The notes under the pieces were generated by a model that did not search any database, had not been told where the DNA came from, and worked only from the letters and a program-made list of their open reading frames with translations. From Marsupella aquatica (Eukaryota > Plantae > Marchantiophyta), in contig OZ316898.1 of the NCBI GenBank assembly GCA_973895155.1, positions 16,413,420 to 16,477,419 of the forward strand: a stretch of 64,000 nucleotides of DNA, given 5' to 3'. The position numbers and the translations under genes are program-made. Positions within the stretch are counted from its first letter, which is position 1; the number at the start of each line of letters is the position of its first letter. Shown in pieces: positions 1 through 64,000 of the stretch.

Positions 1-1163
1 TGAGGCCAATGCGCCTTGCTTCACATAGAACCTATAGTACAACACCCAGGACAATACCAAAGTAAGTGAGAAACCAAACTTGGCAATGTTTCAACAGGCC
101 TTGAATTTCTGTTCAGGAAATGGAGGATTTCCTCCATTTGCTCAAAATGGAGGAAATATCATCATAGTTCCTCAAAAAGGAACTCAGCCCAGATTTCTGC
201 TGTTGGCTCACTTCCATAAAACTTGATGCATTCCTAGTACAAAATAGCTCCACAGGAGCAAACCGCAAAAGCCTTCTACCATTTTCAGGCTCGGGTTCAG
301 GCTACTACACTATGAGGGCTTGGAACACCCCCTCTTTGTGCACATGCCAACACACAACTTAAGGCACAATGTGACATAAACTAGCATGCCATCACAATTG
401 GGGCCACTCTAAGGCATGGACAGATTCACCCAGGATGTGTGTTAAAAACCTCACAACCAAAATGGGTCATCCGACGAGTGAGATTAAGCTTTGCATTTTG
501 ATCAAGAGCCGGGTCTAAGGAACACATATTGCACTCTTCATCCAATTCATGGATACATACATTAAGTCGGGCCTTGGATGCGTCAGGCACTCCATCAGTC
601 TTGAGACAAAATACTTCATTGATGGGAAGACGATTAGGTCTTGGGACGCATTGGAGTGCCCTCGACAGACTACTACATCTAAAGGGGGCAACATCCCAAT
701 AGTAGCAGAGGACCCCAAGACCTCTAAGGAGAAATTTATCTAGGACCATCAACCTGTACAGCCTGCGGACACGCTTGGTAAGAGTGTCCGCTGTTGGGGT
801 TAGAGCATCCGCACCGGTTTTGCGGGCCAACCCTGCCAAAGGGAAATTTGTCGCGGCCCTTTGGAGGCCTGCATCCGGGCCTGCATCATGATATGGCCCA
901 GGTGCGCAATAGGCATTGCACCCGTGCCTTGTAATCGATGCCTGAAAATTGTTAACTCGCGTTCAAACCCCAGCAACCCAGGTTTGAACTCCCTCCCTGA
1001 CGCAAGAGCTCGTCGCGGCTGTCACAACAATGGAAATATCTACGAGCAAGAACTGAGGCTTCCTCGCCAAAACTCCATAGCTGCACCCCTTCTAGCTTTT
1101 TGTGAGGGTAAAGAACTTTGTTTGATTTCATAGGATTTCTACCACATTGTTCCATCTTGAAGC

Positions 1164-4100
1164 ATGGAGATTGAATTTGCGCTTGCAGATTGAAGATGAG
1201 CTTAATTCAATGGAGGAGGAGCAAGATTTCTGGAGAGGGCTACATTGGCTGGCCCCTTGTCTCTCCAAGGGCTCGGTACATTTGAGCAGAAACAACGCAA
1301 ACAAGCTGGGGGATCAGTGCCTGGGACGAGGCCCAATAAAGATCGGAAGAGAGAGCGAGGACATCAAGTAATTTGGGATGATTACTTTGCAGAGAATTGT
1401 ACGTATGACAACAAAGATTTTTTACGTAGGTTTAGGATGACGAGAAGATTGTTTCACAAAATTCACGTAGCAGTTTGTGCACATGATAGCTTCTTCCAAC
1501 AGAGGCGAGATGCTACAAACAAAATGGGGTTATCTGGTCTTCAAAAAATCATAGCTGCGCTTCGACAATTGGCTTTTGGCATTGGGGCGGATGCTACAGA
1601 CAAATATTGTAGACTTGGAGAGTCCACAGCTAGGAAGTCATTGTACAGATTTTGCCTAGCAATTCGACAATTGTATGAGGAAATACTTGAGGAAACCAGA
1701 CAAGAGTGACTTCCTGAGATTGTTGGCTGTGAATGAAAGCAGAGGGCTCCCAGGAATGTTTGCTTTGTTAGACTACATGCACTATGAGTGGAAAAATTGC
1801 CCTGTGGCTTGGCAAGGGCAATTCACAGACAAAGATGGGAACAAATCAATAGTCCTTGAGGCAATTGCAGATCAGGAGCTTTGGATTTGGCATGCCTTCT
1901 TTGGCTTGCCTGGCGATAACAATGACTTGAATGTCTTGGACAGATCTCCTCTGGTGAACGACATGTTGCACCAGCACTATGACCAACTGAACTACACCAT
2001 CAATGGCACAGAGTACAAGAGAGCTTACCTCTTGGTGGATGGAAATTACCCCAAGTGGTCATGTTTTGTGACAACTTTTCACAAGCCCCAGACACAAAGG
2101 AAATGTTTTTTTGCCAAGAGGCTACTAGAAAAGATGTTGAAAGAGCCTTTGGAGTTCTTCAAGCAAGATGGGGAATTGTGAAGCAGCGAGCAAGAGCTTG
2201 GCATCTAGATAGCCCGGTGCATACAATTTTGATGGCTTGCATTGTCCTTCACAACATGATTATCAAGGATGAGAGAGGGGAGGAGTGTGATGCATAGCCA
2301 GGAATCACTAGGCCAGTTAAAATGGTAAAACCGGGAGTGTACCCTGAAAACACCTTAGTATAGTAACAAAACAAGGAAAATATAAACAATTAAGGGTAAT
2401 TATGGAACCCGAGCCGAGGCCGGAAGTAAGGACGCCACGGTAGGGAACGCGATTAGGGTTAGGGCGCGCTAAGTGTCGGCGGCTATGGGTAACCAACGGG
2501 AAGGGAGACCAAGCAAAGGGGGGGTAAGGACCGATCACAAGGAATGGCGGCTCATTTGCAAGCACGAACCTAGTAGATGATTACGAGAAGCCAACTACTA
2601 TCAGCTACTTAGGCAAGCACTCTGGGCGGGAGTAGATACTGACTATCAACTCAAGGAGGGCATGAGCAACGTCAATCAAGTTGCTCATTTTGGGGGATGC
2701 CTGTTCAAACGGGCAACTGAGTACATTGGGACCTACAAGGACGAAGAATCAGAAAGGGCAGCTCGAGAACGGTAGGAGCTCGCTCAACTGTGGGAACTGC
2801 AGAAGTCTGCCTTCCTAGGAGGAGAACTTATCAAGGCTGAGTTCTTGTGGACTCCTACTGCCAATCAGCTCAACGACCTTCTGTTCTGTGAGAAAAAAAT
2901 TGTCGGCATTCGGGAAGCCATCAACCGCTGCAATGAAATACATTGGGACCTAAAGGGTAGCACGAAGGTGTGGACAAAGGCAACCATGCTCGGAGAAACA
3001 TCCATAGCAACCACCATGAAGAGGAAAGGGTCCAACAACGAAGAGGCCACCCCCGCAAAGAGAACAAGGTTGGCGGCACCAAAGAAGCCAGCCTAGCAAG
3101 GGAGGAGGCAGGGGGAAGCCGAAGAAGAGGAGGTCGACCCAATCAATGTCGTTCCAACAAGGGATGACACCTGGAGGGGCTGGGCGTCGACCCTCCCTGA
3201 GGAAGTGCAATTATACTTTGCACAAGAGGAGGATGCATGCTTTACGGCTATGTAGACTCGGAAGTACCAGGGCTTCATGGCCGGATCCGGCTTGGAAGCC
3301 TTCGTGAAATTACCATGGCTGAAGCCGGAGGTGTCGGATTCTGACTTATTAGAATTTGTGGGATCATGGGATTCCGAGACAAATTCCACAAGGGTGTGTT
3401 GGAAGGATTTCTATCTCACTCCCCAAGTGATTGCCGAAGTGTTTGGCTTGCCGATGGGCAATAAGACCAAAGTAGATACTTGGAAGACCTTGCCAGACAA
3501 GGAGTTCAGATCGTTCCTAGGGCCATCAACAAAGAACGGCTTCTTCCGGAACACCTGCATCAACCCGCACATTGGTGAGACGATCGATTTCTTGCGGGTA
3601 ACCATGCATTGCAACTTGCCAAGGCCAGAGATCGGCAAGGCACAGGTCTACCTAGTGGAGAGGCCAGACCCAAGTCGGGACTACAACGGGTACCTCCTCA
3701 CCCACTAAAAAAGATTTTGAAGGGGGAACAATAGGTGATCGGCCAGGGAAGCATATCTCAGCTTGGCTATCACATGTCGTTGTTGTGCTGGTATGCCCGG
3801 AGTCAAATTTTTGCCCCAGTACTTCCCCTGTAGGCAAGGGCACCAGAAGAGGTTCTCGAATAGAGGCCGGCAATAGAGATACCCAACCAGCCCGACAGTC
3901 CTACGATCAACCAAGTGTTTAGGCCGAGGATGGAAAACTTGCCGATGCAGCAACCAGGCATGCAAAATCTTCTGAAATTGTTGGAGAAGGAAAAGAAGGT
4001 TGCGAAGGCAACGACATCGGTACAAGACACTGCTCAAGAGGCAGGCCTAAAGCGACTCACAAGGGAAAACCCCTTTATCAGAGCCAAGGAAAGAAGGAGG

Positions 4101-6024
4101 TCAGAACACGAGCCAGGGGTTCGGATGTATGTGGGAGCCGCGAGTCCAAAAATCGATGGAGAGCAGCCCAAAGCTCCTAGTCGCGATGAAGAGAAGGAGA
4201 GGACAGCTTGGAAGCCGGAGGAGGAACCAGGACCCGTGAGCTGTGTTCCGCAAGAGGCCGTGTTCACAGCAAGACCAGGAGAGCAGCGGGGGGAGCCGGT
4301 AGTCCAAGCCGAGAAGGAGGTGGTGGAGGACTACGGCAATGACGACTCCGGCTACGGGTCGGACCATCATGTCTCAGGAGTGAGGACATGTGGCCGCTTC
4401 ATCCCCACGCTTCCTAGAGTAGTTTGAGGGGACCCCAACCAGCAGAGCAGCCCTGAGTCTCCCCCACCAGACGTCGCTCCCCTGAGATTTGACGGGATAA
4501 AACAGATAGCACAGGAGTTGCAAGAGCCACTCAGGGAAGAAGAGGAGGGAGCCCTGGCCAAGGAGAAGGATTTACCTGGGGGAGAATGGCCAGAGGACAT
4601 TCGGAGGCTTGCAGAAAAACAAAGCAGCCCTCCACCCACATCAGAAGAGGTCCAAAAGACGGCTTGGGAACAAAGGTCGCGGTAGGTGATGCTAATGACT
4701 ACTACTCACTCCACATATGCGCAAGACAGAGCCATGGAGTACGGGGAGATGTGTGGGGAATTTGCGCTCAACATCTTTGGGGAGGAGTTGGAGCAAGGAC
4801 CTTTTTTCTAGAGAGAGATGTTGGAAAAAAGCCGATTGGAGGAAGCGGTGGCTTTGGAGAGGATGAAGAAGGACGAGGTCATCCGACGGCTTAGGGAGAA
4901 GTAAGTCGAGGCAGACCTAAAGGCGGCCAAGAAAGCCCAAGATGAGCTACGGATTAAGCGGCATGAGCTCAACATCATGCAGGGGCAACTGGATACCGCT
5001 CAGTCTGATAATCAGATTATCAAGGATAAACTGACTTGGACCCAAGGGGAGTTGGCTGACGCGATCAAGGAAAAGGAGAAATGGAAGCGGGAGCTGAAGG
5101 ACACAGAGGAGGCCTACATACCAACCAACAATTGGGCCATGGCAGAGACATAGAGGAAGGAGAGGGCGCTGAAGGGGGAGCTCGAGGATCTCCGCGGAGC
5201 CCTTGAGCAGAAGAAGGCCAAGTTAGGGGAATCATATCAAGGGATTATTGTGCTACAACAAGAGCTTGCATCCTTGACGGCCAGCTTCAAGGCCGGCGTG
5301 CGTGAGAAGGACGATATGCTCTATCAAACTTATCCCAAGATGAACCAGATGTTGTCTGAGGTCGTCCGAGAGCTCAACAAGGAACTGAGAGCAACCCAGG
5401 AAGAGAGGGCTGCCTTGCAGAAGGAATTGGAGGAAGTGTGGAAAGAGTTGGAGAAGGCGCGCGGGGACCTGGACAAAATGCAGGAAGAATTGGAGGAAAG
5501 CACGCGAAAGCTGGAGAACTTACAACGGCGAGCCGACAACCAAACGGAGCGGCTGAAGAAACAAGCCGCAGTATTTAAGTGCTTGGTCTCATCAGTTCAA
5601 GCTCCAATTGTGGCAACAAGGTTGCCAGGGGTAGTACTGGCCGAGGGACAAGCCGCAACACTCACACCGGTGCCGAAGGTAAGTGGCAAAGGGGAAGGGA
5701 CCAGCTGCCAAACCAGGGAAGAAGAAGAAGCAGAAACCTTTTGGGTCAAGGAGCAACGCGGCTTCTCAAGCCACCATGACCAAGGAGGAGAACACGGCAC
5801 CAGCCTCAGGCAAGGTCATGGCAGAGGATTCAACTGTCCTAGAAGGCGGGGATGGCAAGGCCGAGGCAGGTCATTTGCTTGCTGTTCAGAGAGGAAGAAT
5901 GCCCTGGAGAGACTACCTAGCTGCCACAAGGGAGCTGGAGAATTCAATTAGTTGGAACACCCTCATAAATGATTTAATTGAACATTTGTGGAAACTGAAG
6001 GGTGACATCCGATTGGAAGAGTAG
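1164..6024 (+). pseudogene. Harbinger transposase (plant DDE nuclease), frameshifted and split by the 2319-5886 insertion
   Basis: Family motifs FLRRFRMTRRLF, LDYMHYEWKNCPVAWQG, LEAIADQELWIWHAFFG..NNDLNVLDRSP, YLLVDGNYP, RKDVERAFGVLQARW, ACIVLHNMII (1245-2297). The C-terminal NDLIEHLW motif lies in 5887-6024, in frame once the insertion is removed. Start position approximate. Confidence 0.9.
2544..5883 (+). pseudogene. Captured fragment of a retrotransposon accessory gene (plant-transposon-protein-like N-terminal part plus long coiled coil)
   Basis: Degraded long reading frame (ORFs 2845, 3277, 3915, 5250) with LLEFVGSWD...FYLTPQVIAEVFGLP. The 5070-5870 part is clearly homologous to the minus-strand ORF at 38452-39360 (shared QGIIVLQQELASL and ENLQRRADNQTERLKKQA). 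Confidence 0.7.
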
Positions 6025-7212
6025 TTGCCTAGAAGCATTGTATGAAAATACATGAACAATAAAACCTTTTATTCAGCTATGTGGTATACAAAATTCAGCT
6101 TTGTAGAACTTTGGCAGAGCTATGTGCTATACAAAATTCAGCTTTGTAGAACTTTCTCTCTACGTACTGTCAGACAATTTCTTCAACATTGACGTCAATG
6201 ACAATGCATTCGCAGCAGGATACCCCTACATGAAAATAATGTGACGATAAGCCCACAATAAAATCTATCGAATTAGTCCTACAAGACAAGACATACAAAA
6301 AATGATGTGCAAAGAATGATGCCGACCCACAACCGTTCAAGTGTCAAATTGATCTTCTTCCTCATTGTTGTCTGACTCTTGTAGGCTGCAAAGGAGGGCT
6401 CGGTCATATGAATTTGAAGCCCACTCATTCAGCACATAGTGAACTCTAGGAGTCTTCTACCTCGATGGCTGTGGGGCCTTCTCCTTTGCAATGGGAGTTT
6501 GACTATGCATGGGCCTCACAATGGATGGCACTGGCTGTGAACGAGCAGTGGAGCTTTTTGAGCTTGAGGTTGACATACTTGATGAGGGCCGGTAATTTCA
6601 GGTCGAATAGCTTCCTTAGCCCCTACGCACACCAATACCACGACCTCCCAACACCTAATTGAACCTGAAATAAGGAGCTCTGGGCAACTCCTTTCTCCAA
6701 ATTTTACAGATTTGCGAAGGCAAAATGCAAGTAGGCTTTCCCCGGCAAGAAAATGCAAGCAAGATAGGCCAAAAAATGCGAGCTTCTCAAACCTGCTTGC
6801 ACACAAAAACACAAGCTGCTGGAAATCCTGGTGTGCACAATAAAAGACCACGAAACTTGCCCTAGCCTGGTGACAAGACCAAGAAGATGTCAGGCCTGTA
6901 CCGAGGAGCTCACATGTCTATACCGTGGGAGCTCTAAGGTCTGTATAGTGGAGCTCTCAGGTCTGTACCGTGGGAGACAAGGCCATACTGAATTGCCTGA
7001 CATTTGGGTACACAATCTTACGAGCTTGTACATGTGACAATTGGGGCATGCATGCTTCACAAATTAATTGCAGAGCATAATTGAGTCACAAATTGAGTCA
7101 CAATTTACCACCATTGGTCCAAAAAACTTCAATTTAGAATTGAGTACATATACGCATATAAAGCAAAACATGAAAAAAATCTAAGAATTTTAATTGACTA
7201 CTGGGGGGATGC

Positions 7213-8142
7213 TCAATCAATTTCATCTGCCGGTGAAGACTCTTCATCACTAGGCAGTGGACTTGGAAGCAAAGTCTTGGATACCCTGAGTGGGAAAGGG
7301 GAGTGTACTGGAGGGCTCCCAGTTGAGATCTTGTCCATCAACTTGGCGATTTCATTACTTTTCCAATATCTCAAAAAGTCCAATGTGTCACTGTCGAGGT
7401 GCGTTGTAGGCAAGGTAAGCATATTCATGAATGTTTGGCTTTCCAAAACTCTCAAACGTTGCACTCCTGTTTCAGCCATCACCTTTTGAGCTTGGGCAGA
7501 CATCTTGAAAGCATCTTCATGAGCTTTTAGTTTCTTTGCATTCTCCTTTGCCAGCTTGGTTCCAAGCGGTCTCTTGCTTGAATTTCCTTGAGAACTGTCC
7601 TGCTCATTTGGGTCCTTCTCTACTTCGGACTGAAGATTGCTTGGCCCCTCGTCTGACAGGCGGGTGTACTCCTGATCTCCTTGCTCCCTACATGGTGTCC
7701 CCACTGGTTGCTTCCGTTTGCCATTTCCCTTGGACATCTGGTCTTTTGGCAGCATCCACCTTGGGCAGTCCTTGAGAATTTCATAGCACACTGGAAAGGA
7801 AAAATCTTTCCCCTTTGAATGTCGAGTCTTGTACAACTCTTTTGCCTTATTCAATGTGTCATCGCTATTGGTACCAGAAATGTCAAGATCCTCAACTAAT
7901 TTATAGCATCCAATAAAATGAGTTGTGGCCTTCCGAACATCGCCCCACTTGCTCTCAAGCGATTTTGCTGTTCTACTCTCAAGTCCTTTTGACTTATTTC
8001 TATCATAGTGCTCCCCGACACATTCCCAAAAATTCTCCCTCTTTTGCCCAGACCCAACACACGGGTCCTGTGAAATCTCCAAGTACGAGTAGCAAAGTTG
8101 CTTCAGTTCTGCTGGACTAAAATTCTTCCCTCGTTGGGCCAT
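7213..8142 (-). CDS. Harbinger Myb/SANT-like DNA-binding protein (NAM-associated-type C-terminus), 309 aa, open
   Basis: RGKNFSPAELKQLCYSYLEISQDPCVGSGQKRENFW...RTAKSLESKW...FSFPVCYEILKDCPRW...RPLGTKLAK, typical of Harbinger ORF1; lies inside the TIRs. Confidence 0.88.
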   Translation of the reverse strand: MAQRGKNFSPAELKQLCYSYLEISQDPCVGSGQKRENFWECVGEHYDRNKSKGLESRTAKSLESKWGDVRKATTHFIGCYKLVEDLDISGTNSDDTLNKAKELYKTRHSKGKDFSFPVCYEILKDCPRWMLPKDQMSKGNGKRKQPVGTPCREQGDQEYTRLSDEGPSNLQSEVEKDPNEQDSSQGNSSKRPLGTKLAKENAKKLKAHEDAFKMSAQAQKVMAETGVQRLRVLESQTFMNMLTLPTTHLDSDTLDFLRYWKSNEIAKLMDKISTGSPPVHSPFPLRVSKTLLPSPLPSDEESSPADEID

Positions 8143-11100
8143 GTCGTTAGATCACACACAAGGCACTGTCAATCACTGTGCATGCACTGTGTTGTACGTT
8201 AAAATTTGGGAGTCGGGACCACAATAGGTGCGCAGAAAAACGGGTGCTGCACTATGCACTCGACAAGCATGGCAGAGCACACTCGACAAGCTTTGGCAGA
8301 GCTCTGCCTTTGAATGCAGACACTGGCGCCAATTTCAGAAAAAAAGTGAGGGAACGCTACAGGGTGCTTGGGATATATGTCAACATGTGGCGCGGGCTGG
8401 AGCGTAGATGATGTTTGGCAGCATTGGCAAAAGGGGAATGCGGACCTGGAAAAGGGGCAAGTATTCTGGTGGGGAAACTATTGGACGCAAACACCTACAT
8501 AAATTTTTGCAATACGGAGCACCGGTGCAACCCAATAAAATACCTTAACCTTGTATAATCTGCGATATGCCAGCCCGCAGCCCAATGGCGAGCACCGGTG
8601 GGAATGCTCTTATGGAACAGGTGCTCACCATACCTCACAAGGTTTGGGTCATTGCTTACTGAATGTAGGCGGTTAACCAAGGAATATGGTAATGCTTCTC
8701 GGACCATGAACCCTTGAATGCAATGGAAGCTTCACAAACCTGCAACAAATGAAGTTGAAAACATCAATATATAGGTATAGTAAACAACAATGGACTTACA
8801 TGAAAACACATGTGTAGGCACATTCCAGACCAAGCTCCAAGTGCTTACCAGAAAAATAGAACAAATATAGTTTACTGCACCATCGACTATATAACATGTA
8901 AAAGTTGGCTGACATTGAATTCATCCTAATTCAAAAAACATTTGAAGTTTGACATTCACAATCATCCCAACCCAACCAAGCTCTGCGACTCTAGCCAGTG
9001 CTCCACTTGTGTTCTTGACTTGAAGGACCTATAATATTCCCACTAAAAATGTAGGACTTGCTCCATTGCAGCTTGTTGACATTTGTAAATGCCTGGGATA
9101 TGACCTCTAGGCATTGCATAGTAACGTGGTTTACAATGGCTATCATGCAATGTTAAACTACAATATTCACCATGACATGTACTCTGAATGTGTTGCTATT
9201 GCCCCAGATCATGCTCAACTACATTAGGAGCCAACATTTCCGCCTGGGGATGAGCAAGAGCAATGCATCGCTCCAAAAGTTCATGCAGAAATTAAAAAAA
9301 GCTGGCTGAGTAGACCCAGCAACGTCCATAGCATATTCACGGTGCACAACCCCACCGCAAAGCACAAAAAACCCACAATTACTTGTGTGGACAGGTGTCG
9401 GATACACTGAATTTTGACTCCCATGCCATATTGCCAACAAACAGACGTCGACCTATTTCACTCCAATTTGCCCAACAAATCACAAGGGCGGGGACATTGG
9501 CAATTTGTAAACATTTTTAAAAACCTGAACAGATTTGAACAAATTCCAACAAACCCTCCTAAACCCTAAAAATCCACCCAAGGAGACAACCCAAACTTCT
9601 ACACCAAAAACAATGGGTTATTACCTTGTTCCGATAGCCGCTAGTGTTGACAAGAACCTTGATCTCTCCTGTTGATCCTTACTTGTCCCTGCAATAGAGG
9701 GGTGTGTTTCATTTACAAACCCTAAAAAGAAAGGAACCCAAAAGCAAAAGTAATAGACCCAATACAAAACAATGTGTTTAGTAGTCATTGTGGGTTCAAC
9801 ATAAATACCTGGTGTCATTTCACAACAACATTCTTCTTTGAAACCTGCCCCATATGAAAGTGGCAAGGTATGTCCCCTTGCTCGATCCTATTGACAATCT
9901 GAAAAGGGTTGAGCCATGTGGGGGTAAGTCAGTGTGTTCACATACAAATTACCATTCAACAATGTCAAATGGGATATGAAATAGACAAAATCCTGCAATC
10001 TAACTCTGCAAAACCTCACACTAACTGGGCCAATCTTCTTGTAGTATCACACTAGGGACAGAAATAAACATTTAAGGTCCAAAACACGATATTCGTTCCC
10101 ATGGAAGAACATGTAAGGAATGATTTTCTATTGTTTAGCATTTTTGAATGAGTAAGATAATAAAAACACAGGTTTGAGCCTTTTACTATGGTTGCTCAAC
10201 AAGACATAGTTTTGAATGTTTGCTTAACATTGTAAATAAAATAACAAAATGGAAAACAATTAACAAAAAACAAGAAAAATCTTGAGGTATGGTGAGGGAG
10301 TTAGGAAACAACCAAGGTTACTCCTCAACATAACTTTATTTGATATGATTTAGGTGGTATATACGTAAGAAACATTTCTGGAAAAGATTACTCTACTAGG
10401 ATGATCACTAAAATGCCGTCAACATGTATCTCAACTTTTCCTTCCAAGGTACTTAGTGGAGACTAGTAATCAATCACTTTTGTATCCAATCGGTATTTTG
10501 TGTCACAAACAAGAGACACCATCATTATCAAATTTGAAGTCATGAGTTATTGGTAAGTAATCATTCTTAGCATCCCGATGCTCAAGCAAGGTAACGCCAA
10601 CAACTATGCATCAAGAACTTTTAGAATTATGTAGATCTCACCAATTAAGGAATCTACTTCTACACATTCCAAAGATTCAACATCATACAAAGTTTTACTT
10701 CTTTGCTTTGAATTATGAAGTATCCAAATGCAAGGAAGGGAGAAGAAATTATTTGCATTAAGTCACTCTAATACAGATAAAGTTTCTCTCTACAAAGTGA
10801 AGCTCCTTGTGTTGCAATCTGCAACAACAGGCTCATATAATTTCCTCACACAAAAAGTGACAGAAACTCTACTACATATAGGCCACCAGGAACCCAATGG
10901 AAAAGAGACAATGAAAGGACATGCCCTTTCATATCTTAAGGGTCATGGGCTAAAATAAAAGTAACAAAATTATACTACAGTAGTGTTTATGGTTCACATG
11001 AATACTTCTAGGATGTAAAACTAACTAAAAGATATGCCAAGTGTTAACTATTGTAAGAGTGGAATTGTGGTAAAACTAATAAATAGGGGTTTTGTTCTAA

Positions 11101-12050
11101 TTTTAGTTTCTGAACTGAACGTCAGAAAAAAGGTGAGACTTTGCTAGAGGGGTGATTCTACTATGTAAGGGCTATCTCATAGAAAAGTATGAGACTTTTC
11201 TAACTACTTTAACTATTTAATTAAAATTGCAGAGATTGGCTGATCTTCATAAAGACATTAATTTAGAGCTCATTTTTGTTGAATAAGTGTTTTGGAGTCC
11301 AATTCTTGAATCTTCTAGTCTGCATTGCTTCTCCAAATGATGTCCAATATTCATTCTTGGTAGAATGCAAAGAGCAAGGATATATATTGTCGATCCTTGT
11401 CCAATACGGCAATAGCCTCTAATGAAGCATAGCATTAGGTAAAGTGTTAAATTGATCTAAATTGCTACAAAAGGTAACTATATTGCACCTTGAGTTAGAA
11501 AAAGTTCAAAAATTATAATTTTTCTATCATTTCTAACTAATGTACTGTATTACACTTCTTATCCTGGATTGAACACACATTGACTTAACTCTTGGCCGCT
11601 GTTGCAACTGATCCAATATAATCCTACAAGACAAAGTGTAGGAAAAGAGCCACATTTGACCTGCCTGAATACATTGCATTGCGTGGGGCATCGCATATAA
11701 AAAGCAAGAATCAAGAACCCATACCACAAATATCCAACTTCAATTGCCACAGCTTGTTGCCCCCAACCAGCCAACTGCGTCAATCTAGTTGCACTTGTGC
11801 AAAACCTGCTAACCAGCTAGACAATGTCAATCTTCAAAGAACTAGGGGATGCGATAGAAACTTGACCACAAACGGGCCACAAACCAGCCAGCATTTTTTC
11901 AAGCTAAGTAGGTAAACTGACCTCATCGTGATTTCTTCGGGCTCCTTGACACACCCTTGGAGTAATTTGTGCCGCTGTTGGGGGCCCTCCTATGAGCGCT
12001 CCAATCTCGGCTCTTGGTATTACACTGCAAAAAGACATGCAGGATCCTAC

Positions 12051-12715
12051 CCCTGGGCCCCCAGCCTTTGTAAACTAAAGAGGTATACATGCGTACACCC
12101 CCCTCCTTAGTACCCCTTATTATTTTTGGAAGCCTATAAAAATTTCTCTTGTTATTCTTAAAAACTTAATTTTGGAGAATAAATCTGCCCCTTTGAGATA
12201 TTATAATTTCACATTTTACACCATTTATGAAAGCCTTGAAAAGTTATAAATTCATCATTTGCACACGGTTCTAAAATTGACGGGAGTGTTTTGGAAGGGT
12301 TTTGGGTACATACATTTTTGTGTTCGTGACCCTTTAACCCCAAACTTCAACTTTGGGGCATTTTTGAACCACACGGCAGGGTAATCAGGGTTCAAAAGCT
12401 CCAAAGTCCTAAACTACTCTGAATCATAGATGTTGCAAGCATAATTATATGTCATATACACATGTTCCAATAAAGGGTGGCCACAAGGACCAATCCTATT
12501 TTGACGCGTGTCACATCCATATTACATCACCTCTTGAAGCATATTAACTTGGGCAACATTTATATAAGCCTATATTAGTTAGAAAGGGTTCTTTGAATAA
12601 AACCATCCCTTGATATTTCTAAGCCAATTATAAAAATTAATTTCAAATCAGATTTTTTGCACCCTTCATCCGTTCGCACGTCCAACCCATTATTAATAAT
12701 GCTGGGGGCCCAGGG
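12051..12715. mobile_element. Non-autonomous TIR element (MITE) with 8-bp TSD
   Basis: Perfect 15-bp TIRs CCCTGGGCCCCCAGC / GCTGGGGGCCCAGGG; TSD GATCCTAC at 12043-12050 and 12716-12723; no credible coding capacity. Superfamily (hAT, MULE or other) unresolved. Confidence 0.85.
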
Positions 12716-15700
12716 GATCCTACCATTTAAGTAATCCCTAAACATCTTGCCATGGGACTTGCCGTGGAGCCAAGTTTGGCACAAGACCAATAATACAACA
12801 TCCTCCAACAACGCATCACCGCTACAGCATTGAGTACAATCCTATGCATTTACCTTTCTCAAATCTAAATTCATCGATCCTAAAATTAGCGTAGATATCA
12901 GAATATAAGTAAGGACTCTGCTTGCTCAAGACATTGGAGGAAAAGACAAAGACATAGCCAACATAGACTGTGAGAAAGCTACAAGGCTAGAAGAAGCCAT
13001 AAAGCACAACACACCTGGAATGAGCAACGATTTGGAGTGCAAAAGCGGCCACAAGCTCAGCACAGTAGCGCAACAAATGTTGAGCAAGAGAGGGAGGAGT
13101 AGCAGCACTTTGGAATCGCGTCTCGGGTCCTGCACCGCAATAAAAATGCCCTAGTCTACAATGTTGGCACCGGCTCACAATGTCAAGGAGACAATAGTTC
13201 ATGCTAAGAATGTGATGCAAATAGTCCAAGCTCGCATATAAGCCTACCTCCTTACCTAAGCAAGCACCTAACAAGCAATGGCGGCCCTAGTTTTTCTTAT
13301 AAAGCATAGGGGTAAGAACTCCCTTGAAAGAAGTTTGTTCAACCCGAGGTTCAACCTCGGATTGGTGGTAGCCCAACTTGCAATGCAGCAACTGCAAAAT
13401 TTTCACCCAAGCTTGCGATGTTGCTCTCACTCAAAGTCGCGGAACTTGACTACCTTAACACTTAGCTCCGGCATCGTTGACTCCGACGTCGAGCTCCCTT
13501 ATGGTCCAGGCCCGGATAGGCCATCCGGGGAGGACTTAGCATGGGGAGACTAGTGGGCAATGAGACGTAGCACTAGCGAAGGCAAGGAGCCAAGCTGGTG
13601 ACACACACTAAGGACTTAGGCGAGTTGAGAGCTGGTCGGGTCAAGGGGAAAGGGGCCGGACTCAAGGTTGACCGTCCGGGCCCCCGGACAGACTTCAAGT
13701 TCTGAGGGCTTGAGTGTGAACAGGACTTGGGCCCAAGGCCAATGGAGTTGACGCCATGGGCAACGGACGCTTGGGGCGTGAGTTAGGCCCGATTCGGGTT
13801 TGGCCGATCGGGGACTTCCAAGCGACGATGAGACCTGAGGGCCTGGGTTGGCCCGATCACAATGGGCTAAGGCACTCCTCTTGCGGATGCCTAACGAGAA
13901 AGTTATGTGGCGCGCCCACTATGCGCGATAGGATCCGGGGGGTATAGCGATGGAGACAGGAAACAGGTAAACAATTGTTTTTTCTCTTGTTTTTAATATG
14001 TTGTTACCAGCAAAAAACCACTGTTACCAGCAAAAATGACAATTTAAAAATGTCTCTTAAAACATGTCATTTTCAAAAAAAATTAACAATGCAACATTTT
14101 TGGCTAGCTTTGGGCGCTACTATTAGCAGCGCCGGGCCCTAGCAAAAAAAACCAGTCGACCAAAAAAAAAAATTCAAAAAAAATTTCCACCCATTTTCCT
14201 TTTACCAGTTTTTTTCTTGTTAGCGGTTTCTGTTATTAACTCATGTTTTCTGTTTTGTTGTCTTTTGTAAACACCTCGGATTCGGGTTGGAGGCCAAATG
14301 TTTAGGGACCAAAGTTGGTCCGGGGGTGGCAGGTCTCCAGAAGCATATATGAGGGGAGTGGTGTCTCCCTGGGGGCCAAGGGCGAGCCAAAGTCGTGAGC
14401 CGCGGCGGTCACGACACTAAGGGAAAGCACCAAATCATGCCGAACAGCAGCCAAACTGCATTCAGTCTCCCAAGGGAGCTTGCGTTGGGGAGGCAAGGCC
14501 AAGTAGGTGTGAAGGTTGAGTTCCAAGGTACTTGGCCCCTAGACCATCAGTGGGGCGAGAACCGGGAGTTGGTTGCAAGAGTCGGGGCCATTATGGTCCC
14601 GGCATGTTGGGACAAGCTTGGGACAAGCTTTAGGAAAAGCTATGCTATTTGGGCCATGAGCATGTCCTGGGGTCAGGGTGGTCAATTGGTGATAGATAGG
14701 TACGAGGGGGAACCCGGGCCGCGCCTAACAAAGGAGCTATTCTGGACAAATAGTGGGCGTGGGTTCTGGTTATGGCTATGGCATCGGGAGGACCTATCGT
14801 TGACTTATTTATCAATGTCTGTTGAGTTTGAGTTAGGATGCTAGACTTGGCAAGTTCTAGATCTTGAAGGGTTACTTACCGAGGTGCTTGGTTGCTTGTG
14901 CAGACAATAAGGACTGTTGAGTAGCGATCGTGTTGGAGAGCAAGTGCGGCTTCGTATGGGAGGGGCCGCGGGCGGTGCAAGGGGCACTAGGTTGCTTGCT
15001 CAAAATATTTCATGGAGGCGCTGGGTGGCAAGGTCCACCACTCTTGAGCTCCCACACTAGCTCCTGCACTAGCTCCTGCCCAAACTCAATGTCAACAACA
15101 AGACAGTATGCACAAAGGCCATCAACATCCCATCTCACTCCAAAACAACATGATGCAAAACCGGAAATGCAAAGCTTATACGAGCTTACCTCCTGCCCGG
15201 TTGGCACTCCTCACCCTCCCGCCCCACCTGCAATCTTGATGAAGTATGAACACCGGGATGAAGACCACCACTGTGGGCAACGCTGATACAACCCTCAACG
15301 ATAGAAAAATGCAATGCACAGCACGCAATAGCCGAAAATGTGAACAGGAGCGATGGCAAAGAGTCTGCAAACAAAGACACAGAGGAGCAAGGAGGAGCGC
15401 AAAGAGGAGAGTCAAGCAGCAACGATGTGTCTTATTAGGCCGAAACTATGATGAGACACTATTTCGGCCCGATGTGACTATTAGTTTGAAAAGGTTTGCT
15501 AGAGGCCCATTAGGTAAGAAAAGTTTTGTAGGGGCCATCAGGTAAGAAAGTTACACCATAGGGCACATCAAGCATATATCTCAAACATTTAGCCCTTGTC
15601 ACTCCCATATTCATTTTTTTCATGTTTTTAAATACTTCTGCAAGGTAAGTAGTAGTATGTACCAAGTATTCTCCCATATTCATTTTTTCCATGTTTTGAA

Positions 15701-16243
15701 ACAGTTATGCAAGGTAAGCAGTACTAAAGGTATATAATATTTACTCTCTTTAGTTATTCCCTCTCAATGTTTTGGAAGTACTCACACCTTAAAAGTATTT
15801 CTCAAAGAATAGACAGTCGTCCTTTATAGTTAAGGTGAACCAATAGTTCTGGGTGCTATTTTTTGAAATTTGTTTTTTGCAGTTAATTTACGTGGGCCTT
15901 AAACAATTCTTTGATGCTATTTTGCCAAAAATTCACGTTGTACATGTGAGAATTTCCTTGGTATTTTTTGCAAAATATTTTAAATGTACATAAATATATA
16001 CATACTTATTTTTGAAAAATGGGGGGCAGGAGAATACAAAATTACCTCACTTTATCCCCATATTTGTTTTTCCTTACCTTTTTCACTCTCCTCTTCCACA
16101 ATTTTTGTTCTTTTTTTCCTTTATCTGGCCCTCCCCCTCTTTTTCCTCCATGCCAATTTCTCGCTACCTTCTCCCTGATCTTTGCATAGTGCTTTATCTT
16201 TATATATTTACTAGCCTCATGCCTGTGCGTTGCACAAATTTTT

Positions 16244-16810
16244 TGAGGTGAGAGCAAGATGTCAAGGAGAGGCAAAGATGTTGAGGCGAGGGCAAGATGT
16301 CAAGGAGAGGGCAAAATTTTGAGGCCAGGCAAAAGATGTCAAGGTGAGAGACAGATGGTGAGGAAGGGCAAGATGTCAAGGAGAGGGCAAAATTTTGAGG
16401 CCAGGCAAAAGATGTCAAGGTGAGAGACAAATGGTGAGGAAGAGCAAGATGTCAAGGAGAGGCAAAGATAAGGAGGTGAGGTAAAGATGTTGAGGTGAAA
16501 AAAGACATTGATGAGAGAAAGAGATGTTGATGTATTTAAGGAAAAAATGTCAAGGTTAGAAAGGAGGTTGAGGAGAGAAAAGATGACACGGTGAGAAAAA
16601 GATATAAGAATGAACTGTGAAAAATGTCAAGGAGAGAAAAGATGTTGAGGGTGACGGAAAGATATTGTAGTAGATAACGATATCAAGGTGAGCAAAAGGA
16701 AACATGTCGAGTTGAGAAAATGATGTCAAACAAGGTGAAAAAAGATGTTGTGGTGAGATAAAGATGTCAATGTGATAAGAAAAATGGTGAGATGAGAGAA
16801 AGATGTCAAA
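16244..16810 (+). repeat. Degenerate ~19-bp minisatellite (core AAAGATGTCAAGGWGAG) inside the Helitron
   Basis: Many adjacent copies of the core; a related array in opposite orientation lies at 25010-25410. Confidence 0.85.
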
Positions 16811-17637
16811 CTAAGGTAAAGTTGTTGTGGTGGTGTTTAATAACAGGACTGGTGTGTTGCACATAGAAATTGGAGTCGCAAAATAACTACCACCGCTTCT
16901 ATTCAACCCATGATTATTTTTGCACCCAAATTTTGTTGGCCTCCCTATTTCCCCCCTCTCCCATCCTCTCCCTTTCTTTCCTTGTTTTCCCCTCTTGCCC
17001 TCCTAGTGCCTTGTCCTTCCTCCCCCCTTTTTCTTTCTTAATTTAACACCATTAATTTTGTTTGAAAATGAGTTAAATTAATAATGGGAAGATAAGACAA
17101 TTAACCTCCAAAAAATTAAATCTCCTTTCTAAGAGCAAAAGCCAAAAAACAATTTGTCAATCTACTCTACTTTGCTACTTCCCCTTAGTGCTAGCTCTAT
17201 GCCAAAATGTACTCTAAATAGACCATAAAATAATCTACTTTCACTTTAATGCTCCAGGCCAAAAAGTACTATAAGCAAACTACAAAATAACTTCAGTAAC
17301 ATATTCAAGTACGCTACTAGTACATAGTATATCTACTTTGTACTATAAATTAGAACCAATTTTAGGTACCCATCTCACTCAATCCAAGCCTCTTAAATAA
17401 TTCTAGAAAATATTTGATGGTTAAGCATGGTTCCTTCATTTTTTTCACTTTAGTAATGAGACAATGGACAAAACTGACCGGATTCGTTATTATAGTAGTA
17501 GATGAGAGTATAATAACTACACCCTTGTTGTTAGACTCTACCTATGACCGGACGACCGGACTAGCCGGTCACCCGACCCCACTATATGTACACATATTCC
17601 TGACTATACAGTTATCTATTGCATTCATTCCATGACA

Positions 17638-17650
17638 CGTTATCAGCACG
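17638..17650 (+). promoter_or_regulatory. Primer-binding site, half-tRNA (Ile anticodon-arm) type characteristic of Bianca elements
   Basis: CGTTATCAGCACG abuts the LTR end; the same motif occurs on the minus strand at 40812-40824. Confidence 0.8.
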
Positions 17651-18900
17651 TAGCAACCATACTGAGCGGAGGACAGAAATCTACAAAGCTATGGCAGAAT
17701 TGTGAAGGATCAAAAGTGGAATTGAGTTGACAGAGAAATCCCTGACCGAACCCGAAGAGATAGAAAGGAAAGTGAGTAAGCGAATGAAGGGACAAGCATC
17801 CAGCGCATAAGGGCAGAAAACAAAAATTGCATAAGGACATCGATTAGGAATTATAGAGGAGAATCGAGAGAGAAGACATCCAAAATTCATTTGCAAACAG
17901 ATCAACCCTGAAAGAAGAGGACCTGCATTGGCAGGCGAATTTGAACCAAGTGAAGCAGATAAGGACACTGCGATAAGTGACTGAGAAGACATCAAAGTCA
18001 AGCTTGAAAAGAGAGACAGGATCCAATTCAGAGGGAAGAAAGCGCAATGAACTGAGGCCAGAGAGAGAGCGAATCACAATCGAGAGAATCAGTAGAACTC
18101 GAAGAAAAGAGCAAGTGGAAGCCTGATTCAGAATTAAAGAAGAGAGAACAAGCAGTCATGGAGGGACGATGATAAGAGCAGCAACACCGAAGATAGAAAT
18201 GTGAGCGAATTGAAATCTTGAGGCAAGGAGATAAGCAAATAGATCGAAAATAGAGAAAAGAGAAGTCTCTACTACGAGGAAGCAGACCGCACAGCAGAAT
18301 CTGGAGAGAAAGAACCGAAGAGGAGCATTACAAGGCGCAGCCAAAGAAAGCAGCACAAAGGGGAGATCGAGAGAGGAGCGCACAAGGGGCGCAACCGCCA
18401 TCAAATCCCACCACATTGAAACTGCAAAACGTCGAGAAAACCTCGAAAACCGCCGCTAAGTGCAAAACCTCTTTAACTGCAAAATCCATCAAAGAGATTT
18501 CAGTTACAAAGGAAAAGTTGCACTTAACCATAACTGCAAAACATAAGCGCACATCCGCATAACTGCACACTGTAACCAAGAAAAATTTACTTTACAAAGC
18601 CGCATGTGCACTTAACCAAGGCACGAGTATATTACCACCCATAACTGCACAAACTGTATAATTCCATTACTGCATAGTTTAACAAAGGAAAAAGCAAATA
18701 CAAAGGAAACTTTGCAGTTAACCAAATAGCAAGGAAAACCTAAATCCTAAGTGCAAACCCTAAAATTGAATTCCGGATTTGCATGCTCTCTCCTCCCAGC
18801 CCCACCTTGCATGCCGCAGAAATGTGCTTTGTCGTTTCCTACTATACTTACTAGTATATAAGCCTCGACTACCATTAAAAGGAATCAAGCCATCACCCCA

Positions 18901-21900
18901 ATGACCAACCTAGAGAAATTAACATTTCCAGCCCTAGACATCGATGGTAGCAACTACCTGGAATGGTCAATGAACCTCAGAGAGAACCTTACCTCGCTAA
19001 CCCTACTCCCAGCTATAGGGATGGCTCAACCTATACTAGCTGGCGAACCCCAACCAGACCCGTTAACTAAAGCCAACGAATCTAAGGCCCTTGTATTCCT
19101 TAGACGTCATATCCATAGATTCCTACAAAGACAATACATGCACCTCTCAACCCCCCGTGAACTTTGGACAGCGCTCCAAACCCAATTCGACCACCAAAAA
19201 CTGGTCGAACTACCTAAAGCCAGGCAAGACTGACTAAACCTGCGAGTCCAGGACTTTACCTCTATTTCAGCCTACAATAGTGAACTCTTTAGAATAACCT
19301 CAACCCTCGCACTATGTGGCAAGCCGGTCACAGACAAGGATCTGCTAGAGAAGACCTTGTCGACATTTCATTCATCGAATGTGTTGCTATCAACACAGTA
19401 TCGAAACATGAAGTTTGGGCAATACTTCGAGCTCATAGCCCACCTCCTAGTCACTGAAAGAAACCAAGAGCTTCTCTTAGTAAACTCTAGAAAATGCCCT
19501 GCGGGCACACTGCCCTTAGGACAACAGAATTCACCCATAACATAGAAAATGCTGAACCCTCCACATCGAGGCAAGGCATTAAACGCACTAAGAATAGCAA
19601 CCGGAGAAACACCCACAACGGGGGGAGTTTCTATAACCAACGTCCACAATATAACTCCCAACGAACCTTTAGAGGACGTGATGGACGAGAAGGACGTGGA
19701 GGACGAGGAGGACGAGGAGGACGTGGCGGACATGGTGGACGCGGAGGACGCGGCGGTGGTAGAACATATAACAACAACCGTAGAAATGATTGGTCACAAT
19801 CTCGACAACAACGGGAACGACCGAAATGCCATGAATGTGGTATGACAAACCACCTAGCAAGAAACTGTAGAATCCCGCAACACCTTAGAGAACTATACCA
19901 ACGGTCCATCAAGGATGGACAAACCTCTAGGCCACCACCCCGTGAAACCCACGGGGCGTTTATGGAGTCTAGTGACCCATTCCAAGACTTTTCCGACCTA
20001 CCCACCCAACCCGAGGCACACTTAGTGGCAAGTAGCTCCACTACACCAGATTTAAATAGTCCAAGCACATGTATTATTGACAGTGCGACCACGCATACTA
20101 TCCTCAGGGATAGTCACCTTTTCCACAAGATTACACCCTCACGTAGGTCTCTCACCACTATCAATGGTCCTAGCCAAATAGAAGAGGGCTTCGGCCCAGC
20201 TTCTATTAGACACCCGCAGGGGACCAAAATACACATAGAATCCGCTATTTTCGCCCCGAATGCAACTCGTAATCTCCTCAGTTTTAGAGATATACGAGCA
20301 AATGGACTACACGTCCAGACAGGCGATACAAGAGACCAAGAAGTCATCCACTTGGTTGAAAATACCCCTACGGGGAGAATCATTAAAGAAACCTTTTTCT
20401 CGTATCCTTGCGGGTTTTATGTAACTCACATTGAATGCCTGCATAGCAATGCCAACACAAGCGAATTGCATGCGCTTTGGCATGCACCCCTCGGCCACCC
20501 CGGCCAATCAATGCTAACCAAAATCATTAAGAATTCAAGAGGCATTCCAATCAATACACGCCACATTCCAGCGAGCACCCTATGCACTGCATGCTCACGC
20601 GGAAAATTAATAAAAAGGCCCACGACATCAAAATTGCCAACTAAAATACCCCAATTCTTGGAAATCATCCATGCAGATATTTGCGGGCCAATTAACCCTC
20701 CAAGCGGACCTTTCCGCTACTTTATGGTATTAATCGACGCATCAACTAAATGGTCAAATGTGACCCTGCTTTCAACAAGGAACATGGTTATGCCTCGCAT
20801 CTTGGCGCAAATCTTGCGTGTGAAAGCACAATTCCCAGATCACCCCATTAAGACACTAAGGGTGGACAATGCAGGGGAATTCACATCCGAAACATTTGAC
20901 GACTTTTGCACATCACTTGGCATCGACGTACAATATCCTATACCCTACGTGCATTAACGGATTAGCTGAAGCTGTCATTAAACGCCATCAGTTCATTGCA
21001 CGCCCATTACTAATGCAGTCAAAACTCCTCGTCTCAGCATGGGGACATGCCATATTACAGGCTAATGCATTAATCCAATACCGCCCATTGGCTTTTAATA
21101 CCTATAGCCCATACCAAATTGCTAATGGTATTAAACCTGACCTATCACATCTTCGTTCATTTGGATGTCAAGTAATGGTCCCTATTACTCCACCCAAATG
21201 AACCAAGATGGGACCCCAACGACAGTTGGGGATATACATCAGATTCGACTCTCCGTCCATAATCCGATATATGGAGCCAACAACTGGCGATGTTTTTAAA
21301 TCCAGATTTCTAGATTGCCATTTTGATGAACATGTTTATCCACCATTAATAACCCCTAAACACCCACAACCACCTTTGGAGTGGGAAAGACATTCGCCAT
21401 TTTGGCAAGACCTTAGAACCAATCAAGGGGAGAAAGAAGTTCAGCGAATTTTGCAACTCCACAAGATTGTGGAAGAACTTCCAGACGCTTTTGTCGATAC
21501 ATCACAAGTTACCCGCTCACATATTCCAGCTACGAGAGCATCTGCTCGCATCGAATTATCAAGTGAGCCAGCAAATACATCCCAGCCTCATGCCAAACGT
21601 GGCAGACCCTTGGGATCAAAGGATAAACAACCAGGAAGGCATGGTTCATCTATACCACCTTCACCTAATGTCGATCATACCGAATCCACAACTCATGAAG
21701 AGATTTCTATCCACTACGCACACACCGATACGATGTGGGATAGAAATACTACTTCAATAGATGATGCTTTTGCATTAATGGTGGCAACACATATCACAGA
21801 TGAAACACCCGAACCAATATCTATCTTAGAATGCCAAAACAGACCAGATTGGCCTGAATGACAAAAAGCTATAAACGGAGAATTAGATTCCCTACTAAGC

Positions 21901-23572
21901 AGACACACTTTTGGCCTAGTCGAGCCAACACCGCAAGACATACACCTCATTGGCTACAAGTGGACATTCGTCCGCAAAAGAAATGATAAAGGCCAAGTTG
22001 TACGTTACAAAGCACGTCTGGTAGGGAAAGGATTTACCCAACAACCAGGAATTCATTACGATGAAACTTACTCACCGGTTATGGATAGCACAACATTCCG
22101 ATACCTTATCGGATTTGCCATTTTCCATAAACTACAAATGTGATAACTCGATGTTGCGACCGCATATCTATATGGAACTTTAGACACTTGTCTATACATG
22201 CGATCACCTCCCGAGTTGGAGTAACGTCGCCGAGCTTTAGCTCAAGGCGCTAAATCGCATATTCCATATTTACATAAGATTATAAGACAATTATCTCAAG
22301 TTACACCTCATGTGTCATCTACACATGTAACTCATAATAACAACACCGCTGTGTCAACCGTACGAAATACTCGCCGCGGACTAGATATCCGCGTGTTGAA
22401 GGCATTATATGGCCTGAAACAAAGTGGAAGAGTATGGTATCAAAGATTTACTGATGAAATGATTACCATGGGTTTTACCCATGATGCAATTACCCCATGT
22501 TTATTTATTAAACATATGGATGACGAATATGTCATCGTTTCTATCTATGTTGATGACTTAAACATATTTGGGACACCCCAAATTACCGAAGATACTATTA
22601 CTCGTCTTAAATCAACATTTGAGATGAAAGACCTTGGACATACAAACTTTTGCTTAGGATTACAACTGGAGATCTTACCTACTAGTATGATGCTCCATCA
22701 AACCACACAAACTGAAAAGATCCTCAAACAGTTCAATATGAACCTAGCACACCCATTGACGTCACCAATGGTTGTACGTTCATTAGAAAACAATACTGAT
22801 GTTTTTTGCAAACGCAAAGAACATGAACCACTATTAGGACCAGAAACTCCGTATCTTTCTGCGATAGGAGCATTAATGTATCTAGCAAATCAGACACGAC
22901 CAGACATTTGCATTTGCAGTTAACTTACTAGCTAGACATAGTGCAACTCCCATAGCCAGACACTGGAATGGAGTTAAGCACGTATTTAGATATCTACGTG
23001 GAACCACCAATACCGGGTTATTTTACCCATTCGGTGCAAACCACGAGCTCATAGGATATGCGGATGCCGGATATCTCTCCGACACTGATACCGTAAAATC
23101 CCAAACCGGATATGGTTTTACCATAGGGGGTACCGCCTTTTCTTGGAAAAGCGTGAAATAGACCCTAACAGCAACCTCATCGAATCACTCAAAAATCTTA
23201 GCTCTACATGAGGCTAGTCGTGAAGCCATTTGGTTACGATCCTTTATAAACCACATCAACACCAAATGCGGCCTACCACCACTAACGAAGCCTACTAACA
23301 TTTTTGAGGATAACGCAGCATGTATACAGCAGATCACAAAAAGATTCATCAAAGGCGATCGCGTGAAGCATATAGCTCCAAAGTTTTTCTACACCCACGA
23401 GTTACATATAAAAGAGATCAACATTTTGCAGATTTCAAGTGTAGACAATTGTGCGGATCTCTTCACCAAATCACTATCACCATCAGTTCACTACCGACAC
23501 TGCCAGGCGATTGGACTGCGGAGCGTGCGACACATGATGACCGTGGAGGCTGCTACTCCACATGACGATTGA
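18901..23572 (+). pseudogene. Copia gag-pol polyprotein with multiple stops and frameshifts
   Basis: MTNLEKLTFPALDIDGSNYLEW (Bianca gag start), RGG tract, CCHC knuckle CHECGMTNHLARNC, protease IDSATTHTIL, integrase WHxxLGHPG/IHADICGP/LRVDNAGEF, RT LYGLKQSGR and YVDDL, RNase H GYADAGY. Confidence 0.95.
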
Positions 23573-24287
23573 TGCTGTTGATGACATGATGTTGACGACC
23601 TACTGTTGAAACAAATATTAAAGCTAGATTTACTATAGCATCTGACTTTATTTAATATTGACATTTATTACAACGAGGACTGTTAGGCTACACTCTTTTT
23701 CCTTTAGTACTCATATTTTTTCTCTGCTACACTGATAGAGTTTTTACTAAGCTAGAGTTGATAAAAGTTTTTTAACGAGGTAGTCTACCTCGCTTGTACT
23801 TATATCATGTATTTCCTATGAACATGATATAATAGGTATAGTCCATGTTGTCTATATAGTTGTCACTATATATCCAAAGGGGAGTGTTAGACTCTACCTA
23901 TGACCGGACGACCGGACCAGCCGGTCACTCGACCCCACTATATGTACACACATTCCTGACTATACAGTTATCTATTGCATTCATTTCATGACACTTGTAA
24001 AGTTATAGTCCCCATGGGAGAGTATAAAAGACAATGTAGTAAAATTCATAAGTGTATTCTCAAGTATTATTTTTCTTGTTCTCATGTAGGTTATTGCAAT
24101 GTCATTATGGGGTTGTGTGTACCTTGGCCACCGAACCATAGTGGAACTACTTCACACATCCTTCCTATTATTAATTAATATAAAATCATTATAAAAAATC
24201 ACCCAAATGATCTAACGTCTGTCATTCATTTCAGTCCAAAATGTATTTTGTAACAAGACAAAGGACAGAAATGAATGGGGTTCAATA

Positions 24288-25433
24288 TCTACAACTATAA
24301 TATCCAATCCCCTCATTTTTAGTCCTTCGTCCCATTACAAAAAGTGTTTTGGGCAGGAATGATCCTCAACCATTAGATATTTTGCAAAATTTTTAATACC
24401 GTTCAATCATGGTAAAGAGACCATTAGCATTAGACATCAAAGAATAGAGGTATACAAATACAAAGTATTATAATAAGATGACCTGACAAATAATGAAGAA
24501 ATACAAAGGATGCCCTCCATAAGACCACTCCATTATGATTATCCTTGCAAATACAATTGTCCATGCAAGTACACTTCTCCTCATAGTTATAGGGAAGGAA
24601 GAGTACCATCCAGGATTCCTTTCAAGTACAACTGTCCCTGCAAGTACACTCTTCCCCTCATAATTATAGGGAAGGAAGAGTACCATCCAGGATACAAGAG
24701 GACATCTATTATCCTCAGAGGGTATGATTCTATGTAGGGGAGAGAGGACCAAGGAGGGACAAAGACTCTAATGGAAAAGTAAGGGAAGGGAGAGAGGCCC
24801 AAGGAGAGAGAGACTAAAAGACAAAAAGTGGATAAAGATAATGAAAAAACAAACAAAGAAGAGAAAAACAATTGGAGAAAAATAAAAATTAAAAAATGTA
24901 GGAAAGGAGGGGGGGGGGGGGGGATTCTTAAGGGAATGGAGAGAGAGAGGAATTAAAATTTTTCATGGGCAAAAGAGGGGCTAGCATCAAGGAGTTTCTT
25001 TATTGTAGATGGTACCTTTTCCACAAACATCATCTTTTACACAATATAGTCTTTGCACAATGACATATTCTTTACAACAAAAATCTTTCACAAGACATCT
25101 TTTCCGCAATGACATTTTTTACACAAGGATGTACTTTGCTCAATTTCAATTTTTTGGCAAACAATATTGCTTTGATTGACATCTTTTTTGCAACAACAAA
25201 ATTTCAACAATGAAATCATTTACAGAACAACATTTTTGGAACAACTTATTTCCGCAAATGACATATTTTACCCAACAACATCTTTTCCGTAAACAACAGC
25301 TTTTTTAGAACGTTATCTTTTTTGCAAATGGCATCTTTTCCGCAACGACATCTTTTTCGCATACGAGATATTTTACACATTGACAATTTTTCCGCAACGA
25401 CATCTTTTGTGCAACGCACAGGTATTGAGCTAG
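24288..25433 (+). mobile_element. Non-autonomous Helitron of the same family, nested in the 5' end of the minus-strand copy
   Basis: 5' A|TCTACAACTATAAT; 3' hairpin TGTGCAACGCACA, 9 nt, then CTAG|T. Contains a ~75-bp tandem duplication (24542-24693) and a minisatellite (25010-25410). Confidence 0.8.
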
Positions 25434-25551
25434 TATTATAGATGTAGATTAAAAAATGGAAAAAATAATCACACAGGTCATGAGAAAGGGTTGTAGGGAC
25501 AATGGGCCTCATTAAGTAAAGTAAGGGGCTCTTCACAAATATCTTTACCTA

Positions 25552-28140
25552 CACTGATTACCGTAATTAGTATCACACAAAGTATTTACGAACAAAGGTT
25601 TTTGAAGGATGTCACCATAATTAATGTGTGAGAGACTATATAAGAAGTGAGAGTAAATACATGTTATTTTAAATTAAAGGGGAGATTATTTTTGGTGACC
25701 CACAAATTAGTGTGTGATGAACACTCAATTAATGTGTGTAACTTATGAATTTTTCCAACCAGTAAGATGTATTTGCAAGGGCATATAAAATCAAAACAAT
25801 ATTTATTAAAATCAGGTTAGGAATACAATCAAAATCATACTATGACGATTGACTAAACTCCCTACTCATACTCTTGTAATCCAAGTCTACTACAATCCAT
25901 TTCCAGATCCAGAATTGTCATGTCAAGATTCATCATCTTGTGATCCGGAATCATTGCCTTCAGACTCAGAATCCACAAGCGATTCCTCTTCAGAATCACT
26001 ACTACTAATTTGTAGTGGAATTATGGAAACAATGTCAACCTTTGTATCTTGATCAGGTACATGTCGCATAGAAGGCACAGGTGTGCCTTCAAAATGAATC
26101 CTGTATTTTTGAATCAAATTTTGAAGATTTGGATTCAATTGATGTTCATGCCACACTCCATTGATATCAAGGAAAAGACCATAACAAATCACAGCCTTTC
26201 TTGCACAAGTTATCCTAGTGTGCTTGTCTTGTTGTTGATTGACCTTTTGTATAGATGCTGCAGCAAGCTTTAAGAAAAATAGTTTGCCAGGATTCTTCAC
26301 TGCTCCAAAATTCTGCCCACTTATTCGACCAGAATTTTGAAATCCATTTCCACTCATGATCGTCTTCAACTTGTGCTTCTCCCAGGCATCTGTCCACATA
26401 TCCTTGATCTTGGAGATCACAAATGAATCACAAGGTTGCGTATGGTAGCATTCAATCTCTGCAGCGTGGTGAAAGATGCTTCTGTGTAGTCATGGCCCTT
26501 GAAATTGTTGACAAAAATCACTCTTGTTTGCCCGCCTTGAAGATTGGTGACTTGGTAGCGCGGTTCATTCAACCATTGATTCTAGACGGCTCTCGTCAGA
26601 AAACCATTCTTTGCAAATCTATACACAACACCAGGAATTGTATTCTCCACATTCTTAATAGGATAAGAGCAACGATCACTCTGGAAAACAATCATAGGAA
26701 CCTCTATGATAGATCGAGACCCTCCAGTGAGACGTACGATCATGGTCATGCCTTGCCCACTAGAAACTACATCTGCATACTTGACATTGTCATCACCACA
26801 AAATCCCAGTGTCTTGCCATTGTCAATGTTGACAACGAAATGAGTTTCATCAACAGTTACAACAAGGTCTTCATTTAGGGTCCCTGCTTCAAACTCTCTC
26901 TTGAGTTGTCCCAAATGGAAAGCAATCTCTTTATCTATGTGCTCTTGCTTCTCTGCACTCACCATCAGTGTCCTTGTTTGTGCCCTACCAACAATGTTGC
27001 ATTTCCCCATAAATCTCTAAATCCAGCAAAGTGTAATCTTTTCTGAGATAGGAACTCCTCCTGACAGAAATGTTGAAGAGAATTGCGGATGAATTGATTT
27101 GTCAAGCACTTGCTTTGCCAACTGCTGCAAAAGCTTCGGTGAAAATTTCACTCCTGCCTTTCGTAATCGATTGAACTCGTCCACCGTAGACTGGTACAAC
27201 CACGTAACCCAATCCTCTGTCTTCCTGCCTTAACCTTCTCTTGCCTTCCGCAACATCTTTTGAATGATTCCATCCTGACGGACATTGATGGATATGTCTG
27301 TCTCTTTGTTGATTTGCAACCAAATTGCTTGATTCTTCCACCAATCTGCAGCCTTCTTGAGATTTGCATTCTCATTACCTTGAAATAACGTTGTGAACTC
27401 CTTAACAATCCTTGAACACAGTCGATCTTGGCCATTCGGCTCTCTATCTTGCCTCATCCACAAAACTACCTTCTTACGATCTTGCATGGTCATGACATAC
27501 TGAGGTGCTCTCTTACGCTTTGTCTGCACAGCTTCTGTACGTGCAATTAATTGATCTAGAGAAAGAGCTTCAGGTAATGAGTTTTCTAGAACATCTTTGA
27601 CAAGCTCTGCAGGTTGTTAGAAAACTCCAGTCCTCCCTATATTCCTCACTCTAAGTCGAGATTGAGCAAATACGGATATTAGAGGCGATGCAGAATGGAA
27701 ATCCATTGTGGAGAATGCTACGATTCAGAAACTTGAGAAAACACAAAGAAATTTGGCGAGAATGTTACGAGATTGGTAAACGAGTGTTGCGAAGTGTTTA
27801 GGTCACGGATGGGGCCGGCCAAGGGTTGGGAGGGTTGAGGGGAGTCTAGGGCAGAAGTTTGGCAAAACTTTAGGCAAAGTTGTGGTCGGGAGTGTACTAG
27901 GGTCGTTCCACGAGTGTGGCCTATAGTTAGGTCCTAAGTTTGACCCTGGTTTTGTAAAAGTCATCCATCAGTTTCCAAAGAAGCATTCCTTGATACTCTC
28001 CCATGAAAACAAAAACTTTTGTCTTAAGTAGTGTACTTTATATTTTTTGGAGATTTGTCCTCACACCCTTAATAGTGTGTGTTAGACTATTTATGCAGGG
28101 AGACTAAATAAGTTTATGTTACTAATTAAGGTGATCAGTG
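25552..28140 (-). mobile_element. Tc1/mariner-superfamily pogo-like DNA transposon (defective)
   Basis: TIRs CACTGATTACCGTAATTAGTA / TACTAATTAAGGTGATCAGTG (2 mismatches); flanking TA at 25550-25551 and 28141-28142; internal transposase remnants. Confidence 0.88.
25923..27706 (-). pseudogene. Pogo-like (DDE_1 type) transposase, frameshifted
   Basis: CENP-B-like HTH region (EFNRLRKAGVKFSPKLLQQLAKQVL) and catalytic blocks VTVDETHF, IFVNNFKGH (second D appears mutated to N) and QPCDSFVISKIK, spread over several frames. Confidence 0.82.
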
Positions 28141-28247
28141 TAGACGGGCCATCAAGGCCATCAAGTTTTCTGCTGGTACTATGTCATATACGAGCACAAA
28201 AGAGTGTTTTGTTTGCACTCCATGCTGGTTGGCTATCTCTTCCTGCT

Positions 28248-28443
28248 TCAATTTCTACTCTACTCGGTACATGTTAAAGTGGCTCCAGACTATCCTGTTC
28301 TTTGGTTCCTAGGTAGGTGTGCAAAGAGTGAAAGGGGCGTGCATCAATTTCTACTCTACTAGGTACATGTTAAAGTGGCTCCCAGACTGGATTACTGTTC
28401 TTTGGTTCCTAGGTAGGTGTGCAAAGAGTGAAAGGGGCGTGCA
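28248..28443 (+). repeat. Two-copy tandem duplication (96/100 bp) in the PHR2 upstream region
   Basis: TCAATTTCTACTCTACT...GAAAGGGGCGTGCA occurs at 28248-28343 and 28344-28443; a (TGG)8 tract follows at 28543-28566. Confidence 0.92.
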
Positions 28444-28683
28444 GCCTGCTTCGTTCCTAGTTTGATGTGGAAAATTGTGCGTGAGCCGTTAGGAGAGCAA
28501 ACGAATGAGCTACCTCTCATGTAACTCTCGGACAACGCGGCGTGGTGGTGGTGGTGGTGGTGGTGGTTCTACCCACATTACACTTTTGCTGTCCTACTAT
28601 TGACAGAAGAGCACGTTCACAACGACACACACCACACTCACGTTCACAGCGCGCAGGGCAGTAGGCACAGGCCAGAGAGGGAG

Positions 28684-31600
28684 ATGGCAGACTTCCGAGA
28701 TCTCGAGCTCATATTGGATACGAACCTGGATAGGGCAGGAATCGTTGCTGATGCGCCATCTCTTGATTTTCGGAAGTCAGCCACAAAAAATGCCGGTGAG
28801 GAATTTCGGTCTTCGGATCCTTCTGGTGGACGAGCGGAACTGGCAGAAGATGGTGGTCATGGTCATGACGGCCGGACGGAGGCGCTTGTGTATGGCCTGG
28901 CACCCAATCCTGTCCCGGGGGCAGCGTCTCTGAGCTTGGCCATGGGCTCCACGCTTTCTCTCAATGTTGTTGTCCCTCCGTCGACTCGTCTTGTCAACCT
29001 GGCTGTTGGCGGTCAATCATCATCGACAGCCAAGAAGGTGGTTGTTGCCAAGCCAGCGGACACGTCTTGCAGGAGCGCTCTGAATCCCAGCCCTGTTGTG
29101 GGCTCCGCCAAGGTGCTGGTGGCTGCCACTCCCCCCCTTCAGAGTGTGCACAATGGCAGCAAGCTTGCGAGCTTCATCTCCCCATTTCCAGATTACCAAA
29201 GGCTCAGGGATCGCAATTTTGGGGAACCCAAGAACCCCGCTGGCCTGCGAAGGGCCACTATTGTCTGGTTTAGGAACGATCTGCGTGTCCACGACAACGA
29301 GGCTCTGGTCAATGCCAGCAATGAATCTGTGTCAATTCTCCCCGTCTACTGCTTTGATCCTCGTGACTATGGAAAATCGTCATCGGGATTTGACAAAACC
29401 GGTCCATACAGAGCCAAGTTTCTTTTGGAATGTGTGGCCAGTTTGCGAGAGAATTTGAGGCAAAGAGGCTCGGAGCTGATCGTGAGAATTGGGAAGCCCG
29501 AGGAGGTGTTACTCACGCTAGCAAAGAGTGTTAGAGCCGATGCCCTTTACGCTCACCAAGAAGTAGCTATCGAGGAGATGGTCGCCGAGACGAAGGTCAC
29601 TGCTGCACTGAAGGAGAAAGGAGTGGACCCGAAATTCTTCTGGGGAAGTACCTTGTTCCACATTGATGACCTTCCGTTCAAGCTGGACGAAATGCCTTCC
29701 AACTATGGTGGCTTCAGAGAGAAAGTACAGCAATTGGAAGTGAGAGCTACTATACCTGCTGCCAAGCAGCTGAAAGGGTTGCCTAATCGTGGCAGCGTCA
29801 AGGCTGGAGATATTCCATCCCTTCAAGACCTAGGATTGAATCCAACTTCTGCCAAGCGACCAGTAAGTTATATTGTCTCATTTGTTTGAGAGACAATGGC
29901 ATCATCTACTCACCAATCTCATCGAATTATGTTTCATTTTTTAGCTGAGGATCTGTTTGTGTTTGAACGTAAAGCCCTCGCCCGTTAGTAAGCAAGAGCA
30001 TATTCTTCGAGTCATGTGATTGGAGTTTTGTCGTGTTATCTGTGCTTCTCTCAGGATCCTGGGCGTGGTAAAACCTATATTAACTTTCAAATCCTTGGGT
30101 TGCTGTGGGCAAGATGAATTTGAATATAAAGATATAGACCAACCCATTCAGGAATCTGTATTAGTATTACGAATATTACAGGATGGGGAATGCGATGGGG
30201 ATGGTGGGGGTGCCTACCCCTTCTTCCCCCAAGTACTAGTTCTTTTGTGTTTTCTTAAGGGTTTCAAACAAGTTCCAACTTCTGTAAGTTACTGATCGCC
30301 ATAGGTAATTGAAACGCGTACCAATCACAGTCAATGCACAGCTGCAAATATGGAGACTTTTCTGTATACAATATTGCAGTTCTAGGTCTCTATGTTGTTT
30401 CCTTCATGAAGGTGAGGATCATGCGTGACATTATTTTTTACAGCGCACTTAGACCTTAAAAGGACTTCTGAGGAAAATGATTCCTATCTCTCGTAGTAAG
30501 ACAATTTTGCACCAAACATAATCAGGTGCCGACTGCAGACTTTTTTTTGTCAGATTGGTGTGTATTGAATTTGGTGAGAACCTAATGTACGTGTAGACTG
30601 CAGACTCTTAATGGTCTTCAGGTTAGTATTGATCTCTATATCCCCTGAGGAGTTCTGCGTTTTCTGCTCCAGATGCATTTTCCACCTCTTAACCTTGTTT
30701 TGAACACCGGAAAGGACGGCTTTTGTGATCTTTCTTCGCCACTTCCTGTTGGGAGTTGATTTTAGATTTGTACTTGGCTAAGTAGGAGTATTTGGTTTAA
30801 GTAAGGTGTGAAGCGAGTGAAGTCGGATTGTCTCTGCACCCCACAACCTCTCTCACAGATATATCTGAGGGAGAAAGGGAAAAATGTTAGACTCAACTCA
30901 TAAGAGTGGCCCTTTCCTAGGGGCGATTGTGTTGAGAAGACCTGATTTAGCGTGATCATTGACTTGCCATTTAGAGAGAATTCAACTTGATTTGAATGCC
31001 TGGCACTGAGTTTTCACATCCTTGCTAAGCAGGAGAAAAGTACTCCATACGGAGGTGCTCGACTGGTAGGAGGTGAAGAGGAGGCATTGCAGAGACTCAA
31101 GAGTTTTTCGATCGAGACATCAAGTCTGTCCACGAGCAAAAGTAGTGACGGGAAGAAGACTGGCGACAGCATCTATGGTGCCAACTTTTCTTGCAAAATT
31201 TCTCCTTGGCTAGCCACGGGATGTCTTTCCCCACGCCGTATGTTTGAAGATCTAAAGAAGAGCACAAGCAGGTAACCTCAAAACTTTGCACAGGTGTTCC
31301 CAGAGCTCTTTTGAACTCACTGTCTAGAATGCTCCCCGGCAGGAGATATCTTCCTCGATAGAGATATGTTCACAAATTTGGGGATGTGATCAGCTTACGG
31401 TTCAGCACGTGACTTCTTAGGACTTGTCCAGTTCTGGTGTCGCAAGGCCACGAGTTGATCAAGTTCTATTGTGCTGCAGACCCTGAACGATAGAAACTAA
31501 TTTGGAATATATATAGATAAATTATTCTTGGTAGTGTTGTGGAGTTCCATTTTGGAGGCTTAATGCGTGGGACCATAGATCTCGCGTAACGGATGAATTC

Positions 31601-31998
31601 TTGACCCTATTTCTCAGGTCTGTTTCAGCGTCAACCGGGAAAAGTGCAGTAAGCGGTGTGGAGGGTGATGGGCTCAACTGGCTTGTCTTCGAGCTCCTAT
31701 GGAGAGATTTCTTCAGGTTCGTATCTGATACTTCATCATTCCGCGGTGCCCACCTATGCTCAAACAGGTTTCCACTGGAGTAGAATTCCAAGTTTTCTCC
31801 CAGATAATTTTATGTTGAATAAGTGAAATTTCTTGGTCTTGCAAATGAGATGGCGAAGGTCCATTTGGTTCAACAGGTGGTTGTCTTACCATCAACAATT
31901 GATGTGTCAGATTCATCACAAAGAAGTTTGGTGATGGCAAGAGATTAAACGACTCTACTCCAGCAACAGCCTGCACTGGTTCGCCTGTACCTGCGTAG
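28684..31998 (+). CDS. PHR2: Photolyase/blue-light receptor PHR2; exons 28684-29862, 31033-31271, 31618-31716, 31911-31998; 534 aa
   Basis: IVWFRNDLRVHDNEAL, PVYCFDPRDYGKSSSGFDKTGPYRA, FWGSTLFH, GANFSCKISPWLATGCLSPR, WLVFELLWRDFFRFITKK and terminal PATACTG. Three GT-AG introns have consistent phases (0,2,2) and the spliced frame is open. Start ATG inferred. Confidence 0.95.
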
Positions 31999-32809
31999 CC
32001 TGAAAGGATAACAATGAGAATCTAATTACCAAGCCGATTGATGTAGTACTTACTACTAACTGAACTAGATGTGTAATTCAATTCATGTTTAGTCGCCGTA
32101 AGGAAGTGTTCTTGAGGTGCAAAGCCAGGAATGTGGCAAGGTGGTTGTACTGCGTGGATGCCAGGCTGTATTGCAAAGAATTTGTTGATCGAGTAGATAT
32201 GTCGAAAGGCTCGTCTACGTTTTGTGTTCTACAAGGTCAGTTCAGGAGATTATTTCAGTAACCGAGGTGCGAATTGGCTGCAATCTTTTCTCCATCACAT
32301 TCAGTACGCTACGCTAAGAAGATATCATGTAAATGAGGTCTTCATAGCTGCATTGTTATGGTTTCTTCAATGTCGTTTCCGGACGGTTTAGGTAATGGTG
32401 GTTCTCGTAAGTCTGTTCAAGGGTACGGATTCTATTACCATTGTCCGGCACTGGTTAGAACTCTCTTGAAGAGAAGACTTCAAAATTATCCTAGCCTCGG
32501 AGATATGACATATACAGGGTGTGTAGCACATTGCACATAATCACCTGCCTGATAGTCATCAACAACTATCCTTTTCCTTGGGATCATCCTGGCAATTGTG
32601 TAGTGGTGGAAAATGTGGCTTCTAGTACTAGAAGAATTCTGGTTTGGTGGTTTAATCAGATACGGAATTGAAATGCATGAGACCTGCCAGCAATTAAAAA
32701 GCCGGGTTCACCTTAAGAGTGTCAGTTAAGGTGAGAGATATTGAATATTGATACTTTCAATGGAGAGTCCATTAGCCAAGTTTCCAAAGTATGCGTGCAT
32801 TCCCAATTT

Positions 32810-33230
32810 AGATTTAAAAATTGAGCACAAGTACTCACTATAATCTTAATTTTTTAATTTTTTAATATTATTAAAATATTTAATTTTTGATTATTTTGTT
32901 ATTAAAAATTTTTTAATTCATAAAAATTTTTAAATATAAAAAATAATGATAAATTATATATTTAAATATTTTTAGTGACAATATAAATATAATATATAAA
33001 TTATTTTTTAATTTATACAAAATGTATTTTTAGTTCTTGTAATCACTAGAAGACAAAATATATATATATATAATAATAATTACAAGAACTAAAACTATAT
33101 TTTATATAAAAAATATAAATACACAAAAAAGATTGATTTATAAATAGAATATATAGAGAATTATTTTGTATGTAAAAGATAAATAATAATTACAAATTTA
33201 ACTTGAAAACTAAATTTCTTTATATTTCTA
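32810..33230. repeat. Extremely AT-rich low-complexity tract with an internal inverted repeat
   Basis: Almost only A/T; TTTTAGTTCTTGTAAT (~33027) pairs with ATTACAAGAACTAAAA (~33079). Confidence 0.6.
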
Positions 33231-34599
33231 TTCTCTATGAAATTTTTCTCCACCGTACATTAACACTAAAATCCCAAATTCTTTATGGGTCCCTTGCAAA
33301 TTCCCAGGCATGAGGATGCGCCACATTAGCGAGGATGGTGACAGATAGGACAGAGCAAGTTTTTTGGAAAACAAAAAAGTCTGTCATGTTTATGTTCATA
33401 TTTGTGTCAATTATGGGACACTATGACATAATTTTTAAGTGTAAAAAAATTAGAATACAAAGGAAGAGATGTCATGTTCTTCACTGTAACCGTATTAGTT
33501 ATCTTTTGAATGTTTTTAAATTGTTTACTATTTAATTAGAGAGATACCAACGAGAGATGATTGTGAAGAGGGTACTGTCATTTTTGTCACATTGCATCGA
33601 AGAAACGGAAGAGCGATCTTCAACTGAGTTTTGAGTTTGACTTGTGAGACGAATGGTGGATATTGTATGATTGTATAACTGGCACACACTTAACGAACCA
33701 TTACTGACTCAAGAAATGCAACATCAAAAAATGTCCACCTCCCTTTCTTGATGAAGAGATGTCCCAATCTCGTCACCATCACAAACTTAGCCGTTGAAAA
33801 TTGATTTCTTTGACTATATCATCATCGCTTGTCCGCAACGCTTGCTTCCCAACTTGAATTGTTCACATCCCTCCAAGCTTCAACTGAAGCTCACTCTGAA
33901 CAAAGGTTGACGCCAAATGCAACCTATATGTTGAAGAGACAATCGCTAGTCTCCCCCTCACACCATAGCTTTCTTAAATATAAACAAACTACAAAACCTT
34001 CATGTGAATGATGGCTCATCCGTTTCGTGCGTTCTTCCCATCAAAATGACAAGTTCTCTTCCACCAACAGTTGAGTGTTGTCCTTTGGTTTGTCTTGTGG
34101 TTGTAATGCTCAACATAACTCACAAACAATCAATCAAGATGGTAGAAACACGATTTCTGCAATGTGTAAGCAAAAACCATAAAAACACTCAATTCCTCCA
34201 CGTTCAACCTTCCGTTTGATAAACTAGAGATATCATCTCAACCAGATTGATCTCCTCTATATTTTGAGCATTCTCTTTTGTACGAGCACACACCAAGACC
34301 ACTGGGAAACTTGAAACCATCAGTTACCGCCTTGCTAAAACTTGATTTTACTTCATCACACACATTCCTTGGATAAACATGGGGGTCCACGGATAAATTT
34401 TTGCAATAACCGTATTGATCAAGTACACAATGGCCCCAAACATAAATTAAATGGCCACAACAATGAAATGGCTGCAATAATAAAATGGTATGTAATGACA
34501 ATTGTGCAAGGCATGATTGTACAATGGGGTATATACATATATACAATAAAACATATCAAATCAAACATTAAAAAAGCTCTCTTGCCTAAAAGCTTCCAT

Positions 34600-34715
34600 G
34601 CAATCAACTTGACATCTTTTATTGCCTCAATATCTTTTTTTGTCCTCGACATCTTCTATCACCTCAAGATCTTTCATCACCTCGACATATATCTTGCATG
34701 CAACGCACGGGCTAG
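34600..34715 (+). mobile_element. Helitron 3' terminus (third copy; 5' end not located)
   Basis: ACATCTT-type repeats followed by TGCAACGCACGGG-CTAG|T, like the termini at 16211 and 25433. Confidence 0.55.
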
Positions 34716-35229
34716 TAGGAACATAATAGCAATCTAAACACTCTTCACAAATGCTTGTGCAATTATTGTCGTCCACCTGATCGCTTTGTTTCGTCGAATG
34801 GGAATACTCTGCTTCTAAGAAGTCATATTTCCCAAGTATGAATAGGCGATCTGGTGAATGAAGTTTCAACCTTTGAACCCACAAGTCACACAAGCTCTCG
34901 GATAGATGCAAGAGCAAATCATGAATTATTTCATAAACACTTGGCATAGGTAGAAACAAAAAACATGGAAGTAACTCCATTTAGAAATATTCAAGTTCGC
35001 TTTTGCTTAGCTATGGCAAGGGGCATGAGAAAGAGCATAAAAGCACCAAAAATTAAGATGCTAAGGAGTTCACAAGCCGTAATAGAACTTGAAAATGTGG
35101 CTATCAGACCTATGCTTTGGGACTGAACACATATTTAATAATTTTCACTCACAAAACATAGTCCCTTATCATTTTGGGTTCTTAGGGGTGTGCTAAATGG
35201 AAACAAACCATGACAGCAACATGCTATCT

Positions 35230-35580
35230 CCTTGTGTTGGTTCAATCTTTCTTGTTATCTTTTGAAATCTCTGCAAGAACCGTCGTAGAGATTCTTTGGT
35301 TCTCATTCGCATTTGCCGACATTCATCTTTGCCTCCATCTCCTCCCCTACCTTTCTAAAGTCTTGTAGAAAGACTATTTTGAATGTAACCCAAATCTTGA
35401 CGTATTGCTGCTTGAACTCCATTGTACCATTGTCGAGCCTCCCCTCTTAGCACTTCTGCCAAGGTGGTAAGCTTGATTGCATATTCTCCATTTGCTTGCA
35501 TAGTATCTTCAAGATCTTCCAGCCACTCATCTGGATCCTCTTTACCTTTTCCCCACGGGATGTTTTCTATTGAAACCTTG
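35230..35580 (-). pseudogene. Gypsy gag fragment
   Basis: GKGKEDPDEWLEDLEDTMQANGEYAIKLTTLAEVLRGEARQWYN is homologous to the gag at ~60580-60720 (DDPDEWLDEFEATAKANGEDAIKLTILPEVMRGEARPWYN). Confidence 0.85.
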
Positions 35581-35913
35581 CACGATGTGATGGTACCGCC
35601 ATGCTTAGTAGTGATGTTGCTACACCAGCTCTCCTTCTTGGCGATACTGATCTGGACAGTCTTGCCAACCCAACTTGGTTGATCAATCCACCCGGATGAC
35701 CATACCACTACTCCATGTCATCCATGAATGAATTGTATCACAAATAATTGATTTCCACTCAACACAACTATTTCCAACCATTCATGAATAAACTACTACA
35801 ATTTCTAAACTAGTTGAACCTCTATATCTCCAATCCATACGTCTAAACCTCCAATCATCTTGCATGCTCCTAGCTTAGTTTCTACAAGTAACTATGATTT
35901 ACAATTGGGATCA

Positions 35914-37400
35914 TGTAACGCCGCTAGCACGGCTGGTAATCAGTAATACAGCTTAATCCATATTTAGCACGTATAAAGTAGATGTAAAGTCAAAGTCAAA
36001 GTCAAAGTCTAAGCTCCACGACGACCCAATGAGTCAAGGGAGCTATGGCAAAAAAGCCAAATACAAAGCAAAGAAATGAGTCAAATGCTCATGTGAGGAT
36101 CTCTACATCCTCACTACTAACAAACTAAGGACCTTAAGAGTCACTAATGTGTAATGTTATCACATCGTTTCCTATCCACTGCCATGATATACAATCCAAG
36201 TTGCTTTGGTGGCAACCTAAATAGATCATGCAGATCAGAAACAAGGAATTGATGTGCTACTTGAACCTCCTCATACCGTCTACATGCTATGAATACATGA
36301 TATTCATTCTCAATGCTACCACTATCACAAAGTCTACACACCCTATCCTGTCTCCTAATTCCCTTCCATATACCCTCCTCTACCTCCAAGTGATGTGAGC
36401 TGAGTCTATATCTAGCAATCACTTGTCTCAACCTCATAGAAATGGGAGCTCTAAGATACTCTTGTTCTTCATACAACATCATGGGGTTTACATCCCTCAT
36501 AAAATACTGTAATCTAGGGCTAGGATCACTCCAAAGTTTTCTAATAGCTTTATCACGCAAGAGTGACCAAAGCTTCTTTGGTTGAGTATGCCATTCATGC
36601 TCAGATAAGTCTCATGATTGGGCCCAGCTACATACATCAGCATACCAACCAAAAGCTCTAGATATGTGAAAGGCTTGCGTAGGTAGCCTAGAATCATTCA
36701 ACGCCTCCACTCTCCTAGCATATTGAAGAGTGTGATAGAGAGCTTTGACCTCCAATGGTAGAAGACCTGCCTCAGCCAATAACAAGGGGTATGGGGTTTG
36801 GGTTTTCACTCCAAGCTCCATCTCCAAGAAACTTTTGGATGGCCTCTACCTTTTTCCAACCAGATTGAGAAGTAGAAGGGCCCCATACTTGCACCCCATA
36901 AAGAATAACAGGCCTTACCAAGGAATTGAAGAGTTGTTTCTTCAACTTCCAAGTGGAAAGGCTTGAATGCTCCCTTGCACTTCTGAACCATGTTGTACAA
37001 GTCCGTAGTTATAAGCATAACAACATTAAATTAGTTAGTCATGATGATTAGGCCAATAATGATGAGAGTTCACACTCGGGCTGGCAACACAACACCTGAC
37101 ATACCGCCAGATTAGGAGCGCGTTATGGCTATCAGCCTCGGGTCCGTATAACTGACCCGGTATCAAAATCTTTAGCATGAGACTTGGACTAGAGGAGTGA
37201 TCGGTAAGCTTCGGGTGTGATAAGCTTGGCCTATCACAAGTAGGAGGAGCCAATCATTTGAACACTATGAGGGTATAAAAGGCAAGTTTTCCCCGCCTTT
37301 GTCTCACCAGTTCACTCCTCGCACCAACTTTGAGCTCATCTCCTCCTCTCCCCACTTAGCAATTCAGCCAGTCTTTGATAAGCCACTATGGTGCGTCCCA
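35914..37400 (+). mobile_element. Gypsy LTR related to the LTR at 58715, interrupted by a LINE; right end not defined
   Basis: Begins TGTAACGCCGCTAGCACGGC (cf. TGTGACGCCGCCGGTACGGC). Similarity resumes after the LINE (AGCATAAC, TCGGGCTGGC, GGTATAAAA box at 37272). Confidence 0.7.
35986..37000 (-). mobile_element. 5'-truncated LINE (RTE-X/L2/CR1-like) with a (GACTTT)4 3' tail
   Basis: ORF2 C-terminus: LVRPVILYGVQVWG, LLAEAGLLPL, IARYRLSSHHLEVEEGIW..RQDRVCRLCDSGSIENEYHVFIAC. Tail AAAGTC x4 at 35986-36009. Confidence 0.88.
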
Positions 37401-38301
37401 TGGCTCCCTAAACCCAAGAAACCCCCCAGCACAAGCCGATTCCCGCAGGTTTCGCGCTTGGCGAGGCCGTTTCCGCGGCTTAGCGGCATGGGACGCTGCT
37501 AATCTCCTTCTACTATTACTATTAGCCTTTTACACACATATACTGGACAGATCCTTCATCGGGTCATGAGATACGTAGCCGGCCTAATCTAGGCCTTCCC
37601 TTGTCTTCCTCTCCTTCTGGTTAGGTATGTTTGGATTCCGCCGCAGGAATGATCCCCAATAGGCTTGGTTAAGCCGCTAAGACCTCTCTCAGCTCGATAC
37701 ATCCAACTCTCACTCCCTTGCTTACTTTCCTTCCTTCTGGTTGATGTGGGCACTCTTCACACAAGTTAATGCGACACACAAATAGCAAAATGACTCCTTC
37801 TGACTGAGTCATACCATGCACTTGCCATACAAACAGTACATCTCATACACAAGCCTGCGAACTAAGCCGTGAGGCCAACTCTATTCAGCTCTTAGGCATG
37901 AGGAAACATGAATATACACAAGGTCACGGTATGACTAACCGAGAGCTTCTCTTACTACTTGATCCCAGCCCGGCTGGTGCAAACTAAAAACTTGCTAAAG
38001 AAGAGGCCCTGAGCTCCCCGCTGCCCAAGTATTTATCTTGGTAGTGGATCCGCCTAATTCTTTGCAGCGTAAGCCTAACCTACCTAACAGTAATCTACCT
38101 GCCCGAATCTACCTATGTACAGCAAGGCAGGAGCACAAGTGTTGCTCCTACCAGTGGAACCGCAATCCCACTAAGCTAAGTGTCAGGGCCGCTCCTGGTC
38201 CTGATCCTAATCCTAAACTTGGAGATCAGTGCCCGCCCTGCCCACTCACGCCTCCTACCTCCATGTCCGCCCTTCCTAAAAGGAACGGCGCCCTTGCATC
38301 G

Positions 38302-39361
38302 TTACGACACCGGTGGTGGATCCTCAATGGACGCCCCCAATGGTTCCTCCGCAACCACTGCCGTTGGTCCATCCTCTGACAGATTACCTGCCTCTGACCA
38401 AGTCAACTTTTCATCGGCCTGACTGGGCCCACCCTCGGCTTCGGCATCGGCTCAAGAATCATTCTCGGCTACGGCCGCAGCCTTGGCTTCAGCCACTGTC
38501 TCCCCGGCCTGCTCAAGAGGTGGATCTGGGATACCGGCCTCATTGCTGAGTAGTTCGGCTTGGGCCGCGCCATCCCCACCTTTGGTGATAGCGGAATCTA
38601 TTGCCGTGTTCATGCCGGAGGTTGGTGCCGGTTTGAGTACGGCTTGAGGGGTCGAATAACCTCCGGACCCCGAAGGTTTCCGCTTCTTCTTCTTCACTAT
38701 CTCCACAGCCTGTTCCTTCCCCTTGCCGCCAACGTCCGGCACCGGGCCGTGTGTCACGGCTGGTCCTTCGGTAATTACCACCCCTGGTAACTGGTTTGCC
38801 CCAACGGGAGATGGACCTGATGCAGCTAAGCATTTAAATACTGTGGCTTGTTTCTTCAGCCGCTCAGTTTGGTTGTCGGCCCGCCGCTGTAGGTTCTCCA
38901 TCTTCCTTGTGATTTCCTCCAACTCCTCCTGGGTCTCATCCAGGTCCTTACGTGCCTTCTCCAGCTCGTTTTTGGCTTCCTCCAATTCCCTGTGGGCTTC
39001 CTCCAATTCCTTCTTGGTGGTAGCCCTCTCCTCCTGGGTTGCTCTCAGCTCCTTGTCGAGCTCCGCTACGACCTCAGACTCCATGTTATTCATCTTGGCA
39101 TAAGTCTGGTCGAGCTGGGCGTCCTTCTCCCGCAGGTCGGCCTTGAAGCTGGCCGACAGGGACGCAAGCTCCTGCTGTAGCACAATAATCCCTTGACAGG
39201 ATTTCCCTAACTCGGCCTCCTTCTGTTCAAGGGCTCCATGGATTTTCTCGAGCTCTCCCTTCAGCGCCCTCTCCCTTCTCTGAGTCTCCGCCGTGACCCG
39301 GTTGTTGACTGCTATATGGGCCTCCTCTGCGTTTCTCAGCTCCTTCTTCCATTTCTCCCTC
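38302..39361 (-). pseudogene. 3' part of a coiled-coil retrotransposon accessory gene, antisense to the 35914 LTR
   Basis: Homologous to 5070-5870; homology stops abruptly at ~39361, where Bianca leader sequence begins. Confidence 0.7.
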
Positions 39362-40948
39362 CGGTTTGCGCTCTCTCTTATCTTCTGTTGTTGGTCCCAA
39401 TCCTTCCTTCGACAAGGGGAAATCCTCTGAATCTTCTGCTTCACTCGCTTATTGTGGCATGGTTCCTTCCTTCATTCCTTCCCTCTGGTCACTTCTTGCT
39501 GCATTCCTTCATATTCATTTCCGAATTTCAACGCCTCCACATCGCATCACTATTTCGCTCTGTGGTGGTCTGTTTGTGTCCCGTGAATTGTGCCGTCTTC
39601 TCTACCTATGATGTGACATTCTGGTTCTTATCTCTGGGGCCTCCTCGATATTTCATGCTAAATGCCGTCGATGTCACTGCCTTGTTATCCTTATTGCCAA
39701 AATCGATACGGCACTTGTATCGTTCTGGATGCGGTATCGTACTCGAATGACTCGGGCCTCCTTCTCCCCTATCCTTATCATTGTGTGCCGAATTGTATCT
39801 GGGTCCGATCCTTCTTCTCTGTAGTTAGTTTTGTGTGTCTCTGAAACAGGTGGACTTCAAGGTAGTCGGTGGCCCGGTCGGTAAGTCTTGCTCTGTGTGA
39901 GGGCCCTTGTTCAAGATTGGGTCGTCTGGTCAATTTCAAAAGGAAAATTCTCTTTCATCAAAGCGCCTTTGTCGTTCTTCCTTCTTCGAAATTCATTGGA
40001 ATGCACTTTGAATCTCAGCCAGTGCGTATGATTTTGTCATTCCTTTAGGTCAGATCAAGCAGGGCGTTCACTTGCGTTCGTGAAAACAATCCATTCGGTT
40101 CATAATCCTCGGAACGCGGGAAAAACTTTGAAGGTTCAGTTCACCATCGCCAGGCCCACGTTGTGCACATGGATGCACATGAAAGGAATGCCGATGTGGA
40201 GATAGGGAATTAGTAGAATCTGATGAAAACTCTTCGGCTTCTCTAGCTAGCCGCTTCCGCCTTCAGAGATAACAATCCCTTTTTCCTTGATTGACATGAC
40301 CTCACCTCGCATCACTATAGGACTCTCTCATCCGCAAATTTTGTGCACGCTATGACGCAATTCTTTATCCATCACATCACAATCCTTAATTCCGCCATCT
40401 CTCTCTCGTTCATTCAGCTTTTTCCAGTGATACATCGCCAAATTCGTTCATACCTCTCTCTGCCCCTCTAACAAAGCTCCGTCATGGCTCGGACTCTTCA
40501 GGTCTTAGAGTGAATCAGTCATGGCCTAAAAAAAAAAAATTCAGCCAGTCTCAGGTTGTCCTTATCGTCTTCGAACGATGTTGCGCTTCTTTCATTGATT
40601 CGTCAATGTCCTTGTTAAAAATTTTATTTCTGAAAGTGCTCACAGTTGTCGAATGGTTGCCTTCGGTCCTCTTTCCCGGATCTGCCTTACTCGGTCTTTC
40701 TTAATCCTGCTTCGATCCTTATGAGATTATCAATGTCTTCTTCTTTTCGTTGTTCAATTCGCCCTTCTTCTTAAAAATTTCATGGCCTTGCTCCGCTCAG
40801 CCTCGTAGAGTCGTGCTGATAACGTGTTGTAGGATAAACGAGACAAAGAGTTGGTTCCATCTTTACTCTTGGTAGGATATGTACATGTGGCTACGGCCTA
40901 AGTAGTTAGGGTAGTTACATAGGTAGTTATCCCAAAGGTAGACTTAAC
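39362..40948 (-). mobile_element. Truncated second Bianca-type copia: 5' LTR (~40825-40948), PBS and purine-rich leader only
   Basis: Minus-strand ...ACAACA|CGTTATCAGCACGA at 40811-40830; short LTR whose end resembles the 17529 LTR (GGTAGACTTAAC vs GGTAGAGTCTAAC); no gag-pol. Confidence 0.75.
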
Positions 40949-41474
40949 TCAAGTATGAGTTACAACAGAAACAATTTTTTGAAACATAAAAGACGGCTGC
41001 CAATTGAGATACACAAAATCCAAGACAAATACAAGTAGAAAAGAAAGGCCGGAAAAAACATTCGCATATATTATCGCAAAATAGAAAACGCGCTCGGCTT
41101 AAGTAATACAAAATGCAGTTATCAACATCAACAATCTGGCCTAAAAATCCCATCCATGAAGTCACGGTCGACACCATCGGAGGTTTTCGACTAATACATG
41201 AATAGCGCTCGGCGCTAGCCAAAAACTAACTAGAAAACTAGTCGTTTCTTGGAGACAAGATGCATCCAAACCCAGACAACATAGTCAAGATCCATTCCCT
41301 CCCACAAAATCCGTTGTCGTTTCAATAGCGCCCGGCGCTAGCCAAAACCTAAATAGTAGACAACCGGGAAAACCCTAACGCCAGAGCTGAGGTCGACTTC
41401 AATGCCACAAAATCCGGAAAACTTTAGCAGCGCCCGGCGCTAGCTTAAAGCGATCAGCAAAACGAAATTTCCAT

Positions 41475-41919
41475 CTAGCTTTCCGAGTTGCAATCATCAT
41501 CCACTCCTGCTGCTTCTCTCCGCCGATCTTTCTTGAAGCCGAGACCACGCAAACGAACGTATCCCTCTGAAGGTCCTCGACGAATAGCCTTCGTAAAATT
41601 TTCATTAGGAATATTACTGTCCTTAAAATCAACTCGCCCGAACATTTCTTGTACTCTTCGATCGATTGGGAGTACCCGGGTGAGACGAAAATTGACTAGA
41701 GAACGGAGGCGCAGGGGAATCAACAATCCAAGGGATGTTCTTCTCTCCAGGACTAATAGCCTCATCATACGGGAGAGCATGATGGTTCCGAAAAGTGGAA
41801 GTTTCAGTTTCTTCAGTCTCCATCCGCGATTCAAAAGAGCTGAAATGGCTCTCTTCCGGACGCACACGAGAAGGACGAAAAGCTGCCTCCCAATCCATTG
41901 GCTCATACTGACTCGCCAT
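41475..41919 (-). pseudogene. Possible small gene of unknown function (apparent frameshift near 41630)
   Basis: ATG-initiated 96-aa ORF (MASQYEPMDWEAAF...) overlapping a second frame that ends ...DDDCNSES*; no recognisable domain. Confidence 0.3.
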
Positions 41920-42074
41920 GTTTCAAAGATCTCGATCTAATATGTAACCTCTCCTCTCGTAAGAACGTCGTCCGCGAGTGCTATAGCCGACAAAGGTCAA
42001 AGAAAGGTCCGCAAAGACTAAGACGCCAGATAAAGGTCCGCGTACACTACCATTCCGAAACGACCATCAAACTA

Positions 42075-42410
42075 TCATCATCCCGTTCTATTGCCTCCCG
42101 AAACTATCTTCGCCTTGGTAACAGGTATCGTCCCGTTCTAGCGCCCTGCTCTAACGTCCCGTTCTATCGTCTTCCCAAAACAAAGTCTTCCCAAATGAAC
42201 TATCGTCCCGTTCTATCGTCATGTTCTATCGTCATCCCGAAACAAAGTCTCCCCTCCCGTTCTATCGTCCCGTTCTATCGTCCTCCCGAAACTATCGTCA
42301 TCCTCAACTATCGACATCCCCAACTCTCGTCGTCCCGAACAAAACTAAACTGAAACTAGAGTCGTCCCTTCCGCCCGGTCCCTAAACTATGGAATCATCA
42401 TCCTGAAACT
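42075..42410 (+). repeat. Degenerate short tandem repeats (CTATCGTCCCGTT-like)
   Basis: Multiple CGTCCCGTTCTAT and AACTATCGTC units between the two minus-strand genes. Confidence 0.7.
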
Positions 42411-42691
42411 ATGGTCCCCAATGGTTTTCCGACAATTGACTAAAGAACACAATCCAAATGGCAGTTGGTATCCAATGACGATGACCGTTGACAGGAAACA
42501 ACAAAGACTAGACGGCCATTTAGAGATTCCATTTGGCGAGCGCCAGGCGCTTGTAAAGAACAGAAGTCAAAAGTAATCAACAAGTAGAGAGAAATCAACA
42601 ATTTAAAAGGACCCTCAGCAGAGGGAAATAATACAGATGTTACAAGCGCCGGGCGCTGCTAAAAGATTTAGCCTCAACTACCCACTACTTC

Positions 42692-45600
42692 TCACGGTTC
42701 CGAAGATTCTGAGTCGGAACCAGAATCTGTACTCTGGGATCTGTCCATGGACACAGCCTCATCATCTACGTACTGGCTGCGGGAGAAGTCATCAACATAA
42801 GGATGTTTAATGAACTTTCGGTCAACACCCCTTCGTAACCGAAGACCTTTGTTTTCCCAGCAAAGTGTCCTTGCACTTTCTGCTTTCCTTGCGGCTTTCT
42901 CTGCATAGGAGGGAAGAAAAAACGGTTTTTCCGGTGTTTCTACGTTGTGTCTCGCGATCTTCCTCCGTAGTTTGAATCGTCTCCTTGCATTCCACTCTGA
43001 CCTGATATAACAAAGTCCATTTTGTAAGGCGCCTTTCCCCAAAACAACAAAAGAAATGTTATGAATTGACGGGAATGGAGAAAGAAGCTTACGAGTTTAT
43101 GAACATTACTCGAAAGAGTCATCACTATCGGTTTCATCTACAGCTGCACGACGCTCTCCCTTTTCCTCCTCGGAGTTTCTTGTACCTTGTTCCTCTCCAC
43201 CTTCACTCGATTCATCATCAGAATCAAAATTGAGAACCGACCAAAGCTTATCTTTTTTTTTTCTGTCGGCAGTAGGAACAGGTGGAGGTAACACTGCAAT
43301 CTCTTTGGGAGACAACAAATCCATGAAAACCTTTGAAGCGGTTTCAATAAATTCTTTCCGGTGTTCTATCCCGAGTACAAATCGTCCAGAGAAGTCGCCA
43401 GCAATGTAAGAGCCTCCAGCCCCAGCAGTCCAATCCATAAAAATATCACGAGGCCGTGTGACAAGCTCTATAACAGATTGCATAAAACCCACAGACAGAC
43501 GAGCATTTCCAGCAAACTCCATTTGCGGGAATGGATCTGATTTGAGCGAAGAGAGTCCGATCAAATTGGTAACCGAAGGGTCCTCACTGATGGACAGCGG
43601 CCGAAATTTGGGGTCTTTGGGAATTTTACATTTCCCATTAATTCGGCCAAATATGTCGAGCCTGAGGGTAAACATCTCTTGGTCTATCTTTGCCGCATAC
43701 ATCGGGTCAGACATCACAACATTATGCGAGCATATACACTGAAATTTCCTTGACTCCTGACAAGCAGCAATGACTTGCGACATGGGATCGTACTCCCCAT
43801 TGTGTAGAATTACAAGGAACCCATCATCTGATAAAAATGGATCCATGGATTTGAAAAAAGATCTAGCCATTGAGTGATCTGGAATGTTCCATTTAGGAAC
43901 CTTCTTATCAATGATAGATGGTTTGAACCCGGTCGGTAGGTAAATGAAGTCGGCATCCACTCCAAATGATCTTACTTTTCCCCCCCGAACAACTCCCTTC
44001 TCTTTAAATCCCAACTTAACGAGGTCTTTTCCCCATTTCTCCACATCACTAACCCACTCGGGCTTCTCCTCCTTGTTGAACGTCGAGTCAAAAAATTCAG
44101 AAAGACTTGTCTCAACCATGCAATGGCGAGACACAGTTGTTTTGAAGTTTCCAACTTCACGTTGGAAACCAGAAGCTATAACACTCTCCCTTAAAGATTG
44201 TCCACCTTCGACAGCTCTCTTTCATTTCTTCCTGGTACTCGTGGCGTCGATAGGAACTATAACCTTCCCTTTGTCGACTAGAGTAATGGGGTCCGATCGA
44301 GCTCCTGTGTTTGCCTCGGAAACTTCAGGTGTAGCATCCTTTTTCGTATCTCCTGTTCCCACCGTATTAGACTTCCTCCCTCCTAAAATATAACCAGGTC
44401 GTAGTTAGAATAAGTACTTTTAAAGTATTGAAAGAAGCTAGCGCCTGGCGCTAACCAAATGCAATTCACTTAAGTCGCAACCGAAGCCTAATAACTAAGA
44501 AAGAGAATACCCTCAACAAAATATTTTTTGCCAGCGCCTGGGGCTGGCAAAATCATGGATAGCAATACTTACTCTTCTTTCCAGATTTAGTAGACTCGCT
44601 CGGTGCTGCTAGCTCCGCTTTGGCTTTCGCGCGAGGTTTGCGACTCCGGTCCACATGCACAACAGTTGTTTCACAGATAGTTTGCAAGTTTGTGGCAGAC
44701 TTGTCTACATCGTCAAGTAGACCCTGCTTCATGTCGGACACAAGTTTTGCTGGCATCTGAGACTTTGAAAGCTTATGGAAGGCATCTTTTTCCCTTTGAT
44801 CAAAAGGAGAATCCCATCTATCTGTATCTAGATACCAGGGGCAGTGAGTTCTCTCCCATTTTGTCATTGGTCTCGGAGGAAATATGCCCTCCGTGGGGTA
44901 TATAGAGTACAAATCAGCCAAGGCATCATCTTCACTTATTGAAATCCACTTCATAAAAGCTGCAGGATATGCCCAGAAGTAATTAGGTTTGGTTACCTCC
45001 ATGTGCATGTAGAACCTATACACAAACCTCTTCGCTCGCTTCTGGTTTCTCTGGGTGTAATCTTCTTTGTCAGGGTACTTTGAAGGCCACATAGTGTGAA
45101 AGAACTTATTCTTCACGGAATCACCAAATCTCTTGAATTCATTTGTAACAAACTGAACTAGATCATCAAACAAACTACAATTCCACTCTTCCAATCTATT
45201 CGTGGGCATGGTTTGCTCAACTTCACGTAGACATGAATGTAACATGCCAGCAGCAATTCCCTCCACACTATTCCAAGTGATCCAAGTGTGGCACCACTGT
45301 TTGACTGGATCATCGTTAACACTTGCTGGGTGAAAAAACTGTCTCCGCAGCTCAGGATTGCAATGTGCCACAAGTAAAGTGCTTCGTAACTTTGGGTCTA
45401 GAGCAGAAACAGCGGTGAACAATTGTGCGCGGTCCATCGTACATACAACGGTGTCAGGCTTCTTCTCTCTCTTGTTTCTCTCTATGATAGCATACATTTC
45501 TGCACATGTACTGAGGAAATCTTCAAATTCAGGACTTAATAAGGGCGTAATTTTTGAAGACTTCACTGCCCAATCTTTGGTTGCGTCTTTCATCACGGCC

Positions 45601-46782
45601 GCATGCCGTTTTGAAATCTCATCCGCCGACCATGGACTCCCTTGAGCCTCCGCTGCCTCCATGTCGAGTTTGAATTGATGCGAGTACGACTTTATCTTAT
45701 TCTCACAAAGAATGTAAACAAGTGCTTCTTGTGGCATCTTCTTCGTATACCATGACCCCTTCCGAGTTTTCAGCCGAATGCTTTCAAACTTCTTGAAATT
45801 ACCCGGGTCAATCAGTTTACTGTAATACTTAAGGTCATGCGCCAGAATTCGTTTGATTCTGTCCACATCCAGGATCCAGGAAGGCTCTACAACTACTTGG
45901 CCAAGCCTACACGAACAAACGTTGAGAGTAAGAGTCAATGAAAAACAATTCATGTATAAGCAACGCCGAGCGCTAGTAAATACAGCACTCGCAAGATTTA
46001 AGGAAAGAACTGGAAATCATGAGAACTTACTGATTCACGGTGTGCATAGCTGCCTCAATTTCAATGAGAGATCCCTTGTCTCCTTTAAATATTGTACAGA
46101 GCACACGAGGATGATATTTTGGATTGTCCGGGTTCTCCTCTGTTACAAGCGTCCAGGAGTACAGCCTGTGATTTCCATCGAATACAGAGAACATCTTATC
46201 CTTCAAGACGAGAAAATCCGGGTCAGCCTCGCATTCAGCCTCAAACTTCTCGTTCTCCAATTGCCATATTGGATCCCATGAATCACGAATGTCCTGGGTA
46301 CAGGTCAGAACAATTCCGTTCTCATCCGTTGGCTGCACATAGAAACGCATCCCTATCGAAGAGTTGTAACCCATACTACGAAAAGAGTCTTTCAGCTTCT
46401 CGATGGAAGAGCTGTCTTTCTGCAGAGTACGAACCACCTCCATGTGAACCAATCGACACAGAGGGATTCGAGGCGGCTCCTTGTCAAATCCACGAGAATC
46501 CTTTCCAAAAGACATGACATATTTCGAAATGAGATCAGTCTCAGCAAGCGCGCAATCCGCAACATCCTGGATTGCAATTGTGTCTACATTGTCCATCTTT
46601 CTTCACAAAGGATTTGGACCCAAAACACCACTGACAGAAGTGAGCGGCAACAACTTTGAGGAACGAGTTACACGACGTGTATAGACTGAACCAGTAAACG
46701 AAGACTGCAAAGATTCAGAATAAGCTCGCTCCTGGTCAGGAACCGCAGTATACCCTCTGGAAGAAGAGGGGAATACCTCCAT
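42692..46782 (-). pseudogene. Spliced gene encoding a ParB/Srx-like domain plus an N4C/N6A DNA-methyltransferase-like domain; exons 46782-46031, 45906-44573, 44382-43110, 43001-42692 (1,223 codons, two in-frame TGA)
   Basis: Three phase-consistent GT-AG introns (124, 190, 108 bp) join four ORFs. FSVFDGNHRL (DGNHR at 46165-46179) is a ParB-like signature. MTase-like motifs: VDADFIYLPTG (43928-43960), FLSDDGFLVILH, and SVIELVTRPRDIFMDWTAGAGGSYIAG..GRFVLGIE (SAM loop 43415-43435). TGA codons at 46603-46605 and 44222-44224. Confidence 0.8.
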
Positions 46783-48261
46783 CGTCTTCCTTCTAGAAGC
46801 GTACAAACTATCGTACAATGAAATTATGGAACTATAATCATCTCTGAACGTGTAATATATTCTAGCGGGAGGATGACATAACCTAGAGGAAAGCCATTAG
46901 CTCTGATGTTTGGCGGTTTCCAACGTCTATATACGGAAGGTTTAATTACCAAAATCAAATGGTAGAAGATGCGTAACACACACGGAAGTCATAAGTTACC
47001 GTTGAATGTTACCGTCATTGATGGAGTGCGTCCAAATCTATAACGACTCTATAATGAGAATGGAACGTTTACTTGTGGAAAGGTAAAAAGGAGCTACGGA
47101 GTGAAAGTGATCCATTTTAAAACATTTTAACCTTACTTGAAGCTTATTTAGGTTTATCCGTCACCCGTTAATCCATTTTAAGCCTCAAAGGAATGTTATG
47201 GAAGAAAGCTAAGCAGTTTGAGGTTGGAAGGAAGAATCGCTTCGGACAAACAATCGCTTTCAAAGAAATCCGAAAGAAATCGCTCAGAACCGAAGCTGAA
47301 GAATCGCTTTGGAAGTTGGAAAATCGGTTTAGACTTTTGGAAGCAACTTTGACGGACGATTGCGGATCGGTCCGATGTTGGTTTGAGGAGATTTTTGGTG
47401 CGTTGGAAAGATCTTATCAAGGGCTATAAGGAGAATTTAATTTTGGTCCCAAAAGACCAACTTCAGAATAACCCAAACCGATTCTCCAAGGTTTTTTTGG
47501 CATATGTTACTTAAATCATTTTCTATCTCTTTTCTCACCTCTTGAGCCTTTTCATGAGTTAGATAGAGTAGGATATAGAGGGACATAGTTTAGTGTACCT
47601 TTAGGAATTAGATATAGAGAGTCTTAGTCTTAGTTTACCTTTTAGGACCTTTAGTTTAGATGAGAAAAGGTTTTTAGGCTTCTAAACCTTTTGGCATCTT
47701 AAACCTTTTGAGGGAGCCTTACAAGTGGACTCCCAAGATCATGATTCATTGTCTTTTCTTCAACATTGATTTTTGACCAAGTGTGGGTCTTTTTCTCATG
47801 CCAAATTTGGGCTTAGGAGAAAGAATTTAATGGAGAAGACTTGTACCACTCACATCAATTGAATTTCAAATATTTCATGAATCAAACTTAAGTATTCAAG
47901 TTTTGATGTTTGAATTAGTTGTAGGAAATAGATTTGAATGGATAACTAAGGTGTGCCTTTGAAATCTAGTTGAAATGGGAATTGTACCAACCTTCGTGAC
48001 GTAAAACCGATCACTAATAAGTGTATAAGGAAGTTAGAAGGAAGAGAAAACCTTTCAATCTATCGAGAAGAAGCCAAACCTAAGGAATTTCATTTCAGCA
48101 TTTGTGACATACTAATCGTTTCAGGATTATATAAGGAAAAATAGCAAAGAAATCGCTTGAAGATTTCAAACATCACAAAACCTTCTTTACGGTACCGAAT
48201 TTTGGTATTTAAGGATAAAAGTATATACATTTGTATTATTCCACTTACCACATATTCTTTT

Positions 48262-48279
48262 TGGCGCCGCTGCCGGGGA
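48262..48279 (+). promoter_or_regulatory. Primer-binding site, tRNA-Asp type (Athila-like)
   Basis: TGGCGCCGCTGCCGGGGA, 9 nt after the LTR end. Confidence 0.85.
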
Positions 48280-49014
48280 ATAAATCAAAAGCGATTTATG
48301 AAGGAGGCCAAGAGAATTGGCCGAAATAAAGATTGAAGTACAGACAGACAATCGATTTTGATACGATCAACGAATTGTGTAAGGACAAGAAAGATAATTC
48401 ACGACAAGAGGAGGATTCAGCAGGTGGACAATCAGATTGATTCGTGAAGGAACATATACTTTGTAAATATGGACGATTCAATGCTCTTTGGCTCTCCTTT
48501 TACATTTAAAGTAAAACCTTTCTCAATAGACAATGCTCCTTCAGCGTTGGTTAAGTTACTGAAAGAAGAGGCAAAAATGGAGATAGCAAAAAAGGAAGTC
48601 AGGGGGAAGGCCAAGAAATCGCTTAGAAAAGTAAAATCACCTGCTAGCAAAGGATCTCCATTACCACCTCTGAATTGAATGGACCTATTGGCCTTAAGGG
48701 AAGTAAATCTTTTCCGTTAACATTTTTTAATTTTAGTTAGGCTAGAAAAGTAAAGAGAGAAACCGATTCTTAGAAAAATTAATGGAGAAATCTTGGGTGA
48801 CAATCGGTTCCGACGGATATATCATTTTTTGTTTCTGTATTTTTGTTTCTTGCTTCCAATGAATTAATCGGTTGGGGAGAAAGATCGCTTCCTTTGTTTT
48901 AGAATTTTGGGATATGGCAAGACTCTTTAGTTCATATGCAAAGATTTCATGAGTAGGGACATTACTAACCCTTCTGAACGAGAAAAGAGATATAACAATC
49001 AAGAACAAAAGTAA

Positions 49015-52000
49015 TTGACCCCATCTGAGGAGGGATCTTCCGTCGGAAGATCAAGATCAAACTCAAGCGATAGAGGTAAGACTAGAATCACAAAGACTAA
49101 GCCAGTGCCATATGTTGATCTTACAAGACATAGAAGTGAGAGGTACATTGAGGAAGATGTGGATAATTTAAATAGTCTTAGTGATTTTGAAGAGAGGGAA
49201 CAATTTGTGGTACCAGAATCACCTACTGTTGCCAAAAAGGTTCAACATTTAGAAGAGTTGGTGACTCAAGGTGCGCTTGAGGGAGAAAGGGCTAATCAAT
49301 TGATAGGAAACTTAATCTCTAAAGGATCTCTACTTGCACCAATTAAGGTAGGAAAGAAATCGTTTGTTTCATTATCTTCTGGGTCCTCTAGTGCTCGTCC
49401 TCCTTCCATCATGACATCCTCCACAAGGCTGAAATATACGGTTTTCAAGGGAAGAGGCCAAGATCCACATGATTGGTTGGGAGAATTTTTGTCAACAGCC
49501 AAAACCAACAAGGAAAATGCAGATCCAGATCTCTTGCGGATTTTTGAAGGACTCATGAAAAATGAAGCACATAAATGGTATACTCTATCCCTTACCCCAA
49601 CTATTCAGGGTAGCTGGCCTGATTTACAAAATGCTTTTAGGAAAGAATTTAGAGAAGCAGGAGCCACTTCTAGAGTGTTAGCTAGACTTAGGAGAATTCG
49701 CATGAGAAAAAAAGACACATTGAGAACTTATTCTCAGAATGTTAGGAAATTAATTCTTAAGATTAGACCTCTGCCTAGTGATGAGATGCAAACCGAGTAT
49801 TTCACAGGAGGATTGCCTAGAGAGATGAATAGATACATTAGAAGATCACACCCTGCCAATTTAGGAGAAGCGATTGAAGCAGCACAAGAGTTTGAAGATA
49901 CTGAGATGTCTCAGAGAAAAGAATTGAAAAAAGAGGAGAAGAAAGAAAAGGAGAGAGAGAAAAGAAAGCGTAGGAAGAAAAGGTCAGGAGGTAAAAAGAA
50001 AGAAAGAAGTTCTTCTAGTACCTCCTCCTCATCGTCAGAGTCTAGTTCTTCCTGTTCCTCCTCTTTCTCCTCTTCATCATCCTCATCTGATGATGAGTCC
50101 ACCCGCCATCGTAGAGACAGGGGAAAAGTATATCAGCCAACTAATAATGCGCTCAAGTCCCTTACAGGTGTGAAGAAAATGATTGATGAGTTGAGTGGCA
50201 AATTTGATAAACTTTCAGTTAATTTGGCAGACAATCGCCCAAAGAGGAGGCCTGCTCCGATAAACCGACCAAATGTTTGGTGCGCTAGATGTGGAGAAAG
50301 AGGCCACTATCCAGTGGAGTGTCCCCACATGGGGAGGCAAGCTCAATACATCGCGGAAGAATGGGACAAACCAGCCTACTATGCACAAGAACAAGACAAG
50401 ATTGACTGGTACATGGTCAATAATCCCCCGCCTATGAGAAGACCAATGGGACCACCAAGACCACCAATGGGTCGGGGTATGGGAGGAAGTATGATGCCTA
50501 GGCCCATGACAATGAGACCTCCTGTCAAACCTCCAATGGAACCACCCGGAGGCTATCCACCTCGTACACAGAGAATCCCTGGGACCTGCTACAATTGTGG
50601 AGTAGCGGGACATTATGCACCTGAGTGCCCTTACCCAAAGGCTCCTTATGCATATACCCCTATATGTGGGAACTGTGGAGACGAGGGCCATCTCCCAATC
50701 GAATGCCCCAAACCCGTGCAGCCAAAGTTGATGGTGAAGTATGTGAAGGATCCGGAGAAGGGAGAAACGGCAGAAGTCCGGATGATATTTCTGGAAGACA
50801 CGCACCTCATAACTGAGGGGAAGGTGAACCCGGAGGAATTGATTCCAGTATATCGAACCACAACCCGAAGTGCCAAAAGGAAAGAGCTGCTCAAGAATAC
50901 CCAAAGCGATTTTCCAGCCGCACCAATCGCTTTGCCAAAACGCGATTCTTCCAACGGACCAATCGCTTTTCCTCATAAGCATGCAAGGAAGGCTAGAGCA
51001 AATGAACAACCGCTTGGAGGTAAGCAGAAGGAGGGACTTCCCAAGGAATTAGACCCAACATATGACAGGTATGACCCTAAGTACTTTATCCGTGACATAT
51101 CTTCAGAAGCTCAAGAGTACATTGAGACAGAAGTCACAAATCAGACTTCTAAGGAGCAAGTGCCTTTTAAACAAGTCACCTTTCAAGATGGATCAAAATT
51201 TGAGGGTGTTAGAGTAGATGAGAAGTTAGGATATAATATAGTTAAAGATGTGGCTAGTACTCCAGCTAATGTTACTTTTGGAGAGTTGTTGAGGGATAAT
51301 GCATTGTATAGGAAGCAGCTTAAACCTCTTTTAAGTAGTAGGCGTAGGAAGTATAAGATGCCCCCGATGTCTGTGAATTTTACTGAGATAGAGGATTTTG
51401 GAGCCCCGGATGTAGAATTACAAATTGATGGATGCCTTATTAGGAGTGTACCTATTGATGGTGGGTCTGGAGTCAATATAATGATAGCACAAACAGCAAG
51501 ATCATTAGGATTTAGTAAGTTTGAAGCAACTCCTCGTGTTCTTAGAATGGCAGACCAATCTAGGGTCTTTCCTTTAGGAAAATTAGGAAACATAGAGGTT
51601 ATCATAGGAGGGTTACCTTTTGTCTTAAATTTTTTGATAATTGACTCCCCTAAACCATCTACTTTCCCTATCCTTTTAGGTAGACCATGGCTCTACAAGG
51701 CCAAAGTCAAGGTGAATTGGGAAAACAAAACTTTTTCTTTTGGGCACCCCAAAGTTATCTTGTCTTGGGATAAAGTGCAGCATCTCGGTGAGACCATGTC
51801 GTCCGATCCGGGATACACTTCAGATGATAGTACCTCGACAGTGGAATCAAGATGGGTAGACGAGATGATGAAGCTCAAAGAGGAGGATTTTAAGTTTGAG
51901 GAGGATGTTCGATACTTGGAGGTCTACACCTACTCAACCGGTGAAGATGAAGAGGTCAGGCAAGTCCACGAGACAAATTCTCCAGAAAGGTCTGAAATTC

Positions 52001-54993
52001 CCTCTTCCAATCCTACTTTGATTCTTGCACCTAAACCGATTTTTACACCTAAAGCAATTCTTTCACCTCTTCTGGAACCGAAACCGATTGAGGAGATGGA
52101 AGAATCGGATTGGGAAGAATAGCAATTACAGAAACCTAAGGAAGGCGAGGTAGCCCTAGGGAAGAGTACTGCCTACTTTGAGGAATCAGCTAGTATGACT
52201 GAGGGTATGGTTAAGAAAACCCAATATGTTAAAATTGAATTAGAAACCGATAAAACCCTCAATGTAGGAAGAGCGTTAGATGACATATCTAAGCAAAAAT
52301 ATAAGAAGCTACTAGAAGAATATAAAGATGTTTTTGCATGGAGCCACCATGACCTTAAAGGCATTTCCACTACCTTAGGTGAACATAGGATAGATGTGGT
52401 AGAAGGGGCAATTCCTATTAGGCAACGTTAGTATAGACTGAATCCTAAGTACTCTCTTATGGTTAAAACCGAATTAGATAAGTTGCTTGAAGCTGGTTTC
52501 ATTTATCCTGTCTTAAGTAGTGAGTGGGTCTCACCAATAGTGATAGTTCCTAAGAAGCCTGGACCAGACGGAAAGGTTAAGATTAGGGTATGTCAAGATT
52601 ATAGAAAATTAAATGCCGCTACTAGAAAAGATTTCCATCCTTTACCTTTTACTGATACTATCTTAGATCAGGTTGCTGGTCATGAGATGTATAGTTTCCT
52701 AGATGGATTTTCAGGTTATAACCAGGTATTTATTAGGAAATCAGATCAGTCCAAGACCACATTCACAACCGATTGGGGTACTTATGCTTTTTCTAGAATG
52801 CCTTTCGGTTTGTGCAATGCCCCCGCTACTTTTCAAAGACTAATGACTGTTATTTTCCAGGAATACTTGCGGGATTTTTATAGATGATTTTTGTGTCTAT
52901 GGGCAGAAGAAAGACCATTTAGAGTATTTGAAGAAAACATTTGCCAAGTGTCGGGAGGCAGGGCTATGTTTACACCCTGAGAAGTGCTATTTTGGCATGA
53001 AGGAGGGAATTTTGCTTGGGCATAAGATATCCCAGAGTGGCATTGCTGTGGATCATGATAAAGTCGCGGTAATCCTTGCCTTAAAAGTTCCCACTAACTT
53101 GCGTGAGCTAAGGGGTTTCCTAGGGTATGTGGGTTATTACCGTCGGTTTGTAGAGGGCTACTCCATCCTTGCCACACCTCTTACTCAACTCCTCAAGAAG
53201 GATGCTCCTTATGTGTGGACTGATGCTAGGGAAAATGCCTTCATTACCCTCAAATATAAGTTAATAGTCGCTCCTGTCCTTATCCCGCCTGATTGGGAAA
53301 AAGTTTTTCATGTTTTTGTAGATACCTCCAAGTTTTGTATAGGCTTAGAACTAAGTCAAAAGGATGAGCATGATAAGAGCCATCCGGTTTATTTTGCTAG
53401 TCGCCAGTTGAATAGTGCAGAGAGAAATTACTCCACCACGGAGAGAGAGGCCTTAGGCATGGTCTTTGCTTGCAAAAAGTTCAGACACTACCTCCTTGGC
53501 TATGACACTGTGTTTCATACGGACCATCATTCGTTGAAATATCTGTTCAACAAGGTGGACCTGTCGGGCCGAATTGCAAGGTGGGTCCTGCTTTTGCAAG
53601 AATTCCAATTCAAAGTGGAAGTACGAGCAGGCAAGAGTCACATCAATGCAGACTACTTATCTCGGTTGGAGGGAGAAGATGGCAAGGAAGCGGTACCAGA
53701 TCATTTTCCTGATGAGGAGTTGTTTCACATCGAGGGAGAACAATCGCTTTATGCTGATATTGTGACTTACCTTTTGACGGGACGACCACCAGAGCCAATG
53801 AATGCAGAGCAACAAGCGGTTTTTGTGTATAAGGCAGGGCCTTATACTCTCATTCAAGGTGTGTTACACAAAGCCATGCCTGATCTTAAACTCAAGAGGT
53901 GTTTGGAGCGGCATGAAATCCCTTGGGTGATAAGTGCTTTACATGAAGGGAATTCTGGAGGGCATTTTGCTGTTGCGACTACAATTGCTAAAATTAGAGA
54001 TGCGGGCTACTGGTGGCCCTCTATGCATAGGGATGTTTTCCAGTTTATCAAGGGATGTGATCCGTGCCAAAGGATGGGAAAACCTCTGCTGAGTGGGAGA
54101 TGGCCCTTAATACCTATCATGCCTTTGGCTCCATTTGAGATGTGGGTCCTATCCAACCAGTGACACAAAGGAGGAGAAATCGCTACATCATTGTTGCAAC
54201 AGATTACGCCACTAAATGGGTGGAAGCCGAGGCAGTGAGAAGAGATGATGCCGCCATCATAGCACTTTTTCTTTTTGATAATATTATCACTAGATATGGT
54301 TGCCCTTTAGAGTTGGTCAGTGATAGAGGCACACACTTCCTCAACAGCACCATGGAACTTCTCACAAACACCTACCTGATTAAGCACAGAAAAACAACAC
54401 CCTATAATCCTAAAGCAAACTGTTTGACGGAGAGAGCAAATGGCATTATTTGTAAGATTCTCACAAAAATCGTTTCAGCACACAAGAGTGATTGGGATAT
54501 GAAGCTTCCGTCTGCACTTTGGGCTTATAGGACAGCACAAAAGATCACAACCAAATGCACTCCCTTTTATATGGTTTATGGTATGGACTCCATTGTTCCT
54601 ATAGAATTTAGTATACCTACTGCACGGATATTAGATGACAGAAGATTACCTCCTGAGGAAAGTCAGCTCCTTAGATTGGTAGAGTTGGAGCACTTAGAGG
54701 AAAATCGCCTCTATGCACTCACACACACTCATACTCAGCAACAGAATCGGAAAGTGAATTATGATAAGAAGCTGAAGTCGACCACTATTGAAGCTGGAGA
54801 TTTAGTTTTACTTTATGACAACCGTTATTTAAAATTTCCAGGGAAACTCCACACTAGGTGGGGTGGACCCTATTTAGTTAAAAATGTTTGGGCTAATGGT
54901 AGTCTCCAACTTGCCACCACTGCTGGAGACCTATTACCCACTAGAGTTAATGGTCATAGAGTCAAAAAATATACCTCCCAGAGTTTAGATTAA
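49015..54993 (+). pseudogene. Gypsy gag-pol polyprotein (two TAG stops, two small frameshifting deletions)
   Basis: Retrotransposon gag, three CCHC knuckles, protease IDGGSGVN, RT (SFLDGFSGYNQ, MPFGLCNAPATFQR, IDD at ~52880), RNase H (FVDTS, NYSTTEREAL, TDHHSL), integrase (HEGNSGGHF..CDPCQ, SDRGTHF, WGGPY). Confidence 0.95.
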
Positions 54994-55155
54994 TGTCGCG
55001 TGGCCACTCCAATTATGAGGAGGGGGTGGTATATGAAGTTGTATCCTATAAGGATTAGCAAGGTAGAAGTACTGAATAGAATAGTTTTAAAAATAAAAAA
55101 ATAAAAAAATAAAAAATTTAAAGTCCCCTATCTAGGAATGTTTAGGTTTAGTAAC

Positions 55156-57959
55156 ATGGAAAGCTCAAACCAAAGAGGAAAAGAAACCCTAGTAAAAACG
55201 GTAAAACGATTTAAGAGATTTATATGCCAGAAGTTGAACAAAGCAATCAAGTACTGAGATGCCAACAAAGTACGAGCCTTGGTGCTTTGAGGGAATCAAG
55301 AGAGAGGAGGGACTATTCAGGTCCAGAATTTATCATTGCTATCGAAGGAACGTCGAGCGATTCTTGAAGGCAGTGGCAGAGTACTGTGAGCAAACGTTTT
55401 CTTCTTGGGAGTGGAAGCAATCTGATCCATCAAAGGGAGGCTTTTAGCAATAGACGAGAGTTTTCTTGATCCAAGATTGGGGAGAGCGATGGGAAAGGCA
55501 AAGATGGTTTTGATGCCACCTGATTCAGAGATCGTGGCGAATGTAGACAACTATCAGAAAGTGGGGATAGAATCGCTTGCGGATTTCCTTTGGGTGATTA
55601 TAGCGCAAGTTTGGTGGATGAAATTTGGCTGCAGAATAGGACCTCAAAAGGGTTGAGCCCCAGGTCGGATTATATTGCATTCAGTCTGAAGGCAGTAGCG
55701 GACTGCTATGTCATTTCATCTTTAGGTCTCACCCCTGAGGATTTTACGTCTTCCCGTCTCTTCCATGACATTTGCAAGGATCGATTTTTGAGTGCGTTTA
55801 CAAAGGAAGGTTTCATGCCCAATTCTGCTTGTGATCCTACGCTTAGGGCGATTTTCCGCTTCATCGTGCCCATCCTTACTCCTGATAAGCCAAAAAGGAT
55901 TACTGGAAAGTTGGCAGCGATGATTATCACTGCATATGAGAAGGGGAAGCCGGTCAACTGGGCAAGTCTTCTTTGGGACTCGTTTTAGCTACGATGCAAA
56001 AAGGTGAAGGATGGGATGGATTTCTTTATTTCGCCAATGTTGTATCATCTGTATCGATTGGAGGGGAAACTGTCACCTATGGAACTCCAAGAATATGAAG
56101 AGGCCTTGGCCAATCGGTCACTCATGGAAGATCTGCCTTCAGCTGAGGATGCCACTGACAGCGAAGAGGAAGATTGTGCTGAACCGATCGTCAAATCTGA
56201 AGTGATCGGCGGCCGAGTGTTGCAGAAACGACAAGAGACAGTCAAATCGCCTCCTAGAGCATCAAAGATCAAGAAGAGAGAGGGGGCAGTGCCGTTTGTG
56301 AATCTGGAAGGCGAAGAAGACATTTCCCTGATTGAAGCAAAATTTTGTGCTATTACAGAGGAGTTTTGTAAGGAAAATTCCGCAAATGCTAAACTTGTGG
56401 AGGACTTGTCAAATCATTTTTCTTGCCCTTCAACTAACCTTCTTGATCACATTGACAAATTGCTACTTCAAGTTGCTGCTGCCAATAAAGAGAAGCAGAA
56501 CAAAGACAAAGCGCTTGGAGAAGCAAATTCAAGAATTGGTCCAAGGAACTGTTTTGCCAGCGATTCAGCATTCTGTTGTACAGATCGGAGAAGCAGCTCA
56601 AACAATCGCTCTGTCGACAGTAGAACGACTCCAACTTGCGGCATTGACCTCTGAAGGGTGGCAGACTAATGAGAAGAGTTTGAGCCGGATTGCCACAGCC
56701 ATTACTAATCAGAAAGGACTTCTGGACCGGAAGTATGAAGTACTATTCAAGGTGGTAGGCGAATTGAAAGATTTTGTTGACCACCGTCTTCCTGCCATTC
56801 CTCCACCCAAAATGATTCTTGAAGAGAGACCTCAGACAGAAGCAGTCATTTTACCGATCCGTAATGATTTGACTGTATTATCGTGTGAAGGGAGACAAGA
56901 CTTAGAGCGATTTCCCATGGGTTAATTCGTTTCATTACACCCTCGGTCGATTTCCTTTGCTACTACCGTTTTCAAAAGCTCATGGTCTGTTATTATTATT
57001 GTTTACCCGACTTTGAAAAGACCAGAAAGGTATCATTGACCCTAATCTATAGTGTCTAGAGTAAATCCACTACGGATGCCCGAGAATTGCTAGCATTTGC
57101 CTTACTTTTTGGAGACCTGCAAGTTGATGATCTTTCTCTAGCTACCAGACTGCTTGGAAACCTTGCAGGGTGGGCTACTAAGTTTCAATGTGGCTATCTA
57201 GCCAAGTTAGATGAGCATCTTTCAAACTTGGTCGCTGGTGACATTGAGATTCACTCTGGCTCTACTGTCAACTTGATACCAGACGTTTCCAATGGTTCAT
57301 GTAATTTTGATTCCCTAATCCAGAAGCGGAGGGCGACTGTCACTTTGGAGAGCCAGGTACTTTTGGAAGGCTTGAAGTCAAATCTTGAAGTTTTTTGAGA
57401 ACAGGAAAGCCCTACAGTCTTTGACCGGATACAGCAAATCGGAGGTGATTCCGGATTCAGCGTCGAAAAATTGCAGAGGGCGATTCTTGCATCCGCCCGA
57501 GTTCAGATACTGCTTCTCACTGATGAAAAGTTTGAGTTGTCAGAGGAAATTCGCCGGTACTCCTGCCCTACCCCGATGATTGACCGTGAATATGTTTTTG
57601 TTGCTAAGATGGTGGAAGACAATCAGTTGTTCAATCCTCCATTGGTTACTCCTGAATTTACTCAGCCTCAGTTTGAAGAAGACCAGGACTTATCTGAACC
57701 TTGCAATTCTTCTGTTGAGCCTTGCAATTCTTCTCCAGTTAATGACATTCCAACAGAGGATGTTTTAGAAGAGGATGAGGAGCCAAGTACCGAGATCATT
57801 CAGATGGAGACCATTGAGGACTCTTTTCCCCCTGTCCGCCGATCCGGTCTTGAGAAGCAAAAGCAATTCAAATCCCACTCCTTGGCCAGAAGTCTTAAGA
57901 AGACCCGGAGATTCCCACCCGCTGTCCTCAAGCAAAAGATGCCACCAAGCGATAGTTGA
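55156..57959 (+). pseudogene. Degraded accessory ORF(s) downstream of pol
   Basis: Run of same-strand ORFs (55590, 56004, 56332, 57087, 57471) with a KPKRITGKLAAMIITAYEKGKPVNWA motif and a coiled-coil segment, in the position of Athila-type extra ORFs. Confidence 0.6.
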
Positions 57960-59181
57960 GGCCTGAAGTACATGCTGCCATTTTGTGAGAAGATTTCTGA
58001 ATTTCAGGGCACTGTTTAAAGAGCCTGATGTACTACAGAGATTCGAAGGAGAGCTTTATAAACTGTGACATTTTTTCAGCTGTGCTTACTTGATGACTCT
58101 GAACTGAGATGTTTTCTGCTGGCGAATTTCCCCCTTATGTTTTATTCTTCCTACTCTGGATCCTTTGCAAAACTCTATCTCTATTGTACCTCAATCGCTT
58201 TTAATCAGGAATTATGAAGCGATCTCTTTCCTTTCAATAAGTTTATTCATTTTCTTTTCTTTCATCCTCCCCATGTTTATCCCTTAGTGCTCAGTCCCTG
58301 AAAACTACCTTTTCCTTTACATATTTCCCAAAAATCTCCAAAAGTTATTAAAATCAGAACCGTTTCTATCCTTTGAGTCAAAATACCTCAAACCGTTTCA
58401 TTTTTAACTTTAAAACTCTCTTTGTTTTTCCTTAGCTTACCCATCTTTTGATTTTTCCTCAGTGAATTCTCCCTAACTTTTGACCTCTCCTCCATTAAAT
58501 CTCCCATGTCTGGCCATAGAACTCCTGGTTCTATAAGGATTGCTGCTTTGAGAAGAGCTTTTCTTCAAACTCAGACCTTGAGTGTGAGAGGAAGGAACGG
58601 CTTGCATTGGATTGCCATTACTTGGTGGGAAGATGTTACCCTACATATTATCCATTTTTCTCTCAATGGGACCATCAATAACATTGAGCATTTGGTACTG
58701 GACATTTATGCTTTTGTGACGCCGCCGGTACGGCGAGTAATGAGCAATTTGGTCTAAACCGTGCCTAGCACACGCGTTAGGGGTATCTTAGGCCGCTATG
58801 ATTAGCATAACGATAGTATATAGGTAGCCATTATGAGTAGGAAATCATTAGTCAATAAGGGGAATTCATGTTCGGGCTGGCGGCGCGTCGCCATTCGCAC
58901 GCCCGGGTTACGAGCGTGGAGGGGCCCCTCCCTCGGGTCTGTATAACAAACTTCGGGAGGCGTCCACTGACACGCGGTGACTCAGACCGGCGGAGTGGCC
59001 GGTACACTACAAGCATGAACGGTTCAGCCTATAGGCAGCGAGGAGATGTCGGGGGACCGGCAAGCCCTCAAGGTATAAAAAGGGAGCCGACCCTTTGGAG
59101 TGCACCAGTCCATCAGTCCACGCGCCAGCTTTGACCCCAGCTCTCTCGTTCGCTCTAAGTCGCCACTACTATCTCCTCTGA

Positions 59182-59862
59182 ATGTCGCACACGATCCTCT
59201 CCAGCTCGGCCATTTGATTCTGGACGCAGTTCCTATCTATCGGAAGGCACTTGGCCGACTCATTGAAACACGCCAACCCGCGCTGATACGAAATCGAACG
59301 CGAGTACGAGAGAGCCATCCGCCTAGCAGGACGACACCACTACATCCTTAACTTTGACTACCCGTCTCAGAGCAAGCTTTACCGACCAGCAGAGGTATCT
59401 GGGTACTTCTTCAACGGAGACAAATATATCAGTTTCTGGGAAGCATTGCTTCGGCTTCCGGACGAGGTCTTCAATATCCCGGGTACGATCGACTTGCAAC
59501 GACATCACTTCGACCACATCCCTGCTCAGGTTCGGGCTATCATCAACAGCGAGTCCAGCACTACCCATTCGACAAGGTCGTTCGCACTTGCTTCGGAGAA
59601 CTTCTACCAGCACCTGCAGAGCTTCATGGGAACTAGACCCGCAACCACCAGCGCCAGCCCAGTGGACCCCATACCCGTACTCGTACCAACGCAAACTCAG
59701 GCTCAGGCTCAGCTTCAGTCTCAGCCTCAGCCTAGCCAACCCCCACCGCCGATCGCCTCGCCAGCAGTACAAGTACGCTCCATCATCAACGCTGTGGACC
59801 TTAGCGACAACGACGAGGCTACCCCACCCTTGCTCAGGTGGCCCAGAGGAGTAAACACTTAG
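59182..59862 (+). pseudogene. 226-codon ORF of unknown function inside the LTR (two in-frame TGA)
   Basis: ATG at 59182 is in frame with ORF 59446-59862; stops at 59215-59217 and 59284-59286; globular-looking N-terminal half and P/Q-rich tail. Confidence 0.5.
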
Positions 59863-60286
59863 GGGGCCAACACTACATTGTCCCCTCCCCATGCTCGGAC
59901 CCAAGGAGCGGCTCCAGCAGACAACACGGTGACCGTGGCCTTAAGCCAGGGTCGATCCTGTTATCGACTAAGGTACGTTCCGGTGGTGGAACACAAACCA
60001 TACCTAGGAGATGTCTGTATCTAACAGTAGGCGCACTTAGCGATAGTTTATGTGAATTAGGTGCATTACGCGCTTCCCTCCCTGCACGAACCCTCATATT
60101 TACGAAGGAGGTGCCCGTTTAAAGCTGAAGCCCGAGTTTAGGCCAAGGCTGATGACGTGACATAGCCTTTGTTTTTGGCACTAGATGGAGGGGGCACTCT
60201 ACATATTGTAGAGGGGAGACATGTGCGTATTCGCCTGGGCAGAATACACCAGGCCCTAGTACTAACCATCGCATTTACACGAGTAA

Positions 60287-63200
60287 ATGCCCGTCACTCG
60301 TTCTCAAGCAGCTTACTTGAGGAGATTGACCAGCGAACGAGAAGGTGCAACCACAACAAGCTCCGATTCTTCGGGCTCGGAGGACTCGCAATCTCCCCGA
60401 CGAATGAATATACCACCGGGACCTTCGGGGTCCGGTTTGACCGGTCCTACTGCGGTTCCTGTGCCACCACCGCCACCACCGCCACCACCTATGGCAGCCG
60501 CCCCACCGATGGCCCGCGCTGCCTAAGCTCCTCCATAAATATCGCAATGATCGCGGTTTCATTATCAACCTTTCAAAGGGCGTCATGGGGATGATCCGGA
60601 TGAATGGTTGGATGAGTTTGAAGCCACTGCTAAGGCTAACGGGGAAGACGCCATTAAGTTAACCATCCTCCCCGAAGTGATGCGGGGAGAAGCTCGTCCA
60701 TGGTACAACTCGCTGCCACTTGGGACTACATGGGCACAATTCCAAGCTGCGTTGTTGCAAGAATTTCGTGCTATTGGATTCGAGCAGCGCTCTCTATTAA
60801 AGATCGGATAGCTTCGCATGGGAAAAAAGGAGTCCCTACGAAAGTTCATTCAGAAGTTTCAGGAACTTGCTGCCAAAATACGGCCCAGGCCTGGTGACGC
60901 ACTCCAACTTACATGGTTCCTCCATGGTTTGCCCACGAATATGCAATTCTGGGTGCGCCAGAATAATCCAATTTCAATGCAAGCAGCCATAGCGTGCGCC
61001 GAAACCTACCGGGAGTCCACCTATAACTCCCGGCAAAGCCAGCGGGCACGCCGCAAGAAGGGCAAGTACGAGACCTTCAGTGACAGTGACTCCGAATCAG
61101 ACGACGAGAAGAAGAAGAAACGCAAGAAGAAGAAGAAACGCAAGAAGAAGAAGAAACATCGTTCGACCTCGTCCAGTTCGGAGACTGAATCTAGTTTGGA
61201 TTCAACTTCGAACAGCGGGTCCTCCACCTCCAGCTCATCAGGAAGTGATTTGGAGAGTGAGAGCCGGAGCAAGAAGAAGAAAAGGCGGGTTAAAAAGGAG
61301 GGGAAAATCAAATCTCGTACTCGCAGAGCAATACCCGATCCAAAGGCTGCCGAAGCAGATAAGCTTAACAAAATCACAGATCGCCTCAAAGCACTATCAG
61401 TACATCTCACGGAAAAGCCGATGGAGAAGGAGAAACCATCTGAGATTCGAGCCCATGCGTGGTGTTCAAAGTGCTTCCAATCCGGGCATGTCGTGTAAGA
61501 ATGCCCAAGATGGAAGAACCAAGTTCACCAGGTGGACTTAGATGATGTCGACAACCCGGGACCTGAAGCGGAGTCCATGGAGTATTTCTTTGAAGACCCT
61601 CCTGATTCGGTGTATCAGATTTCAACAGTGGGTCCGCGTAACTTAGCGGGTAGAACTGCATACCCCTACCCAAACAATGGCCGAGGCTTCCAAGTTATCA
61701 GTAACCCTAGCATTCCTCCTAAACCAGGGATTTGGCGATCCCCGGTTTGTTACAACTGTGAGAAGCCAGGCCATTTTGCGAGGGAATGCACAGAACCAAG
61801 ACGCCAGGGGGATGGCCGTGGCACGCCACTTTGTCAAGTCTGCAAAACGGAAGCTCATTCCATGGCCAACTGTCCATTGGTAATGGCCGCTCGAACAAAT
61901 GCAGCAAGACCAGCCCAGGGCGGACCGGCCACGAGTGATGCGGTCATCCAAATGATTGCGGTGGAATGGCAAGATGACAACACCGAGTGGGTGAATCTGG
62001 TGGACGTGGCGGAACACCCTAATCCATCTGACGAGGCTGAGTGCTATCGTGTGTCAACAAGAGCCGAACGGAAGGAAGAGAAGCAGGAGGAGAAACGCAG
62101 GAAAAAGCAAGATACTACTCCGGTGCAGCCAGCGATAGATATACCCCCGAAGAAGGACGATGACTACCGACGGGATGACCCGAAGCTATTTTTCCCCCGC
62201 ATCGAAGAATTGGTAAAGAAACAGTTGGAGGCCTACGAAGCTCGGGAATACCAGAAGGCAATCGATAAGGACATCAAAGCAGCTGAGACAGCCCGGCGAC
62301 AGGAGCAAGAAAAGCAAGATAAGCAAGAGGAAGCCAAGCAGCAACCGAAGGAAGAAAAGAAGGAGGACTATGATATTAAGGAGGATGTGAAGAGTTGCCC
62401 GGTTACAGCAACGGTAGGACAACTGCTGCAAAACAATCCACAGTACAAACGACAACTGAGGGAGTTGCTTACGGGTCGACGACGAAGACGACTACCCCGA
62501 GTTGGGACCACGGATTGCAACATGATATGCGAGGACCTGGGAGCGCCGGACATCTCTATTGAAATTAATAATTGTACCATCAGGATGGTTCTTGTAGACG
62601 GAGGAGCGGGAGTCAACATCATGATGGAAGAAACGTCAGTCAAGTTAGGATACCTCACGTATCAACCCACAGCCCGAGCTATCAGATTAGCAAACGGGGC
62701 AAGGGTACTTCCATTGGGCACGCTTACACGGGTACTCACTCTGGTAGGAGGGGTGGAGTTCTATCTCAACTTCCTAGTCATGAGGCCGGTTCGGCCCTCC
62801 TCTTATCCGGTCCTCCTAGGCAGGCCGTGGCTGTACGGTGGCCGTGTGGTCACGGATTGGGGAAAGAAGGAGCTACGGTTTGGGACACCCACAGTACGGG
62901 TATCATGGGCAATGGACAATTATCAGGGCGAAACCCCATAGGGACCCGAGGAATATGATTCGGAGACCTCGGAGGAAGAGGAACTCAACATGATTGAACT
63001 CATCTCGTCCCTGTCCGAGGAAGATGTCTTCAGAATTGAGGCAACCCGCGAAACACATCTCCTGAATTACCCGAAGGCTGCTATTGAGCCCACCCCAAGC
63101 ACCTCTACTGCCCGGGATGAGGAAACACAAAAATGACTCATCGATACGGAGGACCTGGCTCCAGCTAAGCAGGGAGCCGATGTTGCTTCTACCAGTGCAG

Positions 63201-64000
63201 AGCCTCATGACCACGAACCAGCCAAACAACCGGTCGGGGCTGAAACCCCGAGACCAAGACATAAGAAACGAGTCTCCTGGGATCCGTCCATCTCGCAGTT
63301 GGAGGAAGTAACTCCAATCCCGAGACCAATCCCGGTTCCACCCATGTACGGAGGATTTCGGTTAGCTGAACTTGATGCGAGCCTGGACCCAAGCTTGCGG
63401 AACCAGGTTGAAGTCATCAGGAAGGAGCACTACCGGAAGTACACCATTGGGATGGATAAATCGTTTAACCTGGGCCACGCTCTGATAGGGGAGGCGGAAA
63501 AGTCTATCCAAGCTCTGCTCAAGGAATATGAAGATACGTTTGCATGGAGCCATCACGATTTAACAGGAGTCTCCCCCGAGTTAGGAGAACACACGATCGA
63601 TTTGAATCTGGGGGCCCATGCAGTACAGCAGCGACAACGTCGCATGAACCCAAGGTACTCCATCTTAGTGAAGGAGGAAATTGATCGTCTCCTCGCCGCA
63701 AATATCATCTACCCGGTAATGGCCAGTGACTGGGTCTCTCCCATCGTCATTGTACCAAAAAAGGGAGGAACGGACAAAAAACCTAAGATCCGGATTTGTT
63801 AGGACTATCGTAAGCTGAACGACGCGACCCGAAAAGACCATTACCCATTACCATTCACGGATATGGTTCTAGATATGGTAGCCCAAAATGAAATTTATAC
63901 ATTCCTTGACGGATATTCGGGTTATAACCAAATCTGGATTCGCTTCTCGGATCAGCTCAAAACAACGTTCACTACGGAATGGGGGACTTTCGCATTTTGG
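60287..64000 (+). pseudogene. Gypsy gag-pol (partial, with stops and frameshifts)
   Basis: MPVTRSQ start, gag core, K/S-rich tract, three CCHC knuckles, protease VDGGAGVN, RT N-terminus (WVSPIVIVPKK, FLDGYSGYNQ). Confidence 0.92.

Follow-up and report, generated by a model that had tools for sequence, protein, structure and literature searches.

Does the gene that crosses four minus-strand ORFs in Marsupella aquatica encode a working DNA methyltransferase, and does it belong to its host or to a mobile element? The question arises from a 64,000-nt stretch of contig OZ316898.1 (hereafter, the window), for which the original prediction joined the ORFs through three introns into 1,223 codons and read them as a recently decayed, horizontally acquired ParB-methyltransferase fusion, carried by a plant mobile element. 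All searches and structure predictions reported here were run exon by exon.

Reading the minus strand by hand confirmed that all three introns are GT..AG and phase-consistent, and the exons sum to 3,669 nt, i.e., the predicted 1,223 codons including two in-frame TGAs, for an encoded protein of ~1,220 residues in four parts (Table 1). Every motif string that had been quoted was found in the sequence. Homologs were recovered for exon 3 (n = 88, phmmer) and exon 1 (n = 17); the ORFs of all 17 exon-1 homologs stop at one shared residue, just ahead of intron 1. At the nucleotide level, the similarity to L003, a related contig, breaks off at 46025 and picks up at 45911, which are the borders of intron 1 (the equivalent intron is ~245 nt there vs. 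124 nt here). Exon 4 aligns with the C-termini of three proteins (P0062, P0063, and P0086), and proteins of Riccia and Ceratodon carry its motif C-terminal to their methylase-like domain. The same four blocks occur in the same order in Calypogeia fissa (L001), where exon 4 has a tblastn match at 11995–12288 (E = 1e-18), and the four-block architecture is found in single annotated proteins of Riccia (P0109 and P0110) and partly in a moss, in addition to these two liverworts. Given the number of homologs, their common ends, the intron borders in L003, and the block order in Calypogeia, the gene model is not a product of chance. These sequence comparisons confirm a real, four-exon, intron-containing gene with predicted splice junctions.

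Table 1. Features of the gene and its surroundings, in window coordinates.
Feature	Position	Strand	Description
Minus-strand ORFs	46027-46596, 44553-45953, 43106-44134, 42692-43042	-	From the ORF listing
Exon 1	46031..46782	-	N-terminal tail, TGA, and ParB/Srx-like domain
Exon 1 N-terminal tail	46782-46606	-	Homologous to the tail of P0092
In-frame TGA, first	46605-46603	-	Within exon 1
ParB/Srx-like domain	ATG 46596 to 46031	-	Invariant FDGNHRL
Intron 1	45907..46030	-	GTAAGT..GTAG, 124 nt, splits CA|G
Degenerate palindrome	45962-45974		In intron 1
Exon 2	44573..45906	-	Middle region, ~445 residues
Intron 2	44383..44572	-	GTAAGT..CTAAC..TTTAG, 190 nt, splits A|GA
Palindromes	44440-44452, 44533-44545		In intron 2
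Exon 3	43110..44382	-	Basic linker with TGA, beta-class amino-methyltransferase-like domain, acidic tail at end
In-frame TGA, second	44224-44222	-	RKK*KR tract in basic linker of exon 3
Beta-class amino-methyltransferase-like domain	about 44134-43300	-	In exon 3
Intron 3	43002..43109	-	GTAATG..TCAG, 108 nt, splits GA|G
Exon 4	42692..43001, stop included	-	Basic stretch, then conserved LPSYAE..VDDEA tail
3′ flank	41204..42657		Five AGCGCC-N-GGCGCT palindromes: 41204, 41327, 41429, 42539, 42645
62-nt tandem repeat	42138-42310		In 3′ flank

The ParB/Srx-type domain predicted at the N-terminus holds at the level of fold only. Best Foldseek matches for the AF2 model of exon 1 (pLDDT 85.4) are Srx, KorB, ParB, Noc, and PadC, all at modest significance (E ≥ 0.13), and 12 of the 17 matches with Z ≥ 2 in a VIA wide search belong to the ParB/Srx superfamily, with modest Z values led by Srx (5.8), KorB (5.6), PadC (5.5), and SerK (5.2). 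The sequence D140-G-N-H-R144 is invariant in all 18 sequences compared (exon 1 and its homologs); in the model it follows strand 136–138 and opens helix 142–154, placing a phosphate-binding motif of the G-x-x-R type at a strand-helix junction. Sequence searches with exon 1 against Pfam, NCBIfam, and the PDB returned noise apart from a weak match to the DGQHR domain (E = 0.057): Pfam ParBc, DndB, and DUF262 matched neither the window copy nor any of its 17 homologs, and an exon-1 profile had no match in the PDB. The region thus resembles the superfamily (ParB, KorB, Noc, PadC, sulfiredoxin, SerK/SbnI, DndB/DGQHR, and DUF262) in its predicted fold and in the G-x-H-R type motif that sits where strand meets helix, but differs in matching no Pfam ParBc model, in reading DGNHR where ParB has GERRxR, and in that no adjoining HTH was identified. 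The middle region encoded by exon 2, also present in Calypogeia and Riccia relatives, has one homolog (P0001, 46% identical) and no recognizable family in Pfam or NCBIfam; a profile search of the PDB and an Atlas search gave no match, and the Pfam, Atlas, and PDB profile searches revealed in it neither an HTH nor any other DNA-binding domain.

For exon 3, the claimed C-terminal beta-class amino-methyltransferase fold was borne out by structure prediction (AF2 pLDDT 85.9), by structural comparison, and by profile searches. The best Foldseek match is M1.HpyAVI (E = 3.5e-13), followed by CcrM, M.BceJIV, MboIIA, RsrI, bdelloid N4CMT (PDB 8s9m, E = 1.3e-9), and PvuII, and a profile of the exon-3 family matches DpnA (1.2e-8) and CcrM (2.6e-7) in the PDB. 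METTL3-METTL14 is also among the fold matches; the best matches are all DNA methyltransferases, with E values 5–7 orders of magnitude better than those of RNA enzymes. The motif order is permuted, the catalytic loop lying at residues 65–68 and motif I at residues 234–240 (exon-3 ORF numbering). An AdoMet-binding motif I of the D-x-F-x-G-x-G type is present, together with the acidic residue that ends the next strand: motif I reads D-W-T-A-G-A-G here and aligns with that of DpnA, and the acidic residue is kept in GIE. A homodimer prediction for the domain scored 0.05, a value that speaks neither for nor against a dimer.

The label “methyltransferase” is another matter. It stands as far as the fold and the AdoMet motifs are concerned, and fails at the catalytic tetrapeptide, (D/S/N)-P-P-(Y/F/W/H), in place of which motif IV reads Y-L-P-T in this copy and x-L-P-T/S/N throughout the family (33–38 members). 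The aromatic residue of the tetrapeptide stacks on the flipped base. Because the tetrapeptide is degenerate both here and across the family, naming the protein a methyltransferase overstates what it is; the models and profiles show a predicted beta-class N6/N4 DNA amino-methyltransferase fold with its AdoMet motifs retained and (D/S)PP(Y/F) missing. A non-canonical catalytic motif does not alone prove loss of activity, and intact copies might be active DNA amino-methyltransferases with an unusual catalytic loop, directed by the ParB-like domain to place 4mC or 6mA on palindromes (described below) and so shield the DNA from 5mC-based silencing or mark it as self. We consider this unlikely. The residues that bind AdoMet are conserved under selection (D234 in 34/38 members, G238 in 31/36, G240 in 33/37, and E257 in 29/37), the nearest folds are active palindrome-methylating enzymes, and the motif-IV loop, x-L-P-T-G, shows conservation of its own, its proline being invariant (P67, 33–38 members); one Riccia paralog has DPPT. 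However, no family member has the base-stacking aromatic residue (at position 68, 29 of 34 have T/S/N and none has Y/F/W), the aspartate at position 65 is kept in only 8 of 34, and Pfam N6_N4_Mtase (PF01555) covers just the C-terminal AdoMet-binding part of this copy, at 18.9 bits vs. a gathering threshold of 26.7; a relative, P0061, passes that threshold with 27.6 bits. Comparison with L003 over 406 codons (pN 0.156; pS 0.83, which is saturated) indicates that the gene family evolves under purifying selection.

The searches did not establish that the gene arose by horizontal transfer of a phage ParB-methyltransferase fusion. Among the 88 phmmer matches, most of which have no traced source, the only prokaryote-type match identified was P0068 (E = 7e-7), so called for its three N6_N4_Mtase domains. 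In a tblastn search of phage sequences, only weak matches turned up (E ≥ 0.08), to motif I of phage methylases, and searching a word index with a profile of the exon-3 family returned four Riccia proteins only and no prokaryotes. Phage ParB-methyltransferase loci are known (Iyer et al., 2016, PMC4738411) and likewise place a ParB-type domain N-terminal to the methylase, but by tblastn the phage genes have no significant sequence link to the bryophyte gene. Prokaryotic and phage beta-class enzymes in general (M1.HpyAVI/DpnA, CcrM, MboIIA, RsrI, PvuII; PF01555) share its fold, permuted order, and AdoMet residues, and differ from it in that here (D/S)PP(Y/F) is replaced by x-L-P-T/S/N, introns are present, and there is a long middle insert. 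In eukaryotes the beta-class fold occurs in two 4mC methyltransferases of prokaryotic origin, bdelloid N4CMT and, from a liverwort, Marchantia DN4MT1 (bioRxiv 10.1101/2021.02.12.428880). Those are active, single-copy enzymes, whereas the present family, although also found in liverworts, is multi-copy, has no catalytic motif, and includes a ParB/Srx domain.

That the gene is multi-copy rather than a single-copy host gene, as had been proposed, follows from contigs of four sequencing runs, of which 294–1,139 per run match the 4.3 kb at 90–100% identity; they cover its whole length with introns retained and represent many variant copies. Contig joints near introns 1 and 3 fall off the splice sites and probably reflect divergent copies. 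The claim that decay is light was also upheld: at plus-strand position 46605, contigs of all four runs have G in place of A, so that other copies read CGA, and at least one of the stops is therefore private to this copy, which differs from high-depth contigs by only ~1%. In one contig the sequence breaks off in an unmatched letter at precisely the second TGA (44224), which is suggestive only. The window copy is dead, as a stop precedes the methylase-like domain and the upstream half, including the divergent partner gene found upstream in relatives, is absent from the window.

The introns and 3′ flank are enriched in a 13-bp palindrome, AGCGCC-N-GGCGCT, which in the flank is often extended to 19–23 bp. 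There are five exact matches in the window vs. 0 expected, and 11 vs. 0.73 expected when up to two mismatches are allowed; nine of these 11 lie inside 41204–45974, all of them non-coding. The Calypogeia locus contains 24 copies (0 expected) of a different, 14–24-bp palindrome, confined to 2240–12688, where they bracket the gene and its divergent partner. The partner is also conserved upstream of the homolog in Ceratodon, a moss; its Calypogeia ORFs have no Pfam match even at E = 5, and language-model searches gave weak FAR1 and ZSWIM RNaseH-like leads only. Each lineage's locus carries its own long palindrome, in introns and flanks only, and inverted-repeat arrays adjoin the gene or lie inside it in both the window and Calypogeia, as in the red-algal PAG modules discussed below.

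Copy number, palindromes, and the relative's locus lead us to infer a mobile-element carrier; the window itself contains no transposase, and neither terminal repeats nor target-site duplications came to light in it. Comparison of the window with itself revealed neither another copy of the gene nor terminal inverted repeats of an element, nor an LTR pair around the gypsy element at 49–55 kb, the gag-pol of which begins ~2.2 kb upstream of the gene. An LTR-borne gene nearby was considered as a match for the present one and rejected, since it encodes a different, coiled-coil protein. The ORF listing showed no long ORF downstream where a SUMO-protease exon might lie. The lack of a transposase or element termini within the window would also fit a host gene family that has expanded, whether domesticated or never mobile, and happens to lie in repeat-rich DNA among unrelated regulatory or MITE-like palindromes, and homologs are indeed annotated as ordinary genes in Riccia, Calypogeia, and Ceratodon. 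Such a family is nonetheless improbable: it would have to account for hundreds of variant contigs per run over the entire 4.3 kb, introns included, for the slight divergence of this copy from the high-depth contigs, for a lineage-specific palindrome array limited to a two-gene block in Calypogeia, and for an upstream partner common to a liverwort and a moss.

The explanation we favor, with somewhat better than even confidence in the whole, places the locus in a multi-copy bryophyte gene family of mobile-element type, as a young copy that has been truncated and has decayed only slightly; the product of the family would be a pseudo-methylase that reads its own element's palindromes. The protein is more likely a DNA-recognition helper of the mobile element than a working methylase. 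It would not be a conventional methyltransferase but a sequence-specific recognition factor, in which the palindromes would be read by the pseudo-methylase domain, the middle region, or both, and a nucleotide would be bound or hydrolyzed by the ParB/Srx domain, with the outcome that element DNA may be marked or assembled, either for transposition or to protect it from silencing. We infer the link between protein and palindromes from their co-occurrence alone. That the methylase-like domain instead merely binds AdoMet or acts on RNA or protein, any binding of palindromes falling to, e.g., the partner's product, is quite improbable: kept AdoMet residues beside an altered DNA-base pocket and the METTL3-METTL14 match would suit it, but the far better matches to DNA methyltransferases, the ParB/Srx domain, and the palindromes all point to DNA.

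By description, the closest published analogs of the recognition factor proposed here are two accessory genes of red-algal transposons, PAG2 (N6-adenine methylase and SET) and PAG3 (ParB-like and 2OG oxygenase), which accompany Plavaka, Mutator, and Zisupton DNA transposons, adjoin inverted-repeat arrays, and are proposed to encode proteins that bind their own element (bioRxiv 10.1101/2025.02.11.637652). Both systems would be eukaryotic mobile-element cargo in which a DNA-modification fold of prokaryotic type is found together with a ParB-like domain, next to inverted-repeat arrays. In the bryophyte gene, however, both domains are in one protein with a ~450-residue middle region between them, and the second is a degenerate beta-class methylase fold instead of a 2OG oxygenase or SET domain. 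A functional parallel may be found in VANC, the anti-silencing proteins of Arabidopsis VANDAL (Mutator-like) transposons, which recognize short motifs in the non-coding DNA of their own element. The bryophyte gene would likewise be a transposon accessory with motifs enriched in its own non-coding DNA, its role being deduced, and the protein folds are unrelated.

If the palindromes are indeed recognized, plant transposons would offer, besides VANDAL/VANC, another and structurally unrelated example of an encoded factor aimed at the transposon's own DNA, in this case assembled from bacterial components (ParB and methylase) in parallel to the PAG genes. More speculatively, and with considerable doubt, bryophyte DNA transposons might encode self-recognition, a nucleotide-dependent ParB/Srx domain and a pseudo-methyltransferase reading 19–24-bp lineage-specific palindromes with which the protein co-evolves. 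This would amount to a parS/ParB-like identity tag for anti-silencing or for assembly of the transposition complex, and to bacterial partition and modification components being put to new use in a eukaryote, which has not been described for land plants. The protein domain and the 13–23-bp site form a testable pair, with a second pair in the public Calypogeia genome, for asking how mobile elements of early land plants tell self from host chromatin.

Automatic pipelines label relatives of this gene “Trimethylguanosine synthase” or “DNA methylase,” names that call for caution in annotation.

The locus under study is a conserved, selected, intron-containing, multi-copy gene. The original prediction joined four minus-strand ORFs through three phase-consistent introns into 1,223 codons with two TGA interruptions, and this model held up in full: the ORFs are present in the ORF listing, every junction was checked by hand on the minus strand, the exons sum to 3,669 nt, and the sole in-frame stops lie at 46605-46603 and 44224-44222 (the latter in RKK*KR). 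All searches and structure predictions were run exon by exon, never on the spliced protein.

Exons and introns of the ParB/Srx-like and methylase-like gene, in window coordinates.
Feature	Coordinates	Strand	Details
Exon 1	46782-46031	-	Terminal CA, then GTAAGT
Intron 1	46030-45907	-	124 nt; GTAG at end; following G makes CAG
Exon 2	45906-44573	-	Terminal A, then GTAAGT; about 445 residues
Intron 2	44572-44383	-	190 nt; CTAAC present; TTTAG at end; GA makes AGA
Exon 3	44382-43110	-	Terminal GA, then GTAATG; contains 342-residue ORF
Intron 3	43109-43002	-	108 nt; TCAG at end; G makes GAG
Exon 4	43001 to stop codon 42694-42692	-	

Sequence comparison with relatives supports this predicted exon structure. 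All 17 exon-1 relatives (35-75% identity) have ORFs that stop at a common ...AMHxxN(Q/K) residue, the position of intron 1, and in several of them similarity extends upstream beyond the 46605 stop into the N-terminal tail, with a methionine that matches the ATG at 46782. In the closest relative with DNA, Logan contig L003, nucleotide similarity of 71-74% across exons 1 and 2 is interrupted precisely at intron 1, which spans about 245 nt there vs. 124 nt in the window. Over 406 codons these two copies give a pN of 0.156 vs. a saturated pS of 0.83, indicating long-term purifying selection. With the 342-residue ORF as query against 1.84 billion representatives, we obtained 88 exon-3 relatives; wherever a source is named, it is a liverwort (Calypogeia fissa or Riccia sorocarpa) or the moss Ceratodon purpureus. 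A Calypogeia fissa contig (CBCUJL010000010.1 of assembly GCA_965154635.1) carries the four exon blocks on one strand, in the same order, at 8152-12288, and the annotated Riccia proteins P0109 (835 aa) and P0110 (884 aa) each run from an exon-1-like through an exon-2-like to an exon-3-like region. In Riccia and Ceratodon proteins, the exon-4 motif LPSYAE ... VDDEA comes after the methylase-like domain. Two further Riccia proteins of the family (P0061 and P0063) bear the UniRef label “Trimethylguanosine synthase”, probably an automatic mis-annotation of this domain.

Pfam N6_N4_Mtase matches only the C-terminal part of exon 3, below threshold (18.9 bits against 26.7). Searching with the exon-3 family profile gave matches to DpnA/M1.HpyAVI (1.2e-8) and CcrM (2.6e-7), and the AlphaFold model (pLDDT 85.9) has M1.HpyAVI as its best structural match (3.5e-13), followed in order by CcrM, M.BceJIV, MboIIA, RsrI, bdelloid N4CMT, and PvuII. 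The model places exon 3 in the beta-class amino-methyltransferase fold. Counting residues column by column in the family shows that the AdoMet-binding signature (D234, G238, G240, E257) is retained, and that the catalytic tetrapeptide position reads x-L-P-(T/S/N) with an invariant proline; no member has the aromatic residue of the catalytic tetrapeptide, 8 of 34 have Asp, and the window copy reads Y-L-P-T. The predicted methyltransferase thus stands as to fold and AdoMet-binding motifs and falls at the catalytic tetrapeptide, so we label the domain methylase-like rather than a methylase. An active methylase with a non-canonical catalytic motif is a rival reading, one that the AdoMet-binding signature would suit and the tetrapeptide would not.

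For exon 1, the predicted ParB/Srx identity is upheld at the fold level and finds no counterpart in Pfam, where ParBc matches neither the window copy nor any of the 17 relatives; a DGQHR-domain match gives a weak hint. Best Foldseek matches of the exon-1 model (pLDDT 85.4) are all sulfiredoxin, KorB, ParB, Noc, or PadC (E at least 0.13). In a structure search independent of Foldseek, the ParB/Srx superfamily accounts for 12 of the 17 chains with Z of at least 2 (Srx 5.8, KorB 5.6, PadC 5.5), with SerK, Atu1540, pNOB8 ParB, SbnI, Spo0J, SspE, Osa, and BrxU among the other superfamily chains matched. An invariant DGNHR lies at the strand-helix junction of the model, which is the phosphate-binding place of this superfamily. 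From these modest scores, a ParB/Srx-type fold is a reasonable assignment for the modeled exon. Exon 2 is conserved and gave nothing recognizable in Pfam, Atlas, or PDB profile searches.

Four DNA runs under two organism labels contained 57-64% of the stretch's sampled words, and 294-1,139 contigs per run aligned to 4.3 kb (4,301 nt) of the locus at 90-100% identity, with all identity classes represented, high summed depth throughout, and introns retained. So many distinguishable contig variants indicate a repeat family rather than a single-copy gene, as had been predicted. Divergence between the window and the longest of the high-depth contigs is about 1%. Position 46605 is G on the plus strand in every run, giving the CGA from which the TGA was proposed to derive by one change; the stop is therefore private to the window copy or to a minority of copies. 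At 44224, one contig terminates with an unmatched letter. Window A/T vs. contig G/C is about twice as frequent as the opposite direction, an excess that fits deamination decay.

The gene is embedded in DNA enriched for a lineage-specific palindrome. AGCGCC-N-GGCGCT occurs five times exactly in the window (0 expected) and 11 times with up to 2 mismatches (0.73 expected), many sites extending to 19-23 bp. Nine of the 11 lie within 41204-45974, all outside the exons, in introns 1 and 2 or the 3' flank; none occurs upstream of the gene as far as the gypsy gag-pol start at 49015. At about 48263, TGGCGCC resembles a primer-binding site. The Calypogeia contig has a palindrome unlike that of the window: TAGCGAGCTCGCTA, often part of a 24-bp palindrome (ATTGC..GCAAT), is present in 24 copies (up to 2 mismatches) vs. 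0 expected, many with CpG-to-TpG decay. These are confined to a 10.5-kb block (2240-12688) of intergenic DNA, introns, and both 3' flanks, and the array encloses the ParB/methylase-like gene together with a divergent upstream partner gene. Part of this partner matches sequence upstream of the Ceratodon homolog (32% over 300 residues, E 2e-38); it has no Pfam match, and language-model leads point weakly to FAR1 and ZSWIM RNaseH-like (Mutator-type) proteins.

We infer that the gene is an accessory gene of a cut-and-paste element, which in the window would be truncated and nested among retrotransposons; no transposase was found within the 64 kb. Its product may recognize the element's own palindromes instead of methylating DNA. 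An expanded host gene family is a less likely rival, which the lack of a transposase in the window would suit and the hundreds of variant contigs and the palindrome array would not. A methylase-like domain acting on a non-DNA substrate, also less likely, would agree with the altered tetrapeptide, and the best fold matches, all DNA methyltransferases, speak against it.

We found no published description of this bryophyte family in the literature. For the accessory-gene reading, the nearest published system is red-algal: PAG2 combines an N6-adenine methylase with SET and PAG3 a ParB-like domain with a 2OG oxygenase, they are carried on Plavaka, Mutator, and Zisupton elements, and inverted-repeat arrays adjoin PAG3 (10.1101/2025.02.11.637652). 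Marchantia DN4MT1 and a retrotransposon adenine-methylase (both preprints) are different proteins from this family. ParB-methyltransferase fusions are established in phages (PMC4738411), and by analogy a horizontal origin from such a protein would be plausible.

Elsewhere in the window, two different Ty3/gypsy elements lie on the plus strand at 49015-54993 (gag with zf-CCHC, RT_RNaseH, integrase H2C2, rve; no LTR pair detectable within the window) and 60818-64000 (gag with zf-CCHC), their RT regions 67-70% identical. A copia-type ORF (19494-20957; gag_pre-integrs, rve) lies between 110-nt direct repeats (17529-17638 and 23885-23994; 96% identity, 6.4 kb apart), probably the LTR ends of a fairly young element. 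An inverted pair of coiled-coil ORFs of about 700 nt (5075-5772, plus strand, 233 aa; 38641-39358, minus strand, 330 aa; 71-80% complementary) probably represents an LTR-borne gene family; it encodes a different protein from the ParB/methylase-like gene, and we rejected it as the same family. By eye, a 138-aa minus-strand ORF at 36144-36560, with no Pfam match, carries a Cys/His motif at its C-terminus, similar to the terminal part of non-LTR (LINE) ORF2 proteins. A 309-aa minus-strand ORF (7213-8142) has a NAM-associated C-terminal domain (PF14303, E 6.6e-13), and a tandem array at 16241-16832 has a 76-nt unit, two copies being 99% identical, within a longer degenerate repeat tract. A 429-aa plus-strand ORF at 28600-29889 strongly matches DNA_photolyase (PF00875, E 1.5e-42) and probably belongs, as one exon, to a host photolyase or cryptochrome gene within the transposon nest.
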